Part shown: piece after piece, positions 1-64,000 of the stretch | Position numbering within the stretch: position 1 is the first letter of the stretch | How the letters are laid out: every line of letters starts with the position of its first letter | Origin: Acidimicrobiia bacterium | GTDB taxonomy: Bacteria; Actinomycetota; Acidimicrobiia; Spongiisociales; ZC4RG35 | DNA: 64,000 nt | Assembly: GCA_028285585.1 (NCBI GenBank) | Contig: JANQOU010000002.1 | Coordinates: 203,263 to 267,262 of the forward strand | Direction of reading: 5' to 3' | Program-made: the position numbers and the translations under genes | The notes under the pieces: generated by a model | The model's database searches: none | What the model was told of the DNA's origin: nothing | What the model saw: the letters and a program-made list of their open reading frames with translations, nothing else

Positions 1-476
1 CCAACCTGGGCGTCGAGAATCTCGACGAAGTCTCCAACGAGACCATGGAGGCGGTCATCGCCGCCAACATCAACCACCCTCAGATCAACGGCATGAGGTT
101 GGCCCTGGCAGAGAGGTACTACCTGGCCGGGGACTACCAAGCCGCCTTCCCGCACTACCTGTCGGTGGCCGAATCCGCCAACGCCACCGACCTCGAATCG
201 GTGTCGGCCCTGGTCAGATTGGGTTGGATGGCGTGGGACGGCAATCAAGCAACCGAAGCGGCGCTGGGGATGTTCGATCAAGCTCTCGAGATCGCCCCGG
301 AGTCGACGACAGCGCTCTATCTGAAAGGACAGGTGTTGTGGTGTGGCAGCTCGGATCCAGAGGCGGCGACAGAGTTGTTCTCTGAGATCCTCGAGTCTGA
401 CGAGCTCCCCGACGACACCCGCCGGCTGATCGAAGCCGACCTGGCTGCCGCTTCGCAAGGATTGGCCTGCGCATGA
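1..476 (+). CDS. TPR-repeat protein, 5'-partial (the frame is open from the window edge). Possibly a cytochrome-c biogenesis CcmH/CycH-like TPR domain.
   Basis: The ORF at 45..476 continues without a stop back to position 3. The text has TPR-like helical repeats (YYLAGDYQAA, LYLKGQV). Its stop overlaps the start of the downstream TlpA-like gene as ATGA. Confidence 0.5.
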   Translation, partial: NLGVENLDEVSNETMEAVIAANINHPQINGMRLALAERYYLAGDYQAAFPHYLSVAESANATDLESVSALVRLGWMAWDGNQATEAALGMFDQALEIAPESTTALYLKGQVLWCGSSDPEAATELFSEILESDELPDDTRRLIEADLAAASQGLACA

Positions 477-1057
477 GAGGCCAGTGGTTGCGACGGTCAG
501 GCTTCGGCCTTGCGGCTGTGGCCGTTGTCTTCTCCGTGGTGCTCGCGTCGCGCTTTGGCGCCGACCCGGGGCTGGTCGAGTCTCCGCTGATCGGTCAGGC
601 TGCGCCCGAATTCACCCTCGATTCGCTGGACGGCAACGGCTCGGTGAGCCTCGTGGACATGCGCGGCCAGATCGTGGTGGTCAACTTCTTCGCCAGCTGG
701 TGTCCCGAGTGCCGCGCCGAGCACGCTGACCTCGTGGCGTCGTCCGACGCCTTCACTGACGGCGTGTCCTTCGTCCAGGTCTCCTATCAGGAGTCACCCG
801 AGACGTCCTGGAAGTGGCTGAATGAGGTCGGCACCTCATCGAACACCGCCTACCTGACCGATGATCGCAGCCGCACTGCCATCGCCTACGGCGTGTTTGG
901 GATTCCGGAGACCTTCTTCATCGACGCGAACGGCGTGGTGGTGGGAAAGATCATCGGGGAAGCCGATGCGCTGACTATCGGTGCGACCATCGACGCCATC
1001 AAACGAGGTGAATCACCTGGGCAGACCGTTGCCGGAGAGACTCGGCAGAGCCCCTAA
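473..1057 (+). CDS. TlpA/ResA/DsbE-family thiol:disulfide oxidoreductase, membrane anchored
   Basis: N-terminal TM segment. Redoxin core VVVNFFASWCPECRAE with the WCxxC motif, and a later YGVFGIPETFFID motif that matches the thioredoxin fold. Confidence 0.8.
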   Translation: MRGQWLRRSGFGLAAVAVVFSVVLASRFGADPGLVESPLIGQAAPEFTLDSLDGNGSVSLVDMRGQIVVVNFFASWCPECRAEHADLVASSDAFTDGVSFVQVSYQESPETSWKWLNEVGTSSNTAYLTDDRSRTAIAYGVFGIPETFFIDANGVVVGKIIGEADALTIGATIDAIKRGESPGQTVAGETRQSP

Positions 1058-2448
1058 GGCGAGATCAACTCCACGGAAACCTCCTCGAAGGTCACCGTCT
1101 CCAATGACGCAGGCCCAGTGCCGAGAAGGAAGACGTCGAAGAAGCCGAGCAGGTAGTTGTCGACTATCGGGATGATTCGCCCCGTCGCAATCGGGCCTTT
1201 CAGGCCCAAACTGGCCGCTAGCGGAGAGAACAGCGGTGTCACCACGAAGTCGTTGTGATGTGCCCCTTCGACTCCCAGCCAGTAGGTCACATCTTCGCTC
1301 CGGCCGGCAAGCCCGCGCAGAACCGCATCGTTCTCTGTGCCCCGCCACGGGTCCGACCTCATGTACAGCGACGGCCGGACCGGAGAGTTTCGGATGATCC
1401 GATCGGGCAACGGCTCCACCCAGGGATCGAGGCCAAGGACAGCATCACATCGCTCGTCGGTGAGGCACAGCTGGATGGCGGCGCCGCCACCGGTGGAGTG
1501 CCCGTACACACCGATCCGGGTCAAGTCGGCTCGTTCGGCAAGGATTCCGAACGGGCCATCTCTCCCCTGCTCCAACGAGCTGATGACATGCCCGAGGTCT
1601 GCCGCAAACACCGAGATCAACTCGGCAGCCGCGTTGCGGTACGCCTCCTCCCCCACTACCTCCTCGTCAGGGAGCGCGTTCTCGTCGTGAGTTATTACCT
1701 CACCGGAGGGGAACCGTGTTGCAACAGACCCGTAGGTGTGATCGGGTGCGACGACGATGTAGCCGTTGGACACCAGGTTCTCGATCTGGTTCACGGCAAT
1801 GGTGCGGAACCCAGTCCACCCATGGCTGTAGATGATGACTGGGAAGGTCCCGTCGATTATGGGAGCTTTGTCGTAGGTGTTGGACGTCGTGTACCGGGTG
1901 TGATTCAGGGTCCATGAGGGAAACCCGATGTTGGTAGCGGTGGCAGGGGCGACAACGTCCCAGTCCTGGCTCCACGGCAGTGGATCGTCATCTTCTGTCG
2001 GGTTGGCCGGATACCACACCTGCGCCATGTAGGTCCGGGGTGTGCCAGGGCTCGGCCCGTAAGCCTCCTGGCGGCTGGCGTCGATGAGCTGGAAAGAACG
2101 CGTTCCGATTGCCTCAGGCCCCGACGGCACCGGCATCACCGGCACAGGCAACAGGGCCGGAAGCAACACGAGAATGCCAACACCAGCCGACCCGGCGAAG
2201 GCCCTGGCGACGCGGTTGCCCCACTTCAGGTCCCTGTCGATGAAGAGGATGTCACCGACGGCCAGGCCGACAGCCAGCAGATAGAGCGGCACCATCTGCC
2301 AGCGATACCCTTCGATCTGGAGTTGCGCTATCAGCGTGACGATCAACGCGCCGGCCGCGATCCCTCGTCGAGGCCGCACCCCGAACGTAGCCGGCCAAAG
2401 CACCGCGAAGAGGATGGCGAAAGTGAGGGCCAGCTCGAACTGTCTCAA
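1054..2448 (-). CDS. Membrane-anchored alpha/beta-hydrolase (lipase/esterase, PAF-acetylhydrolase-like)
   Basis: The N-terminus has about 3 TM helices. The C-terminal domain carries GxSxG as GVYGHSTGGGAA plus YIVVAPDHTYGS. Confidence 0.6.
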   Translation of the reverse strand: MRQFELALTFAILFAVLWPATFGVRPRRGIAAGALIVTLIAQLQIEGYRWQMVPLYLLAVGLAVGDILFIDRDLKWGNRVARAFAGSAGVGILVLLPALLPVPVMPVPSGPEAIGTRSFQLIDASRQEAYGPSPGTPRTYMAQVWYPANPTEDDDPLPWSQDWDVVAPATATNIGFPSWTLNHTRYTTSNTYDKAPIIDGTFPVIIYSHGWTGFRTIAVNQIENLVSNGYIVVAPDHTYGSVATRFPSGEVITHDENALPDEEVVGEEAYRNAAAELISVFAADLGHVISSLEQGRDGPFGILAERADLTRIGVYGHSTGGGAAIQLCLTDERCDAVLGLDPWVEPLPDRIIRNSPVRPSLYMRSDPWRGTENDAVLRGLAGRSEDVTYWLGVEGAHHNDFVVTPLFSPLAASLGLKGPIATGRIIPIVDNYLLGFFDVFLLGTGPASLETVTFEEVSVELISP

Positions 2449-2477
2449 GACCTTGGGAGGTTAAGGCCGAGCTTCCT

Positions 2478-2882
2478 CTAGGTAGACCCGCTCCACGACC
2501 AATTGCCCGGGATTCTCGTCCCTTGGTGAAAAACCATCTGCCAGCGGCCCGCCCTGTGCACCCAGATTGAAGATCGCCGTGCCTCCTGACCTGCCTGTCC
2601 CACCGTTCGGTAGGTGACAAGCGCGGCGTTGTCGGCCAGGTCCCTGACGACGAAGTCCCGTATCAGGACCGCGGCGTGCTGCTCGTTGACCATCATGTCG
2701 ATGAGCATGTTCTTGTGATAGACCTTGCCTGAGCTGCCGAATTCAACGAAGTCGCTTCTCAGCAGCAGGTCGAGGCGATCTGGGTTCCCCCTGGTCTTTG
2801 GGTCGAGGATTTCCATCTCCAGCTTGTGGAGATCCTCATACCAAGGGTGTTCCCCGGTGGATACTTTGCGCAGTCGGTCCAA
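2478..2882 (-). CDS. NTF2-like / DUF4440 (SnoaL-like) small protein
   Basis: 134 aa. Motif pattern FVEFGSSGKVY...WVHRAGRWQMVFHQGT is typical of the DUF4440/NTF2 fold. Confidence 0.45.
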   Translation of the reverse strand: MDRLRKVSTGEHPWYEDLHKLEMEILDPKTRGNPDRLDLLLRSDFVEFGSSGKVYHKNMLIDMMVNEQHAAVLIRDFVVRDLADNAALVTYRTVGQAGQEARRSSIWVHRAGRWQMVFHQGTRIPGNWSWSGST

Positions 2883-2921
2883 GACTTCCCCCGTTCCGGG
2901 GACAGGATATGGGACGGAACC

Positions 2922-3527
2922 CTATCCGGCCAGCGCTATCAACTCGTTGAGCCAGGCTTCGATCTCGGCGGGATCCTGCATACCCGCCCATTCGGTGACC
3001 ACGGTCCGATCATGAGCGATGAGGACTGTGACCGGCTGATACGGCACTCCGTAGGCGGAGAAGACCTCTTCCTCCTCATCGAGCCCCCAGAAGATCTTCC
3101 CTGATTGCAACAGCTCGTTGCCTCGGGCAAACGTGGCCTCAGGTGTGCTCTTCCAAGCCGGTGCCACAAAATCGATCCGGTCCCCGTACTCGGCGGCCAG
3201 CTCGTCGATGACGGGCAACTCCCGTCGACATGTCGGTCACCACTCAGCCCAGAAGACCATGAAAACCGGCTTCGAGCCCTCCGAGAGGGTGTAGGTGCTC
3301 CCGTCGGCCAGACGAAGGTTGAAGTCGGGTGCCACCGGCCGATCCGACGTCGGCTCCGTGGTCTCGGTGACTCCCTCACCCGGCTGGGGTGACTCGCCAC
3401 CCGTCGTGCCGGGCACCGCCTCGGTGGCAGTAGGAGAAACGCCACCAGATGTGGTTGGAGCCGGCTCTTGCACGGCGGCGGCCGAGCAGGCGGCGACGAC
3501 GAGAAACAGGGGCAGTATGCGACGCAT
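2922..3527 (-). CDS. Thioredoxin-fold (TlpA/redoxin-like) lipoprotein with an in-frame UGA at 3237..3239 (minus). Probable selenocysteine in a U-P-T-C active site.
   Basis: ORFs 3237..3527 and 2922..3218 lie in the same frame. Across the TGA the translation reads ...KPVFMVFWAEW-[TGA]-PTCRRELPVIDELAAEYGDRIDFV...YGVPYQPVTVLIAHDRTVV. That is a continuous redoxin fold with TGA exactly at the first Cys of WCxxC. Lipoprotein signal peptide LFLVVAACS. Confidence 0.7.
3210..3226 (-). promoter_or_regulatory. SECIS-like stem-loop 11 nt downstream of the in-frame UGA
   Basis: The mRNA reads UGA CCGACAUGUC GACGGG AGUUG CCCGUC. It has a 6-bp perfect stem and a 5-nt G/U-containing apical loop that starts at +11. 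This matches the geometry of bacterial SECIS elements. Confidence 0.5.
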
Positions 3528-3626
3528 CGGAAGTCACGCTATCCGTGTCGCTGTTTACGCCAAGTAAATCGCGGCTCGACCTCGACGCGCAGGGATCCTT
3601 GGCAATGCCTGTACAATCCGCTCCCC

Positions 3627-4088
3627 GTGCCCAAGACGACGCTGTATTTCGCCTACGGAGCCCTTCTCGACCCGGATCGAATCGCCGAAGTCGCCCCTGG
3701 CGCCGAGTTCCGGTTCATAGCCCACTACCCGGAGACGAAACTCGGCTTCGTTCCCAACGGCACCGATGGAGCGACTCCGACTTTGGTGCGAGACCCCGGG
3801 CACACGGTGTGGGGTGGGGTGTTCGAAGTGCCCGGCGACCAGGTTCAGGCGCTGACGACCGCCGAGAAGGCTGAGGGCCGAGAGCCCGGCTTCGACCACA
3901 AAGCCGTGGACCGTGAGGGCAACAAATACGACTGCCTTGCCTTCGTGGCTCCAGGCGACGCCGACAGCGACCACCGCCCGGACAGCGACTACCTCGCCTC
4001 CATGGTCAAAGGGGCCCGCCACTGGAGCCTCCCCGCCGGCTGGGTGATGGGTCTCGAAGACCTAGAAGAAGACCCGCTCTTCTCCTGA
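3627..4088 (+). CDS. Gamma-glutamyl cyclotransferase-like (AIG2/GGCT family) protein
   Basis: TTLYFAYGALLDP matches the GGCT YFAYGSNL signature. The listed ATG at 3468 would overlap the divergent selenoprotein start. A GTG at 3627 is the more plausible start. Confidence 0.6.
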   Translation: MPKTTLYFAYGALLDPDRIAEVAPGAEFRFIAHYPETKLGFVPNGTDGATPTLVRDPGHTVWGGVFEVPGDQVQALTTAEKAEGREPGFDHKAVDREGNKYDCLAFVAPGDADSDHRPDSDYLASMVKGARHWSLPAGWVMGLEDLEEDPLFS

Positions 4089-4161
4089 AGAACGGGCCTC
4101 CTTGCTATAGCAACGGGTCGCGCTCAGCGCGACGCTGTGCACGCCAATCGAGACGTTTCTC

Positions 4162-4803
4162 CTACTCCTCTACCGGGAACAGCCGGTACAAGGCCCAGGC
4201 GAGCACGGCACCAATGAGTGGCGCGTAGATGTAGAGGGCAAGCTGGCCAACGTCGCCGCCGACGACGGCAGGCCCGAACGAGCGAGCCGGGTTGACCGAG
4301 GCACCAGAGAAGGGGATGCCGGCGAGATGGACACCGACGAGGGCCATCGCAATGGCTCCCGGTGCGGCGGTCCCACCACGCTTGACCGTCACCATGATCA
4401 TCCACACAAACACGGCTGTGAGCAGGATCTCCACGATCAGGGCTGTCGAGAAGTCGGCGTAGCCTGTGGCTGTCGAGGCGACCGCGTCGCGGCTGGAAGC
4501 GATCCAGATGACGACCGCAGCCACCGACGCACCGGCGAACTGACCAATCCAGTAACCGATCGCATCACTGAGGGAGATCTCCCCGTTGAGGAGGAAGCCC
4601 AGAGTCACGGCCGGGTTGTAGTGGGCGCCGGAGACATGGCCGAGAGCCCAAATGCCGATCAGCAGCGCCAACCCGAAGGCGAAGGCGATTGCGATGATCT
4701 GGGCGGCTCCACCCGCTCCTCCAACGGCAAGGATGCCGAGGGAGCCGAGCCCCACGAGTATGAAGGTGCCCAGCAGCTCTGCGAGCACTTTGTTGATGAT
4801 CAA
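4162..4803 (-). CDS. aqpZ: Aquaporin (MIP family channel)
   Basis: Two NPA boxes (HYNPAVT and SVNPARS) and six TM segments. Confidence 0.9.
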   Translation of the reverse strand: MIINKVLAELLGTFILVGLGSLGILAVGGAGGAAQIIAIAFAFGLALLIGIWALGHVSGAHYNPAVTLGFLLNGEISLSDAIGYWIGQFAGASVAAVVIWIASSRDAVASTATGYADFSTALIVEILLTAVFVWMIMVTVKRGGTAAPGAIAMALVGVHLAGIPFSGASVNPARSFGPAVVGGDVGQLALYIYAPLIGAVLAWALYRLFPVEE

Positions 4804-4882
4804 GGTGGTCTCCTCCTCTTGTTGTGAGTCCGAGTGTTCGACTCGGGCTCTGTGGCAAAGGTTTCCAACATGAGGCTATCCG

Positions 4883-5290
4883 TTGGATCGCCGACCTGGG
4901 ATCATCTTCCTCTTGCTTGCCGCACTCAATATTGGCGCCGTGCTGATCGGCGTTGCCGCCGGAGGGCTGATCGCCTCCGTCGTCGGGTTCATCCTCGGTG
5001 GTTTGCTTGCCATCGCCGGTGTTGACGGAGGAGCCGGCATCGGCTTGATCACCGGGGTGATCACAGGGTTGCTCGCCGGTGGATGGGTCTCGGGTCTGCG
5101 AGCCAGACACTCAGAGCGGTTTCACGGTGCTGTCACCGGCTTGGCGTTGGCCTTCGTGATCATGGTCATTGCGATACTCGGAGGGTCACCGGCACCGACG
5201 TCGCAGATACTGCTGTTGGCCGCCATCGCCACCGTGTTGGCCGGGACCGCCGGATGGCTGGCCGGTAGACGGAAGCGGCACCTTTCGTAG
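4883..5290 (+). CDS. Small Gly/Ala-rich integral membrane protein, hypothetical
   Basis: 135 aa with about 4 predicted TM helices. No recognisable motif. Confidence 0.35.
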   Translation: MDRRPGIIFLLLAALNIGAVLIGVAAGGLIASVVGFILGGLLAIAGVDGGAGIGLITGVITGLLAGGWVSGLRARHSERFHGAVTGLALAFVIMVIAILGGSPAPTSQILLLAAIATVLAGTAGWLAGRRKRHLS

Positions 5291-5299
5291 AATTGGGGT

Positions 5300-5660
5300 T
5301 GCGAGCCTGTCGGGCGACCGCTGCCTGTTGTTCTCAACACGCAGAGGAAAGTCCGGACTCCACAGGGCAGGGTGCTGGATAACTTCCAGGCGGGGCGACC
5401 CGACGGAAAGTGCAGCAGAGAGCAGACCGCCGATGGTGCCGATTCGCATCGACACACAGGCAAGGGTGAAAGGGTGGTGTAAGAGACCACCAGCGTCCCG
5501 GGTGACCGGGGCGGCTCGGCAAACCCCACCCGGAGCAAGGTGAACAGGGGCGTCGGCGGCCCGCCGGCCAAGTCCCGGGTAACTGCAAGAGCGCCCCGGC
5601 AACGAGGCGCCCAGATGGATGGTCGTCTTCAACAGAATCCGGCTTACAGACAGGCTCGCC
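5300..5660 (+). ncRNA. rnpB: RNase P RNA (bacterial type A)
   Basis: Universal motifs GAGGAAAGUCCGG (5351..), AGGGUGAAAGGGUGGUGUAAGAGACCACC and ACAGAAUCCGGCUUA. P1 pairing is gcgagcctgtc (5301..) with gacaggctcgc (5649..5659). Confidence 0.9.
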
Positions 5661-5730
5661 CCCTCCCCCCTCCCCCCTCTCCGCCAACCTCAGGCAATAC
5701 GGCCCAGATACGGTAAGAATCACCTCGAGA

Positions 5731-6147
5731 ATGCAGCCTGCAAGACCATGGGGACCCAGCGAAACCCCTTACCTCGAGATCGGTGGTGACGAACACGTCC
5801 GTGCGCTGTCCGACGCCTTCTACGACAGGATCGACTCCGAGTCGCCCGTGCTCAGAGCGATGCTCCCTCGCAACACGGTCAAGACCAGGGAGAAGTTCGC
5901 CATGTATCTCTCCGGATGGATGGGCGGCCCTCCCCTCTACGAGATGAAGTGGGGCCACCCTCGTCTCAAGATGCGTCACATGCCCTTCACCATCGGCGCA
6001 TACGAGGCCGACGAGTGGATGCGTTGCATGCGCCTGGCCATGAACGACATCGGCATCGAGGCCGATCTGAGAGCCTTTCTCGAAACCCGATTCTCCGAGT
6101 TGGCCCAGCACATGCGCAACGCCGAAACCGTCACACCTGACTCGTAA
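5731..6147 (+). CDS. glbO: Truncated haemoglobin, group II (trHbO)
   Basis: EIGGDEHVRALSDAFYDRI and GHPRLKMRHMPFTIG are the trHb signature motifs. Confidence 0.85.
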   Translation: MQPARPWGPSETPYLEIGGDEHVRALSDAFYDRIDSESPVLRAMLPRNTVKTREKFAMYLSGWMGGPPLYEMKWGHPRLKMRHMPFTIGAYEADEWMRCMRLAMNDIGIEADLRAFLETRFSELAQHMRNAETVTPDS

Positions 6148-6157
6148 CCTTCGAGAC

Positions 6158-6844
6158 ATGTGCGGACGCTTCTCGATCACGGGAGACCTCGACTTCTACA
6201 CCGAGTACTTCGGGGTCGACGAAGTGCTCACCGACGAGTTGGACAAGAGCTGGAACGTCGCTCCCACCGACCCTGTGTACGTGATCTCGGAGCGGGAAGA
6301 CAGTCGGCAGCTCACGTCGATGCGATGGGGCCTCGTCCCCCATTGGGCAACCGATACCAAGACGATCCATATCAACGCCAGATCCGAGACAGTGGCCACC
6401 ACTGCGGCTTTCCGCGACTCGTTCGCCCGCAAGCGCTGCCTGATCCCCGCAGACGGCTTCTATGAATGGGAGCCCCCGGACCAAGGACGAACCCCACACT
6501 GGGTGTACAGGGCCGACGGGTACCCGATGGTCTTCGCGGGCATTTGGGCGTCGCGCATAGACCCCGAAACCGAGACCTGGCATCGAACCTGCTCGATCAT
6601 CACGGCTTACGCCCAAGGGACGATCAGCAGGATCCACGATCGCATGCCAGTGGCGCTGGTGCCCGATGTCTGGGACGCCTGGCTCGACCGCGACCTGCGA
6701 GATCCCGAGGTGGCCTCGACTCTCCTCCAGCCGATAGACCCCGACTCGGTGATGGAGCACGCCGTCTCGCGCAAGGTGAACTCGGTCAGGAACAACGAGC
6801 CTGCGTTGCGTGACAAACTCAACGATCCCGAGACACTCTTCTGA
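6158..6844 (+). CDS. SOS-response-associated peptidase (SRAP/YedK/HMCES family), an abasic-site DNA-protein crosslink enzyme
   Basis: N-terminal MCGRF (catalytic Cys2), followed by WNVAPTD and MRWGLVPHWA. Confidence 0.9.
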   Translation: MCGRFSITGDLDFYTEYFGVDEVLTDELDKSWNVAPTDPVYVISEREDSRQLTSMRWGLVPHWATDTKTIHINARSETVATTAAFRDSFARKRCLIPADGFYEWEPPDQGRTPHWVYRADGYPMVFAGIWASRIDPETETWHRTCSIITAYAQGTISRIHDRMPVALVPDVWDAWLDRDLRDPEVASTLLQPIDPDSVMEHAVSRKVNSVRNNEPALRDKLNDPETLF

Positions 6845-6869
6845 CGACAGGCCGGGCCAGGAGTACGAT

Positions 6870-8531
6870 TTGGGCGCTCTGAGAGTCTTCTTCCTCACCA
6901 CCATGCTGCTGGCCGCGCTCGTCTTGACTGCGTGCTCCGACTTCTTGGGTGACACGCCAGCCGGAACCAACGGCTCTACAGACGATGCAACCACAACAAC
7001 AGGCAACGCCGACTGCCTTCGTCAGAGCGAAGCCACGACCGAGATCGACACGGGCACCAACTCGAGAGACGCCTTGGCTATTGCCGGCAAGCTGTTCGTC
7101 TGCGCCGAGCACGTCGTAGTTGTCGCCGAAGACGACCTCAACCAGGTTGCTGTGGCGGCACAACTGGCCGCCTCCCTAGGAGGCCCGCTGTTCTTCCCCG
7201 ACGATCGACTGCCTGCCGAGTTGGGACGTCTTCACCCGGAGCACATTCACGTGGTCGGCGAGTTGCAGATCACCACCCCACCCGAAAGTGAGCTGCTGAC
7301 CTTGACCATGGCCGAAGCCGTGCAAGCAGCAGCTGATGCGCTGGGCGTGATCCAGACGGTGACACTGCCGGCCACGCCGAGCGCCACATCGATCATCGAA
7401 GCCGTCGCAGCGATCAACGCCCGTGACCGTGTGATCACCGCCGAGACCGCCACCGGATCTCCCTCCATCGACATGCGCGCGCTGATCGATGGATTGAATC
7501 CTCCAGCGGAAGCTGCCGAGGTGTGGATCACCGACGCCTCGGATCCGACTGGTGTCCTGCTGTCAGCCGCCTCGGGCAGAGCTGTTGGAGCTGCCACCGT
7601 TGCCATGGACCCCGCCAACGCACTCGAAGATCAGACGATCGGTCAGATCCTTCGCTCGACAACCGCGGCCTCCCGGCTCATCGGCTTGTCCGAGATCGAC
7701 GACTGGGAGCTTGCCCTCCTCACCGGCGGCCCAGAACTGCCGGGTGGAGGCTTCCTCATCCTTCCCGACGCCCAAAGACGCTACGTCGCCTTCTACGGCC
7801 ATCCTGAGACGACCGCTCTCGGTGTCCTCGGCGAGCAGGATGGCGAGGCGACCATCGAGCGGATGCGGCCGTTCCTGGAGGAATATGCGGCCGACGGTGC
7901 TCTGGTGATCCCGACGTTCGAGATCATCGCCAGCGTGGCCAGCGCCGGAGCCGGGGACGACGGCAACTACAGCTTCGAGTGGCCTGCCGAGACCTTCAAT
8001 GACCTCTTCGAGGCAGCAGAGCGGCACGACGCATACATCCTGTTGGACCTTCAGCCTGGACGGGCCGACTTCCTGACCCAGGCCAAGTTCTACGAAGACC
8101 TGCTTCTGCGTCCCAACGTGGGCCTGGCGCTGGATCCGGAGTGGCGACTGAAGCCCGATCAGGTTCATCTGGAGCAGGTGGGCACCGTCACCGCAGCCGA
8201 AGTCAACACGGTCATCGAGTGGCTCGCCGACCTGATTCGGGACAACGAGCTGCCCCAGAAGATGCTTCTGCTCCACATGTTCCGCACATCGATGATCACC
8301 GACCGCGAGTTGCTGGTCGATCGGCCTGAGCTCCAAATCGTGATCCAGATGGATGGCGATGGGACCGAGCCTCAGAAGGACGCTACGTGGAGTCGGCTTC
8401 GCGAAGGGTTTGAAGACGCCTTCTGGGCTTGGGGTTGGAAAAACTTCTTCGATGAGGACGAGCCAGGCCCGCCCACTCCGCTGTCGACCATCTCTAAACA
8501 GCCGACACCCGTTTACGTCAGCTACCAGTAG
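6870..8531 (+). CDS. Secreted lipoprotein with cell-wall-binding-like repeats and a C-terminal TIM-barrel-like (GHL) domain, hypothetical
   Basis: Signal peptide plus lipobox (LLAALVLTACSD). The listed ATG at 6810 overlaps the SRAP gene, so an in-frame TTG at 6870 is proposed. Repeats of the form LAIAGKLFVCAEHVVVVAEDD. Confidence 0.4.
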   Translation: MGALRVFFLTTMLLAALVLTACSDFLGDTPAGTNGSTDDATTTTGNADCLRQSEATTEIDTGTNSRDALAIAGKLFVCAEHVVVVAEDDLNQVAVAAQLAASLGGPLFFPDDRLPAELGRLHPEHIHVVGELQITTPPESELLTLTMAEAVQAAADALGVIQTVTLPATPSATSIIEAVAAINARDRVITAETATGSPSIDMRALIDGLNPPAEAAEVWITDASDPTGVLLSAASGRAVGAATVAMDPANALEDQTIGQILRSTTAASRLIGLSEIDDWELALLTGGPELPGGGFLILPDAQRRYVAFYGHPETTALGVLGEQDGEATIERMRPFLEEYAADGALVIPTFEIIASVASAGAGDDGNYSFEWPAETFNDLFEAAERHDAYILLDLQPGRADFLTQAKFYEDLLLRPNVGLALDPEWRLKPDQVHLEQVGTVTAAEVNTVIEWLADLIRDNELPQKMLLLHMFRTSMITDRELLVDRPELQIVIQMDGDGTEPQKDATWSRLREGFEDAFWAWGWKNFFDEDEPGPPTPLSTISKQPTPVYVSYQ

Positions 8532-8549
8532 ACCTGCCAGTATCGGGGC

Positions 8550-9530
8550 ATGACGAAATTCGCCTACTTCGCCGGCCATGAGCAATGGCAGCCGGAAGAG
8601 CTGGTGGAGCACGCCGTGCTCGCCGAAAAAGCCGGGTTCGACATGGTGGTTGTCTCCGAGCACTTCCACCCCTGGGTTGACGACGCGTCGGCGTCGGGCT
8701 TCGCCTTCTCGACCATCGGAGCTATGGCCGCCGCCACCAAGAGCCTCGAGTTCACCACCGGTGTCACCACTCCCCTGTTTCGCTATCACCCGGGTGTAGT
8801 GGCGCAAGCCGCGGCCACTCTCGACCGACTCTCGGGCGGCAGGTTCAACCTCGGTGTGGGCACGGGTGAAAACATCAATGAGGGGCCCCTCGGCTACGAG
8901 TTCCCCAACTATGCCGAGAGGAACGCTCGGATGACCGAGTCGCTGGAGATAATGCGAAGGCTCCTCGACGGCGAGAAGCTCTCTTTCGACGGTGACTACT
9001 ACACGACCGATCGAGCCAAGCTCTACTCGCCTCCCATCGGAGCCGTCCCGATCCTGATGGCAGCGGGCGGGCCGAAGTCGGCGACCTTGGCCGGCCAGCG
9101 TGCGCAGGGCGTGATCACCTCGGTCAAAGATCCCGCCGAGACCTTCGAGCGAGTCATCGATCCACTCCGCGCAGCCGCCAACGACACCGGCAACCCAGAT
9201 CCGATAGTCCTTGCCACTCGCTGGTCGCTGTTCGCTGCCGACGAGGAAGAGGCGTGGGAGGCGTTGTTCTCCTGGAGAGGCTTGAGAGCACCCGGCCGTC
9301 TCGAAGCTGTCGACCCTCAGACTCTTCGAGAGCGGGCCGACGAGCTGCCCCGGGAGGAAGTGCTCGGCAGGTACAGCCTGGTGAACAGTGTCGACGACAT
9401 CGTTGAGACCTACCGGCCGCTAGTCGACGTCGTGGGTGCCGACATCGTCACGTTCCAGATGGCGTCACTTGATCAACCGGCGCTGATCGAACTTCTCGGA
9501 ACCGAGGTGGTGCCGAGGCTGAGGGGCTAG
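8550..9530 (+). CDS. Luciferase-like monooxygenase (LLM) class, F420-dependent-type oxidoreductase
   Basis: GFDMVVVSEHFH, GGRFNLGVGTG...EF and the LLM TIM-barrel pattern. Confidence 0.75.
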   Translation: MTKFAYFAGHEQWQPEELVEHAVLAEKAGFDMVVVSEHFHPWVDDASASGFAFSTIGAMAAATKSLEFTTGVTTPLFRYHPGVVAQAAATLDRLSGGRFNLGVGTGENINEGPLGYEFPNYAERNARMTESLEIMRRLLDGEKLSFDGDYYTTDRAKLYSPPIGAVPILMAAGGPKSATLAGQRAQGVITSVKDPAETFERVIDPLRAAANDTGNPDPIVLATRWSLFAADEEEAWEALFSWRGLRAPGRLEAVDPQTLRERADELPREEVLGRYSLVNSVDDIVETYRPLVDVVGADIVTFQMASLDQPALIELLGTEVVPRLRG

Positions 9531-10192
9531 CTGACCCTCGTGATCAACTCGACCAGTCGGATCAAGTTCTGAATCGACTGAGGGTTCAGCTCCGGCTGCT
9601 TGGCGGCGACGAGAAGTGAGGGCACGATCGTCTTCAACTCGTCGAGTATCTGGAGTGACTCGTCGCTGCTCACGTCGATTAGACGCTCCACAGGCCGGAT
9701 CATCTTGTCGGCCAGCCCGGCACCGAAGCTGGCGAATAGATCAACACGATGGCCGTCGATGTCGCGTGTGAACAGAGTCCGTTGGCTTCCGTCCAAGACG
9801 GTGACCGTCACCGGGTGAAAGGTGACATCGCCCTCGACGAACGGTTCGCCGACGGTGGCCTCGATGCCGTCAGAGAAGAACACACCGGCTCCTTGGGCAA
9901 ATCCGGCCCAGAAGTTGGCCACCACCACCTGCTCGTGGGATTCCAGGGCTGCCGCCACATCTGAGAACGAGGCACCCTCCAACAGCGACGCCATCGCAGC
10001 CTGGCCAGGGACCGCGAGATGGCTGGCGCTGTCGAAGTCTCCCGCGGCCACCGCCGTCGCTATCTGACTCACCGCCTGGGTCGGTGATTCGGCACCTTGG
10101 CCGGTGCCTCTTGGCGCAGGCTCATCGGAGCCCTGGCACGCCGTGAGCAATAGGGCGGCCAACGCCGCGTAGCTAAACGCTCGGCGCCACAT
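9527..10192 (-). CDS. Lipoprotein, hypothetical
   Basis: Signal peptide and lipobox LLLTACQGS. Confidence 0.4.
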   Translation of the reverse strand: MWRRAFSYAALAALLLTACQGSDEPAPRGTGQGAESPTQAVSQIATAVAAGDFDSASHLAVPGQAAMASLLEGASFSDVAAALESHEQVVVANFWAGFAQGAGVFFSDGIEATVGEPFVEGDVTFHPVTVTVLDGSQRTLFTRDIDGHRVDLFASFGAGLADKMIRPVERLIDVSSDESLQILDELKTIVPSLLVAAKQPELNPQSIQNLIRLVELITRVS

Positions 10193-10712
10193 GATCAGGA
10201 AGACGCCCGTTCTCGATCACCTTTTGTCTCCGCTCTTTGCTGCTCAACCCAAGAGCAAACCAGAGCCAAACGAGATACGACAGCCCGGCAAGCTCCTTCA
10301 CCCATCTCCAAGGATCAGAAAACGCACGCTCCCAGGCGAGAGACCAGTACTGGGCCTCGCCGACAGGAATGTCCAAGCCGAAGAAGGGCCACAGGAACAC
10401 CTCTTGGCTGACCCACATCCCGTCGAGCAGCAGGTGGAAGAGCCAGCCGACGCCAACCGCCATCCACGCTCTCCTTCTCCTCCCCCGCCTAGTGGCGAGC
10501 AACACGACTGTCATATAGATGGTGGGTGCCAGAAGCGAGTGCATCCACAACTCACCCGTCGAGAATCGATCAACAAGGGCCAGAGTGCCGATAGGGAGAT
10601 CGATCAGGTCGGGCAGCACCGCACCAGCGAGTAAGAACCTGACGTCGACCTTTGGGTCACGAAAGATCCAACGGAAGAGCCAGAGCGTGGCACCAAGATG
10701 CCAGAACAGCAT
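10173..10712 (-). CDS. Integral membrane protein, possibly a DUF457/YdjM-like membrane-bound metal-dependent hydrolase
   Basis: 4-5 TM helices with His/Asp residues in the loops. Weak resemblance only. Confidence 0.4.
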   Translation of the reverse strand: MLFWHLGATLWLFRWIFRDPKVDVRFLLAGAVLPDLIDLPIGTLALVDRFSTGELWMHSLLAPTIYMTVVLLATRRGRRRRAWMAVGVGWLFHLLLDGMWVSQEVFLWPFFGLDIPVGEAQYWSLAWERAFSDPWRWVKELAGLSYLVWLWFALGLSSKERRQKVIENGRLPDHVAPSV

Positions 10713-10715
10713 TGG

Positions 10716-11423
10716 TCAGGCGACAAGGAGACGCCGACAGTGGACACACCTCGGCATCTCTTGGCTGAACGCCTCGTCCCGCTCGGCGGGCGACAGGGTC
10801 ATGTGACAACCGCCACAAACTCCGTGATCGAAGCTCGCCACGGCCACACCTTCTTTGATCCGTCGCAGCTTCTCGTACAACTCGAGGAGCTCGGCTCCAA
10901 CGGGGGACATGGCCTCTTGCTTGCGTTCCTCTTTGCGCGCCAACTCGGCGTCGATCTTCTTCCATTGCGCTTTGATCGATGACTCCAACTCGGCCTTGGC
11001 TTCGTTAAGGGAGGAGATGCGGGTTTCAAGGTCTTTCACCGCTTCGCGAGCCGGGTCGATGCCTTCGAGCATCTGGAGCACCTTCTCTTCCATCGTCTCT
11101 CGCTGCCCTTTGAGGCTCTGCACTTCGAGACGCATGTGCTCGGTCTCCCGGGCACTCATCCCGCCGGCGAACAACCGGGTCTCGTGCTCGTCGAGCTTCA
11201 CTTCGAGCAACTCCAGCTCACCCTCTGACTTGTCGAGACTCAGCTCCAAGTCTTTGAGCTTGGAAGCTTCGGTCTCGCGCTGCTCTTCGAGAGCCACAGC
11301 CTCCTCGTGAGCCTCCTTGTATTCGGCCAGCTCAGGCAGGTTCTGGCGCTCTTCGAGAAGACGATCGATCTGAAGATCGAGAGCCTGAACATCGAGCAGA
11401 TCGGCGAGACTCACCAGTTCCAT
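10716..11423 (-). CDS. C4-type zinc-ribbon coiled-coil protein (COG1579/DUF164)
   Basis: Long coiled coil with a C-terminal CGGCHMTLSPAERDEAFSQEMPRCVHC ribbon. The start is set at MELVSLADLLDVQALDLQ. Confidence 0.7.
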   Translation of the reverse strand: MELVSLADLLDVQALDLQIDRLLEERQNLPELAEYKEAHEEAVALEEQRETEASKLKDLELSLDKSEGELELLEVKLDEHETRLFAGGMSARETEHMRLEVQSLKGQRETMEEKVLQMLEGIDPAREAVKDLETRISSLNEAKAELESSIKAQWKKIDAELARKEERKQEAMSPVGAELLELYEKLRRIKEGVAVASFDHGVCGGCHMTLSPAERDEAFSQEMPRCVHCRRLLVA

Positions 11424-11448
11424 GAGTGGCGGGAGAGTAGTGGGGTGC

Positions 11449-12225
11449 TCAAGCCCAAGTTTCGGGGTCGATGTCGGTGAGATCGACAGCGACCACCTGA
11501 TCCGACTCGGAGACCATCTCGTACAGAGCCCCGATGCCAGGGCGTTCCGTGGCGATGTGGCCGGGATCGACAACGGCGAGACCGAGATCACGGGCCAGAA
11601 CCACACGATGATGGCCGACGTCGCCCGTCACCAACGCATCGGCTCGCTCCGCGGCGGCCTCGATGAGTGAAGATCCCGATCCAGGCACCACGGCCAGACG
11701 CTCAACCGCCCGTTTGGGGTTACCGCTGACCCGCAGGCCGGACACTCCGAACGCATCGGTTGCCAACGCATCCACGGCGGCAAGCGTCCCCTCAAAGTCC
11801 CCAACCCGTCCGATCTCGGGCTCGTCAGGGTCGGCTCCGAAAGAGTCCACCTCACGGAGCTTGAACAACGCCGCCAGCTTGTCGGCCATACCACCGGGCG
11901 CCACGTCGAAGTCGGTGTGCGTGACCAGCAAGCCGACACCCATCTGGATCAGCTGAAAGGCCCGCGCTTGCGGCGACCGGCCGGAGAGGATCCGGTTGGT
12001 TTTGGCGAAGAGCAGCGGGTGGTAGGTGACCAGCAGGTCGACTCCGTTTGCCTCCAGCTCGGAAATCACCTCCTCGGTGACCTCGTGGCAAACGGCCACG
12101 GTCTCAACCTCGGCGGACGGGTCACCGAGTTGAAGACCGACCGGGTCCCAGTCGGCCGCCTTCTCGGGGTTCGTACGGGAGGCAAGCCAAGTTGCGAAGT
12201 CGGCAACGGTGGTCACGCGTCTCAT
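11449..12225 (-). CDS. Nif3-family dinuclear metal centre protein (YqfO/YbgI)
   Basis: LLVTYHPLLF, VVPGSGSS and GHIATERPG motifs. It is the conserved neighbour of the COG1579 gene. Confidence 0.8.
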   Translation of the reverse strand: MRRVTTVADFATWLASRTNPEKAADWDPVGLQLGDPSAEVETVAVCHEVTEEVISELEANGVDLLVTYHPLLFAKTNRILSGRSPQARAFQLIQMGVGLLVTHTDFDVAPGGMADKLAALFKLREVDSFGADPDEPEIGRVGDFEGTLAAVDALATDAFGVSGLRVSGNPKRAVERLAVVPGSGSSLIEAAAERADALVTGDVGHHRVVLARDLGLAVVDPGHIATERPGIGALYEMVSESDQVVAVDLTDIDPETWA

Positions 12226-12290
12226 CGTAGGCTGACGTGATGGACCTCTCCGCCGCTGCCGAATGGAGACCACCCGCATCTTGGGAGCGG

Positions 12291-13274
12291 ATGACGGTGA
12301 TCGACGCCCACACGGGTGGCGAGCCGTTCCGGATCGTGATCGACGGGCTTCCCGAGATACCAGGGAACACGGTCCTCGACCGTCGTCGCTATGCCTTGGA
12401 GAACCTGGACCACCTGCGGCGGGCCACGATGTGGGAGCCCCGCGGCCACGCCGACATGTATGGCGGATGGGTGGGCCCTCCCGTCGAGGAAGACAGTGAC
12501 CTCTCAGTTCTCTTCCTCCACAACGAGGGATTCTCCACGATGTGCGGGCACGGAATCATCGCCTTGACCACCGCCCTGTTGGATCTCGGGATCGTCGCCA
12601 GGAGCGAGACCGACCAGACCTTGAAGATCGACACACCAGCCGGCCGGATCACCGCCACGGCGAAGATCAACGACGGCCGAGTCGAGACGGTGAGCTTCCT
12701 CAATGTCGCCTCGTTTGTTGTCGCCACCGACGCGACGGCCGACGTGCAGACGCTGGGAGAAGTGACCTACGACCTTGCCTTCGGTGGTGGCTTTTACGCC
12801 TACGTGGATGCCGCTTCTGTCGGTGTGGATCTTTCCGATACGTCCGCGCTGATCGCAGAAGGACGACGCATCAAGACCGCTGTAGGGGGAACGACAAAGA
12901 TCTCACATCCCGAGCACCCGGATCTCGGGTTTCTCTACGGCGTGATCTTCACCGGCGCAGCTAAGGATGCGGGCAACCACAGCCGCAACGTCTGCGTGTT
13001 TGCAGATGGCGAGATCGACCGCTCGCCGACGGGCACCGGGGTGTCGGGACGGCTTGCCCTGCTTCATCACCGTGGCGAGATCGGACTTGGCGACAAGGTG
13101 ACGATCGAGTCGATCACTGGAAGCACCTTCGAAGGCAGCGCCAGTGCGAAGACGACTGTGGGCGGTATCCCGGCGATCATCCCAGAGGTAACGGGCACCG
13201 CGGCGATCCTGGGAAGGTCGGAGTACTGGTTCGACCCGGACGACAAGATCGGGAAGGGCTTTCTTCTCCGATAG
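12291..13274 (+). CDS. Proline racemase-family enzyme of the Cys/Thr type, likely a trans-3-hydroxy-L-proline dehydratase
   Basis: STMCGHG supplies the first catalytic Cys. The second catalytic position is Thr (SPTGTGVSG). An alternative start lies at 12237. Confidence 0.75.
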   Translation: MTVIDAHTGGEPFRIVIDGLPEIPGNTVLDRRRYALENLDHLRRATMWEPRGHADMYGGWVGPPVEEDSDLSVLFLHNEGFSTMCGHGIIALTTALLDLGIVARSETDQTLKIDTPAGRITATAKINDGRVETVSFLNVASFVVATDATADVQTLGEVTYDLAFGGGFYAYVDAASVGVDLSDTSALIAEGRRIKTAVGGTTKISHPEHPDLGFLYGVIFTGAAKDAGNHSRNVCVFADGEIDRSPTGTGVSGRLALLHHRGEIGLGDKVTIESITGSTFEGSASAKTTVGGIPAIIPEVTGTAAILGRSEYWFDPDDKIGKGFLLR

Positions 13275-13280
13275 CGCAGG

Positions 13281-14018
13281 TCACATGACCTGGGTCAAGC
13301 CTCCATCAATGACCATCACGTCACCGGTCACGTAACTGTTTGTCACCATCGCCATGACTCCCGCGGCGATGTCATCGGGTGTCGCCGATCGGCGGAGCGG
13401 GGCATGCTCGGCCACCTGGCGATGCATCTCATCCCAGTCTTCGGTCCATGGGGTGGCTACCAGGCCAGGTGCGATCGCGTTGACCCGCACCGGCCCGACG
13501 GACTTGGCCAAAAGCACCGTCATCTGATTGAGCGCCGCCTTCGACATCGAATAGGCGATGGATGAGCCGATAGGCCGGACACCTGCGACCGACGTCACGT
13601 TGACCACGTTCCCGTCTGGAGACTCGCTCAGTAGCGGGATTGCCAGCTTGGTCAGGTTCCAGGTGCCGAACACGTTGACTTCGAAGGTTCGACGAAAGAT
13701 CTCATCGGTCAGAGCTTCGAGGTCGTGGTGCGGGATCGAGGTCGTCCAACCGGCGTTGTTCACCAGGATGTCCAGCCGTCCGAATTGTGCGACCGTCTCA
13801 TCGACGAGTCGGGAGCAGTCGTCTTCATTCGAAATGTCCGCCTGGACGTAGAGGGCATCGCCCGGCAACGCATCGGCTACTTGCCGACCCTGAGTGACTG
13901 ACGTGGCTGAGTTGACGACCACGCTGGCACCTGCCTCCGACAGCCGCTGAGCTGTCGCCTCTCCGATTCCACTGGACGATCCCGTGACCAGGGCGACATG
14001 TCCGCTGATGTTCGACAT
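13281..14018 (-). CDS. Short-chain dehydrogenase/reductase (SDR)
   Basis: VALVTGSSSGIG (TGxxxGxG), NNAG and YSMSKAAL (YxxxK). Confidence 0.9.
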   Translation of the reverse strand: MSNISGHVALVTGSSSGIGEATAQRLSEAGASVVVNSATSVTQGRQVADALPGDALYVQADISNEDDCSRLVDETVAQFGRLDILVNNAGWTTSIPHHDLEALTDEIFRRTFEVNVFGTWNLTKLAIPLLSESPDGNVVNVTSVAGVRPIGSSIAYSMSKAALNQMTVLLAKSVGPVRVNAIAPGLVATPWTEDWDEMHRQVAEHAPLRRSATPDDIAAGVMAMVTNSYVTGDVMVIDGGLTQVM

Positions 14019-14035
14019 TGGGCCAACATAGAGAG

Positions 14036-15481
14036 ATGTCAACCGGTCTGTCCCGTGTCGTCGTCTTCGTGACGTCGGCTGCCGTGCTCGTGATCGAGAT
14101 ACTGGCGGTCCGCCTGGTTGCGCCGTACCTCGGCGTTTCCCTCGAGACCTTCACAGGAGTGATCGGCGTGATTCTTGCCGGCATCGCGTTTGGGGCATGG
14201 GCAGGGGGGCGAGCGGCCGATCGGCGCCCACCGGCCGGCTTGCTGGGCCCGCTTCTCGTCGTGAGCGGGATCCTTGCCCTGGTCTCGCCTCTGATCGTCG
14301 ACGGCCTCGGTCCGTCCATCGGCGCCGACGCAGCATCGATAGTCGTCCTGACGTTCTTCTCGTTCTTCGCACCTGCAGCGGCGCTCTCTGCGGTGCCTCC
14401 GGTCATCGTCAAGATCCAGCTGGCGTCGATCGAAGAAACCGGCTCGGTCGTCGGCTCCTACTCCGCCGTTGGCACGGTGGGTGCCTTGTTCGGGACGTTC
14501 GTCACCGGGTTCGTGCTCATCGCCGCCTTTCCGACACGTCCGATGGTCGCCGTGTTGGGCGCTCTGCTGATCGTTGGCGGAGTGACGCTGATGTCGACGA
14601 GGCGGCTGTGGGGCCTCACTTCACTAGTCGCCGGCCTCCTCGCGGGATCGGCCATGCTCTTGGCCGGATCACCCTGCGACTACGAGACCACCTACCACTG
14701 TACGCTAGTCGAAGAGGACCCTGACCGCCCTGATGGGAAGGTGCTGGTGCTGGACCGGCTTCGCAACAGCTACGTCGACGTCGGCGACCCCACGTATCTC
14801 GAGTTTCGTTACATCAGGACCATGGCCGACATCGTGGATGCAACGTTTGAGGAGCAACCCCTGCGGGTCGTCTCAATCGGAGGTGGTGGCTTCACCTTCC
14901 CCGGCTACGTGGAAGCCACACGTCCTGGCTCCAGCAACGCCGTCTACGAGATCGACGGGGCACTGACCGAGATCGCAATCTCCGAGCTGGCTCTGAGCGA
15001 GTCGATCGATGTGTTCGAGATGGATGCTCGACGCGGGGTCGCATCGGAGGCCTCCGACGGCGCCGACTTGGTAGTCGGTGACGCCTTCTCCGGGGTTTCG
15101 GTGCCGTGGCACCTGACCACGGTCGAGTTCGTCTCGGAGATAGAGCGGGCCTTGACCGATCGGGGTGTCTACGTCATGAACGTCATCGACTACGGGGACT
15201 TCGAGTTCGCCCGCTCCTCGGCGGCAACTCTGAGCGAAGTGTTCTCGACTGTGGTCGTGTTCGCCCCGGAGTCGGTTCTGAGCGACGGTCGTGGCGGCAA
15301 CTTCGTGCTTGCTGCATCGGCATCCGAGATCGATTCCGACTTGATCAGCGGTCTCACGGCGGCGCGAGGTCAGCGTGAGTGGGTGATCCGAGACGAGAGC
15401 CTCACCAGATTCATCGACGGTGCCCTGGTGCTCCGGGACGACTTCGCACCGGTGGATCAGATGCTGGGCAGCAGGTCGTAG
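14036..15481 (+). CDS. Fused polytopic membrane domain plus spermidine/spermine synthase-like aminopropyltransferase domain
   Basis: The N-terminal region of roughly 200 aa has 6-7 TM helices. The C-terminus has VVSIGGGGFTFPGY ... LVVGDAF, a SpeE-like fold. Confidence 0.65.
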   Translation: MSTGLSRVVVFVTSAAVLVIEILAVRLVAPYLGVSLETFTGVIGVILAGIAFGAWAGGRAADRRPPAGLLGPLLVVSGILALVSPLIVDGLGPSIGADAASIVVLTFFSFFAPAAALSAVPPVIVKIQLASIEETGSVVGSYSAVGTVGALFGTFVTGFVLIAAFPTRPMVAVLGALLIVGGVTLMSTRRLWGLTSLVAGLLAGSAMLLAGSPCDYETTYHCTLVEEDPDRPDGKVLVLDRLRNSYVDVGDPTYLEFRYIRTMADIVDATFEEQPLRVVSIGGGGFTFPGYVEATRPGSSNAVYEIDGALTEIAISELALSESIDVFEMDARRGVASEASDGADLVVGDAFSGVSVPWHLTTVEFVSEIERALTDRGVYVMNVIDYGDFEFARSSAATLSEVFSTVVVFAPESVLSDGRGGNFVLAASASEIDSDLISGLTAARGQREWVIRDESLTRFIDGALVLRDDFAPVDQMLGSRS

Positions 15482-15490
15482 ACACGCCGC

Positions 15491-16783
15491 TCAGTCTTCG
15501 ACTGACGCCTCGTCTTTCTCTTCGCCGTAGACGACAACCCAGGTGACCCGACGTCGCAGAGTCTGCTCGACAGTCAGTGCGAAACCATCGACCTCCACCA
15601 CATCGCCTGTGCCGAGAATCCGTCCAGCAGAGGCCATCATCAGGCCCGCCACCGTGTTCCAGTCCCCTTCCGGCACCTCCATCCCCGTCTGACCGAGATC
15701 CTCGACCGGTAGGGAGCCTGCTACTCGCCAAGTCGAGTCGTCGATGCGCTGAAACTCACGCATCGACGGGTCTTCGCTGATACTCCCCAGCAGCTCCTCG
15801 ACGATGTCCTCGATAGTGACAAGGCCGCTGGTCGACCCGTATTCGTCTACGAGCAGTGCGATGTGGGTTCGCTGTGACTGCATGTCGTCTAGAACGCTGG
15901 AGACACTCTTCGACTCGGGGACCAGCAGCGGCGAGATGGCTAAGTCTCTAAGAGTGGCGTGGCCGTCTTCCCTGGCCCGGATCATGTCACGAAGCCGGAC
16001 CACACCGAGGATCGTGTCCAGGCTGTCGTCGTAGATGGGCAGACGCCGGTGACCAGATTTCAGGGCCACGTCGATTGCTTCTTCCAACCCGTCATCGGCC
16101 TCCAGAGCCACGATGTCGGGGCGGGGAACCATGATGTCGTCGGCACGACGGTCGCCGAAGCGGAAAGCGCGCTCTATCAACGCTCGGTCATGACGAGAGA
16201 TCTCACCTTCGGACTCCGCCGTGTGCGCCAGAATCCTCAGCTCCGACTCGGTAATGGTGGGTGCGGTCTCTATCCCCTTGCCTGGCAACTGGATGTCAGC
16301 AAGCCACACAAGAAGGGCAACTACCGGGCGAAGAACGCGTTCAAGAAAGGCCACTGGGGCGGACACCCGCAGGGCGACACTCTCGGCATGCCTGATGGCG
16401 TACGTCTTGGGGATCGCCTCGCTATAGACGAAGAGGACAAACGTGAGCACCACGGAGGCGATGGACACGGCGAAGTCTCCGAACCAGCGTTGGGCGAGGA
16501 TGCCCGTGATGGAAGCAGCCCCGATCTGGGTGACCAGAGCGAGGAGCAAGATCATGTTGAGGACGGACGGCAACCGTTCCAACAATGATCGGAGCCGACC
16601 GGCCCCTGCTACGTCGGTTTCGACGAGCGCCTGAGCCCGGACTTTGTTGACCCGGAGGAGAGATGCCTCGGCGGTCGCGAAGAAGGCTGCGGCCAAGATC
16701 GCCCCCAAAAGGGCGGCGAGTAAGCCAATGTCTCCGTTGGTCATCGTGGGCATTCTCGCAGCACCGGCGACGCTGAGCGACAC
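15491..16783 (-). CDS. CNNM/HlyC-CorC family transporter (DUF21-CBS pair-CorC_HlyC)
   Basis: N-terminal DUF21 TM region, a tandem CBS pair, and a C-terminal CorC domain (VDEYGSTSGLVTIEDIVEEL). Confidence 0.85.
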   Translation of the reverse strand: MSLSVAGAARMPTMTNGDIGLLAALLGAILAAAFFATAEASLLRVNKVRAQALVETDVAGAGRLRSLLERLPSVLNMILLLALVTQIGAASITGILAQRWFGDFAVSIASVVLTFVLFVYSEAIPKTYAIRHAESVALRVSAPVAFLERVLRPVVALLVWLADIQLPGKGIETAPTITESELRILAHTAESEGEISRHDRALIERAFRFGDRRADDIMVPRPDIVALEADDGLEEAIDVALKSGHRRLPIYDDSLDTILGVVRLRDMIRAREDGHATLRDLAISPLLVPESKSVSSVLDDMQSQRTHIALLVDEYGSTSGLVTIEDIVEELLGSISEDPSMREFQRIDDSTWRVAGSLPVEDLGQTGMEVPEGDWNTVAGLMMASAGRILGTGDVVEVDGFALTVEQTLRRRVTWVVVYGEEKDEASVED

Positions 16784-16808
16784 CGATTATGGCGGAAGGT
16801 GACGATTC

Positions 16809-17603
16809 TCAGGCGCGTGCCGTCACGATGTGTGCGGGCGCATCAAAAACCATCTTGCCGTTCGGAGTGACGTACTGGCTGAGTGCCTCCTCGGCCTCGG
16901 TCAGGATCTCGTCGATCAGCGCTTGGTCGAGGTTGACCCCCATCACCGGCAACCAGCCGAGCAAGTCAGCTTCAACCATGGTGCGAACGCTGGGAAACCG
17001 CGCCGTCCCGATGCGAGTTTCCAATGACACCTCGGAAGCTCCGGCCTCTCTGAACAGAGACTCCAACTCTGCGGTGTCACCCAGCACGAACGGTGCGCGC
17101 AGAGCATCGGCTGCGCCCTGACCCGCCATCCGCTGAAGCACGTCGACCGATATCGGGTATGCCGCCGAACGCTCCAAAGCTTCCCACACAGCAACCACGA
17201 CTGGGCCACCGGGTTTGACGCACCGGAGCATCTCGCGAATTGCGCCTACCCGATCCGGGAAGAACATCATCCCGAACTGACTCACCACGGCGTCGAACTC
17301 GTCATCCTCGAAAGGAAGGTCACCGGCGTCTCCTTCCACCCAACGGACGCCCGGCTCGATCGAATTGGCCACCTCGAGCATCCCTGGGCCGATGTCCAAA
17401 CCTGCCACCGCTCCGCCAGAGCCGACCCGGCGATAGGCCTCACGCGCCAGCACTCCGGTGCCACAGGCCACGTCCAAAACAGCGTCGCCGGACTTGACCG
17501 CCGCGATTTCGAGCACGGGATCGACCCATTGTTCGAACAAAGCTCTGACGTGGAGGCCTTCGTAGGCCCATGCCCCTTGAACCGCCGGATCCGAGCTAGT
17601 CAA
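16809..17603 (-). CDS. Class I SAM-dependent methyltransferase
   Basis: VLDVACGTGVLAR (motif I) and FDAVVSQFGMMF. Confidence 0.8.
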   Translation of the reverse strand: MTSSDPAVQGAWAYEGLHVRALFEQWVDPVLEIAAVKSGDAVLDVACGTGVLAREAYRRVGSGGAVAGLDIGPGMLEVANSIEPGVRWVEGDAGDLPFEDDEFDAVVSQFGMMFFPDRVGAIREMLRCVKPGGPVVVAVWEALERSAAYPISVDVLQRMAGQGAADALRAPFVLGDTAELESLFREAGASEVSLETRIGTARFPSVRTMVEADLLGWLPVMGVNLDQALIDEILTEAEEALSQYVTPNGKMVFDAPAHIVTARA

Positions 17604-17840
17604 TGGTTCTCTCCCTCGTCATCAGGACGTTGAGCACCAGACCCACGGTCAAGCCCACACTCAAGAACAGGTAGGGCGAGACTCCCACCGGAAAGCAGTT
17701 GACACTTGGGCATTGCTGATACCAGGGATCGACAAGCCGAGGCACCACAAACGCCATCGCAACTGGCACGACGAGGAGTGTCAGCCGAATAGCTCGGTTC
17801 ACTTGCCTCGTCATCCTCGTGAGCCTACTGAGCCCTTCGG

Positions 17841-18353
17841 CTAGCTATCAGCAAGAAGCTGATCTCGATACCCCCGTAGGGCTCGGTCGTACCCGTCGAG
17901 GTTCGGAGCGCCCGCATCTACCAGAGCGGTCAACGCCTCAGCCATGGCCTCTTGGTGTTGTCCAGACTCGGCCAGAGCTATAGCCAGAAACGCATGGTGA
18001 GCGCTGAAATCGGGATAGTCGGAGATGGCGAGGCGATGGGTTGCCACCGATTCGTCGAGGCGACCAACGTTGCGCAGCGTCGACCCGTAGCCGACGAGGA
18101 ACCGACACCTCTCCTCTGCCGGCACTCCGATAGCCCACGCTTTGTCGTAGTACCGAATCGCACGTTCCTCGCTGCCGTAACGATCGTTGCCATAGGCAGC
18201 TGCCATCTGAGCTTCGACATCTGACGGATTCGAGTCTGCAGCTGACTCGAGAGCTTCCAGTTCTTGATGATCCACAGTCCACTCCTCCCACCTGACACGA
18301 TGACTTCTCCTCATCAGGTTCTTGTCAGGGTACGGATTGCATCGTTTGACCAA
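17841..18353 (-). CDS. TPR-like repeat protein, hypothetical
   Basis: Helical repeat pattern (AIRYYDKAWAIG, AFLAIALAESGQHQEA). Confidence 0.45.
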   Translation of the reverse strand: MVKRCNPYPDKNLMRRSHRVRWEEWTVDHQELEALESAADSNPSDVEAQMAAAYGNDRYGSEERAIRYYDKAWAIGVPAEERCRFLVGYGSTLRNVGRLDESVATHRLAISDYPDFSAHHAFLAIALAESGQHQEAMAEALTALVDAGAPNLDGYDRALRGYRDQLLADS

Positions 18354-18623
18354 CTTCGACTGAGCCCGCCTCGGGTAGTAAATGTGACCTCGTGCCGCCT
18401 GAGTGCCATCACCGCCTCTCAGAACGAGTGGGGCTTGACGATCAGTCAGCCTGGTCTGCCGCTGATTAAGGCGACTTCTAGGCTAAGATACGCCCAGCAA
18501 CGTCCTACACCCTCGGTGTCTTCGTCCGTCGGATGTTGTGACTACATCGACTCCCGCCTCTTCGAGTGCCGGATCGTCTCGTCGGCTCACCGCCAAACCA
18601 CGACGGGTCTTACTCCCTAGGAA

Positions 18624-18884
18624 GTGCAAATGTCCACCAACATCTACGTCGGCAATCTCACATTCGACACCAACAGCGACCAGCTCAGATCGCTCTTCGC
18701 CGAGTATGGCGAGGTCTCTTCGGCCAACGTGATAACAGACCGGGACTCCGGTCGGTCACGTGGCTTTGGCTTCGTCGAAATGGCTTCGAAAGAAGCCGCC
18801 GAGAGCGCAATAGAGGCTTTGAACGGCACAAGTCATGGTGGCCGCCAGCTGACCGTCAACGAGGCCAAACCGAGATCACGGTGA
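18624..18884 (+). CDS. RRM-domain RNA-binding protein (Rbp-type)
   Basis: RNP2 NIYVGNL and RNP1 RGFGFVEM. An untranslated leader of about 270 nt lies upstream. Confidence 0.9.
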   Translation: MQMSTNIYVGNLTFDTNSDQLRSLFAEYGEVSSANVITDRDSGRSRGFGFVEMASKEAAESAIEALNGTSHGGRQLTVNEAKPRSR

Positions 18885-18965
18885 CCGCGCCTGTGACTCG
18901 GAACCACAGATCGTCACATTCGGCCAGAAGCTGACAAGGCCGCTGCCGACAAAGGGAGCACCAAC

Positions 18966-19220
18966 ATGGCTAAGAACCGAGAGGCGGCCCTCAAGAGGGC
19001 CCGCGAGAAGGCCCGCCTGGAGAAACGGGAAGCCAAGCAGCTGAAGAAAGCAGCGAAGCACTCCGACGACCCCGAAGGCCAGAGCATCGACGAACAAGCC
19101 CTTTGGGAGCAATTCGCACGGCTGAGCGAGCGGCGTGCAGCCAACCAAATCAGCGAGCAACAGTACGAATCCGACCGCAAAAGCATCCTCGAAGCGTTGG
19201 GCATCGAGCAAGAAGGCTGA
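18966..19220 (+). CDS. Small basic coiled-coil protein, hypothetical
   Basis: 84 aa with a K/R/E-rich N-terminus. Confidence 0.35.
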   Translation: MAKNREAALKRAREKARLEKREAKQLKKAAKHSDDPEGQSIDEQALWEQFARLSERRAANQISEQQYESDRKSILEALGIEQEG

Positions 19221-19432
19221 CCGCGCTTGCCGCAGGAGCTCCTCCTTGCAACCCGACCACCCGTCGTGACGCTTCCGGCGACGTTAAACACGGAAGCTCT
19301 TACTGGACGGACGTGGGCCTCGCGCCACTTCCTTGAAGGAACAACGCAAGGTCCAGTCCTTCCGTGAACTATCTAGCCAACCCCAGGCCGCTCAACAAGG
19401 CGAAGGCCACCGCTTGATACTGTCTCGCCTCG

Positions 19433-20680
19433 TTGACTGAAGACCTGACAAGAGGTGATCAGCGCCCACCGCGTCGCGCGGCATACGTGCTGTTCGTCGC
19501 CAACGGGATCTCAATGGTCGGCAACCAGCTGGCCCTGTTGGCCATCCCCTGGTTCGTGCTCGCCACGACAGGCAGCGCCGTCAAGACCGGCATCACCGCC
19601 TTCTTCTCACTGGTTCCAGTGGTGCTGGCCACGTTCTTCGGCGGAGCGTTCGTCGATCGCTTGGGGTTCAAGACCTCGAGCGTCGTCTCGGACATCGCCA
19701 GCGGTCTAGCCGTGGTGGCCATCCCGATCTTGTTCTCGCTCGACCTGCTCTCGTTCTGGCTACTTCAGGTCCTGGTGTTCCTGGGAGCGTTGCTGGATGC
19801 CCCGGGTGTAACCGCACGCGACTCGATGCTTCCGGAGCTGGCCGACGAGGACATGCCAGTTGAACGGCTCGCTGCCGTTCGTCAGGTCGTGGAACGTGGC
19901 GCTCGCCTGCTCGGCGCACCCATCGCTGGGTTCCTGATTGCCCTGATCAGCGCCGAGAACGTTCTCTATCTGAATGCGGCGACCTTCGGAGTGTCGGCGC
20001 TGCTCATCGGATTGGGAGTTCCAGCGATCGAGCTGACTCGCGATGAGGAAGAAGCGGCACCGAAGTCCTACATCCGACAGGTGAGAGAGGGCCTCAACTT
20101 CATCAAGCTCGACAAGCTGATCTTGACATTCATCATGGTTGCCCTGGTCACCAATCTCCTCGACGGGGCACTGGGCTCGGTGATCTACCCGGTCTTCGTG
20201 AACGACCTGTACGGATCATCGGTTGGCCTGGGCCTCATATTCGGGGTCTCCGGTGGAGGCGCCGTGATCGGCGCCCTTCTCTACTCCTGGCTCGGGCAGG
20301 GCCGCTCACTGCGGAAGATCTACCTCGCAGGCTTTGTGCTCATCGGCGTGGCAAGGCTCGTCCTGGTGTTCTTGCCGCCACTTTGGGTGGTGCTGATCTC
20401 ATCGGCGATCGTGGGGATCGCCGCCGGCCCGCTGAACCCGATCATGGACACCGTCTACTACAAGCGTGTGCCCGCAGTGATGCGTGCCCGAGTGCTCGGC
20501 GCTCTCAGGTCGTTTGCCTTCATGGCAATACCGCTGGGAGTCCTTCTGGCCGGATTCGCCGTCGAGGGGCTAGGCCTCCAATTGACCCTCATCCTCACCG
20601 TGGGCCTCTATCTCGTCACTGCACTTGCATTGGTCTTCAACAAACGTCTCGGGGAGATGGATCGCGCCGACGCGGCCTGA
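19433..20680 (+). CDS. MFS transporter
   Basis: 12 TM helices and the MFS loop motif GGAFVDRLGFK. Confidence 0.85.
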   Translation: MTEDLTRGDQRPPRRAAYVLFVANGISMVGNQLALLAIPWFVLATTGSAVKTGITAFFSLVPVVLATFFGGAFVDRLGFKTSSVVSDIASGLAVVAIPILFSLDLLSFWLLQVLVFLGALLDAPGVTARDSMLPELADEDMPVERLAAVRQVVERGARLLGAPIAGFLIALISAENVLYLNAATFGVSALLIGLGVPAIELTRDEEEAAPKSYIRQVREGLNFIKLDKLILTFIMVALVTNLLDGALGSVIYPVFVNDLYGSSVGLGLIFGVSGGGAVIGALLYSWLGQGRSLRKIYLAGFVLIGVARLVLVFLPPLWVVLISSAIVGIAAGPLNPIMDTVYYKRVPAVMRARVLGALRSFAFMAIPLGVLLAGFAVEGLGLQLTLILTVGLYLVTALALVFNKRLGEMDRADAA

Positions 20681-20925
20681 CGGACACGAGGCCCAGACTT
20701 TCGCGTTGAGGATGTTCTCGACTGCGCTGCACCAAGTTGCGCATGACGCCACCTCATGCAGCCCGAACGAAGGTCTGACGGCTTCATCTGCCACCTTGGA
20801 ACCGGAGGTCACATCAAACACTCGCCGTTGCCGCCAATTCGTGTGACTCCTAATTATGAAGGATTCCCTTGACACTTCGTTCATCTCGCACCACCATCCG
20901 AATCTATGAAGGATTCTCTTCACAA

Positions 20926-21513
20926 ATGACAGACCTACGAGACCAGCGGACGGACATCAACGACGTCCGAACCATGCGAGCGCTCGCCCACCCTCAACGG
21001 TTGGCCATCTTGACGTTCCTGATGTCCGGTCCACCTAGGACCGCCACGGAGTGCGCACAAGAGGTCGATGCCTCGGCTTCCGCTTGCAGTTATCACCTGC
21101 GTGAGCTGCAGCGATTCGGCTTCGTGGAACGAGCCGAGCCAACGGATGACGGACGATCCCGCCCTTGGAAGGCAACAGCAGTCAGCTTCTCGGTTGGGAA
21201 CGACTGGACCGATAGCTCACCCACAACAGTTGCCGCTCGCCATGCGGTGACCGAAGCCGACCTGAAGGAGAACCTCCGACTGGTGCGCCGGTTTCTCGAA
21301 GCCTCGGTAGAACTCGAGCCGACATGGGGATCTGCTGTCGACTTCCACACATATGGGCTGGTTCTGTCCCCTGAGGAGCTGACGGAGCTGAATGAACAGA
21401 TCCGCCGCCTTCTAAAGCCGTATCGAGCGGGGGATCGACGAAACATCCCGGACGATGCGACCGCAGTCCATGTCGTCTACCAAGCCTTTCCCCGAGTTCC
21501 CCCGTCCTCTTGA
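20926..21513 (+). CDS. ArsR-family (metalloregulator-like) HTH transcriptional regulator
   Basis: LAHPQRLAILTFLMSGPPRTATECAQEV...CSYHLRELQRFGFV is a wHTH of the ArsR/SmtB type. The start is set at MTDLRDQ. An ATG at 20869 is the alternative. Confidence 0.75.
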   Translation: MTDLRDQRTDINDVRTMRALAHPQRLAILTFLMSGPPRTATECAQEVDASASACSYHLRELQRFGFVERAEPTDDGRSRPWKATAVSFSVGNDWTDSSPTTVAARHAVTEADLKENLRLVRRFLEASVELEPTWGSAVDFHTYGLVLSPEELTELNEQIRRLLKPYRAGDRRNIPDDATAVHVVYQAFPRVPPSS

Positions 21514-22736
21514 CCACATCCGGAGAGCGCGAGCCAGGTTTGTGGCAAAACCGAGACTTCCGAATCGCCTGGTCGTCGGTCTTGGTCAACGACACCGGGG
21601 ATTGGGTGCTCGCAATCGCTCTGCCCGTCTACGTCTTCGTCGAGACTCGATCGGGTTCGACAACCGCAGTCCTGTTCGTCCTGCAATTCCTGACCGCCGC
21701 TGTCCTGGGCCCGATAGGCGGCAGCTTGGTAGACCGATGGAACCTGAAACGAGTGCTTGTCTGGACGAACATAGGACAGGCTCTCGCTCTGCTCCCGCTC
21801 CTCGCTGTCAACAACGACCGAATCTGGCCGGCCTTCATCACCATGGGCCTTCAATCGGCGCTCGTTCCGATCAACAACCCGGCAAGCATCTCGCTCCTGC
21901 CACGTGTCGTCTCAAAAAACCAGCTCACACAAGCCAACGCCGCCTTTGCCGCCGCTTCGAGCATCGCGCGCCTCGGAGGAGCGTCGCTCGGTGGAGTGCT
22001 GGTGGCCTGGGGAGGTCTCGGGCCTGTAATCGTCGTTGATGCAGTGAGTTTCCTTGCTGTTGCTTCTGCCATTGGCTTCATCAGATCCGACACATCAGCT
22101 GCTGCCATTCCGCAGGATGAGCCCGGAGGACGCCTACGAGCAGCATTGAGGACGGTCGCCACCAGGCCACCGCTCAGATCGGTTCTGTCTCTCCATGGGT
22201 ATGCGCAGATCGCGCAAGGGGCGTTCGTAGTCCTGTTCGTCGTCTTCCTCGTCGAGGTTCTCGGTGACGACGGCAGCGGACTCGGGCTGATCCGGGGAAC
22301 GATGGCCATCGGAGCGCTGATCGGTGCGTCTCTGATCGGACGGCTTTCTGGCCGTATCCACGCAACAGTCCTGTTCGCAGCAGGGCTCATCGGAATGGGA
22401 GTCGTTTCCGTTCTGTTCTGGAACGCCCCGCTACTGACCACCGACCTCTGGGTCTATGTCCTCTTGTTTGCACTGTCTGGGCTCCCTGGATCCGCATTGT
22501 CGGTAGGGCTGTTCACAACGATCCAGAGTCGAACCCCACGCCCGACATTGGGGCGTGTTGTCGGCTTTCTCGGCACCACCGAGGCAATCGGCGTTGCCAT
22601 CGGCTCCATCGTTGCCGGGGTGCTCGTCGATCAATACGACCTCGCACCGATCCTCAATGGTCAAGCGGCCATCTACATCACTGCGGGAGTCCTGGCCCTC
22701 TTTTTGGTTGCACCACATCGAAACCGCTGGCCGTGA
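21510..22736 (+). CDS. MFS transporter, probably regulated by the upstream ArsR-like gene
   Basis: 12 TM helices. Its start overlaps the regulator's stop. Confidence 0.85.
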   Translation: MTTSGEREPGLWQNRDFRIAWSSVLVNDTGDWVLAIALPVYVFVETRSGSTTAVLFVLQFLTAAVLGPIGGSLVDRWNLKRVLVWTNIGQALALLPLLAVNNDRIWPAFITMGLQSALVPINNPASISLLPRVVSKNQLTQANAAFAAASSIARLGGASLGGVLVAWGGLGPVIVVDAVSFLAVASAIGFIRSDTSAAAIPQDEPGGRLRAALRTVATRPPLRSVLSLHGYAQIAQGAFVVLFVVFLVEVLGDDGSGLGLIRGTMAIGALIGASLIGRLSGRIHATVLFAAGLIGMGVVSVLFWNAPLLTTDLWVYVLLFALSGLPGSALSVGLFTTIQSRTPRPTLGRVVGFLGTTEAIGVAIGSIVAGVLVDQYDLAPILNGQAAIYITAGVLALFLVAPHRNRWP

Positions 22737-22840
22737 ACACGGTCAGGGGTTTTACCTCGCGTCGCTCACGACAGGTCTTCGTCGTTTCGCGTTGTTATGT
22801 CGACGCGAGCGTTTGCCAAGATGCTCCCCTGCCGGCACGC

Positions 22841-24055
22841 CTAGAGCCGGAGTCGCTCGTAGCGCCCCAATAGCTCCTCCAGAGGGGAACTTGAGAGCGG
22901 AAAGACGGTCTTCGCAAGGGCGTGTTCCACCCTTTCGTAGGCCGTATCGAGCATCACGTCAGCTCCAGGGATTCCCCAGGACTCAACCTCTGCGCGCAAG
23001 TGGGCCCCGGTCACCGACTCAGGCCGCAACACATCCCGATCAACTGGCTGGGCCAAGTGGCGAAAGTGACTTGGGTAGTGGTACGTCGGAATCACGTCAT
23101 ACGCCGGAGCGAGCTGGACGGTTCCGTCCGAGAGATGCAACAGCGAAAGGTTCCGGGCATGTGCATCCGCATTGCCGATTGCCACATTGACGACCAGGAT
23201 CGTGACGAAGGCTTGCATGTCTTCCGCAGGGGTCGCCGAGTTCTCGTAGACAACTGAAGCCAGACGCGAGAGGGCCGTTTTGGAACGATGGCTACTCGCA
23301 TACTTCTCACCGGGGCGCACACCCAGCGCCATGCACAGATCCTCCTGATGTAGCCGCCGGTGCTCGAGATCAGCATCAGGTACTCGGTCGTATCGGTGAA
23401 CCACGAGGGTTCGGATGCCCTCGAACTCCTCGATCGACCAATCCGGGGTGGGGACGCTCGCAAGTCGCAAGACGGCTAATCCCCAGGACTCCAGATCTAC
23501 AAGGCCAGGCCACGCGCTTGGCTCCGGCTTCAGAATGACGGCGGACGGGATGCTGAAGCTCGGGTCGACGTAATCGCCGTTGGTCAAGCCAAGGGGCAGT
23601 TTGGATTGGACGCCTGGCAGAGACAGCCGCACTTCGGTTTCCTTGGACACCCCGAGAGGTGCCGTCGGCAGCCCACGGAGACGAGCGGCAATGTCGGACT
23701 CCGTGAGCGGTGCCGGCTCTTCGCCGAGCTTGTACAGGGGTGGATCTGCGTCGGATTCCGCCGCCACTACAGCTCCGATCGTCTCCCGACCGAGTTCGAG
23801 CAACAGATTCTCCTGAGATCCGAACTCACCCATAAGCACTGCTAGGGCATCACCTTCGGGGAGCAGGCCTTCGACGACGGCAGCGGTGGGCCCCGGCGTG
23901 AGAGTCGCCGTCGTCAGAGGTTGGGACACCGTGAACACTCTCGAGCCGAATCCCCACCGGTCTATCGCTTCCTCCACGTAGGACAGTCGCATTCGGGAAC
24001 GACGCTCGAAAGCAATGCGAGCAAGACGTGTCCCATATAGCCAGAGATCAACCAC
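22841..24055 (-). CDS. hipA: HipA-family Ser/Thr kinase toxin
   Basis: N-terminal LPGVQSKLPL (HipA_N), then HQEDLCMALG...KY and the catalytic VAIGNADAHARNLSLL. Confidence 0.85.
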   Translation of the reverse strand: MVDLWLYGTRLARIAFERRSRMRLSYVEEAIDRWGFGSRVFTVSQPLTTATLTPGPTAAVVEGLLPEGDALAVLMGEFGSQENLLLELGRETIGAVVAAESDADPPLYKLGEEPAPLTESDIAARLRGLPTAPLGVSKETEVRLSLPGVQSKLPLGLTNGDYVDPSFSIPSAVILKPEPSAWPGLVDLESWGLAVLRLASVPTPDWSIEEFEGIRTLVVHRYDRVPDADLEHRRLHQEDLCMALGVRPGEKYASSHRSKTALSRLASVVYENSATPAEDMQAFVTILVVNVAIGNADAHARNLSLLHLSDGTVQLAPAYDVIPTYHYPSHFRHLAQPVDRDVLRPESVTGAHLRAEVESWGIPGADVMLDTAYERVEHALAKTVFPLSSSPLEELLGRYERLRL

Positions 24056-24284
24056 GATTGCGCTCCAGCCGAAGCTCCCCCTCCAGCAGTCGGATGGCTC
24101 GGAGAATCAACAGAACCTGCGCCGAGACGTCGCCGTCCTCGATGCGAGAAAGTCTCTGTCTCGTCGTGCCAAGGGATCGTGCGATGTCCACCTGGGTGAG
24201 GCCGCGCTCCTCTCTCATGGCTCGGAGTGCACTTCCCAAAGCCTTGGGACTCTCTATGCGCCACGTGTGATGTTTTTGTTCCAT
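24048..24284 (-). CDS. hipB: HipB-like XRE-family HTH antitoxin
   Basis: GLTQVDIARSLGTTRQRLSRIEDG is the HTH_XRE motif. An SD (AAGGAG) sits 7 nt upstream of the ATG at 24284. It overlaps the hipA start by 8 nt. Confidence 0.75.
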   Translation of the reverse strand: MEQKHHTWRIESPKALGSALRAMREERGLTQVDIARSLGTTRQRLSRIEDGDVSAQVLLILRAIRLLEGELRLERNRG

Positions 24285-24302
24285 CGTCTCCTTCCGACCG
24301 AT

Positions 24303-24357
24303 TGGCATAATACTGTACCATTTCGGACTGGAGGCGTAAAGGAATAGTTTTATGCCA
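24303..24357. promoter_or_regulatory. Putative hipBA promoter/operator: perfect inverted repeat TGGCATAA-N39-TTATGCCA that spans a TATTAT -10 element
   Basis: AT-rich 60 bp region immediately upstream of hipB. The palindrome arms lie at 24303..24310 and 24350..24357. Confidence 0.4.
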
Positions 24358-24872
24358 TGATCCATGACGACGTCCATTCGATCAGTGAGGCTCATGCCGC
24401 TCACCTCGTCGATCTCACCCTTGTGACCGCATCCACGGAGGGACAAGACGCGCTGACCAAAGACGATCAGACCGTCGAGACAAAGGCCACCACTCGCCGC
24501 TCAGTCGCACTAGAGGCCTCAGGACACAAGCCCGACTTGCTGGTGGTTCTGTCGCTGGATCCAGAGACCCTTCAACCGACACTCGAATACTTCGGTCCAG
24601 CAGCACCTGTATGGCAGATTGCCGGCAAGCCACAGAAGATTGGTCAGCGGCAGGTGTCACTCTCGAAACTGCCCTCAACTCATTAGCGGCTCCCGTCCCT
24701 TCGTTTGGTGGGGCTAAGTAGACAGAACACGAACCACGCCAGAGCCCTCGCTGGACGCCTCCAACACACACTGACGCATAACGTCCGACGCCCTGCCCGG
24801 TCAAGTCGCCGATGTGTGCCGTTGTGCCTGTCTGATGGAACCTGCGTCGTTTCGGTGACGTTCTTGAGGGGA

Positions 24873-26042
24873 ATGAGGCGGTTGACTCTTCTCGCTGCAC
24901 TCGTATTGGTGAGCGCTGCCTGTACGTCAGAGGCAGATCCAGCACCGACCTCGGCCGATTCCACGCCAGTCACCGCTGTTCCTGCGACCACTTCGACATC
25001 CTTCGCCCCGACGCCGACGGACCCGCCCGGCACCACGTCGACATCGTTACTGGTTTCGGATAACGAACCATTCGAGCTGGGTCCGCTTGCTCCTCGTGGT
25101 GGCCATTCTGTCGTCTGGACCGGAACCGAGATGATCGTGTGGGGTGGATGGGGAGACGAGACAGGCGATAACGCATATGCCGATGGGGCCGCCTTCGATC
25201 CCGTTGCGAACAAGTGGAGAGTCATCGCTGAATCGCCCCTTCCTCGATCCTGGTACCACTTGGCTACTTGGACCGGATCGGAGATGCTGGTCTTCTCGGG
25301 ATTCTCGGCCGCTGCATACGACCCGGTAGGCGACGTTTGGCGCACCCTGGCCGCACCACCGTTTCCCTTGCGTCGCCAAGGGTTCCTCGACCCGATCAGC
25401 GGCGTCTGGGCACAAGACACCTACGTCGCTTGGGATTCATTCGACGATCGAGTTGTCGCCTACTCACCGGCAACGGATGAGTGGACCGAGATGCCACCCG
25501 TAGAGATAGACGTTACGAGAGGTGTGCTGCGCTTCACCGGCGAGTCGATATTCGCATTCGGCACAGACGTCAACACCCGGCGACCCATCCTGCAGGGCGC
25601 GGAGTTGAAGGGAACATCCTGGATCCCGACTCCATCAGTCCAGTTCTGGACCTCGGAGAATGCTCACGGGGCAAGGCCGAATCTCGTCGCCTGGGCAGGA
25701 GACCGGTTTGTAGCTTGGAGCGACGGAGGCCGTGGATCGGAAGCGTTCATGTACACACCCGGAGACGATGCCTGGACACCCACCGGACCAAACACGGTCT
25801 TCGGCTGCGAGTACTCGTCATCACCCACTGAGATGGACACGCGAGTGTTTGTCCCATCCTGTGGTGGACAATCGATATACGACTCCCAAACCGATCAATG
25901 GACTCGTCTCAACATCGATGGACTCGGTGAAGGTCGTGACACGGTTTGGACCGGCAAAGAGATTCTCGTCTGGGGTGACACCTGCTGCTTCGGAGCAGGT
26001 GGCGAACCCTTCGACGTCTCCGCCTGGCGATATCGACCATGA
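24873..26042 (+). CDS. Kelch/beta-propeller repeat lipoprotein, hypothetical
   Basis: Lipobox LVLVSAACTSE. Repeated VWTGxEMxVWGG / WxxxP blades. Confidence 0.5.
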   Translation: MRRLTLLAALVLVSAACTSEADPAPTSADSTPVTAVPATTSTSFAPTPTDPPGTTSTSLLVSDNEPFELGPLAPRGGHSVVWTGTEMIVWGGWGDETGDNAYADGAAFDPVANKWRVIAESPLPRSWYHLATWTGSEMLVFSGFSAAAYDPVGDVWRTLAAPPFPLRRQGFLDPISGVWAQDTYVAWDSFDDRVVAYSPATDEWTEMPPVEIDVTRGVLRFTGESIFAFGTDVNTRRPILQGAELKGTSWIPTPSVQFWTSENAHGARPNLVAWAGDRFVAWSDGGRGSEAFMYTPGDDAWTPTGPNTVFGCEYSSSPTEMDTRVFVPSCGGQSIYDSQTDQWTRLNIDGLGEGRDTVWTGKEILVWGDTCCFGAGGEPFDVSAWRYRP

Positions 26043-26215
26043 CAACGCACGAAGCCTCGGCTGCCAACCCGCCCACAACCGGTAGTGCAAGCGCTCGCCC
26101 ACTCCGACTGCAAGACGAGGATTGCCGCGGAGATCGGAGGCTGGGACTCAAGTTGAGCAAACAGTCGGCCGAGCGGCCAGACAGATATTCGGATAATCGG
26201 AAACGTCAGTAGAAC

Positions 26216-26262
26216 GATGACAGACTCGAACCGCCGACCCCTGCCTTGTAAGGGGGGCAATC
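26216..26262 (-). repeat. Degenerate direct repeat of the 3' roughly 48 nt of tRNA-Val. Putative attR of an integrated islet.
   Basis: tgac(a/g)gactcgaaccgccgacccctgccttgtaaggg is identical to tRNA-Val positions 29031..29069 apart from one mismatch. The flanks are diverged. Confidence 0.65.
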
Positions 26263-26339
26263 AACAGCCGGGGAGGGCCCATCGTGACGGGCTTTCTCGC
26301 CAATCGGTGGCCTCCGGGGGAACACGAAACGAACCTTCC

Positions 26340-27134
26340 CTATCCACCCTCGGTGCGCTTGACCATGTACAGGAAGAACTGCCCCTCCCATCTCTTCTCG
26401 ACAACACCGTCGGCAGACAGCCGATCCAGAGTTTCCTTTGCGCTTGCATCGAGGGCCTTGTGAGCCTGGCCTCGATACCTCCCCATCGGTATCTCGGCAC
26501 GGTGGGCCATCACATCAGCTAACTCCCCCACGGAAGTCCACTCCTCACCATAAACGGTCTCACCGAATGTCGAGTTCTGGAACTCCTCGCCAAAAACGTG
26601 ATCTAGCCAGCCACGAAAACGCTGTTCGGCTCGCCAGGAAATGGCCCATTGCGCAGCAAGTCCGGTAAGCACGACGAGATAGATCATGTTGAAGTAGGTG
26701 GACCAACTCGACGGCCCAATGTCAAGGAAGAGTTCTTCGAAAGATGACCGCTGAGTCCATAGAAAGGTCGTGAGAGCGGCAACAGATCCATACGGGATCA
26801 GCACGCGATTTCGATAGCTGGCCACGCTCTCGCGCCGTGCCGTAACGCTCGCTGCCTCCCTGGCTGGGGCGTTTGGGCTTGCGGGTCGAGTAGCAGCTTC
26901 AATGAGCTTCTCTAGGCTCGCCTGAGGCAACGGCACGAGCGGAGCGGGAGCTTTCAGACGTTGCCTGATGTCGAGAACTTGGCGGAACAGCTCTTGGTCT
27001 GTTTCTTCGCCGTCAACGGCTTGATGATCCATCAACCATTCATCGACCGCGCTTTGTACCTCGTCGATGGTGTCTCCGGAGACAATCACGCCGAGTTCTG
27101 CTAGCTCCTGAACCCCGTCTTCAAGATGTCCCAC
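26340..27134 (-). CDS. Hypothetical 2-TM membrane protein with an acidic N-terminal domain and a C-terminal soluble domain, islet gene 3
   Basis: 264 aa. TM1 is VAALTTFLWT and TM2 is MIYLVVLTGLAAQWAISW. No known motif. Confidence 0.45.
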   Translation of the reverse strand: MGHLEDGVQELAELGVIVSGDTIDEVQSAVDEWLMDHQAVDGEETDQELFRQVLDIRQRLKAPAPLVPLPQASLEKLIEAATRPASPNAPAREAASVTARRESVASYRNRVLIPYGSVAALTTFLWTQRSSFEELFLDIGPSSWSTYFNMIYLVVLTGLAAQWAISWRAEQRFRGWLDHVFGEEFQNSTFGETVYGEEWTSVGELADVMAHRAEIPMGRYRGQAHKALDASAKETLDRLSADGVVEKRWEGQFFLYMVKRTEGG

Positions 27135-27436
27135 TCCAGATCCTTCCGCGACCGATTGCTACGAACTGCATACCCCCAAGCTACGCCGATGCTTTAGAGC
27201 TAGAGGCGGCGGAGTAGACAGCTGGGTTCGACCCCGGCGCCCTGGCCGAAGCCCGAGAGAAACGCCGGGAGGAAGCGCTGGCCCTCGTGGAGTGGTTCCG
27301 GGGCCTCTGAGGCCACCATCGGTACCGTCCGAGATCCACGGGAGCCACAGGACGGTACCTCCCTGGCCTCGACGACCCCTCCGGGCTATTCGGGGGCCTA
27401 GAGGTAGCTAAGGGTCGCCCGGAGGACTTTCTTGGA

Positions 27437-28210
27437 TCAGTCGAGGAGTCGACGACGGACCACCTCTTCCTGCCCGAGATGGGTGATCCTGTAGTCGTCG
27501 GACTCTACGAAGCCGTGTACAAACAACCGGGCAACTAGAGCGTTAAGGGTCCGCCGCAGATTTGTACGCATTGTCGGTCGAACCCAGTCTCTGAGATTTA
27601 TATACGAAACGCGTTGCGGCTCCTGCCAATACAGCAAGACCAGCACGTAGTCGGAAGCGGGGAGGTCCCTAAGGATGACCGGAAAGTCGTCCATAACCTG
27701 GATGGCCGGGATGGCCTTGGCCATGATTCCGTCGATGGCAACTTGCACTTCGTCATGAGTGATAGTCGAGTCCTTCTCACGGACTAACTCCGCAAGAACC
27801 CAGTCCATGCAATGAACCACCAAAGTGGCATCCTGAAGACCGGCATCGACAGGTCCCAGATGAGCACTGTCCCTCTTATTCCGGATGTCGTATATCAGCC
27901 TGAGGGTCCTTGGGATGTGTAGACGGATGGCGTCGCTGTGCGAGCCGTTCCGAGGAAGGTTCCCGAAATCTCTAACCAGAGAATCAGAACTTGGCAACGT
28001 GTCCCCGATCGGGGTGTAGGACCCTGTGGTTTCGAACTGGAGTATTCGAAAGACCGCCTCGCTGAAGCGCCCTCCTTCGACACGGTTTGGCCGATGGTCG
28101 CTCCGCGCGAATCGGTCCTTTGCCTCTTGGTATGAGTCGGCCAGCTCCTCGACCAGAACGACTGGCACACCGGAAGCCTTCAGGCCGCGGGCAATCTCAT
28201 CAAGAGTCAT
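27437..28210 (-). CDS. HEPN-like (R-x6-H) domain protein with a C-terminal winged-helix-like domain, islet gene 2
   Basis: LIYDIRNKRDSAHLG fits the HEPN Rx4-6H motif. The C-terminus (YINLRDWVRP...LRRTLNALVARLFVHGFVESDDYRITHLG) is wHTH-like. It overlaps the upstream gene by 11 nt. Confidence 0.45.
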   Translation of the reverse strand: MTLDEIARGLKASGVPVVLVEELADSYQEAKDRFARSDHRPNRVEGGRFSEAVFRILQFETTGSYTPIGDTLPSSDSLVRDFGNLPRNGSHSDAIRLHIPRTLRLIYDIRNKRDSAHLGPVDAGLQDATLVVHCMDWVLAELVREKDSTITHDEVQVAIDGIMAKAIPAIQVMDDFPVILRDLPASDYVLVLLYWQEPQRVSYINLRDWVRPTMRTNLRRTLNALVARLFVHGFVESDDYRITHLGQEEVVRRRLLD

Positions 28211-28817
28211 CCGACTGGCCAGCCAGCCTCAATACCAGCTCCTTGAAGTCATCTTCCCTGCCTGCCTTGAGGTCCACTCGCTTCGACCTTGTGGGCCCAA
28301 GGTACGACACCGAAGGGTTGGCCCTTATGTACCTAGAAAAGTTCGTGTCGGCTGCCTTAAACGCCTTGGCAGACGAGCGGGCGTCCTCAGAAGAAAGGTC
28401 CTGACCCAACCCCAACCTATGGGCGCCTGCCAGCAGTGTGGTTAGCGCGATTGCTCTCTCCTTCGTGTTGTCGCCGAGGTCACGACCTCGGACGTTGAGA
28501 CCTACGCGCTGGCTGTCGGCTTGGTAGAAGAAGACTTCCTTTAGATGCTCGACCGGCACCTCTGAATTTCTCGACAGCTCGTCAAAGAAGCCCCCTTCCG
28601 AAACCCCTAGCGACTCCTGGTCTGACTCTGGCTCCGCCTTCCGAACCGGTTTACCGGGCGGTGAAGGAGGCTTGACGTCGGAGGGTGCAACTCCCTCGGC
28701 AAAGGCGAGCTTGAGGCCTTCGCTTTGCAGATGCTCTGGTAGCTCAGCTGCCAGAACGTCCTCATATGCCTTTCTAAGACGGTCCGCAACTGATTCTTCA
28801 CTTCCCATGCTTGGCAA
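28200..28817 (-). CDS. Hypothetical protein with a Pro/Glu-rich N-terminus and a conserved-looking C-terminal domain, islet gene 1
   Basis: 205 aa. It starts 208 nt downstream of the tRNA-Val 3' end. Confidence 0.4.
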   Translation of the reverse strand: MPSMGSEESVADRLRKAYEDVLAAELPEHLQSEGLKLAFAEGVAPSDVKPPSPPGKPVRKAEPESDQESLGVSEGGFFDELSRNSEVPVEHLKEVFFYQADSQRVGLNVRGRDLGDNTKERAIALTTLLAGAHRLGLGQDLSSEDARSSAKAFKAADTNFSRYIRANPSVSYLGPTRSKRVDLKAGREDDFKELVLRLAGQSDDS

Positions 28818-29024
28818 TTCTAGGCAGTAATCACATTGTTGTCATTCGATGAAGCCGGATGTTGTCGCTCGTCAAGGGGAGCCACGGGGGAGCAAAAACC
28901 CTTCGGGGAAGCACCGGGGAGCACTAGGTGTACGAGGGTCGCAAGGCCCTGTATAGGTCTCGGACCACCGAAAGAGGCCGACGGGACGGGCCTTTCTGGC
29001 CTCTCGACCCGTCGTGACGGGTTG

Positions 29025-29098
29025 TGGGCGTTGACGGACTCGAACCGCCGACCCCTGCCTTGTAAGGGCAGTGCTCTAGCCAACTGAGCTAAACGCCC
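29025..29098 (-). tRNA. tRNA-Val (anticodon TAC)
   Basis: Cloverleaf GGGCGTT/AACGCCC acceptor, anticodon loop CTTACAA, GGTTCGAGTCC T-arm. CCA is not encoded. Confidence 0.9.
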
Positions 29099-29140
29099 GG
29101 GATCGGCCAGATTCTACGAATGGGTCGGAGTTGCGCCCAC

Positions 29141-30265
29141 TCAACCGGCGATCAGATCGCCGAGACGCTCCGCTTCGATGCCGATCTCACGAAGGCGGCC
29201 GGTGGGTGGCTCGTGGAAGCCACAGAAGTAGAGGCCGCGCATCGACGTCTGTTTGCCCGAGGCGAGTGGCCGACCTTGGTCGTCGAGCAGGTCGGCTCTT
29301 TGTCCGAGCAGATCGCCCACACCCGGCCGGTAGCCGGTGCCAAATATCACAGCGTCGTAGCGCTCGGATGCACCGTCGGTGAACACCACTTGGTCACCCT
29401 CGAACCGCTCCACACCAGGGCGAGCCTCGATCAGCCCCTTCTTCAGAGCAGCCATCGTTCCAACATCGAGCAGCGGAATCTTTCCCTTCTTGGCTATCTG
29501 CTCCAACGGCCCCCAATCGGCAGCAGGGATCCCCACCTTGGACACATCACCGACAAGCAGCCAGAGCAACGGCTTGGAGAGAATGTCGGCCAGACGTGGA
29601 GGGAGGACCGACAGGAACCGGGAGATGGTCAGGATCGGGATGCCCAGGATGTCCCGGGGCACCACCGCAGAAGGGCTGCGAACACTGATGTCGGTCTCGA
29701 CCCCGTGTTCGCCGAGATCGAGGGCGATCTCCCCCGCCGAGTTGCCGAAGCCGACAACAAGCACACGTTTCCCGGCGTAGGGGTCGGCATTGAGATAGTC
29801 GGCGGTGTGGATGATCTCGCCGGTGAAGTCGTCCATCCCGGGCACCTCGGGGATCGAAGGGTGATGGCTCAACCCGGTGGCAACCACCAGGGCCGGCGCC
29901 TGGAACACCCCACCTTGAGCCGTCGTCACCGTCCAGTCGCCACCACTCCCCTCCACCGCGGTCACCTCGCTGTTCAGCCTCACATCGATGCCCTCGTCGG
30001 TGGCGTAGGACACCATGTACTCCGCCACCTGATCCCGAGACGGGTACCTCGGGTAGGTGGAAGGCATCGGGCGGCCGGGAAGACCGGAAGCTCCCCTGTT
30101 GGTGTGAAGATGGAGACGCTCGTAGTGGTTGTGCCAGGCGGGGGCAACTGTGGAACCCTTCTCGAGGACAATCGAGGTGACACCACGTCGTTTCAGGCTT
30201 GCCGCCGTGGCGATTCCGGCTGGCCCGCCACCGATGATCAGGACTTCTGTCTTCTCCATCTGCAC
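29141..30265 (-). CDS. Flavin-containing monooxygenase / NAD(P)-binding FAD oxidoreductase (CzcO-like)
   Basis: [14 protein letters not shown] (FAD GxGxxG) and [14 protein letters not shown] (NADPH GxGxxG). Confidence 0.85.
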
Positions 30266-30424
30266 CGGAGACTACGGCTGAGAAAGGGCCCGGGGACCCT
30301 TACCAAGATTGGGTCTAGCTGCCTACTAAATGCACTGTGGATAAATGTCGATAGAGATATCGACAAATCCCCAAGACTGGCCAGCCCCATTCCTACGCTG
30401 GCCCGGAGCCGGTTAGAGAAGCAT

Positions 30425-31354
30425 ATGGCAAAGCGGTCAATCGAAAGAGAAGTCAGCGACGAGGCGATCCGTCAGTACCTGGACGGCATCGGTGTCTACG
30501 AGCTGCTCACAGCAGAAGACGAGGTTCGTCTCGCCAAGGCCATCGAAAACGGCCGCAAGGCCGAGATCGCCCTCGAGTCCGAGAAGGACCAGTCGAAGCG
30601 ACGCAAGCTGCGTCAGATGGTCCGCGCCGGTGAGGAAGCCCGTCAGCACTTCATCCGGTCCAACCTCCGTCTCGTGGTTTCCATTGCCAAGCGATACGGC
30701 CATGCCAAGCTCCCCTTCCTCGACCTGGTTCAGGAAGGGAACCTGGGCCTGATCAGAGCTGTCGAGAAGTTCGAGTACCGCAAGGGCTTCAAGTTCTCCA
30801 CCTACGCCACCTGGTGGATCCGTCAGGCCATCACCCGAGCGATCGCCGACAAGAGCCGGACCATCCGGGTTCCCGTCCACATGATGGACACCATCACTCA
30901 GATGCACTCTGCCGAGACCAACCTCACCAAGCGGTTGGGCCGCAAGCCCACCGATGAGGAACTGGCCGAGGAGTCAGGCCTGACTGTCGAGAAGATCTTG
31001 GAAGCCCGGAAGGTGGCTCCCGAGCCGGTCTCCATCTTCGAGCCGGTCGGTGAGGACAACGCCACCATCGGCGACTTCATCGAAGACACCGAGGCCGCCG
31101 CCCCGTTCGAGCTGATCGCCTCCAAGCTCAACATCGAGAACCTCAAGTACGTGCTGGAGCGTCTCAACGAGCGGGAGCGCACCATCATCGAGATGCGTTA
31201 CGGCCTGGGCAATCGCGAGCCAGCGACTCTCGACGAAGTAGGCCGTCACTTCAACGTCACCAGAGAGCGGATCCGTCAGATCGAGGCCAAGGCTCTGGCC
31301 AAGATGCGTCACCCCTCGACGCCCGGCGGTCTTCGCGAGCTCGCCGTCTCCTAG
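30425..31354 (+). CDS. RNA polymerase sigma-70 family factor (group 2, SigB/HrdB-like)
   Basis: Region 2 [37 protein letters not shown], region 4 [23 protein letters not shown]. The long listed ORF 29120..31354 is an antisense run-through. Confidence 0.9.
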
Positions 31355-31368
31355 ATCACGACTCGTTT

Positions 31369-31407
31369 GTGTGCAGAAAGGAGTACTCCGTACTCCTTTC
31401 TGCACAC
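31369..31407. terminator. Perfect 18-bp-stem hairpin between convergent sigma-factor and whiB-like genes
   Basis: GTGTGCAGAAAGGAGTAC-tcc-GTACTCCTTTCTGCACAC. No clear U-tract on either side. Confidence 0.55.
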
Positions 31408-31439
31408 GCATGGGCACGCTTGGAGACGCAACGCCGCGC

Positions 31440-31754
31440 TCAAGCTGATCTGACCAGTTCGAGCAGTTCGCTGCGCTCCGCCTCCAACGGAAGGTTGGCG
31501 TCTGCATGACGGGGCCTCCCCCGGCCTCTCCGCCGATGGAACGGCTGGCCGTCCCAGAAGATCACACCACCCCAGACACCCCACTCCAGGTTCTCGCTCA
31601 GCGCGACTTCAAGGCATTGCACCCTCACGTCGCACTGTGCACAGATCATCTGCGCCTGGGTCAGTTCCGCTGGTCTCTCCGAGAAGAACAGGTCGTGCCT
31701 GCCCTCCTCGGTACATCGTCCGTCTTCTTGTAACTCTCTCAATCTCATGTTCAT
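31440..31754 (-). CDS. WhiB-family (Wbl) Fe-S transcription factor
   Basis: Four Cys (CAQCDVRVQC...) plus a GVWGG turn. The start is set at MNMRLREL. Confidence 0.8.
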   Translation of the reverse strand: MNMRLRELQEDGRCTEEGRHDLFFSERPAELTQAQMICAQCDVRVQCLEVALSENLEWGVWGGVIFWDGQPFHRRRGRGRPRHADANLPLEAERSELLELVRSA

Positions 31755-32326
31755 CTCAAACCTCGTTTCGTTGATGCGTGCGGCCAATCAAAAAGCCGCC
31801 GGGTGCTCCGGCGGCTTGATCCAGAAGGAGTTGGTTGCTCACATCATGTGACAAGCTGCCGCCGTAGCTGGGAGTTCGGCACGAGACCCGAGGTGAAAAG
31901 GGCGCACGTGCAGAATTCTGTGGAGGTGATTGGCGCGGTGTTACGCATCCTCATCATCTGGCGCTCCTTTCCATTGAGGCAGCCATCTTCTCTCATCGTC
32001 CGTCGCCAAGTCAAGGGAATTACCTGACTTTCTGGTGACATCTAGTGAAGAGCGCGGAATCCCATCAGACCGAGGACCACCAGACCTGTGCCGATGACCA
32101 CAAGACGAAGGTCGAGACTGGCCCAGAAACGCCACAACGCGATAGCCAGGATGATCACAACGATGACAAACTGGGCGACGACGCCCGCATCGGTGGCGGG
32201 CAAGAGCAGATCAGGAAGAAACCCCATGGAAACGGCCAACCAGTAATGACCGCCAACACTTCCCACCATCCTCTGGAAGCAGCCCTTGGGATAGCCTTTC
32301 GCCGCCTGATCTATTGGGGACTGCCG

Positions 32327-32908
32327 ATGTCGGTGCTTGCTCTGCTGTTTCCCGCCCCGAGCCCGGCATCGGGCCTGCTCAGCTACGCGACAGCCCACCT
32401 CGTCGTGCTCCAGGTGGCCACCCTGGCGCTGACGATCCGGCTCGCCCCGCTGACCGATCAGCCTTGGTTCAGCTCGCTGAAGCGACCTTGGCTGGCCAGT
32501 GCAGCCTCGCTGGTTGCAATCGGAGTCGGCTACGCCGCTCTGCTCACACTCGCCACATCAGCAGCGGCCCGCTACGACCCTTCGCTGCAGTTCCTCCAAC
32601 TGCTCTCATCCCTCGACATCGCCTGGGTGGTTGCAGCGCTCTACCTGGGAGCCAGGATCCTGTGGAACAGGGGTGCCGCCACAACCGCCGCCGGCGTGAT
32701 CCTCCTGGCCTGCGTGGCGTCGATCACCATCTACCTCGACCAGGTCGGGTTCGCCGGGTCGGGAGGCTGGATCGTGGACGGTCAAGCGATGATGACCATC
32801 GTCCTGCCGGCCGACATGGTGGCGGCGATTCTCTCGGTGACGGTGCTGCTGTTTGGGTCGAGGACCGCTCAGGCCACGTTGCAGGCAAGGCCCCAGTCAT
32901 ACTCCTGA
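32327..32908 (+). CDS. Integral membrane protein, hypothetical
   Basis: High GC3 from 32327 onward and 5-6 TM helices. The listed start at 32045 has much lower GC3 and is doubtful. Confidence 0.4.
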   Translation: MSVLALLFPAPSPASGLLSYATAHLVVLQVATLALTIRLAPLTDQPWFSSLKRPWLASAASLVAIGVGYAALLTLATSAAARYDPSLQFLQLLSSLDIAWVVAALYLGARILWNRGAATTAAGVILLACVASITIYLDQVGFAGSGGWIVDGQAMMTIVLPADMVAAILSVTVLLFGSRTAQATLQARPQSYS

Positions 32909-33654
32909 AACCGGATCTTCTTCGCCGATCGGAGATCTGAGGGGACCCACCGCTCGATAGCTTTCAGCGTCGCACGTTTCGACGTGGGCCGAAACCACGG
33001 CATCCAACCCGGCTGGGTGAAGTCCGCCCCGTACCAACGGAAGATCTGGCTCAGCTCGACACTGCCCTCCTCACCCCGCACCACGGCACCTGATCGGACA
33101 AAAGCCGCCATCTGATCATCGAGCTGTACGGCGAGATCATCACCAGTGAACGGAGTGCCCCTCAAGGTCGGACAGGAAAGGGAGCCACAGACCAGCGCCG
33201 CATGGATTCTCGGATCTTTAAACCGCCGGATCTTGGCGTGCTCGATCGCAGCCAGGCTCAACCTCTCGCCGGCCACAGTGACGATGGGACGTCCGAAAGC
33301 GCCGTCAATACGCAACACCGACACCGCACCCACCTCGAAGGCCTCCATTGCCAGCTGGATCGCACCTGCGTTGTAGAGGTTGATCCAATAGGCGAGGGCT
33401 TCATCTCTGCTCAGGGCGTCAGGATCGACATTCTCCAGATTCGACACGTAGTCACCCAGCTCAGAGGACAACTCGATGACACCGGGCAGACCCCGGCTGG
33501 CCAGTGCGTCCAGGACGGGCTGGAACCGAGCATGGTCAACAACACCACTCCCCTGCGGACTGGGAGACTTGGTCCCGAAGATCACACGCAGGACTTCAAT
33601 AAAAACCTTGATCGGGTTGGGCTGCTCCACGCCCAGGACAACCCATTCTGACAT
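32869..33654 (-). CDS. DUF547 domain protein
   Basis: YWINLYNAGAI ... HAALVCGSLSCP is the DUF547 signature. Confidence 0.75.
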   Translation of the reverse strand: MSEWVVLGVEQPNPIKVFIEVLRVIFGTKSPSPQGSGVVDHARFQPVLDALASRGLPGVIELSSELGDYVSNLENVDPDALSRDEALAYWINLYNAGAIQLAMEAFEVGAVSVLRIDGAFGRPIVTVAGERLSLAAIEHAKIRRFKDPRIHAALVCGSLSCPTLRGTPFTGDDLAVQLDDQMAAFVRSGAVVRGEEGSVELSQIFRWYGADFTQPGWMPWFRPTSKRATLKAIERWVPSDLRSAKKIRFQEYDWGLACNVA

Positions 33655-33656
33655 TC

Positions 33657-34160
33657 ATGTCTTCCCCGACGGCGCGACGCAATAAGGTTGGCGTCGTGTT
33701 CAGATTCCTCTTCAAAGTCGTGCGAGCCGGCTTCGTGGCCCTGTTTGCTGCGGCACTCGCCGCCAAGTTCCTGCTCGAATCGAACGCCGAACCTCAGACC
33801 GAGGAGATCGACCTGATCGCGATCTTCGAAGGCCAGAAGCTGATCTCGACGGCTGAACCCTTCTACGGAGGCAAGGTCACATCTGTGTTCGGCGGCGTTC
33901 TGCTGGACCTCCGGCGCGCCACACCGGCTCCGACCGGCATCCACATCGACCTCACGGTGATCATGGGCGGTGTGAGCCTCGTCGTCCCTGAAGGCTGGCG
34001 GGTCAACACCACTTCTGGCCTCAACGTCCTTGCCGGCGGCTATGACGATCAGACCCGGACCACTGCCGACGAAGACGTGCCAACGGTCACACTGAAGGGC
34101 AGTGTGATCATGGGCGGCGTTCAAGCCACGACTAAGTCACCTGTGGAGCCAGTGGAGTGA
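33657..34160 (+). CDS. Membrane protein with a LiaF/toast-rack-like C-terminal domain, hypothetical
   Basis: N-terminal TM segment. Repeated IMGGV...V beta-strands in the C-terminus. Confidence 0.35.
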   Translation: MSSPTARRNKVGVVFRFLFKVVRAGFVALFAAALAAKFLLESNAEPQTEEIDLIAIFEGQKLISTAEPFYGGKVTSVFGGVLLDLRRATPAPTGIHIDLTVIMGGVSLVVPEGWRVNTTSGLNVLAGGYDDQTRTTADEDVPTVTLKGSVIMGGVQATTKSPVEPVE

Positions 34161-35383
34161 CGACTCGAATCGAAGCAACTCGGCTCATCCCGGGACGAGG
34201 TGATGTGGTCGACAACGGCGTGGTCGTCCTCGACGACGACGTCATCACCTATGCGGGACCGACCGATGGTGCTCCGTCTACTCCAGACGCCGATGTGGTC
34301 AGCACCGACACGGTCATGCCCGGCATGTGGGATTGTCATGGCCACTTCATGGGTGTCTACGAGGCCGACGTAGAAAAAGCCCTCACCACGAGACCTCAGA
34401 TCACCACCGCCCGATCGGTCGGCGATGCGATGAAGGCTCTCGACGCCGGCTTCACCTCAATACGTGAAGTGGGCGGCGTGGGAGTGTTCCTCGCCGTCGC
34501 CATCAACGAAGGACAGGTCCCAGGGCCCAACATCTACGGAAGCGGTGCCACCCTTTCCATGACGGCCGGACACGCCGACTTCCACAGTCTCCCGCTCGAG
34601 CACAGCAGAGCACTTTCGATCGCGGCATGGGGTGAAGACGGGGTCGTCGATGGCCCCGATCAAGCACGGGCCGGCGTGCGGCGGCTGCTTCGGGCCGGAG
34701 CAAGAGTGATCAAGATCCATGCCTCAGGTGGGGTCATGTCGCAGATCGACGATCCGCACCTTCCCCAATTCAGCAAAGAAGAGCTCGAAGCGATCGTCGA
34801 CGAAGCCACTCGAATGGAAGTTCTGGTGGCGGCCCACACCCACGGCAAGCGGGGGATGATGGCTGCCATCGAAGCAGGCGTGAAGACGCTGGAACACGGC
34901 ACCTACATGGATGATGAGGTCGCCGACGCCATGGCCGAGAACGACGTGATCCTGGTCCCGACTCGTTTCATCGTCGAACTTCTGGCGTCCAAAGGTGAGT
35001 CGCTCGGCATGCCCGAGTACGCCAAGAAGAAGATCCGCGAGACGGCCGAACATCATCGCAACGGCATCTCGATAGCGGTCGAGAAGGGCGTGACCATCGC
35101 CAACGGCACCGACATCTTCAGCTCGGGGATATGGGGCCGCAACGGCGAGGAGCTTGGCTTGATGGTCGGCTGCGGGCTGACACCACTAGCAGCCATCGAG
35201 ACTGCCACCGCCAATGGCCCGCTGACTCTCGGGCCGCAGGCCCCCAACTCAGGTCAGCTGGTCGAAGGCATGGACGCCGACGTCATCTGTGTGACCGGTG
35301 ACCCATCGGCCGACGTGAGCGTTCTCGCCGACCCGAACAACGTGACCCACGTCTACAAGGCCGGGGTGAAGCACAAGGGTTAG
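34157..35383 (+). CDS. Amidohydrolase-family metal-dependent hydrolase
   Basis: PGMWDCHGHF (HxH metal site), ...HASGG..., ...VAAHTHG... Confidence 0.85.
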   Translation: MTTRIEATRLIPGRGDVVDNGVVVLDDDVITYAGPTDGAPSTPDADVVSTDTVMPGMWDCHGHFMGVYEADVEKALTTRPQITTARSVGDAMKALDAGFTSIREVGGVGVFLAVAINEGQVPGPNIYGSGATLSMTAGHADFHSLPLEHSRALSIAAWGEDGVVDGPDQARAGVRRLLRAGARVIKIHASGGVMSQIDDPHLPQFSKEELEAIVDEATRMEVLVAAHTHGKRGMMAAIEAGVKTLEHGTYMDDEVADAMAENDVILVPTRFIVELLASKGESLGMPEYAKKKIRETAEHHRNGISIAVEKGVTIANGTDIFSSGIWGRNGEELGLMVGCGLTPLAAIETATANGPLTLGPQAPNSGQLVEGMDADVICVTGDPSADVSVLADPNNVTHVYKAGVKHKG

Positions 35384-36015
35384 ACGATGCGGCGTTTGCT
35401 AGCCCAGCGTGCCAGCTCGTGCCGATTGCTCAGCTGAAGCTTGCGCAAGACGCTGGACACGTGAGTCTCGACGGTCTTGATCGAGATCTCGAGCTTCCGG
35501 GCGACCTGCTTGTAGGCGTAGCCACGGGCGATGAGCCGGAGCACGTCTTTCTCTCTCGACGTGAGCTGATCCAGCTCCGGGTCGTCGTCGGACGGGATCG
35601 CACCGGCAAATGCGTCGAGAACGAAACCGGCGAGACGAGGCGAGAAGACTGCATCGCCGGCATCTACGCGCCGCACCGCATTCGCGAGGTCGGGCGGCTC
35701 GATGGTCTTGGTGACGTAGCCGCGAGCGCCCGCTCTGATCATCGCAATCACGTCTTCGGCCTGATCCGACACGGAGAGCGCCAGGAACTTCACGTCCGGT
35801 GTGGTCTCGAGAACACCTTCGATGACAGCGATGCCGCCGCCGTCAGGCATATGGACATCGACGAGCACCACGTCGGGCTGGAGCCCGCGGATCTCGGTGA
35901 TGGCGCTATCGACATCGTACGCCGATCCGACGATCCGGAACTCCTCCGCCAACTCGGCCCTGACCCCGGAAAGGAACAACCTGTGGTCGTCGACTAGATA
36001 TACCTTGACACTCAT
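35380..36015 (-). CDS. LuxR/NarL-family response regulator
   Basis: Receiver domain VYLVDDH...DVHMPDGGG and a C-terminal LuxR HTH. Confidence 0.9.
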   Translation of the reverse strand: MSVKVYLVDDHRLFLSGVRAELAEEFRIVGSAYDVDSAITEIRGLQPDVVLVDVHMPDGGGIAVIEGVLETTPDVKFLALSVSDQAEDVIAMIRAGARGYVTKTIEPPDLANAVRRVDAGDAVFSPRLAGFVLDAFAGAIPSDDDPELDQLTSREKDVLRLIARGYAYKQVARKLEISIKTVETHVSSVLRKLQLSNRHELARWASKRRIV

Positions 36016-37178
36016 ACCACCACCACCGGCATCCTCAGAACCACTTCTGTCCCCTCGCCAGGCTCGCTGTCAATCTCAACCGTCCCGCCGGCTTTCTCAA
36101 CCCGACCTTGGATCGAGTCGGCGATGCCTCTCCTGTCGTCACGAACGGAGTCGACATCGAAGCCACTCCCCTGGTCTGTCACGAACACGGACAACTCGTC
36201 TTCATCCGCCTCGAAGTACAGAGACATCCGGTCGGCGCCGCTGTGCTTGGCGGCGTTGACCATCGCCTCGGTGGCTGCGCCCACCAGGGCCCGGGAAGAG
36301 TCATCGACTGGATAATCGCCGACGGTCACCACATCCACTGGAACCTGATGGGTCTCCTCGATCTTGGCGGCAGCACCTTTCAAGGCAGTTGAAACGAGAT
36401 CGATGCCGTCGAGCGGAACCGTGCCATAGAGCCAATCCCTCAACTCCGACTCCTGGTGGCGGGCAAGCATGGACATTCGGCCGGGGTCATCCGATCGCTG
36501 GATGAGAGCGAGAGTCTGGAGAACCGAGTCATGGAGGTGGGCTGCAACTTCGGCTCTCTCCTCCTGACGGATCCGCTCGTTCCTCTCAGCATTCAGGTCA
36601 CCGAGGAGACGGCGCACCCAGGGACCAAACGCCACCGCTATCCCCACTCCGGTGACTGCGATGGCGATGAAGACGGTGCTGAACTCGAAGATATCGCCAA
36701 GCCGGAGGTTGAGCATGCTGAGCCCGCCCATCAACAGCACCACGCCGACGAGAAGGCGGATCCTCGAGGGTTTCTCGACCCCAGGATCGAAGAGACCGGC
36801 AAGCGGGGCCGGCCTCGACGTCCCGACCAACGCCGCAGTCCCGAAGGCGAGGGCTGCAATCGTCAGTACGAGAACCGGGTTAGGCCACCAACCGATGGCG
36901 CCCAACATCATCAGGAAGCCAGAGAAGGCCGCGGCCAGTCCGAGAGTCTGTGAAGGCTCGATTGGTCTCGGCTGACGATCCTCGACCTTGTCGAAGGCAA
37001 CCAGCCACAGGGCCAGATAGAGGAACCCGCCCAGCCCCCAAACCGTGAGCAGGGTCAGGAAAGCTGCACGAACGTAAGCGTCGGGGAGACCCAGCCAATC
37101 GGCAAGGCCACCGCAGACACCGGCGAGGACTCGATTGGTCTCGCGTCGTTTGAATTCAAGGGACCGAATGCCGGGCAC
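36012..37178 (-). CDS. PspC-domain sensor histidine kinase (LiaS-like)
   Basis: N-terminal PspC motif VLAGVCGGLADWLG, TM segments, HisKA_3 (AAHLHDSVLQTL) and HATPase (GEGTEVVLRMP). Confidence 0.85.
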   Translation of the reverse strand: MPGIRSLEFKRRETNRVLAGVCGGLADWLGLPDAYVRAAFLTLLTVWGLGGFLYLALWLVAFDKVEDRQPRPIEPSQTLGLAAAFSGFLMMLGAIGWWPNPVLVLTIAALAFGTAALVGTSRPAPLAGLFDPGVEKPSRIRLLVGVVLLMGGLSMLNLRLGDIFEFSTVFIAIAVTGVGIAVAFGPWVRRLLGDLNAERNERIRQEERAEVAAHLHDSVLQTLALIQRSDDPGRMSMLARHQESELRDWLYGTVPLDGIDLVSTALKGAAAKIEETHQVPVDVVTVGDYPVDDSSRALVGAATEAMVNAAKHSGADRMSLYFEADEDELSVFVTDQGSGFDVDSVRDDRRGIADSIQGRVEKAGGTVEIDSEPGEGTEVVLRMPVVVV

Positions 37179-37296
37179 GGGTCAAATGATGGCCTCGACA
37201 CGGCTCAACCACAATCAGGGATCACCCGGAACGTTTAAGGGTGATCTCAGGGGCGTCCCCGATAGGAATCCTTCGCCAGTTTCAGAGAATTAGGGC

Positions 37297-38508
37297 ATGG
37301 AACAAGAAACGACCACTACCGAGACCGGGGCTGGGCCCGAGACTCGAGAACTGCTGCGCCCCCGGGAGGGGCGCGTTCTCGCGGGTATCTCCCAAGGTCT
37401 TGCCAACAGATTCGAGGTGCCGGCCTGGCTCCCCCGTCTGATCTTCGTGATCACCGCATTCTTCGGAGGGCTCGGCGTAGCCATGTACCTCGCGGGATGG
37501 GCACTGATCAGAGCCGAAGACGAGACGGAGTCCCCAGCCGAGCGCTTCTTCAGTGGAGCCTCCTCATCCCGAGCATGGATTGGGGTGGGGTTCATATTCA
37601 TCGCGGCTCTGATCCTGCTCGACAACTTCACCTTCTTCTCGGGAGGTGTTGTGTTCGCGGCCGGGTTGCTGATCGTCGGTGTTCTCCTCTACCTCGGCCA
37701 AATCCCTCTGGGGTCAGGCTCGGGAGGAACCCAATCAAAGGAGGGAGTTCAACAAATGACGACAACCGACACAACCATTGAAGAAGCGGTGGCCACCGAG
37801 ACCGGCGACTCCCCCGCCGGCGGATCCACTGCCGCGCCTCCCCCACCGCCACCTCCGGCCCCGACACCGCCGCTGCTCCCCCCGAGGGCAGCCAAACCCA
37901 AGGAGCGGTCGATCCTCGGCCGTCTGACAGTCGGTGTGACCTTGCTGGCACTCGGTGTGCTCGCTGTCCTCGACAACATCGAGGCTGTCAACATCGACGC
38001 CGAGCCACGGCACTACCTGGCACTGGCGGTGACCGTCGTTGGCTTGGGGCTGGTGGTCGGATCGATCTGGGGCCGTGCCCGATGGCTGATCCTTGCGTCA
38101 GTGATCCTGGTGCCGACTCTCCTGTTCTCACCGGTGTTCGAATACGACTGGAACAGTGAGACCTTCGACGCATCCCACCACCCGACTTCGTTCGAGGAAG
38201 TCGACTCCAACTACTCGATCGACGTGGGCAACCTCCAGATCGACCTCACCGACCTCCCCTGGAACGGACAGGAGATCCAGCTGAAGGCGAGTGTCGATGC
38301 CGGCAACCTCGAGATCTGGATTCCCTCCGATGTCGGGATCATCGGTGAGGCGTCGACCGACGTGGGCAGAGTCGGTACCCGGGGCCGGGAGTCGGCAGGC
38401 ATAGGCAACCCGTCACTTCGTTTCGACTCCGAAGGCTCGAGCGGCACAGTCATCATCGACCTGCACGTCGATCTCGGGAACATCCAAATCAACAGGACTG
38501 GAGGCTGA
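37297..38508 (+). CDS. PspC-domain membrane protein with a C-terminal LiaF-like domain
   Basis: VLAGISQGLANRFEVPAWLPRLIFV is the PspC motif. A Pro-rich linker follows. Divergent from the HK-RR pair. Confidence 0.8.
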   Translation: MEQETTTTETGAGPETRELLRPREGRVLAGISQGLANRFEVPAWLPRLIFVITAFFGGLGVAMYLAGWALIRAEDETESPAERFFSGASSSRAWIGVGFIFIAALILLDNFTFFSGGVVFAAGLLIVGVLLYLGQIPLGSGSGGTQSKEGVQQMTTTDTTIEEAVATETGDSPAGGSTAAPPPPPPPAPTPPLLPPRAAKPKERSILGRLTVGVTLLALGVLAVLDNIEAVNIDAEPRHYLALAVTVVGLGLVVGSIWGRARWLILASVILVPTLLFSPVFEYDWNSETFDASHHPTSFEEVDSNYSIDVGNLQIDLTDLPWNGQEIQLKASVDAGNLEIWIPSDVGIIGEASTDVGRVGTRGRESAGIGNPSLRFDSEGSSGTVIIDLHVDLGNIQINRTGG

Positions 38509-38509
38509 C

Positions 38510-38740
38510 ATGAAAGCTCACAGATTCGACCCCGTCTCGTTCTTCTCGGGACTTCTCATCTCGCTGATCGGCCTCCTCTTCCTGGTGCCGAGAGAGCCCG
38601 CCGACGTCATCGATGTGGTGGGCCGCATCGGAGGATGGTTCTGGCCAGCTCTCTTCCTGGCGGTGGGTCTTGCGGTCCTCGTGCCCATGCTCACTACCGG
38701 CCGAAAGTCCGAAGAGGCCGACGAAGCCGAGGAGGTCTAG
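38510..38740 (+). CDS. Small 2-TM membrane protein
   Basis: 76 aa, translationally coupled to the PspC gene. Confidence 0.4.
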   Translation: MKAHRFDPVSFFSGLLISLIGLLFLVPREPADVIDVVGRIGGWFWPALFLAVGLAVLVPMLTTGRKSEEADEAEEV

Positions 38741-39516
38741 GCCGGCTTGGTCCTGAAAGTCCGCCAGAAGGATCGGAGCGCAACGAACAGCACCAAGAAG
38801 CCGAATGCGAGCGACAAGGTGACTCCTTCGACACCTAAAGCAAATTGCGATCCGATCACGGCTCCGGCAGCACCGCCGGCGCCAACCGCGAGTCCGTCCT
38901 TGGGGCGGACTCGCCGGTTTTTGAGGTTCACCATCGTCCCCGCCACCGACGTGAAGATCATCGCCGTGAACGAGGTCCCTTGCGCCTCGTGCTGAGTCAG
39001 CCCGAGCAGCAACACGGTGAGAGTGACGATCACGACCCCACCCCCGATGCCGACCAGTCCGGCAAAGAACCCTGCCAGTAGCCCTATCCCGCCTGCAATC
39101 AGAGTGACGCTTAGGTCTGACAAGTCACCGGCACCCGGGATTGGGTCTGCTCCCGAGATCATGCGGATGGCCGCGATGAGGAGAAAGGTGCTGAACACGA
39201 TTGTCAGAGTGCGGGCACTCACCCGGTTCATCAGCGTCGCACCAATGAGAGACCCAATGACCCCGCCCACCCCCACCACGATCCCGAGGCCTGCGTTGAT
39301 CTCACCGGAGGCGCCAAACGAGATGGCTCCAGTGGTGACGATGATCACGATTGCCGAGAGCGACGTGGCATGAGCGCGGTGCTGGTCGAACCCGACCACG
39401 AGCAACAGCGGGACGATGATGATCCCGCCACCCACACCAAAGGTCCCGCCCACCGTGCCGGCGGTGAGCCCGATGAGGACGAGCTTCCAGGGTTGTGTGA
39501 CTGTGGGGAGACTCAA
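38737..39516 (-). CDS. TauE/SafE sulfite-exporter-family membrane protein
   Basis: Eight TM helices with an internal repeat and GGG...PLL motifs. Confidence 0.8.
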   Translation of the reverse strand: MSLPTVTQPWKLVLIGLTAGTVGGTFGVGGGIIIVPLLLVVGFDQHRAHATSLSAIVIIVTTGAISFGASGEINAGLGIVVGVGGVIGSLIGATLMNRVSARTLTIVFSTFLLIAAIRMISGADPIPGAGDLSDLSVTLIAGGIGLLAGFFAGLVGIGGGVVIVTLTVLLLGLTQHEAQGTSFTAMIFTSVAGTMVNLKNRRVRPKDGLAVGAGGAAGAVIGSQFALGVEGVTLSLAFGFLVLFVALRSFWRTFRTKPA

Positions 39517-39573
39517 GACACTTCACGATAGAGGTCCGGAATGACCGCTTCCGACAACGACCCTGACTCCTGG

Positions 39574-40731
39574 CTATCCCTCGACCCGGACTCCCGTCAT
39601 CGCTGTCACGACGAGGATCGCCGCCATTGCGGTCACAAGAGCTTGCGGCGACAACCCGGTCAGCAGGCCCAACCCGAGGATCACGGCCGCTGCGGCGAAC
39701 CTGGTGAACGCCACAGTGTTGTGCAGGTGGTAGGTCTCTCGAGATCCCGAAGCAAGATGGGTCAGGGCCAGCGAGGTCACTGCGAGACATGCTCCGGTCA
39801 CCAGCAACCACCGCTCGAAGCCGGGGAAGGCTCCGTGCCCGGCCTCCACGATGGCGTGCTCCATTCCTATCGCGGTCACGCCCAACCCGGCCACGATGCC
39901 GAAGTGGGAGTAGATCCAAACGGTGGGACGCCACGTCCGCCTGGTGTTGGGGTCGCGGCGAACCACCATCCCCTCGACGTTGTCGAAATAGAGCCACCAC
40001 ATGGCGGTGGCGACGACCAGGGCCATCACAGCCGTGAACACGCCAACCGAGTCCCAATGCACATGTCCGAGACCGGTGACCGTCGCCACGAACGACTCCC
40101 CGAGGATCAGGATCGTGAACAGGCCGAACCTCTCCGGGAGGTGTGAGACGTCAAGCGGCACCTTGGCTTGCTCGCGTCTCATGACGTACGGCGTGCCGAT
40201 GTCGATGGCGAAGGCGACGGCCCACAGGATGAACCGGGTCGGCTCGGGGACGAAGACCGATGCGACCCACACTGCGGCGGCTGCACCGTGCCCGATGAGG
40301 TAGCCGGTGACCAGAGCCCGGGTCTCGGGGACATGGATTCTGGCTCGCAGGTACATGGCGAGAAGGGCGAGCCTCGCCAAGGAGTAGCCAGCGGCAAATG
40401 CTGTCGTCGACTCCGAGCCACCGAAGATCGCCGTGGCGATGACCGCCACAGCCACCAGTTGGACCGTGGCCAGGATGCGATAGACCAGGTCGTCGGTGTC
40501 ATATCGGTCTGCGTAGAAAGTGTGGCTGGCCCACAGCCACCAGACGAGAAGCAGATAGCCCAGGTAGGACCAGACACCAGCGGCGTCGTGAACCCCGCCA
40601 AGCTCCAAGCCGAGCGCCGCCACCGTGACGACAAAGGCCAGGTCGTAGAACAGCTCCAGCCAGGTGGCGGACCGGTGGTCTTCGATCTCAACGGTCCGCA
40701 GACGCGGCGGCCGGAGAGCACGCATCTTCAT
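39574..40731 (-). CDS. LtrA (low-temperature-requirement A) family membrane protein
   Basis: N-terminal SATWLELFYDLAFVVTV is the LtrA signature, with about 10 TM helices. Confidence 0.75.
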   Translation of the reverse strand: MKMRALRPPRLRTVEIEDHRSATWLELFYDLAFVVTVAALGLELGGVHDAAGVWSYLGYLLLVWWLWASHTFYADRYDTDDLVYRILATVQLVAVAVIATAIFGGSESTTAFAAGYSLARLALLAMYLRARIHVPETRALVTGYLIGHGAAAAVWVASVFVPEPTRFILWAVAFAIDIGTPYVMRREQAKVPLDVSHLPERFGLFTILILGESFVATVTGLGHVHWDSVGVFTAVMALVVATAMWWLYFDNVEGMVVRRDPNTRRTWRPTVWIYSHFGIVAGLGVTAIGMEHAIVEAGHGAFPGFERWLLVTGACLAVTSLALTHLASGSRETYHLHNTVAFTRFAAAAVILGLGLLTGLSPQALVTAMAAILVVTAMTGVRVEG

Positions 40732-40820
40732 CTGTGGCAACCAGCTGGGGAGGTTTGTGGCTTGACCTGGGACATCGGGCCGCATTTAAGCGAAGGCGGC
40801 TGCGTGGAACTCGACAACCG

Positions 40821-41375
40821 ATGAAGACGTTCCAAGTAGCAGCTCGCCACCATCACAGGACGGGATTGATGAGAGGCACCAACCGATCTTTCGACATCGT
40901 CGCTTTGACGGTGATCATCCTCGCATCGACGGCATGCGGCCAGCAGGTCGTGGCAACAGCCGAATCGCACGCAGGCTTCATCGGTGGTGAGTGCCGGCCG
41001 ACGATGCCCACCGAGGAGTTCACCCCACCGGAGCCTTACGCCTCCTCGCGGCAGTCCGCAGGGTTGATCTGGTACGGCTCGGATGAGCTCTGGACAGCTC
41101 TGAGCTTGGATGGGAATCACGGCGGACGCAAGAGCGTGTGGTGGAGCGTCAACTTCCCCGGAGGAGCGGTCGAGTCACAACCCGCCATAAGTGTGACCTG
41201 GCGTCAATTGGACGGTGACACGGTCCACACTCACGACAATGACGGAACCAACGCCTACACCGGAGAGGACGGCTGGTTCATGATCTCGGGGATCGACCCG
41301 CCCGATGCGGGTTGCTGGGAGGTAACGGCCACCTACAAGGGCGCTTCCCTCTCCTACGTCTACGAGAAGGCTTGA
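40821..41375 (+). CDS. Lipoprotein, hypothetical
   Basis: Lipobox ILASTACGQQ. Confidence 0.4.
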   Translation: MKTFQVAARHHHRTGLMRGTNRSFDIVALTVIILASTACGQQVVATAESHAGFIGGECRPTMPTEEFTPPEPYASSRQSAGLIWYGSDELWTALSLDGNHGGRKSVWWSVNFPGGAVESQPAISVTWRQLDGDTVHTHDNDGTNAYTGEDGWFMISGIDPPDAGCWEVTATYKGASLSYVYEKA

Positions 41376-41387
41376 CGAATGCTTGGC

Positions 41388-41419
41388 GGGGTGGGCTATC
41401 GATTCCGATAGCCCACCCC
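41388..41419. terminator. Bidirectional hairpin terminator between convergent genes
   Basis: GGGGTGGGCTATCG-attc-CGATAGCCCACCCC, a 14-bp perfect stem. Confidence 0.55.
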
Positions 41420-41437
41420 ATACCTTTAGGTAGCGGT

Positions 41438-42799
41438 CTAACCGTTGGCGATGGCCAAGAAGCCAGGAGCGAAGTCGAGATCGATGACTCTCTCCAATGT
41501 CAGCGTGTCGCCAACTGCGACCTCAACCACCTGATCGGTGGCAGGGTCAGTGACGTAGACGTGGTCACCGGTCACGGCAACCTGACGCCATGGCTGCTCG
41601 GTATCGCCTTCTTCAAACGGGCTGACGATCTCGAGAGAAGCGATCACTGAGCCGTCTCCGGGCTCAACCAGATGGATGAACCCGTCGAGGGTCAAAACGA
41701 TCAGGTGTCCCTCCGAATCGAATACGACACCGAAGGTGGCGATGCTCCGCTCGAAGTCGATCGATCGAATTTCCGCGTTTTCGGCATCGACCACAAGAAG
41801 GTGACGGCTCCCTTGTGGCGCAGCCAGCATGGTTTTGTCTGAGGAAACTCGCAGGAACCACGCCCTAGCCGGACCGAACCCGAACGGGTCTTCGTCGTCG
41901 ATCTCCGGGTATGTGAGATAGGTGCCAGTCCAGGTTCCAGCATCTTCTGTCACCAGGACGACGCCGTCACTACAAGCTGACGCAGCGCCGTCGACAAGGC
42001 TCGCTTCACCATGGGTGAGCGGACAGTCGAACTGTGCCTCGACTGTGCCTTCGGCATCGCTGATTCCCACGACGTTGGGAAGCCCCTCCATGTCTTCGGT
42101 GGGCACGGTGACGAAGTAAGCGCCGTGGACAGGCATCGCAAAGCCATGATGAGGCTGGCTGGTCGGCACTTCTGCCATGACGGTCACCTCTCCTTCTTCG
42201 AGGCTTTCCTCAGAGATCACCTTGGCTGTGCCGGTGCCATCGAAGTAGAGAGCATTGACGTGATCGTGGCTGATGAGGTGGGTCGGGTTCGGGCCGTTGA
42301 CTCGACCCAAGACCATTGGCTCAGACGTGTAGTGATGCAGGTGAGTTCCGTGGCCTTCCGACCACACACCGGTATCCACCACCGTCACACCGTCGTCGTG
42401 GCCAGCCAGAAGGAAACGACCCGACTCAGTGATCGACGACGACACGGCCGCGATCGCATCGAGCTCGATCGACTCAGCCGATCCGTCAGCTAGGTCGATG
42501 AAGTGGATTACTGCTTGATCGTGGGCCGCAACGACAAGCAGGCGACGAGCTTGGTCCAACTCGACGACCCCCGCTTCCGGATTCTCGGAAGCGTCATCCT
42601 CGTGGTCGTGGTCCTCGTCGTGATCATGGTCGTGGTCGTGCTCATCTGTCGTCGTCGTGGCTTCTGCGGCAACGGTCGTCGGAACGGTTTCGCTCGACTC
42701 AGAGTCAGAAGGGCTGCACGCCGCAACGACGACAACTAACAGGAGCAGGAGGCCAAAGAAGAAGGCTGGCCGGGCCAGGTTTCTTGATTCATATCGCAT
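41438..42799 (-). CDS. Beta-propeller-like lipoprotein with an N-terminal His/Asp-rich (DH)n tract, possibly an AztD-like metal chaperone
   Basis: Lipobox VVVAACSP. EHDHDHDHDEDHDHEDD tract, then His-rich loops (GHGTHLHHYT, HLISHDH). Confidence 0.4.
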   Translation of the reverse strand: MRYESRNLARPAFFFGLLLLLVVVVAACSPSDSESSETVPTTVAAEATTTTDEHDHDHDHDEDHDHEDDASENPEAGVVELDQARRLLVVAAHDQAVIHFIDLADGSAESIELDAIAAVSSSITESGRFLLAGHDDGVTVVDTGVWSEGHGTHLHHYTSEPMVLGRVNGPNPTHLISHDHVNALYFDGTGTAKVISEESLEEGEVTVMAEVPTSQPHHGFAMPVHGAYFVTVPTEDMEGLPNVVGISDAEGTVEAQFDCPLTHGEASLVDGAASACSDGVVLVTEDAGTWTGTYLTYPEIDDEDPFGFGPARAWFLRVSSDKTMLAAPQGSRHLLVVDAENAEIRSIDFERSIATFGVVFDSEGHLIVLTLDGFIHLVEPGDGSVIASLEIVSPFEEGDTEQPWRQVAVTGDHVYVTDPATDQVVEVAVGDTLTLERVIDLDFAPGFLAIANG

Positions 42800-42861
42800 A
42801 TGTGGCGACCATATCAAGAATGGGAACCATTCTCAAATACATGGAAATGGACTGAGAAACC

Positions 42862-43425
42862 TCACTCCTTGTCGCCGACGAGAGCTTCCTTGACCAGGTT
42901 CATCGTGTCGTAGATCACCGAAGTGTCTTGAAGAGCTCGGGCGACGCTCGAAGCGCCCTCGTATGCCGCCACGACGAAGCGGGCTGCGGACTGGGCGCGA
43001 TCTGACGTGAAGCCTCGATCTTCGAAGGCAGCCGCGATGGTGTCGATCCACGATTGGAACGCCGACTCACCGGCCGTTCGAACCGCTTCGATCCCAGCCG
43101 CCTCCGTCGACGGCACGCCAACGGGACAGCCATACCGATAGTTGGCTTCCTCCATCTCAGTTGCCAGTGCCGTGAAGAAGACCTCTGTCCCGTGGGTTGG
43201 CTCCGCCGAGCTCTCCATGACCGTCGCAAGCAACGTCGCCCCCTCTGCTCCAGCTGCCTCGACGGCAGCGACCGCCAGTGACTCTTTGCCGTCCGGGAAG
43301 AAGTGGTACATCGATCCGGCGGTCACACCAGAAGCCTCGAGGACGTGTTCCACTGTCGACGCCGCCAGGCCGTTCTCGCGGATGCTCTGCGACATGTGCG
43401 TTACGAGCTGATCACGCCGGCTCAT
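42862..43425 (-). CDS. TetR/AcrR-family transcriptional regulator
   Basis: LAASTVEHVLEASGVTAGSMYHFFPDGKESL is the TetR_N HTH. Confidence 0.8.
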   Translation of the reverse strand: MSRRDQLVTHMSQSIRENGLAASTVEHVLEASGVTAGSMYHFFPDGKESLAVAAVEAAGAEGATLLATVMESSAEPTHGTEVFFTALATEMEEANYRYGCPVGVPSTEAAGIEAVRTAGESAFQSWIDTIAAAFEDRGFTSDRAQSAARFVVAAYEGASSVARALQDTSVIYDTMNLVKEALVGDKE

Positions 43426-43546
43426 CGGCCACTCTCCTTTCGTCGAAACCTCGCCACCCCACCCAAGCAGCGCCCAGACGGTTTGCGTGTATCTGTGCAT
43501 CATACTAGAATGATCCTTCTAGTCGATCGAGATCGGAGCAAACAGA

Positions 43547-44025
43547 TGGCAAGCCCAATGGTGGATTTCAAGGCGCTCGAACGCCTCGAGTGGAGCGAAG
43601 TCGAACGGGACAACGCACAGACAGTCGCAGAGTTCGTGCAGCTCTTGATGAATGAGCACGACTTCGACCAGGTGCGAGACAAGTTCTCAACCGAGTCGTA
43701 CATCCAGCACAACCGAGCCATCCCTGATGGCATCGGCGGCCTGATCGCTTACGTAGCGCAGCTTGTGAAACGATTCCCCGGCTACTCCTACGACGTTCTC
43801 CAAATCCTTGCGAGTGGAGACCGAGTCGTGTTCCACAGCCACGTCACCCTCAAGGCAGCGCATCGCGGGAATCAGAAGAAGGGCTTCGTCGTCTTCGACA
43901 TGTGGAAGGTCGAAGACGGCCGAATCGCCAATCACTGGGACGCCCTGCAACCCCTCGACCTCACCAGCCGCCTGATCACCCTGCTGGGCGGAGGACGGAT
44001 ACGAAACGACAACGGCATCTACTGA
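43547..44025 (+). CDS. SnoaL-like / NTF2-fold protein
   Basis: 159 aa from MASPMVD. Pattern YIQHNRAIPDGIGGL...VFDMWKVEDGRIANHWD. Divergent from the TetR gene. Confidence 0.55.
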
Positions 44026-44054
44026 CGCCGACAGCGCTGCCTGAAGCTAGAGGG

Positions 44055-44780
44055 TCATCGGTGGATCTCGCTGGCCATCACCGACGGCAAGCGGACGATG
44101 ATCTCCCTGACTTGTTCTCGAGCCTGCTCGACAAACCGCAGGAACTCTTCGACATCACCTTCGACAACGCGGTCGAAGCGGGGCACCGCCAACCCTGAGG
44201 CACCCTGTGCCATCTCGTTTTCCAGCAGCCAGGCCAACCGCGTGAGATCTCCGGAGATCTGCCGGTACATCCGGAACAAGTACTCATTGCCTGCGCACTC
44301 CGCCAACAAGTCGAAACCGGCGAGCACGGTCATCGCTCTGTGTAGGGCTGTTTCACTCGGACGGCCTTCCTGTGCCTCGGTGTCCATCCGTTCCCGCCCC
44401 AAGGTCCGGAGTCTGGCCATCTGCTCCGAAGTCGCTCTGGCGGTACCGCGGCTGATCAGCTCCGGGCCGAGCATCTGCCAAACATCAAACAGCTCTTCAA
44501 TTGACCTCACCGTCAACGGAGTGACCAGGTAGCCCTGTCGAGGGAGCGTTTGGACGAGCCCGTCCTGGTCAAGGCGGGTAAGGGCACTCCGGACGGCAGA
44601 CAGGCCCATGCCGGTGGACTGGGCCAACCCTCGCTCGGTCACCAGATCCCCGGGTGCGAGTTGACAGGAGATGATGTCGGATCGGAGCCGACGGTAGGCG
44701 GTCTCGCTCAGGGTCGAGCCTGGAGCCGTTTCGGTCCTGTCATATGACGACGAAGCCTCTCGTGCGCGACTGGTTGACAC
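44055..44780 (-). CDS. GntR-family (FadR/FCD) transcriptional regulator
   Basis: N-terminal wHTH (LVTERGLAQSTGMGLSAVRSALTRL) plus an FCD domain. Confidence 0.85.
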   Translation of the reverse strand: MSTSRAREASSSYDRTETAPGSTLSETAYRRLRSDIISCQLAPGDLVTERGLAQSTGMGLSAVRSALTRLDQDGLVQTLPRQGYLVTPLTVRSIEELFDVWQMLGPELISRGTARATSEQMARLRTLGRERMDTEAQEGRPSETALHRAMTVLAGFDLLAECAGNEYLFRMYRQISGDLTRLAWLLENEMAQGASGLAVPRFDRVVEGDVEEFLRFVEQAREQVREIIVRLPSVMASEIHR

Positions 44781-44857
44781 ACTGACATGTCAGTTAGTAG
44801 GTTTTGAAATGTCAAGCCTTTCGGGACACTCAGAGAATGAGGACGAACGTGAAGCTG

Positions 44858-46477
44858 ATGAACATGACCGACTACGAGGAGACACGGACCTCGTTTGCCT
44901 TGGAGGTTCCGGACAGGTTCAACGCTGCCATGGACGTGGTCGATGCGCGAGCCGAAACGGATCCAAACGGTTTGGCTCTGCGGATGGTCGCGCCAGATGG
45001 GCGCACCGCCGATGACTACACGTTCGCCGATCTCCGAGATCGCTCCAACCAGATGGGCCGAGTTCTTGCTGACCTTGGCGCAGCGAAAGGTGATCGAGTC
45101 TTCCTCATGCTTCCCCGGGTGATCGGTTGGTACGACACCATGCTTGGTGCCATGAAGCTGGGGGCGATCCCAATGCCGGGCACAACCCAGTTGAAAGGCA
45201 AGGACATCGCCTACCGGGTGAACCGGGCGGAGGCAACGGTGGCCGTCACTGACCCAGATGGAGCCGCCGTGATCGACACCGTCCGCAACCAGTGCCCCAG
45301 CCTCGAGACCGTGATCGTGGTCGGTGGGGCGCTCGACGGCTGGGTGGATGGCAATACCGCCCGGGACTCGGCGACAGCCGATCCCCTACCGGCCGACCCG
45401 ACTGCGTCTGACGATCCGATGCTCATCTACTTCACGTCGGGAACCACCGGAAACCCGAAAATGGTCTTACACACCCAGGCGTCGTACGGGATCGGCCACC
45501 AGATCACAGCCAGGTTCTGGCAAGACCTGCGACCCGGGGACATGTTCTGGGGGGTCTCCGACACCGGGTGGGCAAAGGCAGCGTGGTCGAAGCTGTTCGG
45601 GCAGTGGTCCCTCGGTGCGACGGTGATGGCGTGGAACGCGACGGGCAAGCCGGACTTCGACCAGATGTTGCAGATGATCGTGGATCACGGCGTCACGGTC
45701 TTCTGTGCGCCCCCGACGATCTACCGCAACTTCGTGACGAAAGACCTGGCGGGGTACGACTTCTCAAAGCTGAGACACTGTCTCGCGGCCGGGGAGGCGC
45801 TCAACCCCGAGACCTTCAACGCGTGGAAGGCCGTCACCGGCACCGAGATCCACGACGGATACGGCCAGACCGAGACTGTCAACCTGCTGGCGAACTACCC
45901 GTGCATGCCGAAGAAGCCGGGTGCGCTCGGCAAGCCAACGCCCGGCATGGAGGTGGCCGTCGTCGACGCAAATGGCACACCCCTTGGGCCGGGCAACGAA
46001 GGCCAGATCGCAGTGAAGGTGGCACCGGAGCGCCCTGTGGGCCTGTTTGTGGAGTACTGGAAGGACCCACAGGCGACTGCAAATGCCCACATAGGCGACT
46101 GGTACCTGACCGGAGACCGGGCCAGCGTGGATGAGGACGGCTACTTCTGGTTCGTGTCCCGGGCTGACGATGTGATCATCTCGGCTGGGTACCGAATCGG
46201 CCCCTTCGAGGTCGAGTCGGTGATCATGGAGCATCCGGCAGTTCAGGAGGTTGCCTGTATCGGCGTGCCCGACCGCGAGCGGGGTGAGGTGGTCAAGGCA
46301 TTCGTTGTGCTTGCCGCAGGCAAAGAGCCAAGCGACACTCTCGCCGCGGAGATCCAGGAGCACGTGAAGGCGAATACGGCCCCCTACAAGTACCCAAGGC
46401 AAGTCGAATTCATCGACGAACTCCCCAAGACCGTCTCAGGAAAGGTCCGGCGCGTGGACCTCCGAGCCCTGAGTTGA
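44858..46477 (+). CDS. AMP-dependent acyl-CoA synthetase (medium-chain type)
   Basis: YFTSGTTGNPK (AMP motif I), GYGQTET, GDWYLTGDRA and KVRRVDLR. Confidence 0.9.
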   Translation: MNMTDYEETRTSFALEVPDRFNAAMDVVDARAETDPNGLALRMVAPDGRTADDYTFADLRDRSNQMGRVLADLGAAKGDRVFLMLPRVIGWYDTMLGAMKLGAIPMPGTTQLKGKDIAYRVNRAEATVAVTDPDGAAVIDTVRNQCPSLETVIVVGGALDGWVDGNTARDSATADPLPADPTASDDPMLIYFTSGTTGNPKMVLHTQASYGIGHQITARFWQDLRPGDMFWGVSDTGWAKAAWSKLFGQWSLGATVMAWNATGKPDFDQMLQMIVDHGVTVFCAPPTIYRNFVTKDLAGYDFSKLRHCLAAGEALNPETFNAWKAVTGTEIHDGYGQTETVNLLANYPCMPKKPGALGKPTPGMEVAVVDANGTPLGPGNEGQIAVKVAPERPVGLFVEYWKDPQATANAHIGDWYLTGDRASVDEDGYFWFVSRADDVIISAGYRIGPFEVESVIMEHPAVQEVACIGVPDRERGEVVKAFVVLAAGKEPSDTLAAEIQEHVKANTAPYKYPRQVEFIDELPKTVSGKVRRVDLRALS

Positions 46478-46513
46478 TCGCGGATCTGTCAGAACCGGAT
46501 TGAGGCACATGCG

Positions 46514-48289
46514 ATGACGAAATGGCACGACGGAGTGAGGTTTCGAGCGGTTCGGCCGGTCAAAGATCCGACAGGCTTCCATCCAGGCGTCAAGCGCGAA
46601 ACGAGAATCTTGCCTGCTGGGTCCACCTATGGCCCCTCCCGACCTGCACCCTTGGGCTCCCGGTGGCACGGGGGCAATCGCCCTCTGCCGGTCGACATTC
46701 AGTTGGACCAGGACGTGTCGATCGAAATGCGCGATGGCGAGTCGATCTACGTCGACATCTTCCGGCCGCCTGGTGCGGTTGATGTCCCCGCCATCGTCGC
46801 GTGGAGCCCGTACGGCAAGCAGGGCGGCTACTGGAGCTATGCACGCGGAAACCTGGGGAAGATGCCACCTCTCGATTGGGTGTCCGGTCTTCAGAAGTTC
46901 GAGGGGCCCGACCCGGCCGAATGGGTGGCCCACGGCTATGCCGTCGTCAACCCCGACCCGCCCGGAACATTCGCCTCGGAAGGCCTGATCCGAACGTGGG
47001 GTGAAGCCGAAGGCCGCCACGTCTATGACGTCGTCGAGTGGTTGGCCGAGCAGGAATGGTGCAACGGCCGTGTCGGAATGGCCGGCAACTCCTGGCTCTC
47101 CGTTTCCCAGTACTTCGCGGCAGCCGAGCGCCCTCCACACCTCGCAGCGATTGCCCCGTGGAATGGGTTCTTTGACGTCTACGACTTCACAGGGCCCGGG
47201 GGTATCCCCGCCCCTCAGTTTGCCGAACTGCTGACAGACTTCCAGTGGGGAACCCGGATGGAGTACCTCCCGACCATGCGCAAGCGCAAACCGTTGAAGG
47301 ACGAATACTGGGAGGCACACGATGCGAAGCTCGAGAACATCGAAGTCCCGGCCTACGTCGCCCACTCGTGGCAAGTCGGGATCCATCGTTGGACGCCTGA
47401 GGTCTTTCGGCTCATCTCTTCTGAGCACAAGTGGCTACGGCTTGCGAACACCCATGAGTGGTACGACCAATACGCGCCTGAGTATGTCGAAGATCTACGG
47501 AAGTTCTTCGACCGCTACCTCAAAGGGCTGGACAACGGATGGGAAGACACACCACGGGTGCGCGTTTCGGTCCTCGACTCTGTTCTGCAGCCTACGGAGA
47601 GCGCCAACCCGCAGCACGCCGACTCGAAAGGATACGAACCGGCCGCAGAGGTTGATCGCCCCGAGCATGAGTGGCCGCTCGCCCGGACCGAGTACGTAAG
47701 GCTCGATCTGGCGCCCAAAGGCCGCCTGGCCGATTCCGGCAAAGTGCCCGCAGACTCAGAGACCTACAGAGCGCTTTGGGGTTCAAAGTCATACCACCAC
47801 ACCTTTACCGAGGACACCGAACTGACCGGCTACGCCACGGCCCGTCTCTGGATAGAAGTAGCCGGGAGAGACGATGCGGACATATACGTCGACCTGTGCC
47901 GACTCGACCGCCGCGGCCGCAGAATCGCTCTGCTCGAGACCGCGTCTCTCCGAGTATCTCACCGAGAGATCGACGAGGAACGCTCGACGGACTTCGTCAC
48001 GTATCACACTCACCGCGAAGAGCAGCGGCTGTCACCTGGGGAGCGAGTCGAGACGGTCATCAGCTTCCCGCCCAAATCCATGAGATTTCGGGCCGGCGAC
48101 CAACTGCGGCTGCGTGTTGCGGGGACTCAAGTGCGTTGGAAGCGGGACCTCTCCGGCGGCATATTCGGCGGGATCCTCGGCACGCTCCTTGCCTCAATTC
48201 CATCCCGCAATCGCGGAGCCAGACACATAGTCCACCTGGGAGGTAGCCACGCCTCCTCGATCACGTTGCCAATTGTCCCGAAGCGGTAG
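46514..48289 (+). CDS. CocE/NonD-family hydrolase (S15 peptidase/esterase)
   Basis: VDIFRP...PAIVAWSPYGK, GMAGNSWL (GxSxG), and a C-terminal beta-sandwich. Confidence 0.8.
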   Translation: MTKWHDGVRFRAVRPVKDPTGFHPGVKRETRILPAGSTYGPSRPAPLGSRWHGGNRPLPVDIQLDQDVSIEMRDGESIYVDIFRPPGAVDVPAIVAWSPYGKQGGYWSYARGNLGKMPPLDWVSGLQKFEGPDPAEWVAHGYAVVNPDPPGTFASEGLIRTWGEAEGRHVYDVVEWLAEQEWCNGRVGMAGNSWLSVSQYFAAAERPPHLAAIAPWNGFFDVYDFTGPGGIPAPQFAELLTDFQWGTRMEYLPTMRKRKPLKDEYWEAHDAKLENIEVPAYVAHSWQVGIHRWTPEVFRLISSEHKWLRLANTHEWYDQYAPEYVEDLRKFFDRYLKGLDNGWEDTPRVRVSVLDSVLQPTESANPQHADSKGYEPAAEVDRPEHEWPLARTEYVRLDLAPKGRLADSGKVPADSETYRALWGSKSYHHTFTEDTELTGYATARLWIEVAGRDDADIYVDLCRLDRRGRRIALLETASLRVSHREIDEERSTDFVTYHTHREEQRLSPGERVETVISFPPKSMRFRAGDQLRLRVAGTQVRWKRDLSGGIFGGILGTLLASIPSRNRGARHIVHLGGSHASSITLPIVPKR

Positions 48290-48387
48290 AGCAGGGCATG
48301 GAGCGTAAATCGGCCATCGCACATTCGACCCCTCATGAGCCGGAGTTTGCCTAACAGGACAGAACGCGAACCAACTCCCCGAGTGGG

Positions 48388-48984
48388 TTGATCCTTGGCT
48401 TTGACAATCTGGGCCGCGATACGCTCCGCGTCGTGAGTAGGCGGTACGTAGCGCTACTGCGCGGAATCAACGTCGGAGGCAAGAACCTCATCTCGATGGC
48501 CGACCTGCGCGGCGAGATGGAGAACGCCGGATACAAATCCGTCCAGACATACATCCAGTCCGGAAACGTGCTCTTCGAGACCGACACCCCACGCGACGAG
48601 TTGGAGAGATCGGTCGAAGCGCTCCTCGCTCAGCGCCTCGGCGTTCCCGTGCTCGTGGTAGTCCGGTCCCACCGTCAACTCGCCAACGTCGTGGCGTCGG
48701 CACCCGAGGCTTTCGGGACTGATCGAGACACCTACCTAGCAGACGTCGTATTTCTGAAGGCACCGCTGACATCGGCGCAGGCGATGGGCGCCGTGTCGCT
48801 GCGCGACGGAGTCGATCGGGTGTGGGCCGGGGCGGGTGTGCTCTACTTCGAGCGCCTGGCGGAACGCATTTCTCAGAGTCGCTTCAGCAGGCTCGTCGGC
48901 ACACCGCAGTACCAGCGAATGACGATCCGCAATTGGTCCACGACCACCAAACTGCTCGCCATATTGGACGAGCGCATAGGCTGA
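48388..48984 (+). CDS. DUF1697 domain protein
   Basis: RYVALLRGINVGGKNLISMADLR...VQTYIQSGNVLFE is the DUF1697 signature. Confidence 0.7.
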   Translation: MILGFDNLGRDTLRVVSRRYVALLRGINVGGKNLISMADLRGEMENAGYKSVQTYIQSGNVLFETDTPRDELERSVEALLAQRLGVPVLVVVRSHRQLANVVASAPEAFGTDRDTYLADVVFLKAPLTSAQAMGAVSLRDGVDRVWAGAGVLYFERLAERISQSRFSRLVGTPQYQRMTIRNWSTTTKLLAILDERIG

Positions 48985-49085
48985 CGGCTCGCGGCAACCA
49001 GCACAAGTGCCGCGATTCGCAGCACACCGAACCCACTCCCTGGTTCGAGAGTGTTGCGTCTCCCACCGACGGGCAGCGAGGCGAC

Positions 49086-49331
49086 GGGCTCGTTTCATGA
49101 CCCTGAGTTTGCAAAGCGGAGTCCTGTAGACAAGGAGGGACACGACGGGCTCGTTTCACGAGCCGGAGTTTGCGAAACGAACCCCACCAGCAACATGCAA
49201 CACGAAAGGGTCATTTCATGACCCAGAGTTTGCAAAGCAAACTCAGTTAGGTCGCCAGCGGCGACCGGCGGTCATCTCATGACCCAGAGTTTGCGAAGCA
49301 AACTCCAAGGAACCGGATTTCATCCGGTTCC
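49086..49331. repeat. Tandem array of four 61-bp units, each with two stem-loops, plus a terminal 10-bp-stem hairpin abutting tRNA-Met
   Basis: Units start at 49086, 49147, 49208 and 49269. Hairpin A is GGGTCAT-ttc-ATGACCC (GGCTCGT-ttc-ACGAGCC in unit 2, a compensatory change). Hairpin B is GAGTTTGC-aaa/gaa-GCAAACTC. The final hairpin is GGAACCGGAT-ttc-ATCCGGTTCC at 49309..49331. Confidence 0.7.
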
Positions 49332-49333
49332 CG

Positions 49334-49408
49334 TGGGCCCTGCAGGATTTGAACCTGCAACCAACGGATTATGAGTCCGCTGCTCTGACCAGATTGAGCT
49401 AAGGGCCC
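49334..49408 (-). tRNA. tRNA with a CAT anticodon (elongator Met or Ile2-lysidine type; initiator features absent)
   Basis: Acceptor GGGCCCT/AGGGCCC, anticodon loop CTCATAA, T-arm GCAGGTTCAAATCCTGC. The 1:72 pair is G-C. Confidence 0.85.
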
Positions 49409-49572
49409 GCTCCCCTGACGTTATTGCCCCACTGACCCGTTGACCAAGTGTCTCCGCCCGAGATCGGGCGAACGGCGAATGGACCTCAATCCGACAAAGT
49501 CACCCACCGAGACCACACGCGACGCCAGTGGTTGATAGGTTCGCATCGTCCATTCGCGAAGGAAAGGGACCT

Positions 49573-50073
49573 ATGCAAGTCTCGATGACCGTCAACGGGC
49601 GGGATGTATCGGCAGACGTAGAGCCCCGGACGCTTCTGGTCCACTTCATCAGGGAAGAGCTTCGCCTCACCGGCACCCACGTCGGGTGCGAGACCGGTTA
49701 CTGCGGAGCCTGCACCGTGCATGTCGATGGCAAGCCCATCAAGAGCTGCACGATGCTCGCCGTCCAGGCCGACGGCGCCACCGTCACCACCATCGAGGGC
49801 ATGGCCTCCAACGGTGAGCTTCACCCTGTGCAAGAAGGGTTCTGGGAGCGGCACGGGCTCCAGTGCGGATTCTGCACACCCGGCATGATCATGTCGGCAG
49901 CAGCGCTCCTCGAGGAGAACGAGAACCCCTCAGAAGACGAGATCCGCCACGGCATCGAGGGCAACCTCTGCCGCTGCACCGGCTATCACAACATCGTGCG
50001 CGCCGTCGAGTACGCCGGAGCGAAGATGCGTGGCGAAGAGCCGCCGGCTCCCGACTGGGAAGGTGGCGACTGA
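49573..50073 (+). CDS. coxS: (2Fe-2S)-binding small subunit of a molybdenum hydroxylase (CoxS/CutS-like)
   Basis: [11 protein letters not shown] and CGFCTPGM...CRCTGY cysteine clusters. Confidence 0.9.
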
Positions 50074-52454
50074 TGGCTATGACCACAAGTGCTCTGGGCG
50101 GGAGCGTCCGCAGACGTGAGGACCCCGCCCTGATCCAAGGCTCCGGGCTCTACACCGACGACTACACGCCTCACGGCACTTCGTACGTCGCCTTTGCCCG
50201 CAGTCCCCTGGCTCACGCCAAGATCAACTCGATCGACACCAGCGCGGCGCAGGCTGCCGACGGTGTGGTGGCCGTCTACACCCATGACGATGTCGCACAT
50301 CTCGGCGATCTCCTGGCACAGGTGGTTGTCGCCAAAGGCCGGCCGCTGCTGGCGAACGGCGAGGTCAACCATGTCGGAGAAGCCGTGGCCATGGTTGTCG
50401 CCGAGAGCGTCGCGCAGGCAAAAGACGCGGCCGACATGATCGATGTCGACTACGACCCGCTTCCAGCGGTCATCGACCTGAAAGAAGCCCTGGCGAGTGA
50501 CAACCTCGTTCACGCCGACCTCGAGTCGAACGTGATCGTCCCCTGGGAAGCCGGTCCCTTCGGCGACGAGGAAGCAATTGCTGCCACGAAGCAGACGATC
50601 GCCGACGCCAAGGCCAGAGACGACACGGTCACGGTCTCAGTGGAGGCGGTGAACCAGAAGTTGATTCCGGTGCCGATCGAGCCACGATCGGTCGTCGCTG
50701 AGTGGAACGGCGGCTACGGCAGGTTCCGTGTCCACTCCAGCAGCCAGGTGCCTCATGCCCTGATGGGTGCGATCAAGACCACATTCGGGCTCAACGCCAA
50801 CGACGTGCACGTCACCGCACCAGAAGTCGGAGGCGGGTTCGGAGTGAAGCTCAACGTCTACAACGACGAGATCCTCTGCTGCTTCGCAGCCCAACAGTTG
50901 GGAAGGCCCGTCAAGTGGACCGAGACCAGACGCGAAGCGCCTGGATCCTCCATCCAGGGACGGGGATGGGTGGGCACAGCCACCGTCACCGGGACCAAAG
51001 ACGGTGAGATCCTCGGCTACGAGCTGGACGCCATTGCCGACATGGGTGCCTACGAGCAGAACTTCACTGCGGCGATCCCCTTCCTCGGGTTGTTCGTCGG
51101 CTCGGGCCAGTACAAGTTCCCTACGCATTGGAAGGCGACATGTGTGTTCACGAACACCATGACCACCGACGCCTACCGGGGAGCCGGTCGGCCGGAGGCC
51201 GCCTACTACCTGGAACGAGTCATTGACGCATACGCCCGGGAGATCGAAGTTGACCCGGTCCAAGTTCGGCTGAAGAACTTCTTCGAGCCGTTCGACGAGG
51301 CGGTGGTCTCCCCTATCGGGTTCGCCATCGACACCGGTGACTACGGCAACAACCTCGAGAAGCTCGTCGAGGTCTCCGGTTACGAGGACCTCAAGGCAGA
51401 GCGGGATGCGGCAAGGGCTGAGGGCCGTCACGTCGGCATCGGCATCACCACCTACTGCGAGGTTTGTGGGTTCGCCCCGACAGCTCTCTCCGAGCTTGGG
51501 TTCTCGTGGGCCACGTACGGCCTGCCGGCCGGGTTCTACGGGACCAGCCTGGTCCGGATCAACCCGGATGCATCGGTCACGGTGATCACCGGCACCGGCC
51601 CCAGCGGCCAGGGGCACCAGACCACTTGGGCTCAGCTGGTATCGGACCGATTGGGAATCCCCACCGAGCGGATTCGCGTCATCCATGGCGACACCGAAGA
51701 GTCGCCCATGGGCATCGGCACCTTCGGCAGCCGCTCACTGGCAGTCGATGGCTCCGCCACGTACGACGCGGCGGAGCGGGTAGCCGCGAAGGCAAAGAAC
51801 ATCGCGGCACACCTTCTCGAAGCTTCGGCCGACGACATCGAGCTGGATGCCGACGGAGCATCGGTAGCCGGATCGCCGGACAGCAGCGTCGACTGGGGCG
51901 AGATCGCCTCAGCCGCCTACCTGCCGTACCGGCTGGGCGAGACCGAGATCGAAGGCGGCCTGGAGTCGCATGTCATCTTCGACGCACCCAACGCCACCTG
52001 GCCCTTCGGCGCTCACCTGGCGATGGTCGAGGTCGACGGTGAGACCGGCGACGTCAAGATCCTGAAGTACATGACGGTGGATGACTGCGGAAACGTCGTC
52101 AACCCGATGATCGTGGCCGGACAGGTCCACGGCGGTGTCACCCAAGGGATCGGCCAGGCCTTGTTCGAAGAGTCGATCTACGACGAGAGCGGCAACCTGC
52201 TCACAGGGTCTCTGCTCGACTACCCGATCCCGGCTGCGGCCGACCTGCCGATGTTCGAGACCAGCCACACGGTCACACCTACGAACATCAACTCGATCGG
52301 TGCCAAGGGCATCGGTGAGGCGGGAACGATCGGATCGGCGCAGACCATCGTCAACGCGGTGGTCGACGCCCTCGAGTCGCTCGGCGTGAAGCACATCGAC
52401 ATGCCGCTGAGGCCAAAACGGGTTTGGGCCGCGATGCAGGAAGCGAGGGGTTGA
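50073..52454 (+). CDS. coxL: Molybdopterin-binding large subunit, form-II CoxL-like (xanthine dehydrogenase family)
   Basis: The active-site loop reads AYRGAGR (form II), not AYXCSFR (form I). The ATG overlaps the coxS stop (TGATG). The gene order is S-L-M. Confidence 0.9.
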   Translation: MAMTTSALGGSVRRREDPALIQGSGLYTDDYTPHGTSYVAFARSPLAHAKINSIDTSAAQAADGVVAVYTHDDVAHLGDLLAQVVVAKGRPLLANGEVNHVGEAVAMVVAESVAQAKDAADMIDVDYDPLPAVIDLKEALASDNLVHADLESNVIVPWEAGPFGDEEAIAATKQTIADAKARDDTVTVSVEAVNQKLIPVPIEPRSVVAEWNGGYGRFRVHSSSQVPHALMGAIKTTFGLNANDVHVTAPEVGGGFGVKLNVYNDEILCCFAAQQLGRPVKWTETRREAPGSSIQGRGWVGTATVTGTKDGEILGYELDAIADMGAYEQNFTAAIPFLGLFVGSGQYKFPTHWKATCVFTNTMTTDAYRGAGRPEAAYYLERVIDAYAREIEVDPVQVRLKNFFEPFDEAVVSPIGFAIDTGDYGNNLEKLVEVSGYEDLKAERDAARAEGRHVGIGITTYCEVCGFAPTALSELGFSWATYGLPAGFYGTSLVRINPDASVTVITGTGPSGQGHQTTWAQLVSDRLGIPTERIRVIHGDTEESPMGIGTFGSRSLAVDGSATYDAAERVAAKAKNIAAHLLEASADDIELDADGASVAGSPDSSVDWGEIASAAYLPYRLGETEIEGGLESHVIFDAPNATWPFGAHLAMVEVDGETGDVKILKYMTVDDCGNVVNPMIVAGQVHGGVTQGIGQALFEESIYDESGNLLTGSLLDYPIPAAADLPMFETSHTVTPTNINSIGAKGIGEAGTIGSAQTIVNAVVDALESLGVKHIDMPLRPKRVWAAMQEARG

Positions 52455-52455
52455 C

Positions 52456-53304
52456 ATGTACCCGAGGCAATTCGACTACGTAGCACCCGGCTCACTCGAC
52501 GAAGCATTCGGGGCGCTCGGCGACACCTCCAAGGTGATGGCGGGCGGCATGAGCCTCATCCCCCTGATGAAGATGCGACTCTTCTCGCCGGGAACGGTGG
52601 TGGACATCGGCCGCATCGGCGGGCTCGACACCATCGACGACCACGGAGACCACATCTCGATCGGGGCTCTTGTCCGGCACGCCGAGACGGCTTCCAGCGG
52701 CGCCGTCCCCACGGCTCTGGCCACAGCGGCCTCGCTCACGGGAGACGTGCAGGTCCGCAATCGGGGCACCACATGTGGTGCTCTGGCCCACGCCGACGTC
52801 GCTGCCGATCAGCCCGCAGGCGCTCTCGCCTGTGGAGCGGTCATGGTTGCCCAGTCGGCCAGCGGCACTCGTGAGATCCCGGCTTCGGAGTTCTTCGTGG
52901 ATGCGCTGACATCAGCGCTTCACCACGACGAGATACTGACGTCGGTCAAGATCCCCAAAGCGGGCGACGGAGAAGGCTCGGCTTACGACAAGCTGGGTCG
53001 TCGCGGCGGCCGCTCGGACTACGCCGTGGCCGGTGCAGCCGCTTGGGTGAAGAAGTCAAATGGCTCTATCGAGGCTGCCCGTGTCGCGCTGACCGGGGTA
53101 GGCACTAAGCCACAGCTCGCCGACGGGGTTGCTGAAGCTCTAGTGGGCACCGACGGCTCCGACGGGGCTGTCGAGGCAGCTGCCGACCGAGCACTCGAAG
53201 GGGTGACCGTCCTCGAGGATCTGTATGGATCCGAGGAGTACAAGAGCCACCTGGCAAAGGTCTACGTCACCAGGGCTGTGAAGCAAGCGCTGGCGAACAT
53301 CTGA
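52456..53304 (+). CDS. coxM: FAD-binding medium subunit (CoxM/CutM-like)
   Basis: VMAGGMSLIPLMK and the FAD-binding PCMH fold motifs. Confidence 0.9.
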   Translation: MYPRQFDYVAPGSLDEAFGALGDTSKVMAGGMSLIPLMKMRLFSPGTVVDIGRIGGLDTIDDHGDHISIGALVRHAETASSGAVPTALATAASLTGDVQVRNRGTTCGALAHADVAADQPAGALACGAVMVAQSASGTREIPASEFFVDALTSALHHDEILTSVKIPKAGDGEGSAYDKLGRRGGRSDYAVAGAAAWVKKSNGSIEAARVALTGVGTKPQLADGVAEALVGTDGSDGAVEAAADRALEGVTVLEDLYGSEEYKSHLAKVYVTRAVKQALANI

Positions 53305-53369
53305 CCGACCAACGGACGACGGACGAGTAGCCCGCTCTCAGCGGGCTACTCACGTTTTAAGGTGCCCCA

Positions 53370-53636
53370 ATGACCAACCGGAGCTGCTCTCATTTCGAGA
53401 CGCTGGAGTCGGTTACCGACCCGACATCAACAGTCTGCGATCAATGTGTTGCCTCGGGTGACGTCTGGGCCCACTTGAGAGCTTGCCTGCTCTGCGGCAG
53501 CGTCGGCTGCTGCGACAACTCCAAGAACCGTCATGCCCGCCGCCACTGGGAAGACCACCGGCACCCTCTGATCCAGTCGATCGAGCCGGGTGAGACCTGG
53601 CGATACTGCTTCGAAGACCAGTACCTGGTGAAGTGA
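53370..53636 (+). CDS. UBP-type zinc-finger protein
   Basis: CSHF...C..C......W.CL.CG.VGCC......H...H is the zf-UBP pattern. The stop overlaps the next start (ATGA). Confidence 0.75.
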   Translation: MTNRSCSHFETLESVTDPTSTVCDQCVASGDVWAHLRACLLCGSVGCCDNSKNRHARRHWEDHRHPLIQSIEPGETWRYCFEDQYLVK

Positions 53637-55288
53637 GCGAGAAGAAACCGATCATCCTCGCCGTCGACGACGAGCCCGAGGTGCTGCGTGCCGTGCAGCG
53701 AGACCTCAGGTCGAACTACGCCGCCGACTACCGAATCGTCGCCGCGATCGGTGGGCAAGAGGCCATCGACACCCTCGACGAGCTGGCCCTCAAGGACGAG
53801 CCCGTGGCGCTGATCGTGGCGGACCAGCGCATGCCCGGGGTAACCGGCGTCGAAGTCCTCTCCCGGTCCTTGAGCTACTACCCGAACGCGAAGCGGACAC
53901 TGCTCACCGCCTATGCCGACACCGAAGCCGCCATCAGCGCCATCAACGACGTAGGGCTCGACCACTACATCATGAAGCCGTGGGACCCGCCCGATCAGAA
54001 GCTGTTTCCCATTCTTGACGACCTGCTCTCCGATTGGCAGGCCGGCTACCGGCCTACGTTCACGGGCCTCCGAATCATCAGCCAGGAGTGGTCCCGTGAG
54101 GCCTTCGAGTTGAAAGCGTTCCTGGCCATGAACCAGATCCCATACAAGTCGTTGACTCTCCGAAAGGATGCAGAGGCCGAAGTCCTGATGGAATCGGCAG
54201 GCGCCGCGATCTCGGACCTCCCTTTGGTCTTGCTCACCGATGACTCCCCGATCAAAAGCCCGTCGACCGACCAACTGGCGGGCGCCATCGGCCTCAAGAG
54301 CCACGCCTCCGAGCCTGCTTACGACCTGGCGATAGTCGGCGCCGGGCCGGCAGGCCTCGCTGCTGCGGTGTATGGAGCATCCGAGGGCCTGAGCACCATC
54401 CTCATCGAGGCTTCAGCTCCCGGCGGGCAGGCGGCGCAATCGACTCTCATCGAGAACTACCTCGGCTTTCCAAAGGGGATCAGTGGTGCAGACTTGGCAC
54501 GACGCGCCCACAGTCAGGCGACCCGCCTGGGTGCCGAAATCGTGGTGCCGGCGACTGTGCGCTCGGTGGAACGAAAAGATCCCTTTCGCATCCTGCACAT
54601 GGCTGACGGATCCACGATCACCGCCAAAGCACTGGTGATCTGCAGCGGTGTCGAGTATCGCAAGCTGGAAGCAGAGGGCCTGGACCGGCTGAAAGGAGCC
54701 GGGGTCTACTACGGCACCTCAAACATCGAAGCCACGTCACACCGCGACTCTCCCATGTACGTCGTCGGTGGCGGCAACTCGGCGGGACAGGCAGCTCTCT
54801 TCCTCAGTCGCTTCACCGACTCGGTCACCATCGTCATCCGTCGAAGCGACCTCTCCGAGACGATGTCGCAGTATCTCATCGACAACATCGCGGACAACCC
54901 CGCTTTGACCGTTCTTCCACGGCACGAAGTGGTGGAGGCGAGAGGAGACACCCACCTCGAGTCGATCAACCTCAAGAACCTGGACACGAATGAGGCGACC
55001 GACGCAACGGCGGGAGCGATGTTCATATTCGTCGGTCAAAGGGCTCACACGGACTGGCTGGGCGACCTGGTGGACCTGGATGATGGTGGGTTCGTTCTGG
55101 CCGGCAGTGATCTCGGCTCACTGGCCGGTTGGAACGTGGACCGGGACCCGCTGCCCCTGGAGACTTCGGTCCCTGGCGTGTTCGTGGCCGGCGATGTTCG
55201 TCACGGATCGATCCGCCGGGTGGCCGGAGCCACCGGCGAGGGTGCGACGGCGATTCGATTCGTTCATCAACATCTGGCTTCTCTGTGA
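53633..55288 (+). CDS. Fused response-regulator receiver plus thioredoxin-reductase-like flavoprotein that lacks the CxxC redox centre
   Basis: REC: ILAVDDEP...DQRMPGVTG. FAD/NAD(P) Rossmann motifs DLAIVGAGPAGLAAA and VVGGGNSAGQAALFL. The TrxR CATC position reads GTSN. Confidence 0.8.
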   Translation: MSEKKPIILAVDDEPEVLRAVQRDLRSNYAADYRIVAAIGGQEAIDTLDELALKDEPVALIVADQRMPGVTGVEVLSRSLSYYPNAKRTLLTAYADTEAAISAINDVGLDHYIMKPWDPPDQKLFPILDDLLSDWQAGYRPTFTGLRIISQEWSREAFELKAFLAMNQIPYKSLTLRKDAEAEVLMESAGAAISDLPLVLLTDDSPIKSPSTDQLAGAIGLKSHASEPAYDLAIVGAGPAGLAAAVYGASEGLSTILIEASAPGGQAAQSTLIENYLGFPKGISGADLARRAHSQATRLGAEIVVPATVRSVERKDPFRILHMADGSTITAKALVICSGVEYRKLEAEGLDRLKGAGVYYGTSNIEATSHRDSPMYVVGGGNSAGQAALFLSRFTDSVTIVIRRSDLSETMSQYLIDNIADNPALTVLPRHEVVEARGDTHLESINLKNLDTNEATDATAGAMFIFVGQRAHTDWLGDLVDLDDGGFVLAGSDLGSLAGWNVDRDPLPLETSVPGVFVAGDVRHGSIRRVAGATGEGATAIRFVHQHLASL

Positions 55289-56631
55289 CTTCAGTCGAGA
55301 GCCTGCGAAACCTCCCCTACTTCGAGGATCTCCCTGACGAGCTTCTGAAGCGGGTGGCAGAGGTCTCGGAGATGCTCGAGCTCGAAGCCGATCGCGTCAT
55401 CATCGAGGAGGGCAGTGAGAGCGAAGAGATGTATGTCGTCGTCGAAGGCGAGCTGGTTGTCACCAAGCGAACCGGCGACAAAGAGGTCACTCTCGCCGTC
55501 TTGAGCCCGGGTGAAGTTGTCGGTGAGATCGCCTTGCTGGACGAAGCACCCCGCACCGCGACCGTGACGACAACCGTGCCCTCGACGGTGCTTCGGGTCC
55601 CTGCGGCAGCCTTCGGCGAGCTCTTGTCAGATGCCCAAGTGGTGCGACGCATGTTTCGGACTGTCACTTCCCGTTTGCGAGGCATCGAGAACACCCTGCG
55701 TCATGAGGAGCGAATGTCGGCGTTGGGAAAGATGGCGGCCCAGTTGATGCACGAGCTGAACAACCCGGCGGCTGCGGTGGGTCGAAGCAGCGGCGAGCTG
55801 GAAAGGGTCTACGACCTGCTCTCCGAAGAGGCAGCAGTGCTGGCCCAGTCGGTGGGTGGCGGCGTCGAAGTCGAAGCACCTGAACCACCCGAACTGAGCC
55901 CTCTCGAGATGAGTGAGCTAGAGAACACCATGGCGGATTATCTCGAGGATGCTGCAGTTCCTGACCCTTGGGATCTGGCACCGGGACTCGTCGCCGCTGG
56001 TTGGCAACCCGAGATTCTTCAATCGAGCCTTTCAGGCACGGAAGAAGAGCTGAGACCACACCTGCTTCGCTGGATCGGGCTCCGGGCCACCGCGGGCCAG
56101 CTGATCAACGAGATATCAATGGCGGCAGGGCGGGTCTCGGAGCTGGTCAGAGTGATCAAGGAGTACTCCTACCTGGATCAGGCGCCGGTTCAGGAGGTCA
56201 GCATCGCCGACGGAATCAGAGACACGCTCACCTTGCTGAAACACAAGTTGAAGCATGTGTCGGTGACAACCAGCTTCCCTGACGACCTGAACCGAGTCGA
56301 GGTCCCTGGCCGGGACTTGAACCAGGTGTGGACCAATCTGATCGACAACGCCGCTGACGCACTAAGCGACGGTGACACCCTGACCATCACCGCTCGCAAT
56401 GAGGGCGATGGAGTCGTCGTGGAGGTCGCCGACTCTGGATCCGGGATCCCCGACGACATCATCGACCGGGTGTTTGATCCTTTCTTCACCACGAAGGAGC
56501 CTGGGAAGGGAACAGGTCTCGGCCTTCACACCGTGCACACGATCGTGAGCCGCATGGGCGGCGACATTCGAGTCTCCAGTTCGTCTTCAGGCACCATCTT
56601 CACAGTGCAGGTGCCTGCTCGGGCCGGCTAA
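55285..56631 (+). CDS. Cyclic-nucleotide-binding-domain sensor histidine kinase
   Basis: cNMP domain ([18 protein letters not shown]...[11 protein letters not shown]), H-box [12 protein letters not shown], HATPase DSGSGIPDD...GKGTGLGL. The GTG start overlaps the upstream stop. Confidence 0.8.
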
Positions 56632-57641
56632 GGCCTCCTGAACGCCGAGGCGGCCTTGGCCACCAACACGTCACAAGGCGCCTGAGAGACCAGGCCTTCG
56701 GCCACCGTGCCCAGCAAGACCATCCTCGTGGCCGTCGCCCCCCGATTGGCCACAACCACGAGGTCGGCGTTGCGACGTCTCACTACCTCATCGATCGCCT
56801 CGGTGGGCGGGCCGTCAGCGATCATCGTCCTCACGGTGCCGTTCCATTGCTGCGAGAACTCCGCCATCCGGTCACCCGCTGCCTCGAGCCGGGTTCCTCT
56901 GGACGCATCCACTTCCTCCTGGAACAACCCCGCCTCGGACATGACAGGGTCGAAACGGGATGGCAGGGAGTAGAGCGCGGTCAGATCGGCTTCTGGGAAC
57001 ATCTCCAACGACCTGTCGACAGCTGTTCTTGATGCCTCCGAGAAGTCGACCGCAGCAACAACCCGCCGATAGGGGACACGGGGCTGCCGCCTGACGATGA
57101 GCGTGTCTGTGTTGGACATGGTCGCTACTCGCCGTGCGACAGGACCGGCGGTGAACGCATCGAGTGTCGAGGATCCAACCACAACCAAGTCTGCCGTCTT
57201 AGCCCGTGACGCCAACTCCCAGGAGGGTGTTCCTTTCGGAACTTCGAGCGACACCGACGCCGATGACCGCTCGGCACACCAAGAGGCCAGCTTCTCTGCC
57301 TCCGCTTTCTGATGCTCTCTCATCAGCGAAGCGAGGCCAGGATCGATCATCGCCTCTGACATCGGCTCGAGAACATGGACCAGCGTGAGAGAAGCGTCCA
57401 GGGCCTCAGCGACGAGGCGGGCGCGGTCGGCCACGCGACGTCCCATGGCGGTCAGGTCAACGCCAGCTACAACTGCCCGCAATGCGCCGGTCCCAGAAGC
57501 ACGCGGCGACTCTAACCCCGTAGGTGCGGTCAGTGCCCCGGGAAGGGACTGGGAAGATCGATGTGATCCTCGAGCAGCTCCAGGTAGCGGTCCCGGCCCA
57601 CAGTCACGGAGCCCAGGGACTCGAGATGTGGCGTCTTCCAC
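56628..57641 (-). CDS. Tandem universal stress protein (2x UspA domain)
   Basis: Two Usp folds (AVVAGVDLT... and VVAAVDFSEAS...VVVANRG). The listed start overlaps the aat 3' end by 112 nt, so the start is uncertain. Confidence 0.7.
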   Translation of the reverse strand: MEDATSRVPGLRDCGPGPLPGAARGSHRSSQSLPGALTAPTGLESPRASGTGALRAVVAGVDLTAMGRRVADRARLVAEALDASLTLVHVLEPMSEAMIDPGLASLMREHQKAEAEKLASWCAERSSASVSLEVPKGTPSWELASRAKTADLVVVGSSTLDAFTAGPVARRVATMSNTDTLIVRRQPRVPYRRVVAAVDFSEASRTAVDRSLEMFPEADLTALYSLPSRFDPVMSEAGLFQEEVDASRGTRLEAAGDRMAEFSQQWNGTVRTMIADGPPTEAIDEVVRRRNADLVVVANRGATATRMVLLGTVAEGLVSQAPCDVLVAKAASAFRRP

Positions 57642-58189
57642 TGGACGTCCACCAGCCCGCCGTCACCCGAGCTCATGATCACCATCAGATGGAAGAGGGC
57701 TACCTTCGAGGCGTCGCGAGCCCGATGGAACATCGACTCACCTGCGAAGAGCCCACCGATGTTGACTCCGTACAGACCTCCCACCAACACCCCTTCGGAG
57801 TCCCACACTTCGATCGAGTGCGCCCAGCCCAGCTCGTGGAGTCCTGTGTAGGTCTCGATGAACTCGTCAGTGATCCATGTCCCGTCTCGCTCGGGCACTG
57901 CGCAGCTGACGATCACATCGCCAAACGCCTCGTCGACGGTCACCTGGAAACGACGAACCGACTGTCGCAGAGAACGGCTCACGTTCAAGCCGCCGAGAGG
58001 CAGGATGGCCCGCTCGACTGGCGACCACCAGCCGAGGTGCCCGTCTTCGAGTCCCATGGGGAACATCCCTTTTCTATAAGCCTGAAGGACAAGCCCAGGT
58101 GAGAGGTCTCCCCCCACAGCCACAACGTCACCTTCCGCCAGACGAGGGTCGGGCAGATCGAATATGGACGGGATCGGCTCCACCGGCAC
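57530..58189 (-). CDS. aat: Leucyl/phenylalanyl-tRNA--protein transferase
   Basis: GGLYGVNIGGLFAGESMF and WWSPVERAILPL are L/F-transferase signatures. Confidence 0.9.
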   Translation of the reverse strand: MPVEPIPSIFDLPDPRLAEGDVVAVGGDLSPGLVLQAYRKGMFPMGLEDGHLGWWSPVERAILPLGGLNVSRSLRQSVRRFQVTVDEAFGDVIVSCAVPERDGTWITDEFIETYTGLHELGWAHSIEVWDSEGVLVGGLYGVNIGGLFAGESMFHRARDASKVALFHLMVIMSSGDGGLVDVQWKTPHLESLGSVTVGRDRYLELLEDHIDLPSPFPGH

Positions 58190-58241
58190 GAGAAGATTCT
58201 GTCAGACCCGGCCGCGACAAGCCCGGCGTAGTCTCGCGACC

Positions 58242-59213
58242 ATGAAGGCGCTGATTTGTGACGACTACCAGGGCATCGACGCTCTGCGCGTAGGAGACTT
58301 GGTTGAACCGAAGCCCAAACCCGGCTGGTTGCTGGTGCAGGTGGAGTCGGTGGTTGTGAACTTTGCCGACACGTTGATGGTCGCAGGCCTCTATCAGACC
58401 CGACCGGATCCGCCATTCGCTCCCGGATACGAGATCGCAGGAACCGTTGTCGTGGCGAACCAGGCGGACGGATTCTCCCCCGGCGACCGTGTGTGCGCCT
58501 CCCACTGGCATGGTGGCATGGCCGAACGTGTTGCCGTCCCCTCCAAGAACGCAGCCATCCTCCCCGAGTCAATCGACAGTGACATCGGTGCTGCCATCCC
58601 GGCTACCTATGGGACGTCCTACCACGCGTTGGTAGACCGAGGTCGGCTTCAGCCCGAGGAGACGCTGCTGGTGCTCGGCGCTGCCGGCGGTGTGGGACTT
58701 GCCGCCGTTCAGATAGCAAAGGTTCTCGGCGCCACGGTGGTCGCGGCGGTGTCTAGCGAAGAGAAGGCAGAGGCCGTCCGGGCAGCTGGAGCGGACCACA
58801 TCATCCGCCACGACGAGACACCCTTGCGAGACGGCATAGCCGAAGCCACCGACGGCGAGGGTGTGGACGTGGTCTATGACCCGGTCGGAGGTGACAGCAC
58901 CGAGCTGGCCCTCCGATCCACCAAATGGAACGGGCGGGTTCTCGTCATAGGGTTCGCCGCCGGCCAGATCCCGAGCATCCCTCTCAACCTGCCCCTGGTG
59001 AAGGGCAACTCATTGGTCGGCGTGTTCTGGGGCCGGTTCACCGACGAAGAGCCGGAGAGGCTCAAAGAAAACACAGCCACCCTGATCTCATGGGTAGAAG
59101 AGGGGAAACTCACGCCTCGCATCCAGCGAAAGTTCTCTCTCGACGACGGGCGGGAGGCAATGCGCTGGGTGGCCGACCGGAAGGCGATCGGGCGCGTCGT
59201 GATCAACCCGTGA
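58242..59213 (+). CDS. NADPH:quinone oxidoreductase / zinc-free MDR-family alcohol dehydrogenase
   Basis: MKALICDDYQG..., LVLGAAGGVGLAAVQIAK. Confidence 0.85.
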   Translation: MKALICDDYQGIDALRVGDLVEPKPKPGWLLVQVESVVVNFADTLMVAGLYQTRPDPPFAPGYEIAGTVVVANQADGFSPGDRVCASHWHGGMAERVAVPSKNAAILPESIDSDIGAAIPATYGTSYHALVDRGRLQPEETLLVLGAAGGVGLAAVQIAKVLGATVVAAVSSEEKAEAVRAAGADHIIRHDETPLRDGIAEATDGEGVDVVYDPVGGDSTELALRSTKWNGRVLVIGFAAGQIPSIPLNLPLVKGNSLVGVFWGRFTDEEPERLKENTATLISWVEEGKLTPRIQRKFSLDDGREAMRWVADRKAIGRVVINP

Positions 59214-60325
59214 CCGACATCGTCGTGATCGGCGGAGGCATCGCCGGTGTTGCCGCGGCAGCTCATCTGGCACCACACGGCTCGGTGACGCTCTTGGAGG
59301 CGGAGCCGGCGCTTGCTTATCACACCACCGGAAGATCGGCAGCACTCTTCGTGCTCAACTACGGGGAACAGGGTTTTCGTCCCCTCACGAAGGCGAGCGA
59401 GAGCTTTCTTCTCAACCCTCCGGAAGACGCGACCGGAGCTCCCCTGCTCAGCGAGAGAGGGCTGCTTTGGCTGGGCAGACCCGACCAGATGGGGAATCTG
59501 GAGAAGCTCGCTTTGGAAGGCTCCGAGTCGGGGGCCAACTCCCGGATCGTGGACCTCGACGAGGTGCTCCAGATGATCCCGGTGGTGCGTCCCGACGTGG
59601 TTGCCGGCGGCTTGCTGGAGCCGTCAGCTCAGGACATAGACGTAGCCGGGCTGCATCAGGTGTTCGTGAAGATGACCACGGCGGCCGGAGGCAAGCTCCT
59701 CACCAACCAGCAGGTGACCGGGTTGAAGCGATCCGACTCGGGATGGCAGGTGAGGACTGTCGAGCAAGAGCTCCATTGCGACGTCATCGTGAATGCCGCA
59801 GGTGCCTGGGGAGACGTCGTTGCCGGGCTCGCCGGGATCCCACCAGTGGGCCTGACACCGAAGCGGCGAACGGCGTTCATGGTCCCCGGCTCCGAAGACT
59901 TCGTCCGCTGGCCGATGGCGGTCGACGCCGACCAGAAGTTCTACTTCAAGGCAGACGGAGTCCAACTCCTCTGTTCCCTGGCCGAGCAACGCCCATCCCC
60001 TCCCGAGGACTCCCGCCCACAGATGGAGGACGTTGCCCTCGCCATCGAGAGGATCAACGAGGCGACGACCTTGGGAATCAGGACGGTCAACTCACAGTGG
60101 ACCGGCTTACGGACTTTTGCCCCTGACGGCAATCTGGTCGCCGGTGAGGAGCCTGAGGCCCCAGGGTTCTTCTGGCTGGTCGGCCAGGGCGGCACCGGAA
60201 TTCAGGCGGCGCCGGGCTACGGGGCGCTTCTGGCAAGTCTCGTACTGGGCGGGGACCTTCCCGACGAGTTGGCCGGCGCGGGCGTGGATCCTGCCGTCAC
60301 CGATCCTTCCCGTTTCAGGTCCTAG
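59210..60325 (+). CDS. FAD-dependent oxidoreductase (DAO family, glycine/D-amino-acid-oxidase-like)
   Basis: A GTG start overlaps the qor stop (GTGA). [18 protein letters not shown] dinucleotide motif. Confidence 0.75.
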
Positions 60326-61989
60326 CCGGTTACGGCACCGTCCTTCGCCGAGCCGACGAGACGTGCGTATTTGGCCAGGGCACCAGACTCGTAGCGAGCC
60401 GGCTGTGGCGACCAGACCTCGCGTCTGGCGGCAAGCTCATCGTCGTCAACGAGCACATCGAGTGTTCTGGCCGGGATGTCGACCCGAACCGTGTCGCCGG
60501 TCTTCACCAGGCCGATGGCCCCGCCAACCTCCGACTCCGGCGCCACGTGGCCGATGCACATACCGGTGGTGCCTCCGGAAAAGCGGCCATCAGTGATCAG
60601 GAGCACATCCTTGCCCAGGCCGGCTCCCTTGATTGCCGCCGTGATCGCGAGCATCTCACGCATGCCTGGGCCGCCCTTGGGCCCTTCAGTGCGAATCAGC
60701 ACGACATCGCCTTTCTTGATCTTGTGGTCAAAGAGGGCTGCCAAAGCGTCCTGTTCCCCCTCGAAGACAACCGCCGGGCCCTCGAAGACCTCGAGGTCGA
60801 TGCCGGCCACCTTGACCACGGCTCCTTCCTCGGCGATGTTGCCGTGGAGAATGGCAATGCCCCCTTCTCGCGCCAGCGGCTGGTCGACGGGGAGGATGAC
60901 GTCCTGATCACCCGGGAACTCCACCGCATCGAGATTCTCCGCCATCGTCTTTCCGGTGATCGTGAGAACGTCGCCTTCTAACAGCCCTTCAGCAAGAAGA
61001 GCTTTCAAGACCACAGGCACGCCGCCGATGTGATCGACATCGACCATGTGATAGCGGCCGAACGGCTTCAGATCACCGATGTGCGGGGTGCGCCGTGAGA
61101 TCCGGTCGAAGTCGCCCAGATTGAGGTCAACACCTGCCTCATTGGCAATCGCCATCAGATGAAGCACGGCGTTGGTGGAGCCGCCAAGCGCCATCACCGT
61201 CGTGATGGCGTTCTCGAACGCCGGCCTGGTCATGACCTGCCGCGGCGTGATCCGGCTCTCCAGAAGACCCATCACAGCCTCACCCGACGCTTTCGCATAC
61301 TGGCGAAGACGCGGGTCCACAGCAGGGACCGCGGCGGAACCTGGCAGCGAAAGGCCAATGGCCTCGCCGACCGAAGCCATCGTGTTGGCAGTGAACATCC
61401 CAGCGCAACTCCCCGCCCCAGGACAGGCCGAGCGCTCGATCTCGGTCAGCTCATCGGTCGTGATGCGGCCGTCGGATTCGGCACCTATACCTTCGAACAC
61501 ATCCACGATCGAGATGTCCTTGCCGCGGTAGCGGCCGGGCAGGCTCGAGCCTCCGTAGAGGAAGATCGCCGGCAGGTCGAGACGCGCTGCCGCCATCATC
61601 ATCCCGGGGAGCGACTTGTCACAGCCGGCGATCGAGACCATGGCATCGAATCTCTCCGCATGCATGACCAGCTCGACCGAGTCGGCGATCACCTCCCGGG
61701 ATACCAAACTGGCTCTCATCCCTTCGTGACCCATCGAAATGCCGTCGCTCACGGCGATGGTGGAGAAAATCAACCCCACTCCCCCGGCATCGGCGACACC
61801 GTGCTTGGCGTGCTCCGACAACTCGGGCCCGGTGACGTTGCAGGGTGTCACCTCGTTGCCGGCTGAAACCACGCCGACCTGGGGTTTTGAGAAGTCCTCA
61901 TCTGTGAGCCCAACGGCTCGCAGCATGGCTCTGGCTCCGGCCTTAGCCGGTCCTTCAGTTACGTCCTGTGACCTGGTCTTCAACGACAT
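60322..61989 (-). CDS. ilvD: Dihydroxy-acid dehydratase
   Basis: [11 protein letters not shown] (the [2Fe-2S] Cys), [11 protein letters not shown], and the C-terminal GGPIAL-like region. The listed 805-aa ORF has a spurious N-extension antisense to ilvC. Confidence 0.95.
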
Positions 61990-62049
61990 AGTCAGCGAAT
62001 GGTACGCCCAGGTTTGGACACTGGCGCAAAACCGACGCACAATTCCGGG

Positions 62050-63054
62050 ATGGCGACCATCTACTACGACAGCGATTGCGACCTTGACCTGATCAAAGGC
62101 AAGCGTGTTGCAGTCATCGGATACGGCAGTCAGGGTCACGCTCACTCCCTGAATCTCAAGGAGTCGGGCGTCGATGTCGTGGTAGGCCTCAGGGAAGGAT
62201 CGTCGAGCCGGGATGCCGCCGTGGCGGAGGGGTTGAAGGTCCTCTCGCCTTCGGAAGCGGCTGCCTGGGCAGACGTGGTGATGATGCTGGTGCCCGACCA
62301 GATCATGGGCACGATCTACCGCGAGTCCGTCGAGCCCAACCTCGAAGCCGGCGACACGCTGCTGTTCGCCCACGGCTTCAACATCCACTTCGGTGAGATC
62401 ACACCGCCTGGCGACGTGGACGTCGCCATGGTCGCCCCGAAAGGACCGGGCCACCTCGTGCGCCGCACCTACACCGAGGGCTCTGGCGTCCCCTGCCTCA
62501 TCGCCGTGCATCAGGATCCGTCTGGCGCGGCTCACAATGTCGGCCTTTCCTACGCATCCGCTATCGGTGGCGGGCGAGCCGGGATTCTCGAGACCACCTT
62601 CAAAGAGGAGACCGAGACCGACCTCTTCGGTGAGCAGGTCATCCTCTGCGGTGGTGTTTCCGAGCTGATCAAGGCCTCGTTCGAGACCCTCGTCGAAGCC
62701 GGCTACCAGCCAGAGTCCGCCTACTTCGAGACGCTCCACGAACTGAAGCTCATCGTGGACCTTCTCTACGAAGGAGGGCTGTCCTGGATGCGCTACTCGG
62801 TGTCCGACACCGCCGAGTACGGCGACTACACCAGAGGGAACCGGATCGTCACCGACGAAGCCCGGGAAGAGATGCGCAAGATCTTGGGCGAGATCCAGTC
62901 AGGGGCCTTTGCCAACGAGTGGATGGCGCAGGCGCGAGAAGGTGCCCCCTTCCTCTTGGAGCAGAGAGACGCCAACCGTTCCCATCAGGTGGAGCAGGTC
63001 GGTGCCGAGTTGCGCAAGCTGATGCCGTTCATGGAGCCGAAGACCGCTCCCTGA
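62050..63054 (+). CDS. ilvC: Ketol-acid reductoisomerase
   Basis: [21 protein letters not shown] is the class I KARI signature. Confidence 0.95.
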
Positions 63055-63149
63055 CGCCAAACGCATCGATGCGTGCGCAAAAGGGAGTACGTGGTACTCG
63101 CCCCTGCACACGCAAGAGCCCTCAAGGACTGTGAAATCCTTGTCGAATC

Positions 63150-63178
63150 TTGACATGTGAATACACCCCGCACATACT
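63150..63178 (+). promoter_or_regulatory. Sigma-70-like promoter for the ilvB leader (TTGACA-17-CATACT)
   Basis: The -35 at 63150..63155 matches the consensus. The -10 at 63173..63178 is CATACT. Confidence 0.45.
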
Positions 63179-63191
63179 CCCACCTCAGCAA

Positions 63192-63239
63192 ATGAAGACC
63201 GACCTGACAGCCATCTCCGTACTCCTTCTTATCGAGTAG
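63192..63239 (+). CDS. ilvB leader peptide ([15 protein letters not shown]), rich in Ile/Val/Leu
   Basis: A 15-codon ORF with five consecutive branched-chain residues in LLLIE. It is followed by alternative hairpins and a terminator. Confidence 0.6.
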
Positions 63240-63267
63240 CGCGCGCAGACTCCTGCGTGCGCTCAAA

Positions 63268-63289
63268 CCTCCCAACGGGAGGTTTTTTT
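63268..63289 (+). terminator. Attenuator / rho-independent terminator hairpin with U-tract
   Basis: CCTCCC-aac-GGGAGG followed by TTTTTTT, 10 nt upstream of the ilvB ATG. Confidence 0.7.
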
Positions 63290-63298
63290 CTTACCCAT

Positions 63299-64000
63299 AT
63301 GACACAGAAACCATTCACAGGCAGCAACTCACTACTCCGCTCTCTCGAGCACGAAGGCGTGGAGACAATGTTCGGCGTCCCCGGCGGGGCGATCCTCCCC
63401 GCCTACGACCCGTTACTCGACAGCCCGATCCGGCACGTCCTGGCCAGGCACGAGCAAGGCGCCGGCCATATGGCCGAGGGCTTCGCGATGGCCACCGGCC
63501 GGGTCGGCGTGGTCATGGCCACCTCCGGGCCGGGTGCCACCAACCTGATCACGCCCCTCCAAAACGCCAAGATGGACAGCACGCCACTGGTCGCCATCAC
63601 CGGTCAGGTGGGAACGACCGCGATCGGCAGCGATGCGTTCCAAGAGGCGTACACGACGGGGCTGGCCATGCACTGCACCAAGCACTCCTACCTGGTGACT
63701 GACGCCGACGACATCCCCAACGTGATCCATGAGGCCTTCCACCTGGCGGCCACCGGCCGTCCCGGGCCTGTCCTCGTCGACTTGCCCAAGGATGTCCTGA
63801 ACACACCCACCTCGTGGAGTGAGCCCACTCTGGCCGGGCTGCCCGGCTACAAGCCCACGGCTCAGGGACACCCCAAGCAGATAAAAGCTGCGATCGACCT
63901 GATCGAAGCCGCCGAGCGGCCTGTCCTCTACGTGGGCGGTGGTGTCATCAACGCCGGCGGCTCGGCCGAGCTGCTCGAGTTCGCAGAAGCCGTCAACGCT
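63299..64000 (+). CDS. ilvB: Acetolactate synthase large subunit, 3'-partial (runs off the window)
   Basis: The translation [37 protein letters not shown]...[11 protein letters not shown] shows TPP-enzyme N-terminal motifs. It is not in the ORF track because no stop falls inside the window. Confidence 0.9.

Follow-up and report, generated by a model that had tools for sequence, protein, structure and literature searches.

Several extracytoplasmic thioredoxin-like reductases have been characterised, including Bacillus subtilis ResA, M. tuberculosis (Mtb) DsbE (MPT53) and DsbF, S. pneumoniae Etrx1 and Etrx2, Bradyrhizobium TlpA, and CcmG. These are held outside the cytoplasm by a membrane or lipid anchor, and have in common a W-C-x-x-C geometry and a cis-Pro loop. 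In all of the relatives with solved structures (ResA, DsbE/DsbF, Etrx1/2 and others), the attacking residue is a Cys. Selenocysteine (Sec) forms of related proteins have also been catalogued: TlpA-like UxxC selenoproteins since 2005 (PMC1088965, as tabulated in PMC13188914), and a 'Redoxin family protein' (PF08534, UxxC; GOS 2008 / Peng 2016) that is listed in the same tabulation (PMC13188914). Two NCBIfam models, NF041057 (Rcas_1661 family thioredoxin-like (seleno)lipoprotein) and NF041054 (ResA-like, WAxxUGC), describe the same concept of an exported or lipid-anchored Sec thioredoxin-like protein. Insertion of Sec in bacteria depends on a hairpin after the UGA, for which the bacterial SECIS (bSECIS) model specifies an apical loop of 3-9 nt with a G within its first two bases, a stem of 4-16 bp, a distance of 16-37 nt from UGA to loop, and a minimum free energy of at most -7.5 kcal/mol (PMC13188914).

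Here we describe a gene of this kind on the minus strand of a 64-kb stretch of DNA (64,000 nt, hereafter the window) from a member of the Acidimicrobiia. The complete coding sequence (2922..3527, minus strand, as are all of its parts given below) runs from an ATG at 3527..3525 to a TAG at 2922..2924, with 201 sense codons including Sec97. The initial annotation had proposed that two minus-strand ORFs, 3237..3527 and 2922..3218, are a single frame divided by one TGA. This proves to be so: the TGA at 3237..3239 is the sole stop between them, and the frame is also open through the six codons (PTCRRE) that separate this TGA from the TTG 'start' of the second ORF. Read as one, the translation begins with a signal peptide with lipobox V-A-A-C (3486..3527; LVVAA-C14), read directly from the sequence, in which the predicted lipidation site Cys14 (3486..3488) is shared by at least 90% of homologs. 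It continues through a T/P/S/G-rich linker into ...KPVFMVFWAEW-[TGA]-PTC-RRELPVIDE.... The in-frame UGA (codon 97, 3237..3239), read as Sec on the basis of the alignment of its column with Cys, occupies the nucleophilic position of U-P-T-C. The resolving Cys100 of the U-x-x-C (UGU, 3228..3230) is invariant in the protein alignment and is encoded by TGY in 79/79 Sec loci. Pro165 of a Y-Q-P-V motif (3033..3035) is likewise invariant. It is predicted to form the cis-proline loop that faces the active site, and in S. pneumoniae Etrx1 (PDB 4hqs) the motif aligned with it is the cis-Pro Y-P-T.

When the U is replaced by C, three Pfam profiles span the TGA with scores above their curated thresholds, these being Redoxin (E 5.6e-14, 52.6 bits, cut-off 26.6), AhpC-TSA (41.8 bits, cut-off 26) and Thioredoxin_2 (38.9 bits, cut-off 27). 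This places the protein among the TlpA-like/Redoxin oxidoreductases (cd02966, PF08534), and the signal peptide and lipobox VAAC point to the extracytoplasmic location of that class; a redoxin fold behind a signal peptide and lipobox was also what had been suggested at the outset. Judged from its sequence, the gene product is predicted to be a prolipoprotein whose thioredoxin fold is of the ResA/DsbE/TlpA type and whose active site reads W-U-P-T-C. Taking all of the evidence together, the best explanation is that 3527->2922 is one functional selenoprotein gene, to which we assign a probability of about 0.88.

The fold was analysed using the AF2 model of a Cys ortholog that is 71% identical (P0001), which has a pLDDT of 87, rising above 95 in the domain. 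The model has a strand at residues 84-89, followed by WC93PTC96 and a helix at 94-110, and the Cys equivalent to Sec97 sits immediately before helix α1. Of the two hallmarks of the thioredoxin fold, the C-x-x-C at the N-terminus of helix α1 is seen in this model of the ortholog, and the cis-Pro loop opposite is indicated by the invariant Pro165. Its best matches in the PDB are Mtb DsbF (3ios), ResA (1st9/2f9s), DsbE (1lu4) and Etrx1/2. Foldseek gives TM scores of 0.85-0.91 for ResA, DsbF and DsbE, the ResA structures superimposing with a TM of 0.9 and an rmsd of 1.4 Å. For the extracytoplasmic thioredoxin-like reductases as a group, TM reaches 0.91, with rmsd 1.4-2.2 Å, 26-29% identity, and phmmer E values from 3e-12 to 1e-6. 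The selenolipoprotein shares the fold, anchoring, W-C-x-x-C geometry and cis-Pro loop of the reductases listed above, and differs from those with solved structures in having Sec in place of the attacking Cys.

Given that its scores against the NCBIfam models of characterised members are below the cut-offs (ResA 56 vs 170 bits, TlpA 32 vs 230, DsbE 32 vs 123, StoA 33 vs 210), the selenolipoprotein is not an ortholog of ResA, TlpA, DsbE, CcmG or StoA. It also falls outside the two NCBIfam selenoprotein families, with 17 bits against a cut-off of 190 for NF041057 and 25 against 300 for NF041054, and its motif is U-P-T-C where theirs is U-G-C. It does belong to an already catalogued selenoprotein type (UxxC TlpA-like/redoxin), of which it is a new member, and the initial annotation was right to treat UxxC redoxins as an established class. 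The catalogued families have the same Redoxin/AhpC-TSA/TlpA-like fold, Sec at the N-terminal nucleophile of U-x-x-C, widespread Cys homologs, and a bSECIS directly downstream with a G in a small apical loop. The present orthogroup has as its own features the lipobox, the motif FWAEW-U-PTC-RRELPV, a distribution in Acidimicrobiia, and a fixed synteny; none of these four is mentioned in the published descriptions consulted for the catalogued families (representatives MGB1650493.1 and HEU0032618.1).

A TGA is present at exactly codon 97 in 76 of the 80 closest GTDB species-representative loci, counts that are not independent because these 80 were selected as the top matches to a query of the Sec form and are related to one another by phylogeny, nearly all of them being Acidimicrobiia metagenome-assembled genomes (MAGs). 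Together with two metagenome contigs and the window itself, this makes 79 Sec-type loci, and the Sec-type arrangement is common to dozens of related Acidimicrobiia genomes. It is also carried by two complete chromosomes (OZ244166.1 and OZ244163.1). The frame 3' of the TGA is open for 100-105 codons in 79/79 of the Sec loci, and over this part of the ORF the median dN/dS is 0.21 with a mean dS of 1.5. A dS of this size means that the loci are not copies of one contaminant sequence. The in-frame UGA thus stands at a Cys column with conservation on both sides, as is expected of a selenoprotein.

These observations bear on the simplest alternative, in which a Cys codon (TGC or TGT) has been mutated or misread, leaving a gene that is either dead or in reality intact with Cys. 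TGA is indeed one base away from TGC and TGT, gene callers do give two fragments, and the Sec machinery was not found in the window or the syntenic loci. However, the identical codon occurs in 79 loci from differing species and assemblies, the downstream codons are open in every one of them with a dN/dS of about 0.2 at saturated dS, and a Sec-specific hairpin, described below, is upheld by synonymous codon choice. A frameshift or truncation in homologs had been named at the start as a result that would speak against a selenoprotein, and what was found instead was a conserved TGA. Furthermore, the Logan assembly of run SRR20820731, which is independent of the assembly of the window, is identical over 4448 nt, with TGA and not TGC or TGT at this position. 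A pseudogene or a sequencing or assembly error is therefore exceedingly improbable.

An in-frame TGA, taken alone, might also mean that the genetic code has been reassigned, with TGA specifying Trp or Gly. Against this, TGA ends 27 of the 45 long high-GC3 ORFs in the window, and is the ordinary stop of the selenoprotein gene itself in 48/79 Sec loci. Since TGA is the commonest ordinary stop, the code is not reassigned, and we regard the probability of this reading as negligible. The other TGA positions conserved across loci are off-frame noise and overlapping gene ends, the in-frame ones being gene-end overlaps only, and a GC3-filtered screen for TGA read-through identified no second selenoprotein gene in the window; none was found in the loci either.

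The column occupied by the TGA holds a Cys, invariant or nearly so and within WC(P/x)xC, in about 55 full-length homologs, in agreement with the original proposal that the UGA replaces the nucleophilic Cys. Among the protein-database matches there was no full-length Sec form. Ten orthologs within the same gene neighbourhood have Cys in place of the TGA. A scan of metagenomes for Cys-form DNA with the pattern TTYTGGGCNGARTGGTGYCC returned, among the matches listed, almost only unrelated CPPC thioredoxins. Six of the Cys orthologs were looked up individually and share the synteny MIP-GGACT-TlpA-DUF4440-hydrolase-ccm. Within the lipoprotein family there have been at least 10 switches between Sec and Cys.

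It is worth considering whether the UGA might be a genuine terminator, giving a lipoprotein stub of 96 residues and a separate C-terminal fragment of 98 residues that starts from the TTG at 3218. Both pieces are listed as ORFs, and in the SRR20820731 assembly the gene caller cut the gene into pieces of 96 aa and 98 aa, much as the initial annotation had foreseen. However, neither piece amounts to a whole thioredoxin fold, the C-x-x-C being cut in two, and the second piece has no signal peptide. The codons for PTCRRE, which lie between the pieces, are conserved as coding sequence, the supposed TTG start is the Leu codon of the SECIS loop, and the Cys orthologs are single polypeptides. Two separate products are thus very unlikely, and a single selenoprotein remains the preferred reading.

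Directly after the UGA is a compact hairpin of 17 nt (3210..3226, minus strand), encoded by the codons for R-R-E-L-P-V, which we assign as the bacterial SECIS core on the basis of the bSECIS model and of comparative conservation. Its 6-bp stem is formed by GACGGG (3226..3221) and CCCGUC (3215..3210), with a 5-nt apical loop AGUUG (3220..3216). There are 10 nt from the UGA to the first base of the stem and 16 nt to the loop, and the calculated ΔG is -9.2 kcal/mol for the bare hairpin and -12.5 kcal/mol with flanks. The hairpin agrees with the model in all four of the constraints quoted in PMC13188914, the second position of the loop being G, followed by U. The suggestion that a 6-bp stem with a 5-nt, G/U-containing loop acts as a SECIS is thus upheld both by the published model and by covariation. 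As in the E. coli fdhF-type SECIS (bSECISearch consensus), the hairpin is within the coding region after the UGA and has a small loop with G and then U, at a similar spacing (16 nt to the loop and approximately 10-11 nt to the stem). It differs from the E. coli fdhF SECIS in its much shorter stem (6-7 bp), the lack of an obvious bulged U, and an unrelated sequence.

The stability of the hairpin is within the range of shuffles in this GC-rich context (its 66-nt context folds no better than shuffled sequences, z = -0.28), and its significance therefore comes entirely from the comparative data. All 6 pairs are kept in 76/79 Sec loci. Across the loci 93.5% of the cells are paired, compared to 36-74% in controls slid along the sequence. 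There are 15 double-sided compensatory cells, located at two pairs (GC to AU or UA 11 times, and GC to AU 4 times), and the observed covariation score was matched by 0/500 shuffles. In one example of covariation between hairpin and peptide, a change from Arg to Gln is paired with a silent change in Pro. The overlap with the conserved peptide RRELPV means that the nucleotide conservation is in part driven by the protein, and the comparison with the Cys orthologs is of particular value in this respect. The Leu codon of the hairpin is UUG or UUA in 79/79 Sec forms compared to 3/10 Cys orthologs, UUR making up only 13.5% of the Leu codons in genes of the window, and the Pro codon is CCC or CCU in 79/79 Sec forms compared to 4/10 Cys orthologs. 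In the Cys orthologs, CUN and CCG codons occur freely and a mean of 3.9 of the 6 pairs is retained, one ortholog having 6/6 pairs despite its Cys. By these sequence comparisons, synonymous codon choice holds the hairpin in place in the Sec forms only.

Bacterial SECIS models in Rfam are family-specific. None of them matched, a permissive threshold on 3150..3290 giving chance matches only. When the motif of the SECIS core was searched for elsewhere, the sole match was a look-alike hairpin that lies about 2 kb upstream in 10 loci; it has no UGA and is probably part of the RNase P RNA.

The window and the loci related to it were also searched for the Sec machinery. ARAGORN and Rfam identified no tRNA-Sec in the 64-kb window, and ARAGORN found no tRNA of any kind in 82 loci, all from the same neighbourhood. 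When the E. coli proteins SelA, SelB and SelD were compared by tblastn to the window and the 82 loci, again the same neighbourhood throughout, there was no match below E = 0.6. In total, selA, selB, selC and selD are absent from the 64-kb window and 83 syntenic loci, amounting to approximately 1.25 Mb of related DNA, and since every locus is the same neighbourhood this absence says little. A literature search for selenoproteins in Acidimicrobiia returned a single 2026 preprint on Actinomarina, plus one irrelevant match to 'Ilumatobacter'; Actinomarina is so far the only member of the class for which the use of selenium has been noted. The preprint reports selA/B/C/D in all 84 complete genomes of this genus (bioRxiv 10.64898/2026.04.03.716425), which supports Sec decoding at the level of the class only.

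A further alternative needs to be weighed here, namely that the UGA is recoded to something other than Sec, either to Cys by a tRNA(Sec)-like tRNA with SelB, or to Trp or Cys by low-level near-cognate read-through. Recoding of Sec to Cys has reportedly been found in some Actinobacteria, in work of 2016 by Mukai and colleagues. The sequence data establish hairpin-aided decoding of the UGA and not the identity of the amino acid inserted, neither selA nor selD turned up in the window or the syntenic loci, and Cys is functional at the position of codon 97 in many orthologs. However, the G-U of the SECIS loop and its spacing fit the canonical SelB-dependent model, and in Actinomarina, the only Acidimicrobiia whose complete genomes have been examined for this in the literature, selC is accompanied by selA and selD. 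Moreover, a UGA with a SECIS that served just to insert Cys would be of no obvious benefit when TGC is one mutation away and Sec and Cys have been exchanged at least 10 times. We therefore consider recoding to another amino acid unlikely, and the insertion of Sec is much to be preferred.

The genes surrounding the selenoprotein gene are well conserved. A DUF4440 protein (2478..2882, minus strand; Pfam) is encoded co-directionally 39 nt downstream and is probably in the same operon; it is found at the corresponding position in 31 loci, and also in loci with the Cys form. It is followed by a co-directional gene for a membrane-anchored α/β hydrolase resembling PAF-acetylhydrolase and chlorophyllase (1054..2448, minus strand; Pfam), which is the most conserved neighbour, being downstream in 71/83 loci. 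Converging on these is the end of a System I cytochrome c maturation (ccm) cluster identified by profile matches (45..1057, plus strand), consisting of the C-terminus of a CcmH/TPR protein (45..476, plus strand), whose gene begins before the window, and CcmG/DsbE with the motif WCPEC (473..1057, plus strand). The full set ccmA-B-C-E-F-H-G is seen in one of the loci, and ccmH, ccmG and ccmF are present in 51-56 loci. A low-sensitivity tblastn search with E. coli DsbD for a nearby electron donor found no DsbD/CcdA homolog.

The WCPEC protein had been put forward as a Cys paralog forming a classic Sec/Cys pair with the selenoprotein. The protein is present at 473..1057, but it is a distant relative (29% identity), a bona fide CcmG adjoining the locus as a separate gene. 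As the CcmG/DsbE of the ccm operon, it is not the orthologous Cys partner; the true Cys orthologs are the syntenic ones in other genomes.

These results suggest a possible mechanism. By the established bacterial pathway (SelA/SelB/SelC/SelD), the hairpin at 3210..3226 would recruit SelB-GTP-Sec-tRNA(Sec) when the ribosome stalls at the UGA, and insertion of Sec would then create W-U-P-T-C. The signal peptide and lipobox imply that the precursor would be exported and lipid-modified at Cys14, leaving the domain tethered to the cytoplasmic membrane, on its outer side, by a T/P/S-rich linker of approximately 50 residues. The fold, and the resemblance to ResA, Mtb DsbE/DsbF, Etrx1/2 and TlpA, indicate that the domain would be an extracytoplasmic thiol-disulfide oxidoreductase. 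In such a protein Sec97 may attack the disulfide (or sulfenate) of a substrate, with Cys100 resolving the mixed selenenylsulfide; the intramolecular Se-S bond that remains would be re-reduced by a membrane electron donor. By analogy with these relatives, the most likely role of the protein is that of an extracytoplasmic thiol/selenol-disulfide reductase. Its area of action is most likely respiratory or haem-protein maturation or the repair of envelope proteins, these being favoured by the conserved linkage to DUF4440, the membrane α/β hydrolase and the convergent ccm cluster.

The finding leaves our understanding of Sec decoding and of thioredoxin-fold catalysis unchanged. It does reveal a selenoprotein gene that is systematically mis-annotated, being in two fragments in the assemblies examined, with no NCBIfam model to cover the family; because gene callers split it, the predicted proteomes of many Acidimicrobiia MAGs lack a thioredoxin-like protein of the envelope. 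It also adds an exported, lipid-anchored member to a list of selenoproteins dominated by cytoplasmic enzymes, and a compact SECIS whose covariation with the encoded peptide is open to study. More generally, it points to selenium dependence in a widespread and poorly cultured class of actinobacteria. More speculatively, and in our view with the odds against it, the Sec form may be ancestral and dominant across much of the Acidimicrobiia, in soil lineages as well as marine ones, with the function of the protein linked to the System I ccm machinery next to it. If this were true, a major, mostly aerobic actinobacterial class would widely need selenium as a trace element for redox upkeep of the envelope or respiratory chain. 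The family would then also be a clean natural example of Sec and Cys repeatedly replacing each other, in at least 10 events, where the SECIS is embedded in the helix of the active site.

The two minus-strand ORFs at 3237..3527 and 2922..3218 lie in one frame, and the TGA at 3237..3239 (codon 97) is the sole stop between them, as the initial annotation had stated and as read-through translation confirms. The resulting protein, Sec-TlpA, is 201 residues long. It opens with a signal peptide and lipobox (LVVAA-C14), followed by a T/P/S/G/E-rich linker of about 50 residues; the thioredoxin-like domain after it includes ...KPVFMVFWAEW-[UGA]-PTC-RRELPVIDE... and ...GVPYQPVTVLIA.... Once Cys is substituted for the UGA, the matches to Pfam Redoxin (E 5.6e-14), AhpC-TSA and Thioredoxin_2 all span the interruption, in agreement with the TlpA/redoxin-fold lipoprotein originally proposed. 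The Logan assembly of run SRR20820731 matches the window base-for-base over 4.4 kb, TGA included; its gene caller reported two separate products, of 96 and 98 aa, which is the mis-annotation that had been anticipated.

In a protein search about 55 homologs were full-length; they carry the name 'TlpA family', come from Acidimicrobiia and Actinobacteria MAGs, and all show W-C-(P)-x-C in the column of the UGA, so the UGA does stand where the active-site Cys was expected. Two further matches are fragments terminating exactly at ...FWAEW; in the DNA of both (loci L001 and L002) there is a TGA at the identical codon and the frame goes on, as U-G-I-C and U-H-R-C. A genome scan with the family motif, using one genome per GTDB species, gave 276 relatives. 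Codon 97 is TGA in 76 of the closest 80 and TGC or TGT in 4, these counts being neither independent nor class-wide, because the 80 loci are interrelated and had been ranked by likeness to a query of the Sec form. The frame remains open for 100-105 codons past the TGA in all 79 TGA-type loci, with a median pairwise dN/dS of 0.21 (mean dS 1.5), which places the C-terminal half under purifying selection in this frame. The open frame and low dN/dS rule out both a pseudogene and a sequencing error. An alternative genetic code is likewise ruled out: TGA serves as the ordinary stop at the gene end in 48 of the 79 Sec-type genes and ends 27 of the window's 45 long ORFs, and the codon is not reassigned.

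The hairpin claimed downstream of the UGA is present as described (minus strand, 3210..3226), GACGGG (3226..3221) and CCCGUC (3215..3210) enclosing the loop AGUUG (3220..3216). By itself it is unremarkable, its 66-nt context folding no better than dinucleotide shuffles (z = -0.28); the comparative data are decisive. An alignment of the 79 Sec-type sequences over 60 nt shows a common 6-bp helix (columns 20-25 with 31-36) with loop AGUUG or AGUUA; all six pairs are intact in 76, and RNAalifold predicts exactly this helix. Pairing is seen in 93.5% of cells, against 36-74% with the 3' partners slid, and none of 500 shuffles scored as high for covariation. Double-sided compensatory change occurs at two pairs: at columns 20/36 G-C is replaced by A-U ten times and by U-A once, and at columns 23/33 by A-U four times. 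The latter combines Arg (CGG) to Gln (CAG) with a synonymous CCC to CCU, a case in which RNA structure shapes protein sequence beside the active site. Its carriers are four species (L034, L046, L051, L071), where a Pro codon lies opposite and the SECIS pair is kept.

Since the helix overlies the conserved peptide RRELPV, Sec and Cys forms were compared for codon choice. All 79 Sec forms encode the Leu with UUG or UUA and the Pro with CCC or CCU, while in window genes UUR makes up just 13.5% of Leu codons and CCG is the most frequent Pro codon. Ten Cys orthologs with the same synteny (L048, L056, L065, L082, L205-L210) use CUN and CCG freely and keep a mean of 3.9 of the 6 pairs (range 3 to 6). 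The RNA-level constraint is thus limited to UGA-containing genes. Three Cys forms, L208 (JGI Ga0451373_86470), L205 and L209, retain 5-6 of 6 pairs and the UUG/CCC codons, a pattern suggesting that they changed from Sec to Cys recently. By a neighbour-joining/Fitch estimate, the family has switched between Sec and Cys at least 10 times, as is typical of the dynamic exchange of the two residues known from bacteria.

The bacterial SECIS model, as quoted in PMC13188914, has a loop of 3-9 nt and stem of 4-16 bp, a G within the first two loop positions, 16-37 nt from UGA to loop, and MFE <= -7.5 kcal/mol. With a 5-nt loop beginning A-G-U, a 6-bp stem, a 16-nt UGA-to-loop distance and an MFE of -9.2 to -12.5 kcal/mol, the Sec-TlpA hairpin satisfies all four constraints in that quoted form; Rfam holds no model matching it. 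It is worth adding that a hairpin with the identical loop sequence, CUGGGAGUUACCCAG, occurs without a UGA about 2 kb upstream of the gene in ten related loci (L027, L028, L031, L033, L040-L042, L044, L057, L209). The corresponding position in the window is a class A bacterial RNase P RNA (5302..5662, plus strand, 293 bits), and CUGGGAGUUACCCAG is probably a helix of that RNA, its resemblance to a SECIS being coincidental.

The conserved Sec-position UGA, the co-varying SECIS-like hairpin and purifying selection are directly observed in the sequences, and they support the initial selenoprotein interpretation as a real finding; we put the probability that the gene is Sec-decoded at about 0.88. 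The hairpin would recruit SelB-GTP-Sec-tRNA(Sec) by the established bacterial pathway, placing Sec at codon 97; that SelB-dependent decoding inserts Cys there instead is highly improbable. No selA, selB, selD or tRNA-Sec, and no second selenoprotein gene, was found within the 64-kb window or the fetched related loci. The sole literature match on selenium use in Acidimicrobiia is a 2026 preprint reporting that each of the 84 complete Actinomarina genomes carries selA/B/C/D, with about 5 selenoproteins apiece (bioRxiv 10.64898/2026.04.03.716425).

Among proteins of solved structure, those nearest in sequence are S. pneumoniae Etrx1 (4hqs/4evm), ResA, and the M. tuberculosis proteins DsbF and DsbE. 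The AlphaFold model of P0001, a Cys ortholog of 71% identity (mean pLDDT 87, >95 in the domain), groups in Foldseek with Mtb DsbF, ResA (TM 0.9, rmsd 1.4 A), DsbE, Etrx2 and CcmG, and places the first Cys, equivalent to Sec97, at a beta-strand end immediately ahead of helix alpha1. These relatives and the model placement thus predict an extracytoplasmic ResA/DsbE/TlpA-type oxidoreductase. Although its predicted mode of action resembles that of such proteins, Sec-TlpA belongs to no named family: no NCBIfam model of characterised ResA/DsbE/TlpA-type proteins matches at cut-off, and it falls below cut-off for NF041054 and NF041057, two families of thioredoxin-like selenoproteins. Within the thioredoxin superfamily, UxxC selenoproteins form, as first claimed, an established predicted class, entries in the current catalogue (PMC13188914) including 'Redoxin family protein' (PF08534, UxxC) and 'UGC-containing TlpA family protein'. 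Compared with the catalogued families by description, the orthogroup belongs to a known kind of selenoprotein, as a new member or at any rate one lacking an explicit description.

Clustering of neighbour genes across 83 loci gives a conserved order: MIP channel (window 4162..4803, minus), divergent GGACT/AIG2-like gamma-glutamyl cyclotransferase (3468..4088, plus), then co-directional Sec-TlpA, DUF4440 and membrane PAF-AH-like hydrolase, then a convergent ccm cluster. The hydrolase is downstream in 71/83 loci. Gaps of 39 nt (Sec-TlpA to DUF4440) and 29 nt (DUF4440 to hydrolase) in the window suggest a single operon. The System I cytochrome c maturation cluster, whose end lies in the window (45..1057, plus), is complete, as ccmA, B, C, E, F, H/TPR, G, in L209 (11901..18739); ccmH, ccmG and ccmF occur in 51-56 of 83 loci, counts limited by contig extent. 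The Cys paralog noted at 473..1057 does exist, but as a distant one (29% identity, best NCBIfam match DsbE); it is the CcmG of this cluster, not a Sec/Cys partner. Further upstream neighbours on the plus strand are a truncated (bacterial-like) globin (5731..6147), an SRAP peptidase (6158..6844) and a 573-residue lipoprotein-like ORF (6810..8531) with no Pfam match, conserved in matching relative position in 22 related loci. Linkage to ccm and the hydrolase is not universal, since the neighbourhood of L001, a more distant Sec form (2848..4031), differs: it has lgt (prolipoprotein diacylglyceryl transferase) and a further AhpC/Redoxin gene, and adjoins a histidine biosynthesis operon. The Acidimicrobiia-type syntenic locus also appears in MAGs titled Boseongicola, Gammaproteobacteria or Acidobacteria (L006, L049, L014, L017), probably mis-binned contigs or mislabelled bins.

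Judging from its sequence, Sec-TlpA would be exported and lipidated at Cys14, with the linker as tether. By fold homology, Sec97 would be the attacking nucleophile and Cys100 would resolve the mixed intermediate, the Se-S bond so formed being re-reduced by a membrane electron donor; a low-sensitivity search found no gene for such a donor near Sec-TlpA. The synteny suggests a role in envelope or respiratory protein maturation.

Actinobacteria are usually described with System II (ResB/ResC/CcdA). If that is the norm, System I in Acidimicrobiia, where the ccm cluster is convergent to the selenoprotein unit in >50 related loci, may merit attention. Sec-TlpA itself is notable for its wide conservation in Acidimicrobiia, its lipoprotein nature and its compact, well-supported SECIS.

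Follow-up and report, generated by a model that had tools for sequence, protein, structure and literature searches.

A HEPN protein with a fused winged helix and its overlapping partner gene: a probable two-gene conflict module in a tRNA-Val islet

Two-gene conflict modules with HEPN RNases are well known. In classical type II toxin-antitoxin (TA) systems, the DNA-binding domain is carried by the antitoxin. HEPN domains are defined as four-helical up-down bundles composed of two alpha-hairpins, with a polar residue (N, D, or H) immediately after the arginine of the Rx4-6H motif and a second conserved acidic residue in helix 2, typically within Ex3[KR]; inserts between helices 2 and 3 are frequent (Anantharaman et al. 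2013, PMC3710099). According to the same work, HEPN RNases are dimeric, metal-independent endoRNases, and Rx4-6H is typically lost in non-catalytic HEPN domains, such as MtlR and the nucleotidyltransferase-fused forms (PMC3710099). In the type IX retron, a winged-helix (WH) protein together with msDNA surrounds the HEPN active site and keeps the RNase inactive, an arrangement that lasts until the DNA is removed by a phage nuclease (bioRxiv 10.64898/2026.07.14.738597).

The window analysed here is a stretch of 64,000 nt from an Acidimicrobiia bacterium. It contains a pair of overlapping genes that is read, with moderate confidence, as a conflict module of toxin-antitoxin or abortive-infection type, in which a HEPN protein with a fused winged helix-turn-helix (HEPN-wHTH) would be the RNase effector. 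The features of this protein are as follows.

27437..28210, minus strand: HEPN-wHTH gene, 257 aa, with ATG at 28210 and the stop codon at 27437-27439 (ORF list).
27713..28171, minus strand: predicted HEPN domain, approximately residues 14-166 (AlphaFold2 helices).
28046..28060, minus strand: Ex3[KR] motif E51-x3-R55 in helix 2 (conservation in 105 representatives; definition from PMC3710099).
27860..27883, minus strand: R110-H117 motif (RNKRDSAH), with R110 at 27881-27883, H117 at 27860-27862, and a spacer of 6 residues.
27455..27703, minus strand: predicted C-terminal winged helix-turn-helix, residues 170-252, with the invariant G246 in the wing turn.

The gene is a single long minus-strand ORF, and the locus is present in one copy in the window. 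The first-pass annotation had described this gene with no strand; both peptides it quoted are found in the 257-aa minus-strand translation, LRLIYDIRNKRDSAHLGP at residues 102-119 and SYINLRDW...ITHLG at residues 202-246.

According to the AlphaFold2 model (alignment of 30 sequences, mean pLDDT 87.8, pTM 0.68), helices 1 to 4 span residues 17-35, 46-62, 93-111, and 123-146, and form the up-down four-helix bundle typical of HEPN domains (CL0291, PMC3710099), which is the core that the first-pass annotation had proposed to look for in a structure prediction. An insert (residues 63-92) with a short helix of its own (75-83) separates helices 2 and 3, as is frequent in this superfamily. E51 and R55 lie within helix 46-62. 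The Arg-His pair six residues apart, previously noted in a helical context, takes the expected place as well: R110, followed by the polar N111, ends helix 93-111, and H117 is located in the following loop. A linker helix (152-164) joins the HEPN domain to residues 170-252, which are predicted to fold into strands and helices with a beta-hairpin last, i.e., three helices followed by a beta-hairpin wing. The predicted fold thus agrees with the earlier proposal of a C-terminal wHTH, but not with its extent of 120 aa, as the domain covers approximately residues 170-252 after the linker helix.

The Rx4-6H motif alone is not above chance in this protein: 2 matches are seen versus 2.46 expected from its composition (27 Arg, 8 His). 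The R110..H117 match is meaningful because it is conserved and correctly positioned, and not because of the motif count. Conservation was counted for selected residues in 105 full-length representatives having 24-45% identity to the query; the second match, R33..H39, was left out of this count. R110 and R113 are present in 105 of 105 representatives, H117 in 104, E51 in 105, and R55 in 100, while residue 111 is N in 91 of them and S in the other 14. The residues invariant in all 105 are E51, R110, R113, D127, W137, and G246; those present in at least 90% are F49, R55, R96, P100, H117, E141, and R144. The HEPN hallmark residues (R110, N111, H117, E51, and R55) are therefore among the most conserved of the family, and the motif passes the check on homologues for which the first-pass annotation had asked. 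Next to this conservation and positioning, it appears very improbable that the protein is an ordinary wHTH regulator and not a HEPN RNase, with a generic four-helix bundle and a coincidental R...H spacing.

As for existing family models, scans of Pfam, NCBIfam, PHROGs, and PADLOC return nothing for either the HEPN-wHTH protein or its partner, and the former has no Pfam match even at E<=1, so no HEPN family model matches it significantly. Abi_C, which is a HEPN family, appears below threshold, with E 0.02 at best, in 7 of the 105 members. Sub-threshold matches to the MarR, IclR, or HVO_A0261_N wHTH models occur in a few members. PADLOC-DB v2 gives only weak wHTH-type matches over the 105 members, the best being WH_III-A (E 1.5e-4, 4 of 105). 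Foldseek against PDB and BFVD reports nothing at E<0.1, and sequence-profile searches of PDB report weak wHTH matches alone (E>=0.05). Based on the model and the alignment, it is concluded that the protein consists of a HEPN domain with an intact predicted catalytic constellation and a fused, predicted wHTH. At the level of sequence profiles, its family appears to represent a HEPN family so far absent from Pfam.

A word-indexed search finds at least 1,167 homologous proteins at E<=1e-3, nearly all of approximately 255 aa; those with a name are all called "hypothetical", and precomputed Pfam domains are lacking throughout. When 50%-identity representatives were searched exhaustively with a profile, 1,140 clusters matched, 782 with E<=1e-10. 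The family belongs mainly to Actinomycetota, including Streptomyces, Mycobacterium-like strains, Rhodococcus, Gordonia, and Microbacterium, and is also present in Chloroflexi, Nitrospira, Bacteroidota, Saccharibacteria, Parcubacteria, and one Xanthobacteraceae MAG. Searches of phage records found no member, and plasmid records contain one. This single case (L048 4001-4873, Natronomonas pharaonis plasmid PL131) is a solo archaeal relative of 290 aa with 29% identity over residues 1-144; it has no upstream co-directional partner and adjoins an ISH6-like transposase.

The remaining features of the locus, all on the same strand, are listed below.

28200..28817, minus strand: partner gene, 205 aa (from TTG 28817) or 202 aa (from ATG 28808), overlapping the HEPN-wHTH start by 11 nt (ORF list).
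28817..28845, minus strand: promoter-like ATGACA-17-TAGAAT, ending 8 nt before ATG 28808 (consensus scan).
29024..29098, minus strand: tRNA-Val(TAC) (ARAGORN; Rfam 71 bits), whose 3' half (29029-29068) is the attL-like repeat.
26215..26254, minus strand: attR-like copy of the tRNA-Val 3' half (repeat search: 40 nt, 95% identity, 32 nt exact).
26340..27134, minus strand: third islet gene, 264 aa, with a hydrophobic middle and no family (ORF list, Pfam).
27227..28905, minus strand: swapped segment with the promoter region and both genes (blastn against sister contig L045 and pairwise alignment: no similarity except a 72-nt patch at 27336-27404).

Translational coupling to the upstream gene, suggested previously, is borne out. 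The overlap is 11 nt in the window versus usually a 4-nt ATGA in relatives, and public data call the partner from ATG 28808 (202 aa). Among 38 loci from species-representative genomes, nearly all have a same-strand ORF of 180-240 aa ending at the HEPN start, and three additional loci from named genomes show the identical arrangement. A profile built from 33 partners of other genomes matches the window partner over its full length with E=5e-32. The two adjacent, co-directional, overlapping genes are thus conserved as a pair, as in type II TA systems.

Regarding the partner itself, the actinobacterial form has an N-terminal helical segment that is conserved (..AWxAVExAGLPExxQExAFxEA..). A linker rich in P, S, A, and G, which varies in length, connects it to a C-terminal domain of approximately 110 aa. 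The partner and 23 relatives have no Pfam match, nucleotidyltransferase included, and NCBIfam, PHROG, and PADLOC give no family for the partner. A single-sequence search with the partner recovers the query alone, its profile search is swamped by Bacteroidota-type partners, and MAFFT alignments of the window partner with Bacteroidota-type proteins are misaligned. Its single-sequence structure model has a pLDDT of 36.8. Since no domain is recognisable and the model is of this quality, the role of the partner is assigned by position alone. The partner alignment profile also has a non-significant match to histone H2B over approximately 120 residues (E 0.27), probably driven by the low-complexity linker.

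Bacteroidota and CPR loci carry a different partner in the equivalent place, and hhalign reports no homology between the actinobacterial and Bacteroidota types (probability 0.2%). In Microbacterium foliorum (L003 4857-5378), an extra gene of 173 aa has a 4-nt overlap with the partner start, resulting in a three-gene version; by eye its product resembles the Bacteroidota-type partner, yet the hhalign probability is 0.3%. The idea that all partners form one wHTH family was dropped, given the hhalign value of 0.2% between the types and no homology between the Bacteroidota type and the L003 gene.

Which of the two proteins is the effector may also be viewed the other way round, with HEPN-wHTH acting mainly as a transcription factor or antitoxin-like regulator, its HEPN domain sensing a ligand or RNA or cleaving its own mRNA, and the partner being the effector or sensor. 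This arrangement, the main rival reading, is considered rather unlikely. It would agree with the only recognisable DNA-binding domain being located on the HEPN protein, a position that is generally the antitoxin's in classical type II systems, as well as with the faster evolution of the partner and the existence of at least two unrelated partner types. Non-catalytic HEPN domains, e.g., MtlR, are known too (PMC3710099). However, such domains typically lose the motif (PMC3710099), whereas R, N, H, and Ex3R are almost invariant in the 105 divergent members, and Pfam scans reveal no enzymatic or membrane signature in the partner.

As for the regulatory sequences, the consensus scan yields 1 promoter-like site versus 0.8 expected, i.e., a weak candidate that rests on a consensus match; its position would allow a leaderless or very-short-leader mRNA. 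The GCTCCCC and GACAACA repeats, as well as the CATGGA blocks of relatives, were too weak to call an upstream operator. In L010-L016 and L041, approximately 200 nt of non-coding sequence upstream of the partner show roughly the same level of conservation between genera as the genes themselves. CATGGA(T/C) blocks recur in this region, and directly behind the HEPN stop codon there is a GGAGCCC...GGGCTCC hairpin. The blocks and the hairpin may be operator and terminator elements. Across the family, positions 215 and 220 of the wHTH, in or beside the recognition helix, are occupied variously by K, R, S, P, or T. The basic residues of the recognition helix are thus poorly conserved, which makes sequence-specific operator binding uncertain.

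The pair is located in an islet of 2.8 kb with three genes, bracketed by the direct repeats 26215-26254 and 29029-29068. Rfam over window positions 20000-34000 reports the tRNA as the sole match, and the Pfam scan finds no integrase in the islet, which is probably what remains of an integrative element, or a satellite of one. The 264-aa gene is present in both cassette variants of the islet described below and absent from other HEPN-wHTH loci; it is therefore not a part of the module. Of 33 loci, 14 have a same-strand tRNA gene no more than 4 kb upstream, and in 5 of them (Gly, Gly, Arg, Val, and Leu) the distance is at most 400 nt. If 50-90 tRNA genes per 3-4 Mb are taken as a rough background, binomial tails of 1e-9 to 1e-14 result, for loci that are not fully independent, though their tRNA species differ. 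Repeats of tRNA 3' ends resembling att sites close islets of 2.8 kb (the window), 3.7 kb (L002), 5.5 kb (L035), 7.4 kb (L037), and 8.0 kb (L025). The cassette thus behaves as one that lodges in variable islets 3' of tRNA genes.

The island of Gordonia oryzae (L035 5158-11445) consists of the pair and a tyrosine integrase fragment: tRNA-Gly is followed by the pair and then by the fragment (6750..7361, minus strand), the integrase being interrupted by IS21 (IstB 7644..8525, minus strand). A 45-nt att repeat is located at 10710 and a second copy of 37 nt at 11409, which suggests tandem or successive integrations. Several assignments around the islets were rejected. The genes of 370-430 aa convergent with the HEPN gene are not integrases according to Pfam, which gives HATPase plus DUF4325, Fic, or nothing. 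Neither is the pair the islet's own recombinase, as its fold is HEPN plus wHTH and L035 has an ordinary tyrosine integrase. Logan contig L005, which contains the islet only, was not accepted as an excised circle, as it breaks at the repeats in the way a k-mer assembly would.

Outside the islet, two further elements of the window were observed. At 22841-24446 (minus strand), a HipA-like kinase of 404 aa (HipA_C E 9e-37 plus Couple_hipA) is overlapped by an upstream HTH_31/HTH_3 protein of 132 aa; this second TA-type module lies approximately 2 kb beyond the islet and is conserved in sister contig L045. A perfect inverted repeat of 18 nt around a 3-nt loop (31369-31407), just after the sigma-70 gene ending at 31354, is likely a transcription terminator.

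Downstream neighbours of the pair are heterogeneous according to Pfam, with integrases making up 2 of 110 ORFs and a few genes of defence type. The latter comprise mad2/mad3 (MADS), PDC-S23, PDC-S01, a type I MTase, a Drm-like gene, Fic, and HATPase plus DUF4325; they adjoin a minority of loci only, which counts against the conflict-module reading. The pair may alternatively serve tRNA-integrating islands as an addiction module and play no part in phage defence; the RNase would then kill or arrest cells that lose the island. The strong link to tRNA-proximal island ends with att-like repeats, the L035 island made of just the pair and a tyrosine integrase, and the HipBA module nearby all speak for such a function. 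It is nevertheless judged unlikely: several islets, that of the window included, have no integrase and cannot excise, and defence genes do adjoin some loci. Moreover, addiction is a sub-case of the conflict-module explanation and not an alternative mechanism.

Mobility of the pair is also seen between genera. Comparison of Streptomyces, Microbacterium, Desertihabitans, Micropruina, a Mycobacterium-like strain, and other loci reveals nucleotide identity of 84-93% confined to 1.4-1.9 kb, with unrelated flanks. The shared part includes both genes, up to approximately 200-500 nt upstream, and approximately 20-60 nt downstream. By this comparison, the pair behaves as a self-contained, horizontally mobile cassette of approximately 1.5 kb. 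In L040, L041, and L042 the HEPN-wHTH genes are frameshifted; L042 also has a 1.3-kb insertion, and the partner frame of L040 is open. These disrupted genes were set aside as evidence of toxicity, as both toxin decay and sequencing or assembly errors of long-read MAGs may produce them.

Using the 264-aa gene as a lead, sister contigs L045, L046, and L047 were found, with flanks that are overall 93-96% identical to the window. According to blastn, L045 has 93% identity from the sigma-factor gene through tRNA-Val to approximately 118 nt past it. Identity is 95.7% in the block that runs from 27226 to the end of the attR-like repeat, and 95% in the one that covers HipB/HipA and continues past them. 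In the slot between these blocks, L045 (4420-5612), as well as L046 and L047, carries DUF5343 (204 aa) and HEPN_Swt1 (193 aa) with a 4-nt overlap (Pfam), the motif of the L045 HEPN_Swt1 protein being ALRNIIAH. BLASTP detects no similarity between the proteins of the two cassettes (E > 0.5). Two non-homologous pairs, each consisting of a partner and a HEPN protein, are alternative occupants of one islet slot. This alternation provides independent support for the HEPN assignment and for a functional unit of conflict type. A further difference between the contigs is a 1.8-kb segment (24392-26214) with a 445-aa ORF (24705..26042, plus strand), immediately outside the attR-like repeat, which is absent from L045.

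The conserved overlapping pair, its mobility, and its islet setting support the first-pass suggestion of a pair resembling a toxin and antitoxin, with HEPN-wHTH as the presumably toxic component. For the two-gene conflict module, the following course of events may be proposed. R110, N111, and H117, together with E51 and R55, would form a metal-independent endoribonuclease site, placed at a dimer interface by analogy with other HEPN RNases. The wHTH would bind nucleic acid, which may be either its own promoter, as in autoregulation, or a cue that holds or releases the RNase. The translationally coupled partner with its disordered linker would restrain or regulate the RNase as an antitoxin or gate. 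Upon partner loss or a trigger, the RNase would cleave cellular RNA and growth would stop. Several findings weigh against this reading: profiles of known HEPN, TA, or defence families all stay below threshold, the partner's role follows from its position, the presumed toxin is the protein with the DNA-binding domain, the recognition helix is poorly conserved in its basic residues, defence genes adjoin a minority of loci, and phage records contain no member and plasmid records one. By analogy, the closest mechanistic precedent may be the type IX retron.

In a wider and more doubtful version, for which only tentative belief is claimed, the pair may found a widespread defence or TA system that has so far gone undescribed. 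In it, an RNase with a fused winged-helix sensor of nucleic acids would be gated by a novel partner, a logic resembling that of retron IX but with no reverse transcriptase. The system would then count among a class of "partner + HEPN" cassettes able to replace one another, each moving as an exact unit of 1.5 kb at hot spots beside tRNA genes, as with DUF5343 and HEPN_Swt1.

Regarding significance, a large family consisting entirely of "hypothetical" proteins, with no model in Pfam, NCBIfam, PHROG, or PADLOC, gains a testable function. The principle is not new, and uncharacterised HEPN families were to be expected; what is new is a HEPN family of distinct architecture, in which a wHTH follows the HEPN domain, as well as its partner protein. 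In addition, DUF5343 plus HEPN_Swt1, an uncharacterised pair whose DUF5343 is not mentioned in the literature searched, is now tied to the same niche. The clean natural cassette replacement in a tRNA islet may be used to find further modules by position. Family size, the complete annotation gap, and the clean swap make the pair a good experimental target.

In comparison with known systems, the HEPN RNase toxins of TA and Abi systems (CL0291; AbiJ/Abi_C, HEPN_Swt1, and HepT) share with HEPN-wHTH the bundle, Rx4-6H with a polar residue next to its R where helix 3 ends, Ex3[KR], and the insert between helices 2 and 3, as well as the overlapping two-gene operon, patchy mobile distribution, and location in variable islands. 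HEPN-wHTH differs from them in having no threshold match to Pfam, NCBIfam, or PADLOC HEPN models, a spacer of 6 (RNxRxxxH), and a fused C-terminal wHTH. For the same lack of a threshold match, it is placed outside AbiJ/Abi_C and HEPN_Swt1. Neither does the pair correspond to HepT-MntA, as its partner is not an MNT protein, having no match to a nucleotidyltransferase or a known antitoxin. DUF5343 plus HEPN_Swt1 uses the same tRNA-Val islet slot and resembles the pair in partner length (approximately 204 aa), a 4-nt overlap, and an RN...AH motif; unlike HEPN-wHTH, however, HEPN_Swt1 has Rx4H and no fused wHTH. With respect to wHTH domains of the MarR/TubR type, the MarR dimerisation helix pair is missing here, the wHTH follows a predicted RNase domain in the same chain, and none of the Pfam wHTH models matches the protein at threshold. 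As for type II TA systems, a DNA-binding domain on the presumed toxin is unusual. Regarding the type IX retron, no reverse transcriptase is present among the 25 most frequent Pfam families of the 110 downstream ORFs or among the scanned window genes, and the Rfam scan of 20000-34000 includes no msr/msd RNA. The type IX retron (Retron-Kva2) likewise combines a HEPN RNase with a winged-helix nucleic-acid-binding module in overlapping genes; there, however, the HEPN and WH are separate proteins and the HEPN has no canonical Rx4-6H, whereas here the two are fused and the motif is present.

Follow-up and report, generated by a model that had tools for sequence, protein, structure and literature searches.

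The array described here lies in a 64-kb window, the whole stretch of DNA that was analysed, from an uncultured member of the Acidimicrobiia whose DUF1697 protein finds its best matches among species-representative genomes at 82% identity. The array lies in a gap between two convergent genes. Specifically, a DUF1697 gene identified by Pfam scan (48433–48984, plus strand) runs toward it from the left, and a tRNA gene with anticodon CAT (49333–49408, minus strand) runs toward it from the right. ARAGORN calls this tRNA Met, while it may be tRNA-Ile2. The array is thus on the 3’ side of tRNA(CAT), as the initial annotation of this DNA had placed it, downstream of both flanking genes and outside any promoter. 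An operon for a CoxS/CoxL/CoxM-type molybdenum dehydrogenase starts at 49573, on the far side of the tRNA.

The wider surroundings are those of a bacterial chromosome. Pfam scans covered about 43 of the larger ORFs of the window, including every large ORF at 29–59 kb, and left out about a dozen, which lie in the first 14 kb and the final 2 kb. The scanned ORFs are ordinary chromosomal genes, and none of the approximately 43 encodes an integrase, a transposase, a Cas protein or a partition protein. In the 8.5 kb beyond the 3’ end of the tRNA, where every large ORF was scanned, there is no integrase, excisionase or phage gene.

The array consists of four direct, in-register copies at 49062–49305, spaced by 61, 60 and 61 bp. 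An ungapped alignment defines a core of 37–38 nt in each copy, composed of palindrome A, one base, and palindrome B, and every core is followed by a spacer of 23–24 nt. Palindrome A has a 7-bp stem and a 3-nt loop, with GGGTCAT-TTC-ATGACCC as its typical form. Palindrome B has an 8-bp stem and a 3-nt loop, GAGTTTGC-RAA-GCAAACTC. The core therefore contains two separate palindromes, of 17 and 19 nt, rather than one.

Alignment and folding show that the four cores, to which no strand was assigned, are unequally preserved. In unit 1 (49086–49123) hairpin A is imperfect and hairpin B is degenerate; hairpin A combines a 5’ arm of the unit-2 type with a 3’ arm of the unit-3 type, which results in a C·C mismatch and a G·U pair. 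In unit 2 (49147–49184) hairpin A is perfect, with the sequence GGCTCGT-TTC-ACGAGCC and a folding energy of −11.5 kcal/mol, and hairpin B is degenerate. Hairpin B of units 1 and 2 has two to three broken or wobble pairs and a folding energy of 0 to −4.3 kcal/mol. Both hairpins are perfect in unit 3 (49208–49244), which carries GGGTCAT-TTC-ATGACCC and GAGTTTGC-AAA-GCAAACTC. Unit 4 (49269–49305) has a 6-bp hairpin A with a CTC loop and a perfect hairpin B, GAGTTTGC-GAA-GCAAACTC. Both hairpins are intact only in units 3 and 4, the two units nearest the tRNA.

These measurements refine the initial annotation at several points. The four-copy array that it described is there, with spacing of 61, 60 and 61 bp instead of exactly 61 bp, and the starts that it gave for the last two units (49208 and 49269) omit an extra leading base present in units 1 and 2. 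It had assigned every unit a hairpin A with a 7-bp stem and a TTC loop, a description that fails for the imperfect hairpin of unit 1 and for the six pairs and CTC loop of unit 4. Its second claim, that every unit holds hairpin B, is accurate for units 3 and 4, where the stem is perfect, and too generous for units 1 and 2, where it is degenerate.

The repeat is far more frequent in the sequence than expected by chance. Palindrome B has six matches, compared with 0.02 expected from shuffled sequence; palindrome A has four, compared with 0.24 expected; and the central 18-mer has five, compared with 0.08 expected. The array goes undetected by Tandem Repeats Finder, as its copies have diverged too far. 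A Logan assembly made independently from the same run (SRR20820731) contains the array with every base identical, which excludes an artefact of one assembler. The four units in the MAG and in the Logan assembly of this run represent one population.

The gap contains further hairpins. The spacer between units 3 and 4 carries a perfect hairpin, GGTCGCC-AGC-GGCGACC (49250–49266, no strand assigned; −13 kcal/mol), which is unrelated to hairpins A and B and was absent from the initial annotation. Directly 3’ of the tRNA is a hairpin with a 10-bp stem and a TTC loop (49309–49331, minus strand; −17.6 kcal/mol), followed on the minus strand by UUGGAGUUUGCUU. The initial annotation had located this stem and loop correctly, 1–2 nt from the end of the tRNA, and had read them as a longer version of hairpin A. 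That reading does not hold, as the two hairpins have only the TTC loop and the closing A–T pair in common. The other tRNA of the window (Val) also has its own unrelated hairpin immediately 3’, and we therefore read the 10-bp stem as belonging to the tRNA and not to the repeat. It is probably the terminator or 3’-end hairpin of the tRNA itself, outside the repeat family. The four unrelated palindromes of the gap all have 3-nt loops (4/4), compared with 8/31 elsewhere in the window.

Folding of the whole gap is far stronger than that of shuffled sequences on both strands (z = −6.7 and −7.8). Two stem-loops are predicted just 3’ of the DUF1697 stop codon, before the start of the array, in a stretch that as a whole folds no better than shuffled sequence (z = −1.14). 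The hairpins of the units are short and weak, at −6 to −11 kcal/mol, and the other gene-end hairpins of the window, each with a unique sequence, have stems of 10–18 bp and are much stronger. On the plus strand no T-run follows any unit hairpin; U-tracts are missing from most of the unit hairpins. A GC-rich stem followed by a U-tract is found at hairpin A of unit 3 on the minus strand, where the T-run in TTTCGTGTTG makes it terminator-like by scan, and, loosely, at the hairpin directly 3’ of the tRNA. An array of terminators is possible but redundant; the tRNA has its own strong hairpin. The scan found no promoter-like site.

Differences among the copies bear on whether the pairing is under selection. 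Hairpin A is GGCTCGT/ACGAGCC in unit 2 and GGTCAT/ATGACC in units 3 and 4; two pairs differ and both are compensated. The double substitutions that preserve pairing in hairpin A, pointed out in the initial annotation, are therefore real. The conclusion drawn from them there, selection on structure, does not follow. The covariation is matched by 113 of 500 column shuffles, both double changes are confined to one sequence, that of unit 2, the stem of hairpin A is mispaired in unit 1, and the most conserved part of the core is its middle and not its stems. Specifically, the 18 nt in the middle of the core (the 3’ arm of A and the 5’ arm of B, with the one base between them) are invariant in an alignment of five copies, four from the array and one found outside it, while the outer arms have decayed. 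An invariant middle flanked by decaying outer arms would not be predicted by selection on the two hairpins, and to judge from this alignment it hints at a sequence-specific rather than a structural role for the 18-mer.

Unit 1 is a mosaic. It agrees with unit 2 at nine of 11 informative sites in columns 7–31 and with unit 3 at five of seven in columns 37–61, and the switch point is the loop of hairpin A. As far as the pattern of sites goes, this appears to be the trace left by gene conversion or unequal crossover among the units, and the resulting stem mispairs. Several changes in one arm at once can also come from hairpin-templated (quasipalindrome) mutation; quasipalindrome template-switch mutagenesis is described as an established bacterial mechanism (PMC7202029). 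The compensatory-looking pattern is no proof of selection on pairing, because recombination between units and hairpin-templated mutation can both yield the same pattern. A caution follows from this locus: a pair of seemingly compensatory changes within a four-copy tandem array is no evidence for selection on the RNA.

Cores and spacers differ markedly in conservation. Identity among copies is 74–89% for cores and 23–57% for spacers. Between units 3 and 4, 34 of 38 core positions are identical and five of 22 spacer positions, with the length of the spacer fixed. Homology between spacers is not significant by local alignment and is weak in register (13/23 at best). Judged on these identities, plain duplication of whole units followed by neutral drift would not predict such a contrast; it needs constraint, gene conversion limited to the core, or independent insertion.

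A motif search with mismatches revealed a fifth, partial copy, hereinafter designated U0, at 48333–48350 (TCATGAGCCGGAGTTTGC), which the initial annotation did not list. U0 has the same orientation as units 1–4 and is closest to unit 2 (20/23). It is located about 750 bp from the array in a separate intergenic gap, 44 nt past the stop codon of a peptidase S15 gene and 83 nt ahead of the start codon of DUF1697, in a stretch whose folding does not exceed that of shuffled sequence. The five copies all have one orientation and lie within 1 kb, and the DUF1697 gene is bracketed by same-orientation copies, with U0 upstream and units 1–4 downstream. Motif searches with mismatches and a double-hairpin covariance model run with filters off found only these copies in the 64-kb window, and the same searches found no copy in the 9.5 kb past its left edge. 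The span searched for dispersal is thus 73.5 kb. The count of copies in the genome, which had been proposed as a check on the initial annotation, therefore has a partial answer: five copies in one 1-kb neighbourhood, and none elsewhere in 73.5 kb.

The repeat has no counterpart in the public collections searched. A degenerate 25-mer covering the four units has no match in 185,579 species genomes and metagenome collections. A looser 23-nt pattern gave five viral matches, all by chance and inside coding sequence, and two patterns containing the full palindrome B gave no viral match. No blastn match was found among plasmids and phages. Exact 21-nt searches with three of the spacers found nothing among 2.9 million viral contigs. 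In a scan against Rfam, only the tRNA passes; other matches have E>1 or are antisense to the tRNA. Three exclusions made in the initial annotation agree with these and related results: no known riboswitch or Rfam family (the Rfam scan it had proposed as a check matches the tRNA only), no CRISPR (repeats only 74–89% identical and no cas gene in about 43 scanned ORFs), and no obvious REP (no conserved GTAG/CGTC tag, and copies arranged head to tail). By inspection, GTAG/CGTC is not a conserved tag across units; GACG precedes hairpin A in units 1 and 2 only, in the wrong polarity, and GTAG occurs once, in a spacer.

Several specific identities were considered and rejected. The units are not integron attC sites, since by inspection GAGTTTGC and GCAAACTC fit neither the RYYYAAC nor the GTTRRRY core; no integron integrase is encoded among the approximately 43 scanned ORFs. 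A chromosomal parS was rejected by inspection, the resemblance being limited to an 8-nt half-site in unit 2. The units were also rejected as operators of the neighbouring TetR and GntR genes, whose own promoters carry unrelated palindromes. Peptides of 10–18 aa starting with ATG can be read in some units; coding was rejected by inspection, as unit 2 has no start codon and the differences among copies affect second codon positions.

An origin from the tRNA was likewise rejected. When each unit, the tail and the whole gap were aligned locally to the tRNA in both orientations, no score exceeded that of shuffled sequence (all p>0.1), and the tRNA 3’ end (23 nt, up to three mismatches) occurs once in the window, which excludes a second att copy there. 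The initial annotation had suggested att-site debris from repeated integration at this tRNA. The units do not resemble the tRNA, its end is not duplicated, and no integrase was found among the scanned ORFs; on the other side, synteny with relatives breaks exactly there, as described below, and a link between the array and recombination at tRNA(CAU) is possible.

Relatives were reached through the tRNA. Orthologues of DUF1697 did not lead to orthologous arrays, as they are in other contexts, without the tRNA, the motif or flanking repeats. A scan of metagenomes with the 3’ half of the tRNA yielded 23 loci, four of which (L024, L037, L040 and L044) carry a full-length tRNA that is 100% identical. 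Three of the four retain the order tRNA-CoxS-CoxL-CoxM, with 83–91% protein identity. All four cease to resemble the window from the very first bases beyond the 3’ end of the tRNA, where each has different genes, and none of the four has the array or a match to the double-hairpin covariance model. The array is absent from these relatives as it is from the collections above. Since divergence from the relatives sets in directly beyond the 3’ end of the tRNA, the array lies at a synteny breakpoint.

The distance from the LtrA orthologue to the tRNA is 1.9 kb in L040 and 8.5 kb in the window. Therefore, comparison with the syntenic L040 defines a variable segment on the 3’ flank of the tRNA at approximately 40800–49332 (no strand assigned), and the array is its tRNA-proximal end. 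The assembly graph has a branch inside the tRNA. The shared order of LtrA and tRNA-Cox argues against a chimeric assembly across the tRNA. In L037, an ORF with a phage-integrase SAM-like (integrase N-terminal) domain is located about 80 nt from the identical tRNA; the tRNA site is therefore a likely integration target in some relatives.

We favour, with a probability of roughly 0.5, the reading that the array is a lineage-private palindromic minisatellite, located in a convergent gap at a tRNA flank prone to recombination, that acts at most as a passive back-up barrier. Its units are intergenic and arranged head to tail, and one of them is a mosaic copy. A unit of about 61 bp would have been duplicated head to tail to four copies at the tRNA-proximal edge of the variable segment, and slippage, unequal crossing-over or gene conversion between units would grow and reshuffle the array. 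Maintenance or repair of the palindromes would take place in the DNA itself, for example through hairpin-templated (quasipalindrome) correction, a process that would alter several bases of one arm together and thus mimic compensatory evolution. Pairing has not been maintained throughout, because the two tRNA-distal units have decayed hairpins. Any activity would be passive: the units may serve as back-up, bidirectional barriers to read-through transcription and 3’ exonucleases, positioned between the tRNA’s own terminator and the stem-loops after DUF1697. Against the minisatellite reading, the unit hairpins are weak beside the 10–18 bp gene-end stems of the window and have no T-runs on the plus strand.

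The units may instead belong to a dispersed, species-specific element of the REP, REPIN, MITE or PATE type, with the array as an insertion cluster in a harmless convergent gap; we regard this as unlikely. The single-stranded DNA hairpins would be mobilised by an HUH/Y1 transposase encoded elsewhere in the genome. The RAYT gene, which in REP systems is flanked by the repeats, is usually present once somewhere in the genome, and no Y1 transposase (RAYT) is encoded among the approximately 43 scanned larger ORFs. U0 fits such an element, being a partial copy that likewise lies close behind the 3’ end of a gene, in a different gap, and shares the orientation of the others, as do the 3-nt loops of all four unrelated gap palindromes (8/31 elsewhere in the window). 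Repeated insertion also explains better than duplication of whole units why the cores are conserved and the spacers essentially unrelated. The regular 61/60/61 spacing favours duplication, however, and the 73.5 kb searched contain no copy beyond the 1-kb neighbourhood. Species specificity and accumulation at the 3’ ends of genes are features of REPs (PMC3733652, PMC2817692), but here the unit ends lack a conserved GTAG/CGTC and the copies are head to tail, an arrangement reported to be absent or under-represented for REPs (PMC3733652). Quite unlikely, in our judgement, is a relic of an integrative element that had the tRNA as its former attachment site, in which the palindromes would be leftover sites for integrase arms, an excisionase or a host factor at the tRNA-side end. 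Such a relic would account for the loss of homology past the tRNA 3’ end among relatives with the identical tRNA, each with different genes there, for the integrase-domain ORF about 80 nt from that tRNA in L037, and for an invariant, non-palindromic middle 18-mer that is more like a binding site than a stem. Yet the 8.5-kb variable segment and the other scanned ORFs contain no integrase, excisionase or phage gene, the tRNA 3’ end is not duplicated in the window, the units are unrelated to the tRNA, and viral contigs, phage genomes and plasmids contain nothing similar. Known integrase arm sites are short direct repeats, which tandem 61-bp double palindromes do not resemble.

The remaining readings give the units a function in binding, in RNA or in defence. 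Plasmid centromere arrays such as F sopC are a model for repeated palindromes in phase, and two distinct perfect palindromes per unit at fixed phase, together with the invariant middle 18-mer, recall an operator-like array for one or two dimeric DNA-binding proteins with a centromere-like, silencing or insulator role. This is very doubtful, since half of the sites are degenerate, the array is downstream of both genes and not at a promoter, relatives do not conserve it, no partition gene is among the scanned ORFs, and the own-promoter palindromes of the nearby TetR and GntR genes differ. It is highly improbable that the units are small RNA genes or a structured 3’ trailer of the tRNA, with hairpins selected as RNA, despite the strong folding of the gap on both strands, the position directly downstream of the tRNA on the same strand, and the two compensated base pairs between unit 2 and units 3–4: the strong hairpin with a U-rich tail right after the tRNA should halt most transcription, no promoter-like site or Rfam match was found, the covariation is not significant, one unit has a mispaired hybrid stem, and relatives lack the array. 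A degenerate orphan CRISPR-like array of 38-nt repeats and 23–24-nt spacers is almost certainly not the explanation. The repeat-spacer layout is formally present, with spacers of constant length and essentially unrelated sequence and with degenerate repeats at one end, but there are only four repeats, they are just 74–89% identical and longer than the spacers, no cas gene is among the scanned ORFs, and three spacers lack an exact 21-nt match in 2.9 million viral contigs. Lastly, a recombination system that recognises the double-palindrome unit could be rearranging the accessory segment 3’ of the tRNA, with DUF1697 as a cassette. We consider this a long shot; if true, Acidimicrobiia would have a gene-cassette hotspot of a new, repeat-mediated kind.

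The contrast between core and spacer, the invariant 18-mer and the bracketed DUF1697 gene keep the mobile-element, integrative-relic and protein-binding readings alive. There is no sign of a conserved function for the repeat, which looks like an ordinary lineage-private one. As it stands, it matters little: another private, intergenic palindromic repeat, from an uncultured lineage that has been little studied. If it proved to be dispersed genome-wide or to rearrange the tRNA flank, it would be the first REP-like or cassette-like system described for Acidimicrobiia.

Among known systems, the minisatellite is REP-like only loosely, as a set of short intergenic palindromes. The REP/BIME/REPIN family likewise comprises short, species-specific palindromes just 3’ of genes or in convergent gaps, sometimes in regularly spaced clusters, with transcription attenuation and mRNA 3’-end protection as proposed roles. 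An imperfect palindrome of 20–40 bp is typical of REPs. REPs carry an unpaired GTAG or CGTC tag at one end, number more than 100 copies per genome and form clusters mainly of alternating orientation (PMC2817692, PMC3733652). In contrast, the array has no conserved tag, all its copies are head to tail, each unit has two different palindromes, and copies are confined to one neighbourhood in the 73.5 kb read. Intrinsic terminators are similar in being stem-loops in convergent gaps, and U-rich tracts follow hairpin A of unit 3 and the tRNA-adjacent hairpin on the minus strand; unlike terminators, most unit hairpins have no U-tract and are weaker than the 10–18 bp gene-end stems of this genome.

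Two other systems resemble the array in layout. At E. coli tyrT, tandem 178-bp repeats lie 3’ of tRNA-Tyr genes, each with a copy of the tRNA 3’ end. The array is likewise tandem and directly downstream of a tRNA gene, where transcription terminates, whereas its units have no similarity to the tRNA. Mycobacterial MIRUs occur at many loci per genome, often overlap the flanking stop and start codons, and lack the paired palindromes that make up the units here. With MIRU/VNTR loci the array shares head-to-tail intergenic units of 40–100 bp in a high-GC genome of actinobacterial type, as well as diverged copies and mosaic units such as unequal recombination generates.

The gap between the DUF1697 gene (48433-48984, plus strand) and the convergent tRNA(CAT) gene holds four unrelated palindromes: hairpins A and B of the repeat unit, the spacer hairpin at 49250-49266, and the hairpin after the tRNA at 49309-49331. 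All four (49148-49331) have a 3-nt loop, versus 8 of the 31 perfect hairpins that the rest of the window contains. In many cases the loop reads GAA on one of the two strands, and the sequence GCGAAGC occurs in hairpin B of unit 4. We take such 3-nt loops, GAA loops, and the GCGAAGC motif as a possible sign that these hairpins form in DNA rather than in RNA. Three long perfect hairpins, each directly after a gene, have stems of 18 bp (31369-31407), 14 bp (41388-41419), and 12 bp (53325-53351), and are probably the usual terminators of this genome.

At the other end of the DUF1697 gene, a −10-like sequence, TACGCT, lies 7 nt upstream of the GTG start codon (48420-48435), and TACGGT occupies the matching position in relatives. 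Judged from this arrangement, the DUF1697 mRNA appears to be leaderless.

The downstream flank of tRNA(CAT) differs among related loci. In L037, a metagenome locus with a 100% identical tRNA, an ORF containing a phage-integrase SAM-like domain (174-1001) lies ~80 nt from the tRNA on its downstream side. In two further metagenome loci, L022 and L038, whose tRNAs have their 3' half in common with the window tRNA(CAT), integrase-like C-termini read by eye lie downstream of the tRNA and are oriented towards it. L021, a Logan contig from the same sequencing run as the window (SRR20820731), ends at window position ~49361, breaking off 29 nt into the tRNA. The position of this contig end inside the tRNA suggests that the sample contains a second population with the tRNA in common and a different flank.

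The second tRNA of the window, tRNA-Val (29024-29098), adjoins a stretch (~17000-29000) with slightly lower GC content (0.58-0.60 versus 0.62-0.65), in which high-GC3 ORFs are scarce. The stretch encodes a HipA-like kinase (22841-24055), two MFS transporters, an ArsR-like regulator, a Kelch-repeat protein, and three ORFs without a family; no integrase was found in it. Possibly, the stretch is an old islet associated with this second tRNA. Divergent from tRNA-Val is an ORF of the sigma-70 family, up to 744 aa long (29120-31354, plus strand), in which the sigma domains begin only at residue 449, leaving a long predicted N-terminal extension.

Immediately downstream of the Cox-like operon lies an ORF (53633-55288, plus strand) that joins a response-regulator receiver domain to a pyridine-nucleotide disulphide oxidoreductase, a fusion kept in the relative L040 with 75% identity. 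A 459-aa ORF without a Pfam family (41438-42817, minus strand) carries an 18-nt tandem repeat inside its coding sequence at 42592-42660, with the plus-strand form TCGTGATCATGGTCGTCG.

ARAGORN calls the tRNA(CAT) at 49333-49408 (minus strand) Met(CAT). Compared with reference sequences, it matches elongator Met at 51 of 75 positions, the initiator at 49 of 75, and E. coli ileX, the lysidine-modified tRNA-Ile2, at 61 of 75. Because ileX is the closest of these three references, the tRNA may have tRNA-Ile(CAU) identity, a lead resting on sequence likeness to ileX.

Follow-up and report, generated by a model that had tools for sequence, protein, structure and literature searches.

A zf-UBP protein, a receiver-linked flavoprotein and a histidine kinase in one Acidimicrobiia operon: a predicted soluble relay to a thioredoxin reductase-like module without redox cysteines

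Gene organization and flanking genes

The window (the whole stretch of 64,000 nucleotides that was analysed, from an Acidimicrobiia bacterium) carries three genes on the same strand at 53370-56631. They encode a zf-UBP protein, a regulator in which a receiver domain (REC) is joined to a flavoprotein module, and a histidine kinase with a cNMP-binding domain. The features are as follows.

53325..53358, + strand: GC-rich hairpin of 12 bp, then UUUU, between the coxM stop and the zf-UBP start
53370-53636, + strand: zf-UBP gene, 88 aa, ATG start, from the ORF list
53633-55288, + strand: REC flavoprotein gene, 551 aa, GTG start
53654..53992, + strand: receiver domain, residues 8-120 (Pfam Response_reg, 1.3e-13)
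54044..54310, + strand: glutaredoxin (Grx)-like thioredoxin-fold domain, residues 138-226 (profile and fold search)
54317..55285, + strand: thioredoxin reductase (TrxR)-like two-Rossmann flavoprotein domain, residues 229-551
54713..54730, + strand: G361-T-S-N-I-E366, which replaces the TrxR C-x-x-C-D (alignments)
55285-56631, + strand: histidine kinase gene, 448 aa from the GTG start
55378..55629, + strand: cNMP-binding (CAP-type) sensor domain (Pfam cNMP_binding, 7.6e-22)
55522-55566, + strand: phosphate-binding cassette of 15 residues, read from the sequence and compared with orthologues
55750..55767, + strand: H-box HELNNP, aligned on the ZraS H-box
56311..56622, + strand: HATPase_c catalytic domain (Pfam, 3.6e-26, 92.2 bits)

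The initial annotation described overlapping stop and start codons between the three genes. Both overlaps are present and the second was correctly read as GTGA, whereas the first, given as ATGA, also reads GTGA. Such 4-nt start/stop overlaps are the commonest operon junction, and hence those seen here are real but unremarkable on their own. The kinase read from the GTG at 55285 matches a protein in the collection exactly, and is therefore an independently called gene. As annotated, the zf-UBP gene leads the operon (Pfam zf-UBP, PF02148: 49.5 bits against a cut-off of 22.7, E = 5.1e-13). No transmembrane-like segment was seen in any of the three proteins (top Kyte-Doolittle 19-residue score ≤ 1.47), and Pfam found no DNA-binding or other effector domain in them.

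The flanks also agree with the annotation. On one side lies a form-II coxS-L-M cluster, with the AYRGAGR motif in CoxL; on the other lies a convergent tandem USP gene, with two Usp stretches in Pfam, whose 3' end overlaps that of the kinase by 4 nt. The USP neighbour is restricted to the closest relatives: called USP genes were found in loci L001, L085 and L086, and among the 79 loci surveyed only L002, which is 66% identical, has this neighbour. As their conservation stops at the closest relatives, cox, USP, Leu/Phe-tRNA transferase and quinone oxidoreductase genes were rejected as members of the unit. The TIR/McrBC genes next to L087 have no relation to the unit, and a defence-system reading was rejected as well.

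The hairpin at 53325..53358 was spotted by eye and folded afterwards. Its folding energy is -28.2 kcal/mol (z = -3.4), and none of 200 shuffles folded as well. Only 11 nt separate the U-tract from the zf-UBP ATG, and 18 nt the stem from the ATG. The hairpin is probably a terminator or attenuator of the cox operon. A strict consensus scan of 52900-57800 found neither promoter nor terminator.

The kinase and its receiver

The kinase has no cysteine, and Pfam recognizes its cNMP_binding and HATPase_c domains. In line with the initial annotation, the sensor is a cNMP-binding domain (77.5 bits against a cut-off of 27.5) and not a membrane sensor; its matches in the PDB are the cNMP domains of PKG and PKA (6e-19 to 1e-12). 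The two hallmarks of a histidine kinase, an H-box histidine and a GHKL ATPase domain, are both present. The protein aligns with ZraS (9JFJ) at E = 1.3e-24, with an insert of ~85–100 residues after the H-box helix, and the Pfam HisKA model stays below threshold (E = 0.05). His156, in an HE[LIM]NNP motif found in 65 of 70 orthologous kinases, is the predicted autophosphorylation site.

The phosphate-binding cassette of the window kinase is canonical, including its Glu and Arg (G-E-x-A-L-x(4,5)-R-[ST]-A), and from this motif alone its ligand is predicted to be a cyclic nucleotide. However, only 8/70 of the orthologous kinases have the canonical Glu/Arg cassette, which suggests that the family-wide signal is probably not a cyclic nucleotide; 35/70 have 'LP[FY]SR'.

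The regulator consists of a receiver, a Cys-free glutaredoxin/mycoredoxin-like domain and a CxxC-less TrxR-like FAD/NAD(P)H domain, in this order, and its AlphaFold model has a pLDDT of 95.3 and a pTM of 0.91. The receiver scores 51.5 bits with Response_reg (cut-off 30.2) and has the full D12-D13-D64-T92-K115 set, in which Asp64 is the predicted phospho-acceptor. The DD-D-T-K set recurs in 78/79 orthologous regulators; the 79th has D-T-K, while its first two positions fall in an alignment gap.

Loss of redox cysteines from a proposed glutaredoxin–thioredoxin reductase fusion

The initial annotation described the output as a full FAD/NAD(P) TrxR-like flavoprotein, and this is supported. Pyr_redox_2 matches residues 230-537 (E = 2.1e-32), and the FAD motifs (GAGPAG, GGQ, GD) and the NAD(P)H motif (GGGNSAGQ with R403-R404) are intact. 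These motifs are invariant across 109 family members at 33–51% identity (G236/G238/G241, G265-Q266, G379/N382, D521). The AlphaFold model adopts the flavin-reducing (FR) TrxR conformation, and superposes on TrxRs in that conformation with a TM of 0.95 and an rmsd of 1.6–2.3 Å.

The two-Rossmann fold is shared with TrxB (TIGR01292; 4GCM, 2A87, 5MH4) at ~30–32% identity (Foldseek), as are GGQ, GGGNSA, GD and, where TrxB has its catalytic Asp, an acidic residue (E366). In contrast to TrxB, the window domain has one extra residue in the CxxC helix, a ~20-residue insertion before 'LETS' and the family-specific motifs 'MSxYL' and 'WLP', and it is preceded by REC and Grx-like domains. The redox-active CATC had been reported to read GTSN. 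The loss of the disulfide is confirmed, but the exact correspondence was one column off: HMMER places 'GVYYGTSNIEA' opposite 'GVSYCA-VCDG' of solved TrxRs, with a one-residue insertion, so that the redox cysteines align to G361 and I365, and the acid Asp to E366. The lone cysteine noted near this site, C337, is the only one in the regulator, and the family consensus there is Ala. Hence, no intramolecular disulfide is possible.

A shifted CxxC, named with the initial annotation as a refuting outcome, does not explain these observations. CxxC is absent from all 79 genomic orthologues and from 150 cluster representatives, in which the site is mostly G-A-A-x, and no conserved Cys column exists anywhere in the family, of which 7/109 members lack cysteine altogether. 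The annotation's view that the protein cannot be a classical thioredoxin reductase therefore holds. As a thioredoxin-disulfide reductase (TIGR01292/EC 1.8.1.9) it has the folds and motifs but not the CxxC, and its score of 226.2 bits is below the cut-off of 343.45; membership of the classical TrxRs and of AhpF was likewise rejected.

The upstream Grx-like domain shows the same loss. No Pfam model matches this stretch (138-226), yet the family profile finds Mrx1 in the PDB (2LQO, E = 4.8e-10) with 'WSrrS' opposite 'WCGYC', and Foldseek ranks Mrx1, BC3987 and cGrx1 highest (TM 0.59–0.84; domain pLDDT 91.5). In common with mycoredoxin-1/NrdH-like glutaredoxins (2LQO, 3ZIT), the domain has a thioredoxin fold and the conserved cis-Pro, here P197, which is kept in 103/109 members. 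Their active site is W-C-G-Y-C, whereas the window domain reads W-S-R-E-A (S154-R-E-A157), with neither CxxC nor CxxS, and no thiol chemistry is possible; in the family this column is S/D/A, and Cys in 3/109. The position of the domain, upstream of a TrxR-type domain, resembles that in Grx–TrxR or Trx–TrxR fusions (TGR, AhpF, NTRC). Loss of both CxxC motifs holds across more than 100 clusters at 50% identity. Without any redox cysteine, thioredoxin cannot be reduced by dithiol exchange.

TrxR-type ferredoxin-NADP+ reductases (3LZW, 6GAS, 2ZBW) offer the nearest mechanistic analogy, as they have a CxxC-less TrxR fold that passes NAD(P)H electrons to a non-thiol acceptor. The window domain is not a member of this group: phmmer against the PDB gives E = 1.7e-45 for TrxRs versus ~1e-18 for these reductases (2.6e-18 to 3e-17). 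Unlike the window protein, they have a flavin-covering C-terminal extension, and no sensor or Grx-like domains. With 3LZW, the last aligned residues are 308 of 332 in that chain, with ~24 left, and 542 of 551 in the window protein, with 9 left.

Family distribution and gene pairing

The flavoprotein family is large: at E ≤ 1e-30 it matches 3002 clusters of a 50%-identity library, and no fewer than 592 relatives were confirmed in genomes. Its members come from bacteria of many phyla that live in soil, in water or with plants. In public databases these proteins bear the name 'thioredoxin reductase', e.g. 'thioredoxin reductase (NADPH)'.

In 70/79 genomes, the regulator gene has an orthologous kinase gene beside it in the same orientation (kinase core, phmmer E = 1e-43 to 1e-105). 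These pairs span at least eight phyla (Actinomycetota, Chloroflexota, Bacteroidota, Acidobacteriota, Gemmatimonadota, Cyanobacteria, Pseudomonadota and Planctomycetota) and occur in two different gene orders; where the kinase is downstream, 33/46 junctions measure between -4 and +50 nt. Co-conservation, the lack of which would have refuted the initial annotation, extends to the zf-UBP gene, which adjoins the flavoprotein gene in close relatives among the Acidimicrobiia, including those with other flanks, and in 15/79 distant genomes. Clustering of all flanking ORFs gave no recurrent neighbour besides the kinase, zf-UBP and egtB/egtD. An SDR was present in 8 loci, apparently by chance.

Local phmmer assignment of sensor domains in the 150 cluster representatives of the Grx-like + TrxR-like module found REC in 107, cNMP in at least 25 and both in one. 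In this cNMP-fused type, with the RefSeq name 'thioredoxin-disulfide reductase', the module is 40–46% identical to residues 140-550 of the window protein. The Ralstonia and Cupriavidus members also lack CxxC. Genes of this type often have a zf-UBP gene just upstream. In contrast to the window system, the sensor is joined directly and needs neither kinase nor receiver; a kinase is adjacent in 0/80 loci of this type. Fusion of a cNMP domain to the flavoprotein module (a 'Rosetta stone') supports the link between kinase and flavoprotein.

The architecture itself is already catalogued: the window regulator belongs to the 'REC + thioredoxin reductase' response regulators, a 'Mycobacterium-like combination' (Galperin; PMC5847659). 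The catalogue entry gives the architecture alone, and we found no partner kinase, cysteine loss, Grx-like domain or zf-UBP partner described there (PMC5847659). Our literature search found no functional description of the REC-TrxR type or of its pairing with a kinase. For the cNMP-fused type, ATII-TrxR is probably a member, judged from its closest relative in C. metallidurans, in which the family motif MSRYLID is present and CxxC is missing. Badiea et al. (2019; PMC6544261) report 1.87 FAD per purified native enzyme, and oxidation of NADPH and NADH at several turnovers per second in the DTNB assay. They describe a high-Mr TrxR with thioredoxin-dependent insulin reduction, and we found no mention of the missing CxxC in the main text of their paper (PMC6544261). 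Such insulin reduction is unexpected of a CxxC-less enzyme, and hence either the assay or the assignment of ATII-TrxR to the family may be imperfect.

The zf-UBP protein

The window zf-UBP protein has lost none of the 12 Cys/His that are conserved in its bacterial family (H8, C23, C26, H35, C39, C42, C47, C48, H55, H59, H65, C80), each of which is retained in at least 45 of 48 sequences, with 10 of the 12 invariant. It matches the bacterial zf-UBP structure 2IDA (E = 7.5e-21), which has the same fold and metal-ligand pattern and was deposited as a 'hypothetical protein'. Eukaryotic ZnF-UBP domains (USP5, HDAC6, USP49) are alike in these respects, but their C-G-R-Y is C-C-D-N-S in the window protein; in the alignment to USP49 and HDAC6, C-D-N-S stands opposite G-R-Y. 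This CC-D-x-S motif is invariant in the 48 bacterial sequences. The C-G-R-Y stretch, with Arg-Tyr after the third Cys pair, is what we take to be the pocket for the ubiquitin C-terminus (Gly-Gly), and its replacement makes binding of a Gly-Gly tail doubtful.

A word-indexed search with the 88-aa protein gave 219 matches, close relatives only. Besides the 15/79 REC-type loci, the gene is adjacent in 20/64 loci of the cNMP-fused type. Since it accompanies both types, it partners the flavoprotein module and not the phosphorelay. No zf-UBP gene was found in the 4–5 kb flanks of ~70–80% of the loci outside the close clade, and thus it may be dispensable.

A candidate signal-gated flavoenzyme

The operon is best read as a complete soluble two-component relay, of which the output is an enzyme rather than a transcription factor. 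The module, in turn, is best seen as a working flavoprotein and not a relic, given its invariant cofactor motifs, its FR-like model and the ATII-TrxR data. At a probability of about 0.5, we propose a soluble relay that runs from cNMP via His156 to Asp64 and thereby gates an NAD(P)H oxidoreductase of a non-thiol kind, which acts together with zf-UBP. In this relay, cAMP or cGMP would bind the N-terminal CAP-type domain of the kinase and alter autophosphorylation at His156, from which the phosphoryl group would move to Asp64. The phosphorylated receiver may then make the attached module more or less active, most likely via dimer geometry or domain docking. The module itself would descend from a glutaredoxin–TrxR fusion, deprived of its redox cysteines yet still binding FAD and NAD(P)H. 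Hydride would pass from NAD(P)H to the flavin, and electrons from there to a putative non-thiol acceptor. The co-translated zf-UBP protein may be the partner of the flavoprotein, either as acceptor or carrier or as regulatory subunit. The soluble cNMP-to-flavoprotein circuit of the initial annotation is supported overall, with the qualification that a canonical cNMP site is found in only 8/70 orthologous kinases.

Few response regulators have an enzyme as their output, and hardly any of these acts on redox cofactors. Defining the electron acceptor would correct a widespread mis-annotation as 'thioredoxin reductase', give bacterial zf-UBP proteins a first function, and show how a second messenger (or the ligand of a variant CAP domain) couples to NAD(P)H-dependent electron flow. 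As the system is soluble, small and cysteine-poor, it should be easy to reconstitute.

More tentatively, the family might be an undescribed, phylum-spanning class of signal-gated redox enzymes, in which a thiol-free Grx–TrxR 'fossil' acts with zf-UBP in oxidative or thiol stress. The enzyme would then be switched on directly by the ligand of a CAP domain, or via a dedicated kinase–receiver pair. A stress role is suggested by the repeated co-location of zf-UBP and flavoprotein genes with the ergothioneine synthesis genes egtB/egtD (8 loci), with a Trx2-like trxA and with clpB.

An alternative explanation might be that the flavoprotein is an input: it would report NAD(P)H/NAD(P)+ or the flavin redox state and, together with REC phosphorylation, steer a protein–protein interaction, e.g. 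with zf-UBP or the kinase itself, without a dedicated substrate. The lack of an effector domain in the three proteins and of a conserved substrate-related neighbour among the flanking ORFs fits this idea, as do the Grx-like domain and ex-CxxC helix, which are conserved without catalytic residues, like interaction surfaces. Yet, the cofactor motifs are as strictly conserved as in true enzymes, ATII-TrxR, a probable relative, is reported to oxidize several NAD(P)H per second with an artificial acceptor, and in the fused cNMP form the flavoprotein occupies the usual output position. We therefore consider an input role unlikely.

Possibly, zf-UBP supplies the missing redox centre, as a rubredoxin-like iron site or through the vicinal C47-C48 dithiol of a split reductase that would supply thioredoxin or a different thiol system. 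Such a role would refine the gated-oxidoreductase reading and is not a true alternative to it. It would suit the invariant CC-D-x-S in place of C-G-R-Y, the presence of zf-UBP beside both sensor types, the gene order clpB - trxA (Trx2-like) - zf-UBP - flavoprotein in Rhodococcus and Streptomyces plasmids, and the trxA upstream of zf-UBP/flavoprotein in at least five metagenome loci. However, the 12 Cys/His would fit three structural zinc sites, as in eukaryotic zf-UBP domains, and at most loci of the family zf-UBP is missing from the neighbourhood. A redox role for zf-UBP thus seems quite doubtful.

That the protein is a genuine thioredoxin reductase using non-canonical cysteines, as proposed for ATII-TrxR, would agree with the database names and the reported Trx/insulin activity, but is already contradicted by a sequence with one Cys, no conserved Cys column, Cys-free relatives (7/109) and only 226 of the 343 bits set by TIGR01292, and we regard it as highly improbable. 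It is equally hard to believe that the three genes are mere neighbours, with the kinase serving another regulator and the flavoprotein receiver an orphan or decoy: although 9/79 orthologue loci, three Streptomyces loci among them, lack an adjacent kinase, the pairing in the other 70 holds across gene orders and phyla, the junctions overlap, and the fused cNMP sister form backs the link.

Gene layout and flanks

The regulator and its two partner genes lie on the forward strand at 53370-56631, between the cox genes and a convergent gene for a tandem USP protein.

Features of the three-gene set and its upstream flank (window coordinates)
49528-53304, upstream of the set: coxS-coxL-coxM, form-II order, AYRGAGR motif in CoxL
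53325-53358 (hairpin 53325-53351), between coxM and the zf-UBP gene: hairpin plus UUUU, 12 bp, -28.2 kcal/mol, z = -3.4
53370-53636, +: zf-UBP gene, 88 aa; Pfam zf-UBP
53633-55288, +: regulator flavoprotein gene, 551 aa; Pfam Response_reg (residues 8-120) and Pyr_redox_2 (230-537)
55285-56631, +: kinase gene, 448 aa from GTG 55285; Pfam cNMP_binding (32-115) and HATPase_c (343-446)

Both junctions within the set are overlaps of 4 nt, as the initial annotation had stated, and the second is indeed GTGA. The first (53633), reported as ATGA, also reads GTGA in the DNA. A four-base overlap is the most ordinary operon junction. The overlaps support co-expression of the three genes and are not remarkable by themselves; junctions of 4 nt or 1 nt were seen again in orthologous loci. 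The longest open reading frame of the kinase starts with TTG at 55129, within the preceding gene, while the 448-aa product from GTG 55285 is the gene called in the public protein collection. In all three proteins the hydrophobic stretches are too short to form a membrane helix, and hence the circuit is soluble, as had been proposed. No DNA-binding domain was found anywhere in the three-gene set.

The flanks agree with their first description, both in the order and CoxL motif of the form-II coxSLM genes and in the convergent tandem USP gene downstream. As the longest coxL frame begins within coxS (49863), the actual start of coxL must be further downstream, probably near 50070. The hairpin on the coxM side ends 18 nt ahead of the zf-UBP ATG, and a consensus scan around it found no promoter upstream of the zf-UBP gene. 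Possibly, transcripts of the cox operon read through into the three genes, or a promoter that went unrecognised lies within coxM. At the other end, the kinase and USP genes overlap by 4 nt at their 3' ends (56628-56631), which leaves no space for a terminator between them. The USP neighbour occurs only in the closest relatives, with called USP genes in the related loci L001, L085 and L086, and in 1 of 79 surveyed loci (L002). Downstream of the USP gene lie genes for a Leu/Phe-tRNA protein transferase, a Zn-ADH-type oxidoreductase and a DAO-type flavoprotein. In a minus-strand frame of 805 aa (60322-63054), the match to dihydroxy-acid dehydratase does not begin until residue 285, and the true start therefore lies further in. 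The N-terminal extension of this frame overlaps the forward-strand ketol-acid reductoisomerase gene (61999-63054); this overlap is an ORF-calling artefact and not real.

A TrxR-like flavoprotein that lacks CxxC

The C-terminal 320 residues of the regulator are nearest to genuine low-Mr thioredoxin reductases (TrxRs), with a phmmer E of 1.7e-45 against S. aureus TrxR, whereas TrxR-type ferredoxin reductases match this part at only about 1e-18. The TIGR01292 score of the regulator, 226 bits, falls under the cut-off of 343 bits. The redox-active CATC of TrxR had been described as replaced by GTSN. The CxxC is gone, but the second cysteine position falls one residue past GTSN: HMMER aligns 'GVYYGTSNIEA' of the regulator opposite 'GVSYCA-VCDG' of TrxR. 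With a single residue inserted between them, G361 and I365 stand in for the cysteines, and E366 for the catalytic Asp. The sole Cys of the regulator, C337, occupies a family-consensus Ala position.

The loss of CxxC is not a local accident of the window protein. As the initial annotation supposed, the motif is truly lost and not shifted: CxxC is missing from this region in all 79 genomic orthologues. In 150 representatives of 50%-identity clusters, G-A-A-x is the usual reading at the position. In an alignment of 109 family members, Cys is conserved in no column, and 7 of the sequences lack Cys altogether; by contrast, the FAD and NAD(P)H motifs do not vary within the family. In an AlphaFold model built on the family alignment (pLDDT 95.3, pTM 0.91), the TrxR-like part closely matches flavin-reducing (FR) TrxR structures (TM 0.95, rmsd 1.6-2.3 Å) and fits the flavin-oxidising (FO) conformation poorly (TM about 0.65). 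The predicted FR-like conformation agrees with an enzyme that at rest is arranged in favour of hydride transfer from NAD(P)H.

Between the receiver and the TrxR-like part, residues 138-226 have no Pfam match. In the model they form a β-α-β-α-β-β-α unit, and a profile of 31 family segments matches M. tuberculosis mycoredoxin-1 (PDB 2LQO; E = 4.8e-10), with the family 'W-S-x-x-S/T/A' aligned to the mycoredoxin active site 'W-C-G-Y-C'. The top folds for a separate model of the domain (pLDDT 91.5) are Mrx1, NrdH-like BC3987 and small glutaredoxins. Of the 109 family members, 103 retain P197, the counterpart of the cis-Pro; the Cys positions of the Grx-like domain are lost. The regulator therefore consists of a REC domain, a pseudo-glutaredoxin and a CxxC-less TrxR, and has the appearance of a decayed Grx-TrxR fusion: both redox centres have gone, and the cofactor sites have been retained.

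Relation to ATII-TrxR and to catalogued architectures

The combination of REC and TrxR is listed as 'Mycobacterium-like' in Galperin's census (PMC5847659). Within the limits of our literature search, the partner kinase, the loss of both redox centres, the Grx-like domain and the zf-UBP partnership are undescribed. Hence, the regulator is an already catalogued architecture without a described function, and several of its features distinguish it from all TrxR-fold enzymes characterised so far. RefSeq names the two forms of the flavoprotein 'FAD-dependent oxidoreductase' and 'cyclic nucleotide-binding domain-containing thioredoxin-disulfide reductase', and JGI uses 'thioredoxin reductase (NADPH)'.

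The purified protein ATII-TrxR is probably a sister enzyme, because homologues from C. metallidurans and R. solanacearum fall clearly within the CxxC-less family. According to the available text of its description, ATII-TrxR is a 553-aa cNMP + TrxR-like protein, 87% identical to a C. metallidurans protein, with 1.87 FAD per native enzyme and Km values of 5.2 µM for NADPH and 4.2 µM for NADH, and it reduces DTNB (PMC6544261). The same text reports Trx-linked insulin reduction, invokes non-canonical cysteines and classes the protein as a high-Mr thioredoxin reductase; we found no mention in it of a missing CxxC (PMC6544261). The high-Mr class looks wrong, since the nearest named relative, L084, reads GRGVYYWASPVEAKLC at the CxxC position and has the family motif MSRYLID. 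This relative is located on the C. metallidurans CH34 megaplasmid (1557221-1558852), and the CH34 gene lacks an annotation in the plasmid table. The thioredoxin result cannot extend to the window protein, because that protein has one Cys.

Conservation and competence of the kinase-regulator pair

A scan of one genome per species gave at least 592 relatives, of which the best 80 loci were kept. These span Actinomycetota, Chloroflexota, Bacteroidota, Acidobacteriota, Gemmatimonadota, Cyanobacteria, Pseudomonadota and Planctomycetota, and the pair also occurs on a Deinococcus plasmid. In line with the proposed partnership, 70 of 79 loci have a core-orthologous kinase (E = 1e-43 to 1e-105) as same-strand neighbour of the regulator, downstream of it in 46 and upstream in 24. 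Of ten kinases missed by a single-sequence search, six have the cNMP-type domain by Pfam; one variant has REC-PAS-PAS in its place.

The Grx-like + TrxR-like module carries a REC domain in 107 of 150 representatives, a cNMP domain in at least 25 and both in 1. No adjacent kinase gene was found in 80 metagenomic loci of the cNMP-fused type. Such domain fusion independently supports the functional link within the set. In L087, the locus of a 77%-identical relative, the gene for a Guanylate_cyc + AAA_16 + TPR protein (L087:1-1821), a possible local source of cNMP, ends 3 kb upstream on the same strand; ThsB-TIR and McrBC defence genes lie downstream (8623-11656).

The receiver has the full D12-D13-D64-T92-K115 set. 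DD-D-T-K is present in 78 of 79 orthologous receivers, and the 79th has D-T-K, its aligned sequence being gapped at the first two positions. The H-box of the kinase, HELNNP (His156), aligns with that of ZraS and is kept in 65 of 70 orthologues, and the catalytic domain is normal. Between the H-box helix and the next part alignable to other kinases stands an insert of ~85-100 residues (about 166-262; window about 55780-56070). It has no database match, and appears conserved because the orthologues are of similar length.

The phosphate-binding cassette of the sensor (55522-55566) is canonical in the window's kinase, and its best structural relatives by sequence are the cNMP domains of PKG and PKA. 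A canonical-type cassette, Glu...Arg-[ST/N/M/A]-Ala, is found in 8 of 70 orthologous partner kinases; 35 share another motif at this site, 'G-x-L-P-[FY]-S-R', and 16 have the Glu without the Arg. On these counts, cyclic-nucleotide sensing is a fair prediction for the window's kinase. Most of the family probably responds to some other signal; for it, the alternative motif suggests a ligand other than cAMP/cGMP.

The zf-UBP protein

The zf-UBP gene had been presented as leader of the operon. In the window's own clade it does end at the regulator start, even with entirely different flanks (e.g., the cyclase-AAA-TPR protein, LtrA and TIR/McrBC genes of L087). Among distant REC-type loci, a search of 4-5 kb flanks placed it on the regulator's strand in 15 of 79, at variable positions. 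The corresponding count for cNMP-type loci with enough flank is 20 of 64, and the match lists of zf-UBP and regulator have 13 contig sizes in common. Intact zf-UBP genes, 70% identical, were left uncalled by the assemblies' gene finder at L085:4738-5001 and L086:4738-5001, and therefore small zf-UBP genes are probably under-counted in annotation-based surveys.

Annotated Rhodococcus and Streptomyces plasmids have the order cbpM - clpB - trxA (Trx2-like) - zf-UBP - flavoprotein, and an annotated Rhizobium plasmid has zf-UBP - flavoprotein. The presence of zf-UBP beside both REC-type and cNMP-type flavoproteins shows that the zinc-finger protein travels with the flavoprotein module, whichever sensor the module has. 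In the Rhodococcus and Streptomyces plasmid loci (L090:2834-5242, L091:2891-5371), the cNMP-fused flavoprotein stands in a heat-shock-type row, and the Trx2-like thioredoxin has an N-terminal double-CxxC zinc finger and a WCAPC/WCGPC site.

Within the zf-UBP family, 12 Cys/His are present in at least 45 of 48 sequences, 10 of them invariant, as is a C-C-D-x-S stretch. The solved structure of a close homologue, 2IDA (E = 7.5e-21), was deposited only as 'hypothetical protein'. In the alignment, bacterial C-C-D-N-S stands where eukaryotic ZnF-UBP domains read C-G-R-Y, a stretch which we take to be the pocket for a free Gly-Gly tail; binding of a ubiquitin-like tail by the bacterial protein is therefore doubtful. 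Several 88-aa zf-UBP protein matches (P0280, P0281, P0325, P0329, P0335, P0366, P0378) bear the JGI name 'CPA2 family monovalent cation:H+ antiporter-2', which looks like annotation transfer from a fusion protein.

Proposed mechanism and possible stress role

By sequence, the set comprises a competent kinase whose cNMP site is canonical, a receiver that is likewise competent, a thiol-free but cofactor-competent flavoprotein and a tightly linked zinc-finger partner. Ligand binding to the cNMP sensor may tune autophosphorylation at His156, and phosphorylation of Asp64 would then change flavoprotein activity. Electrons would pass from NAD(P)H via FAD to a non-thiol acceptor, with the zf-UBP protein as putative acceptor or carrier, or as a regulator.

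Ergothioneine gene neighbours, together with trxA/clpB in the actinobacterial plasmids, hint at a role in oxidative or thiol stress; they identify no substrate. The window itself has no egt genes. By domain assignment in neighbour genes, egtB combines DinB_2 and FGE-sulfatase domains and egtD is a Methyltransf_33 protein. Of 159 loci, 8, which represent at least two phyla, have one or both next to zf-UBP and the flavoprotein. Five of these loci, from two phyla, are of REC type (L005, L021, L037, L050, L062), with the egt genes directly upstream on the same strand, and L154, L164 and L172 are of cNMP type. All eight loci with egt neighbours contain zf-UBP.
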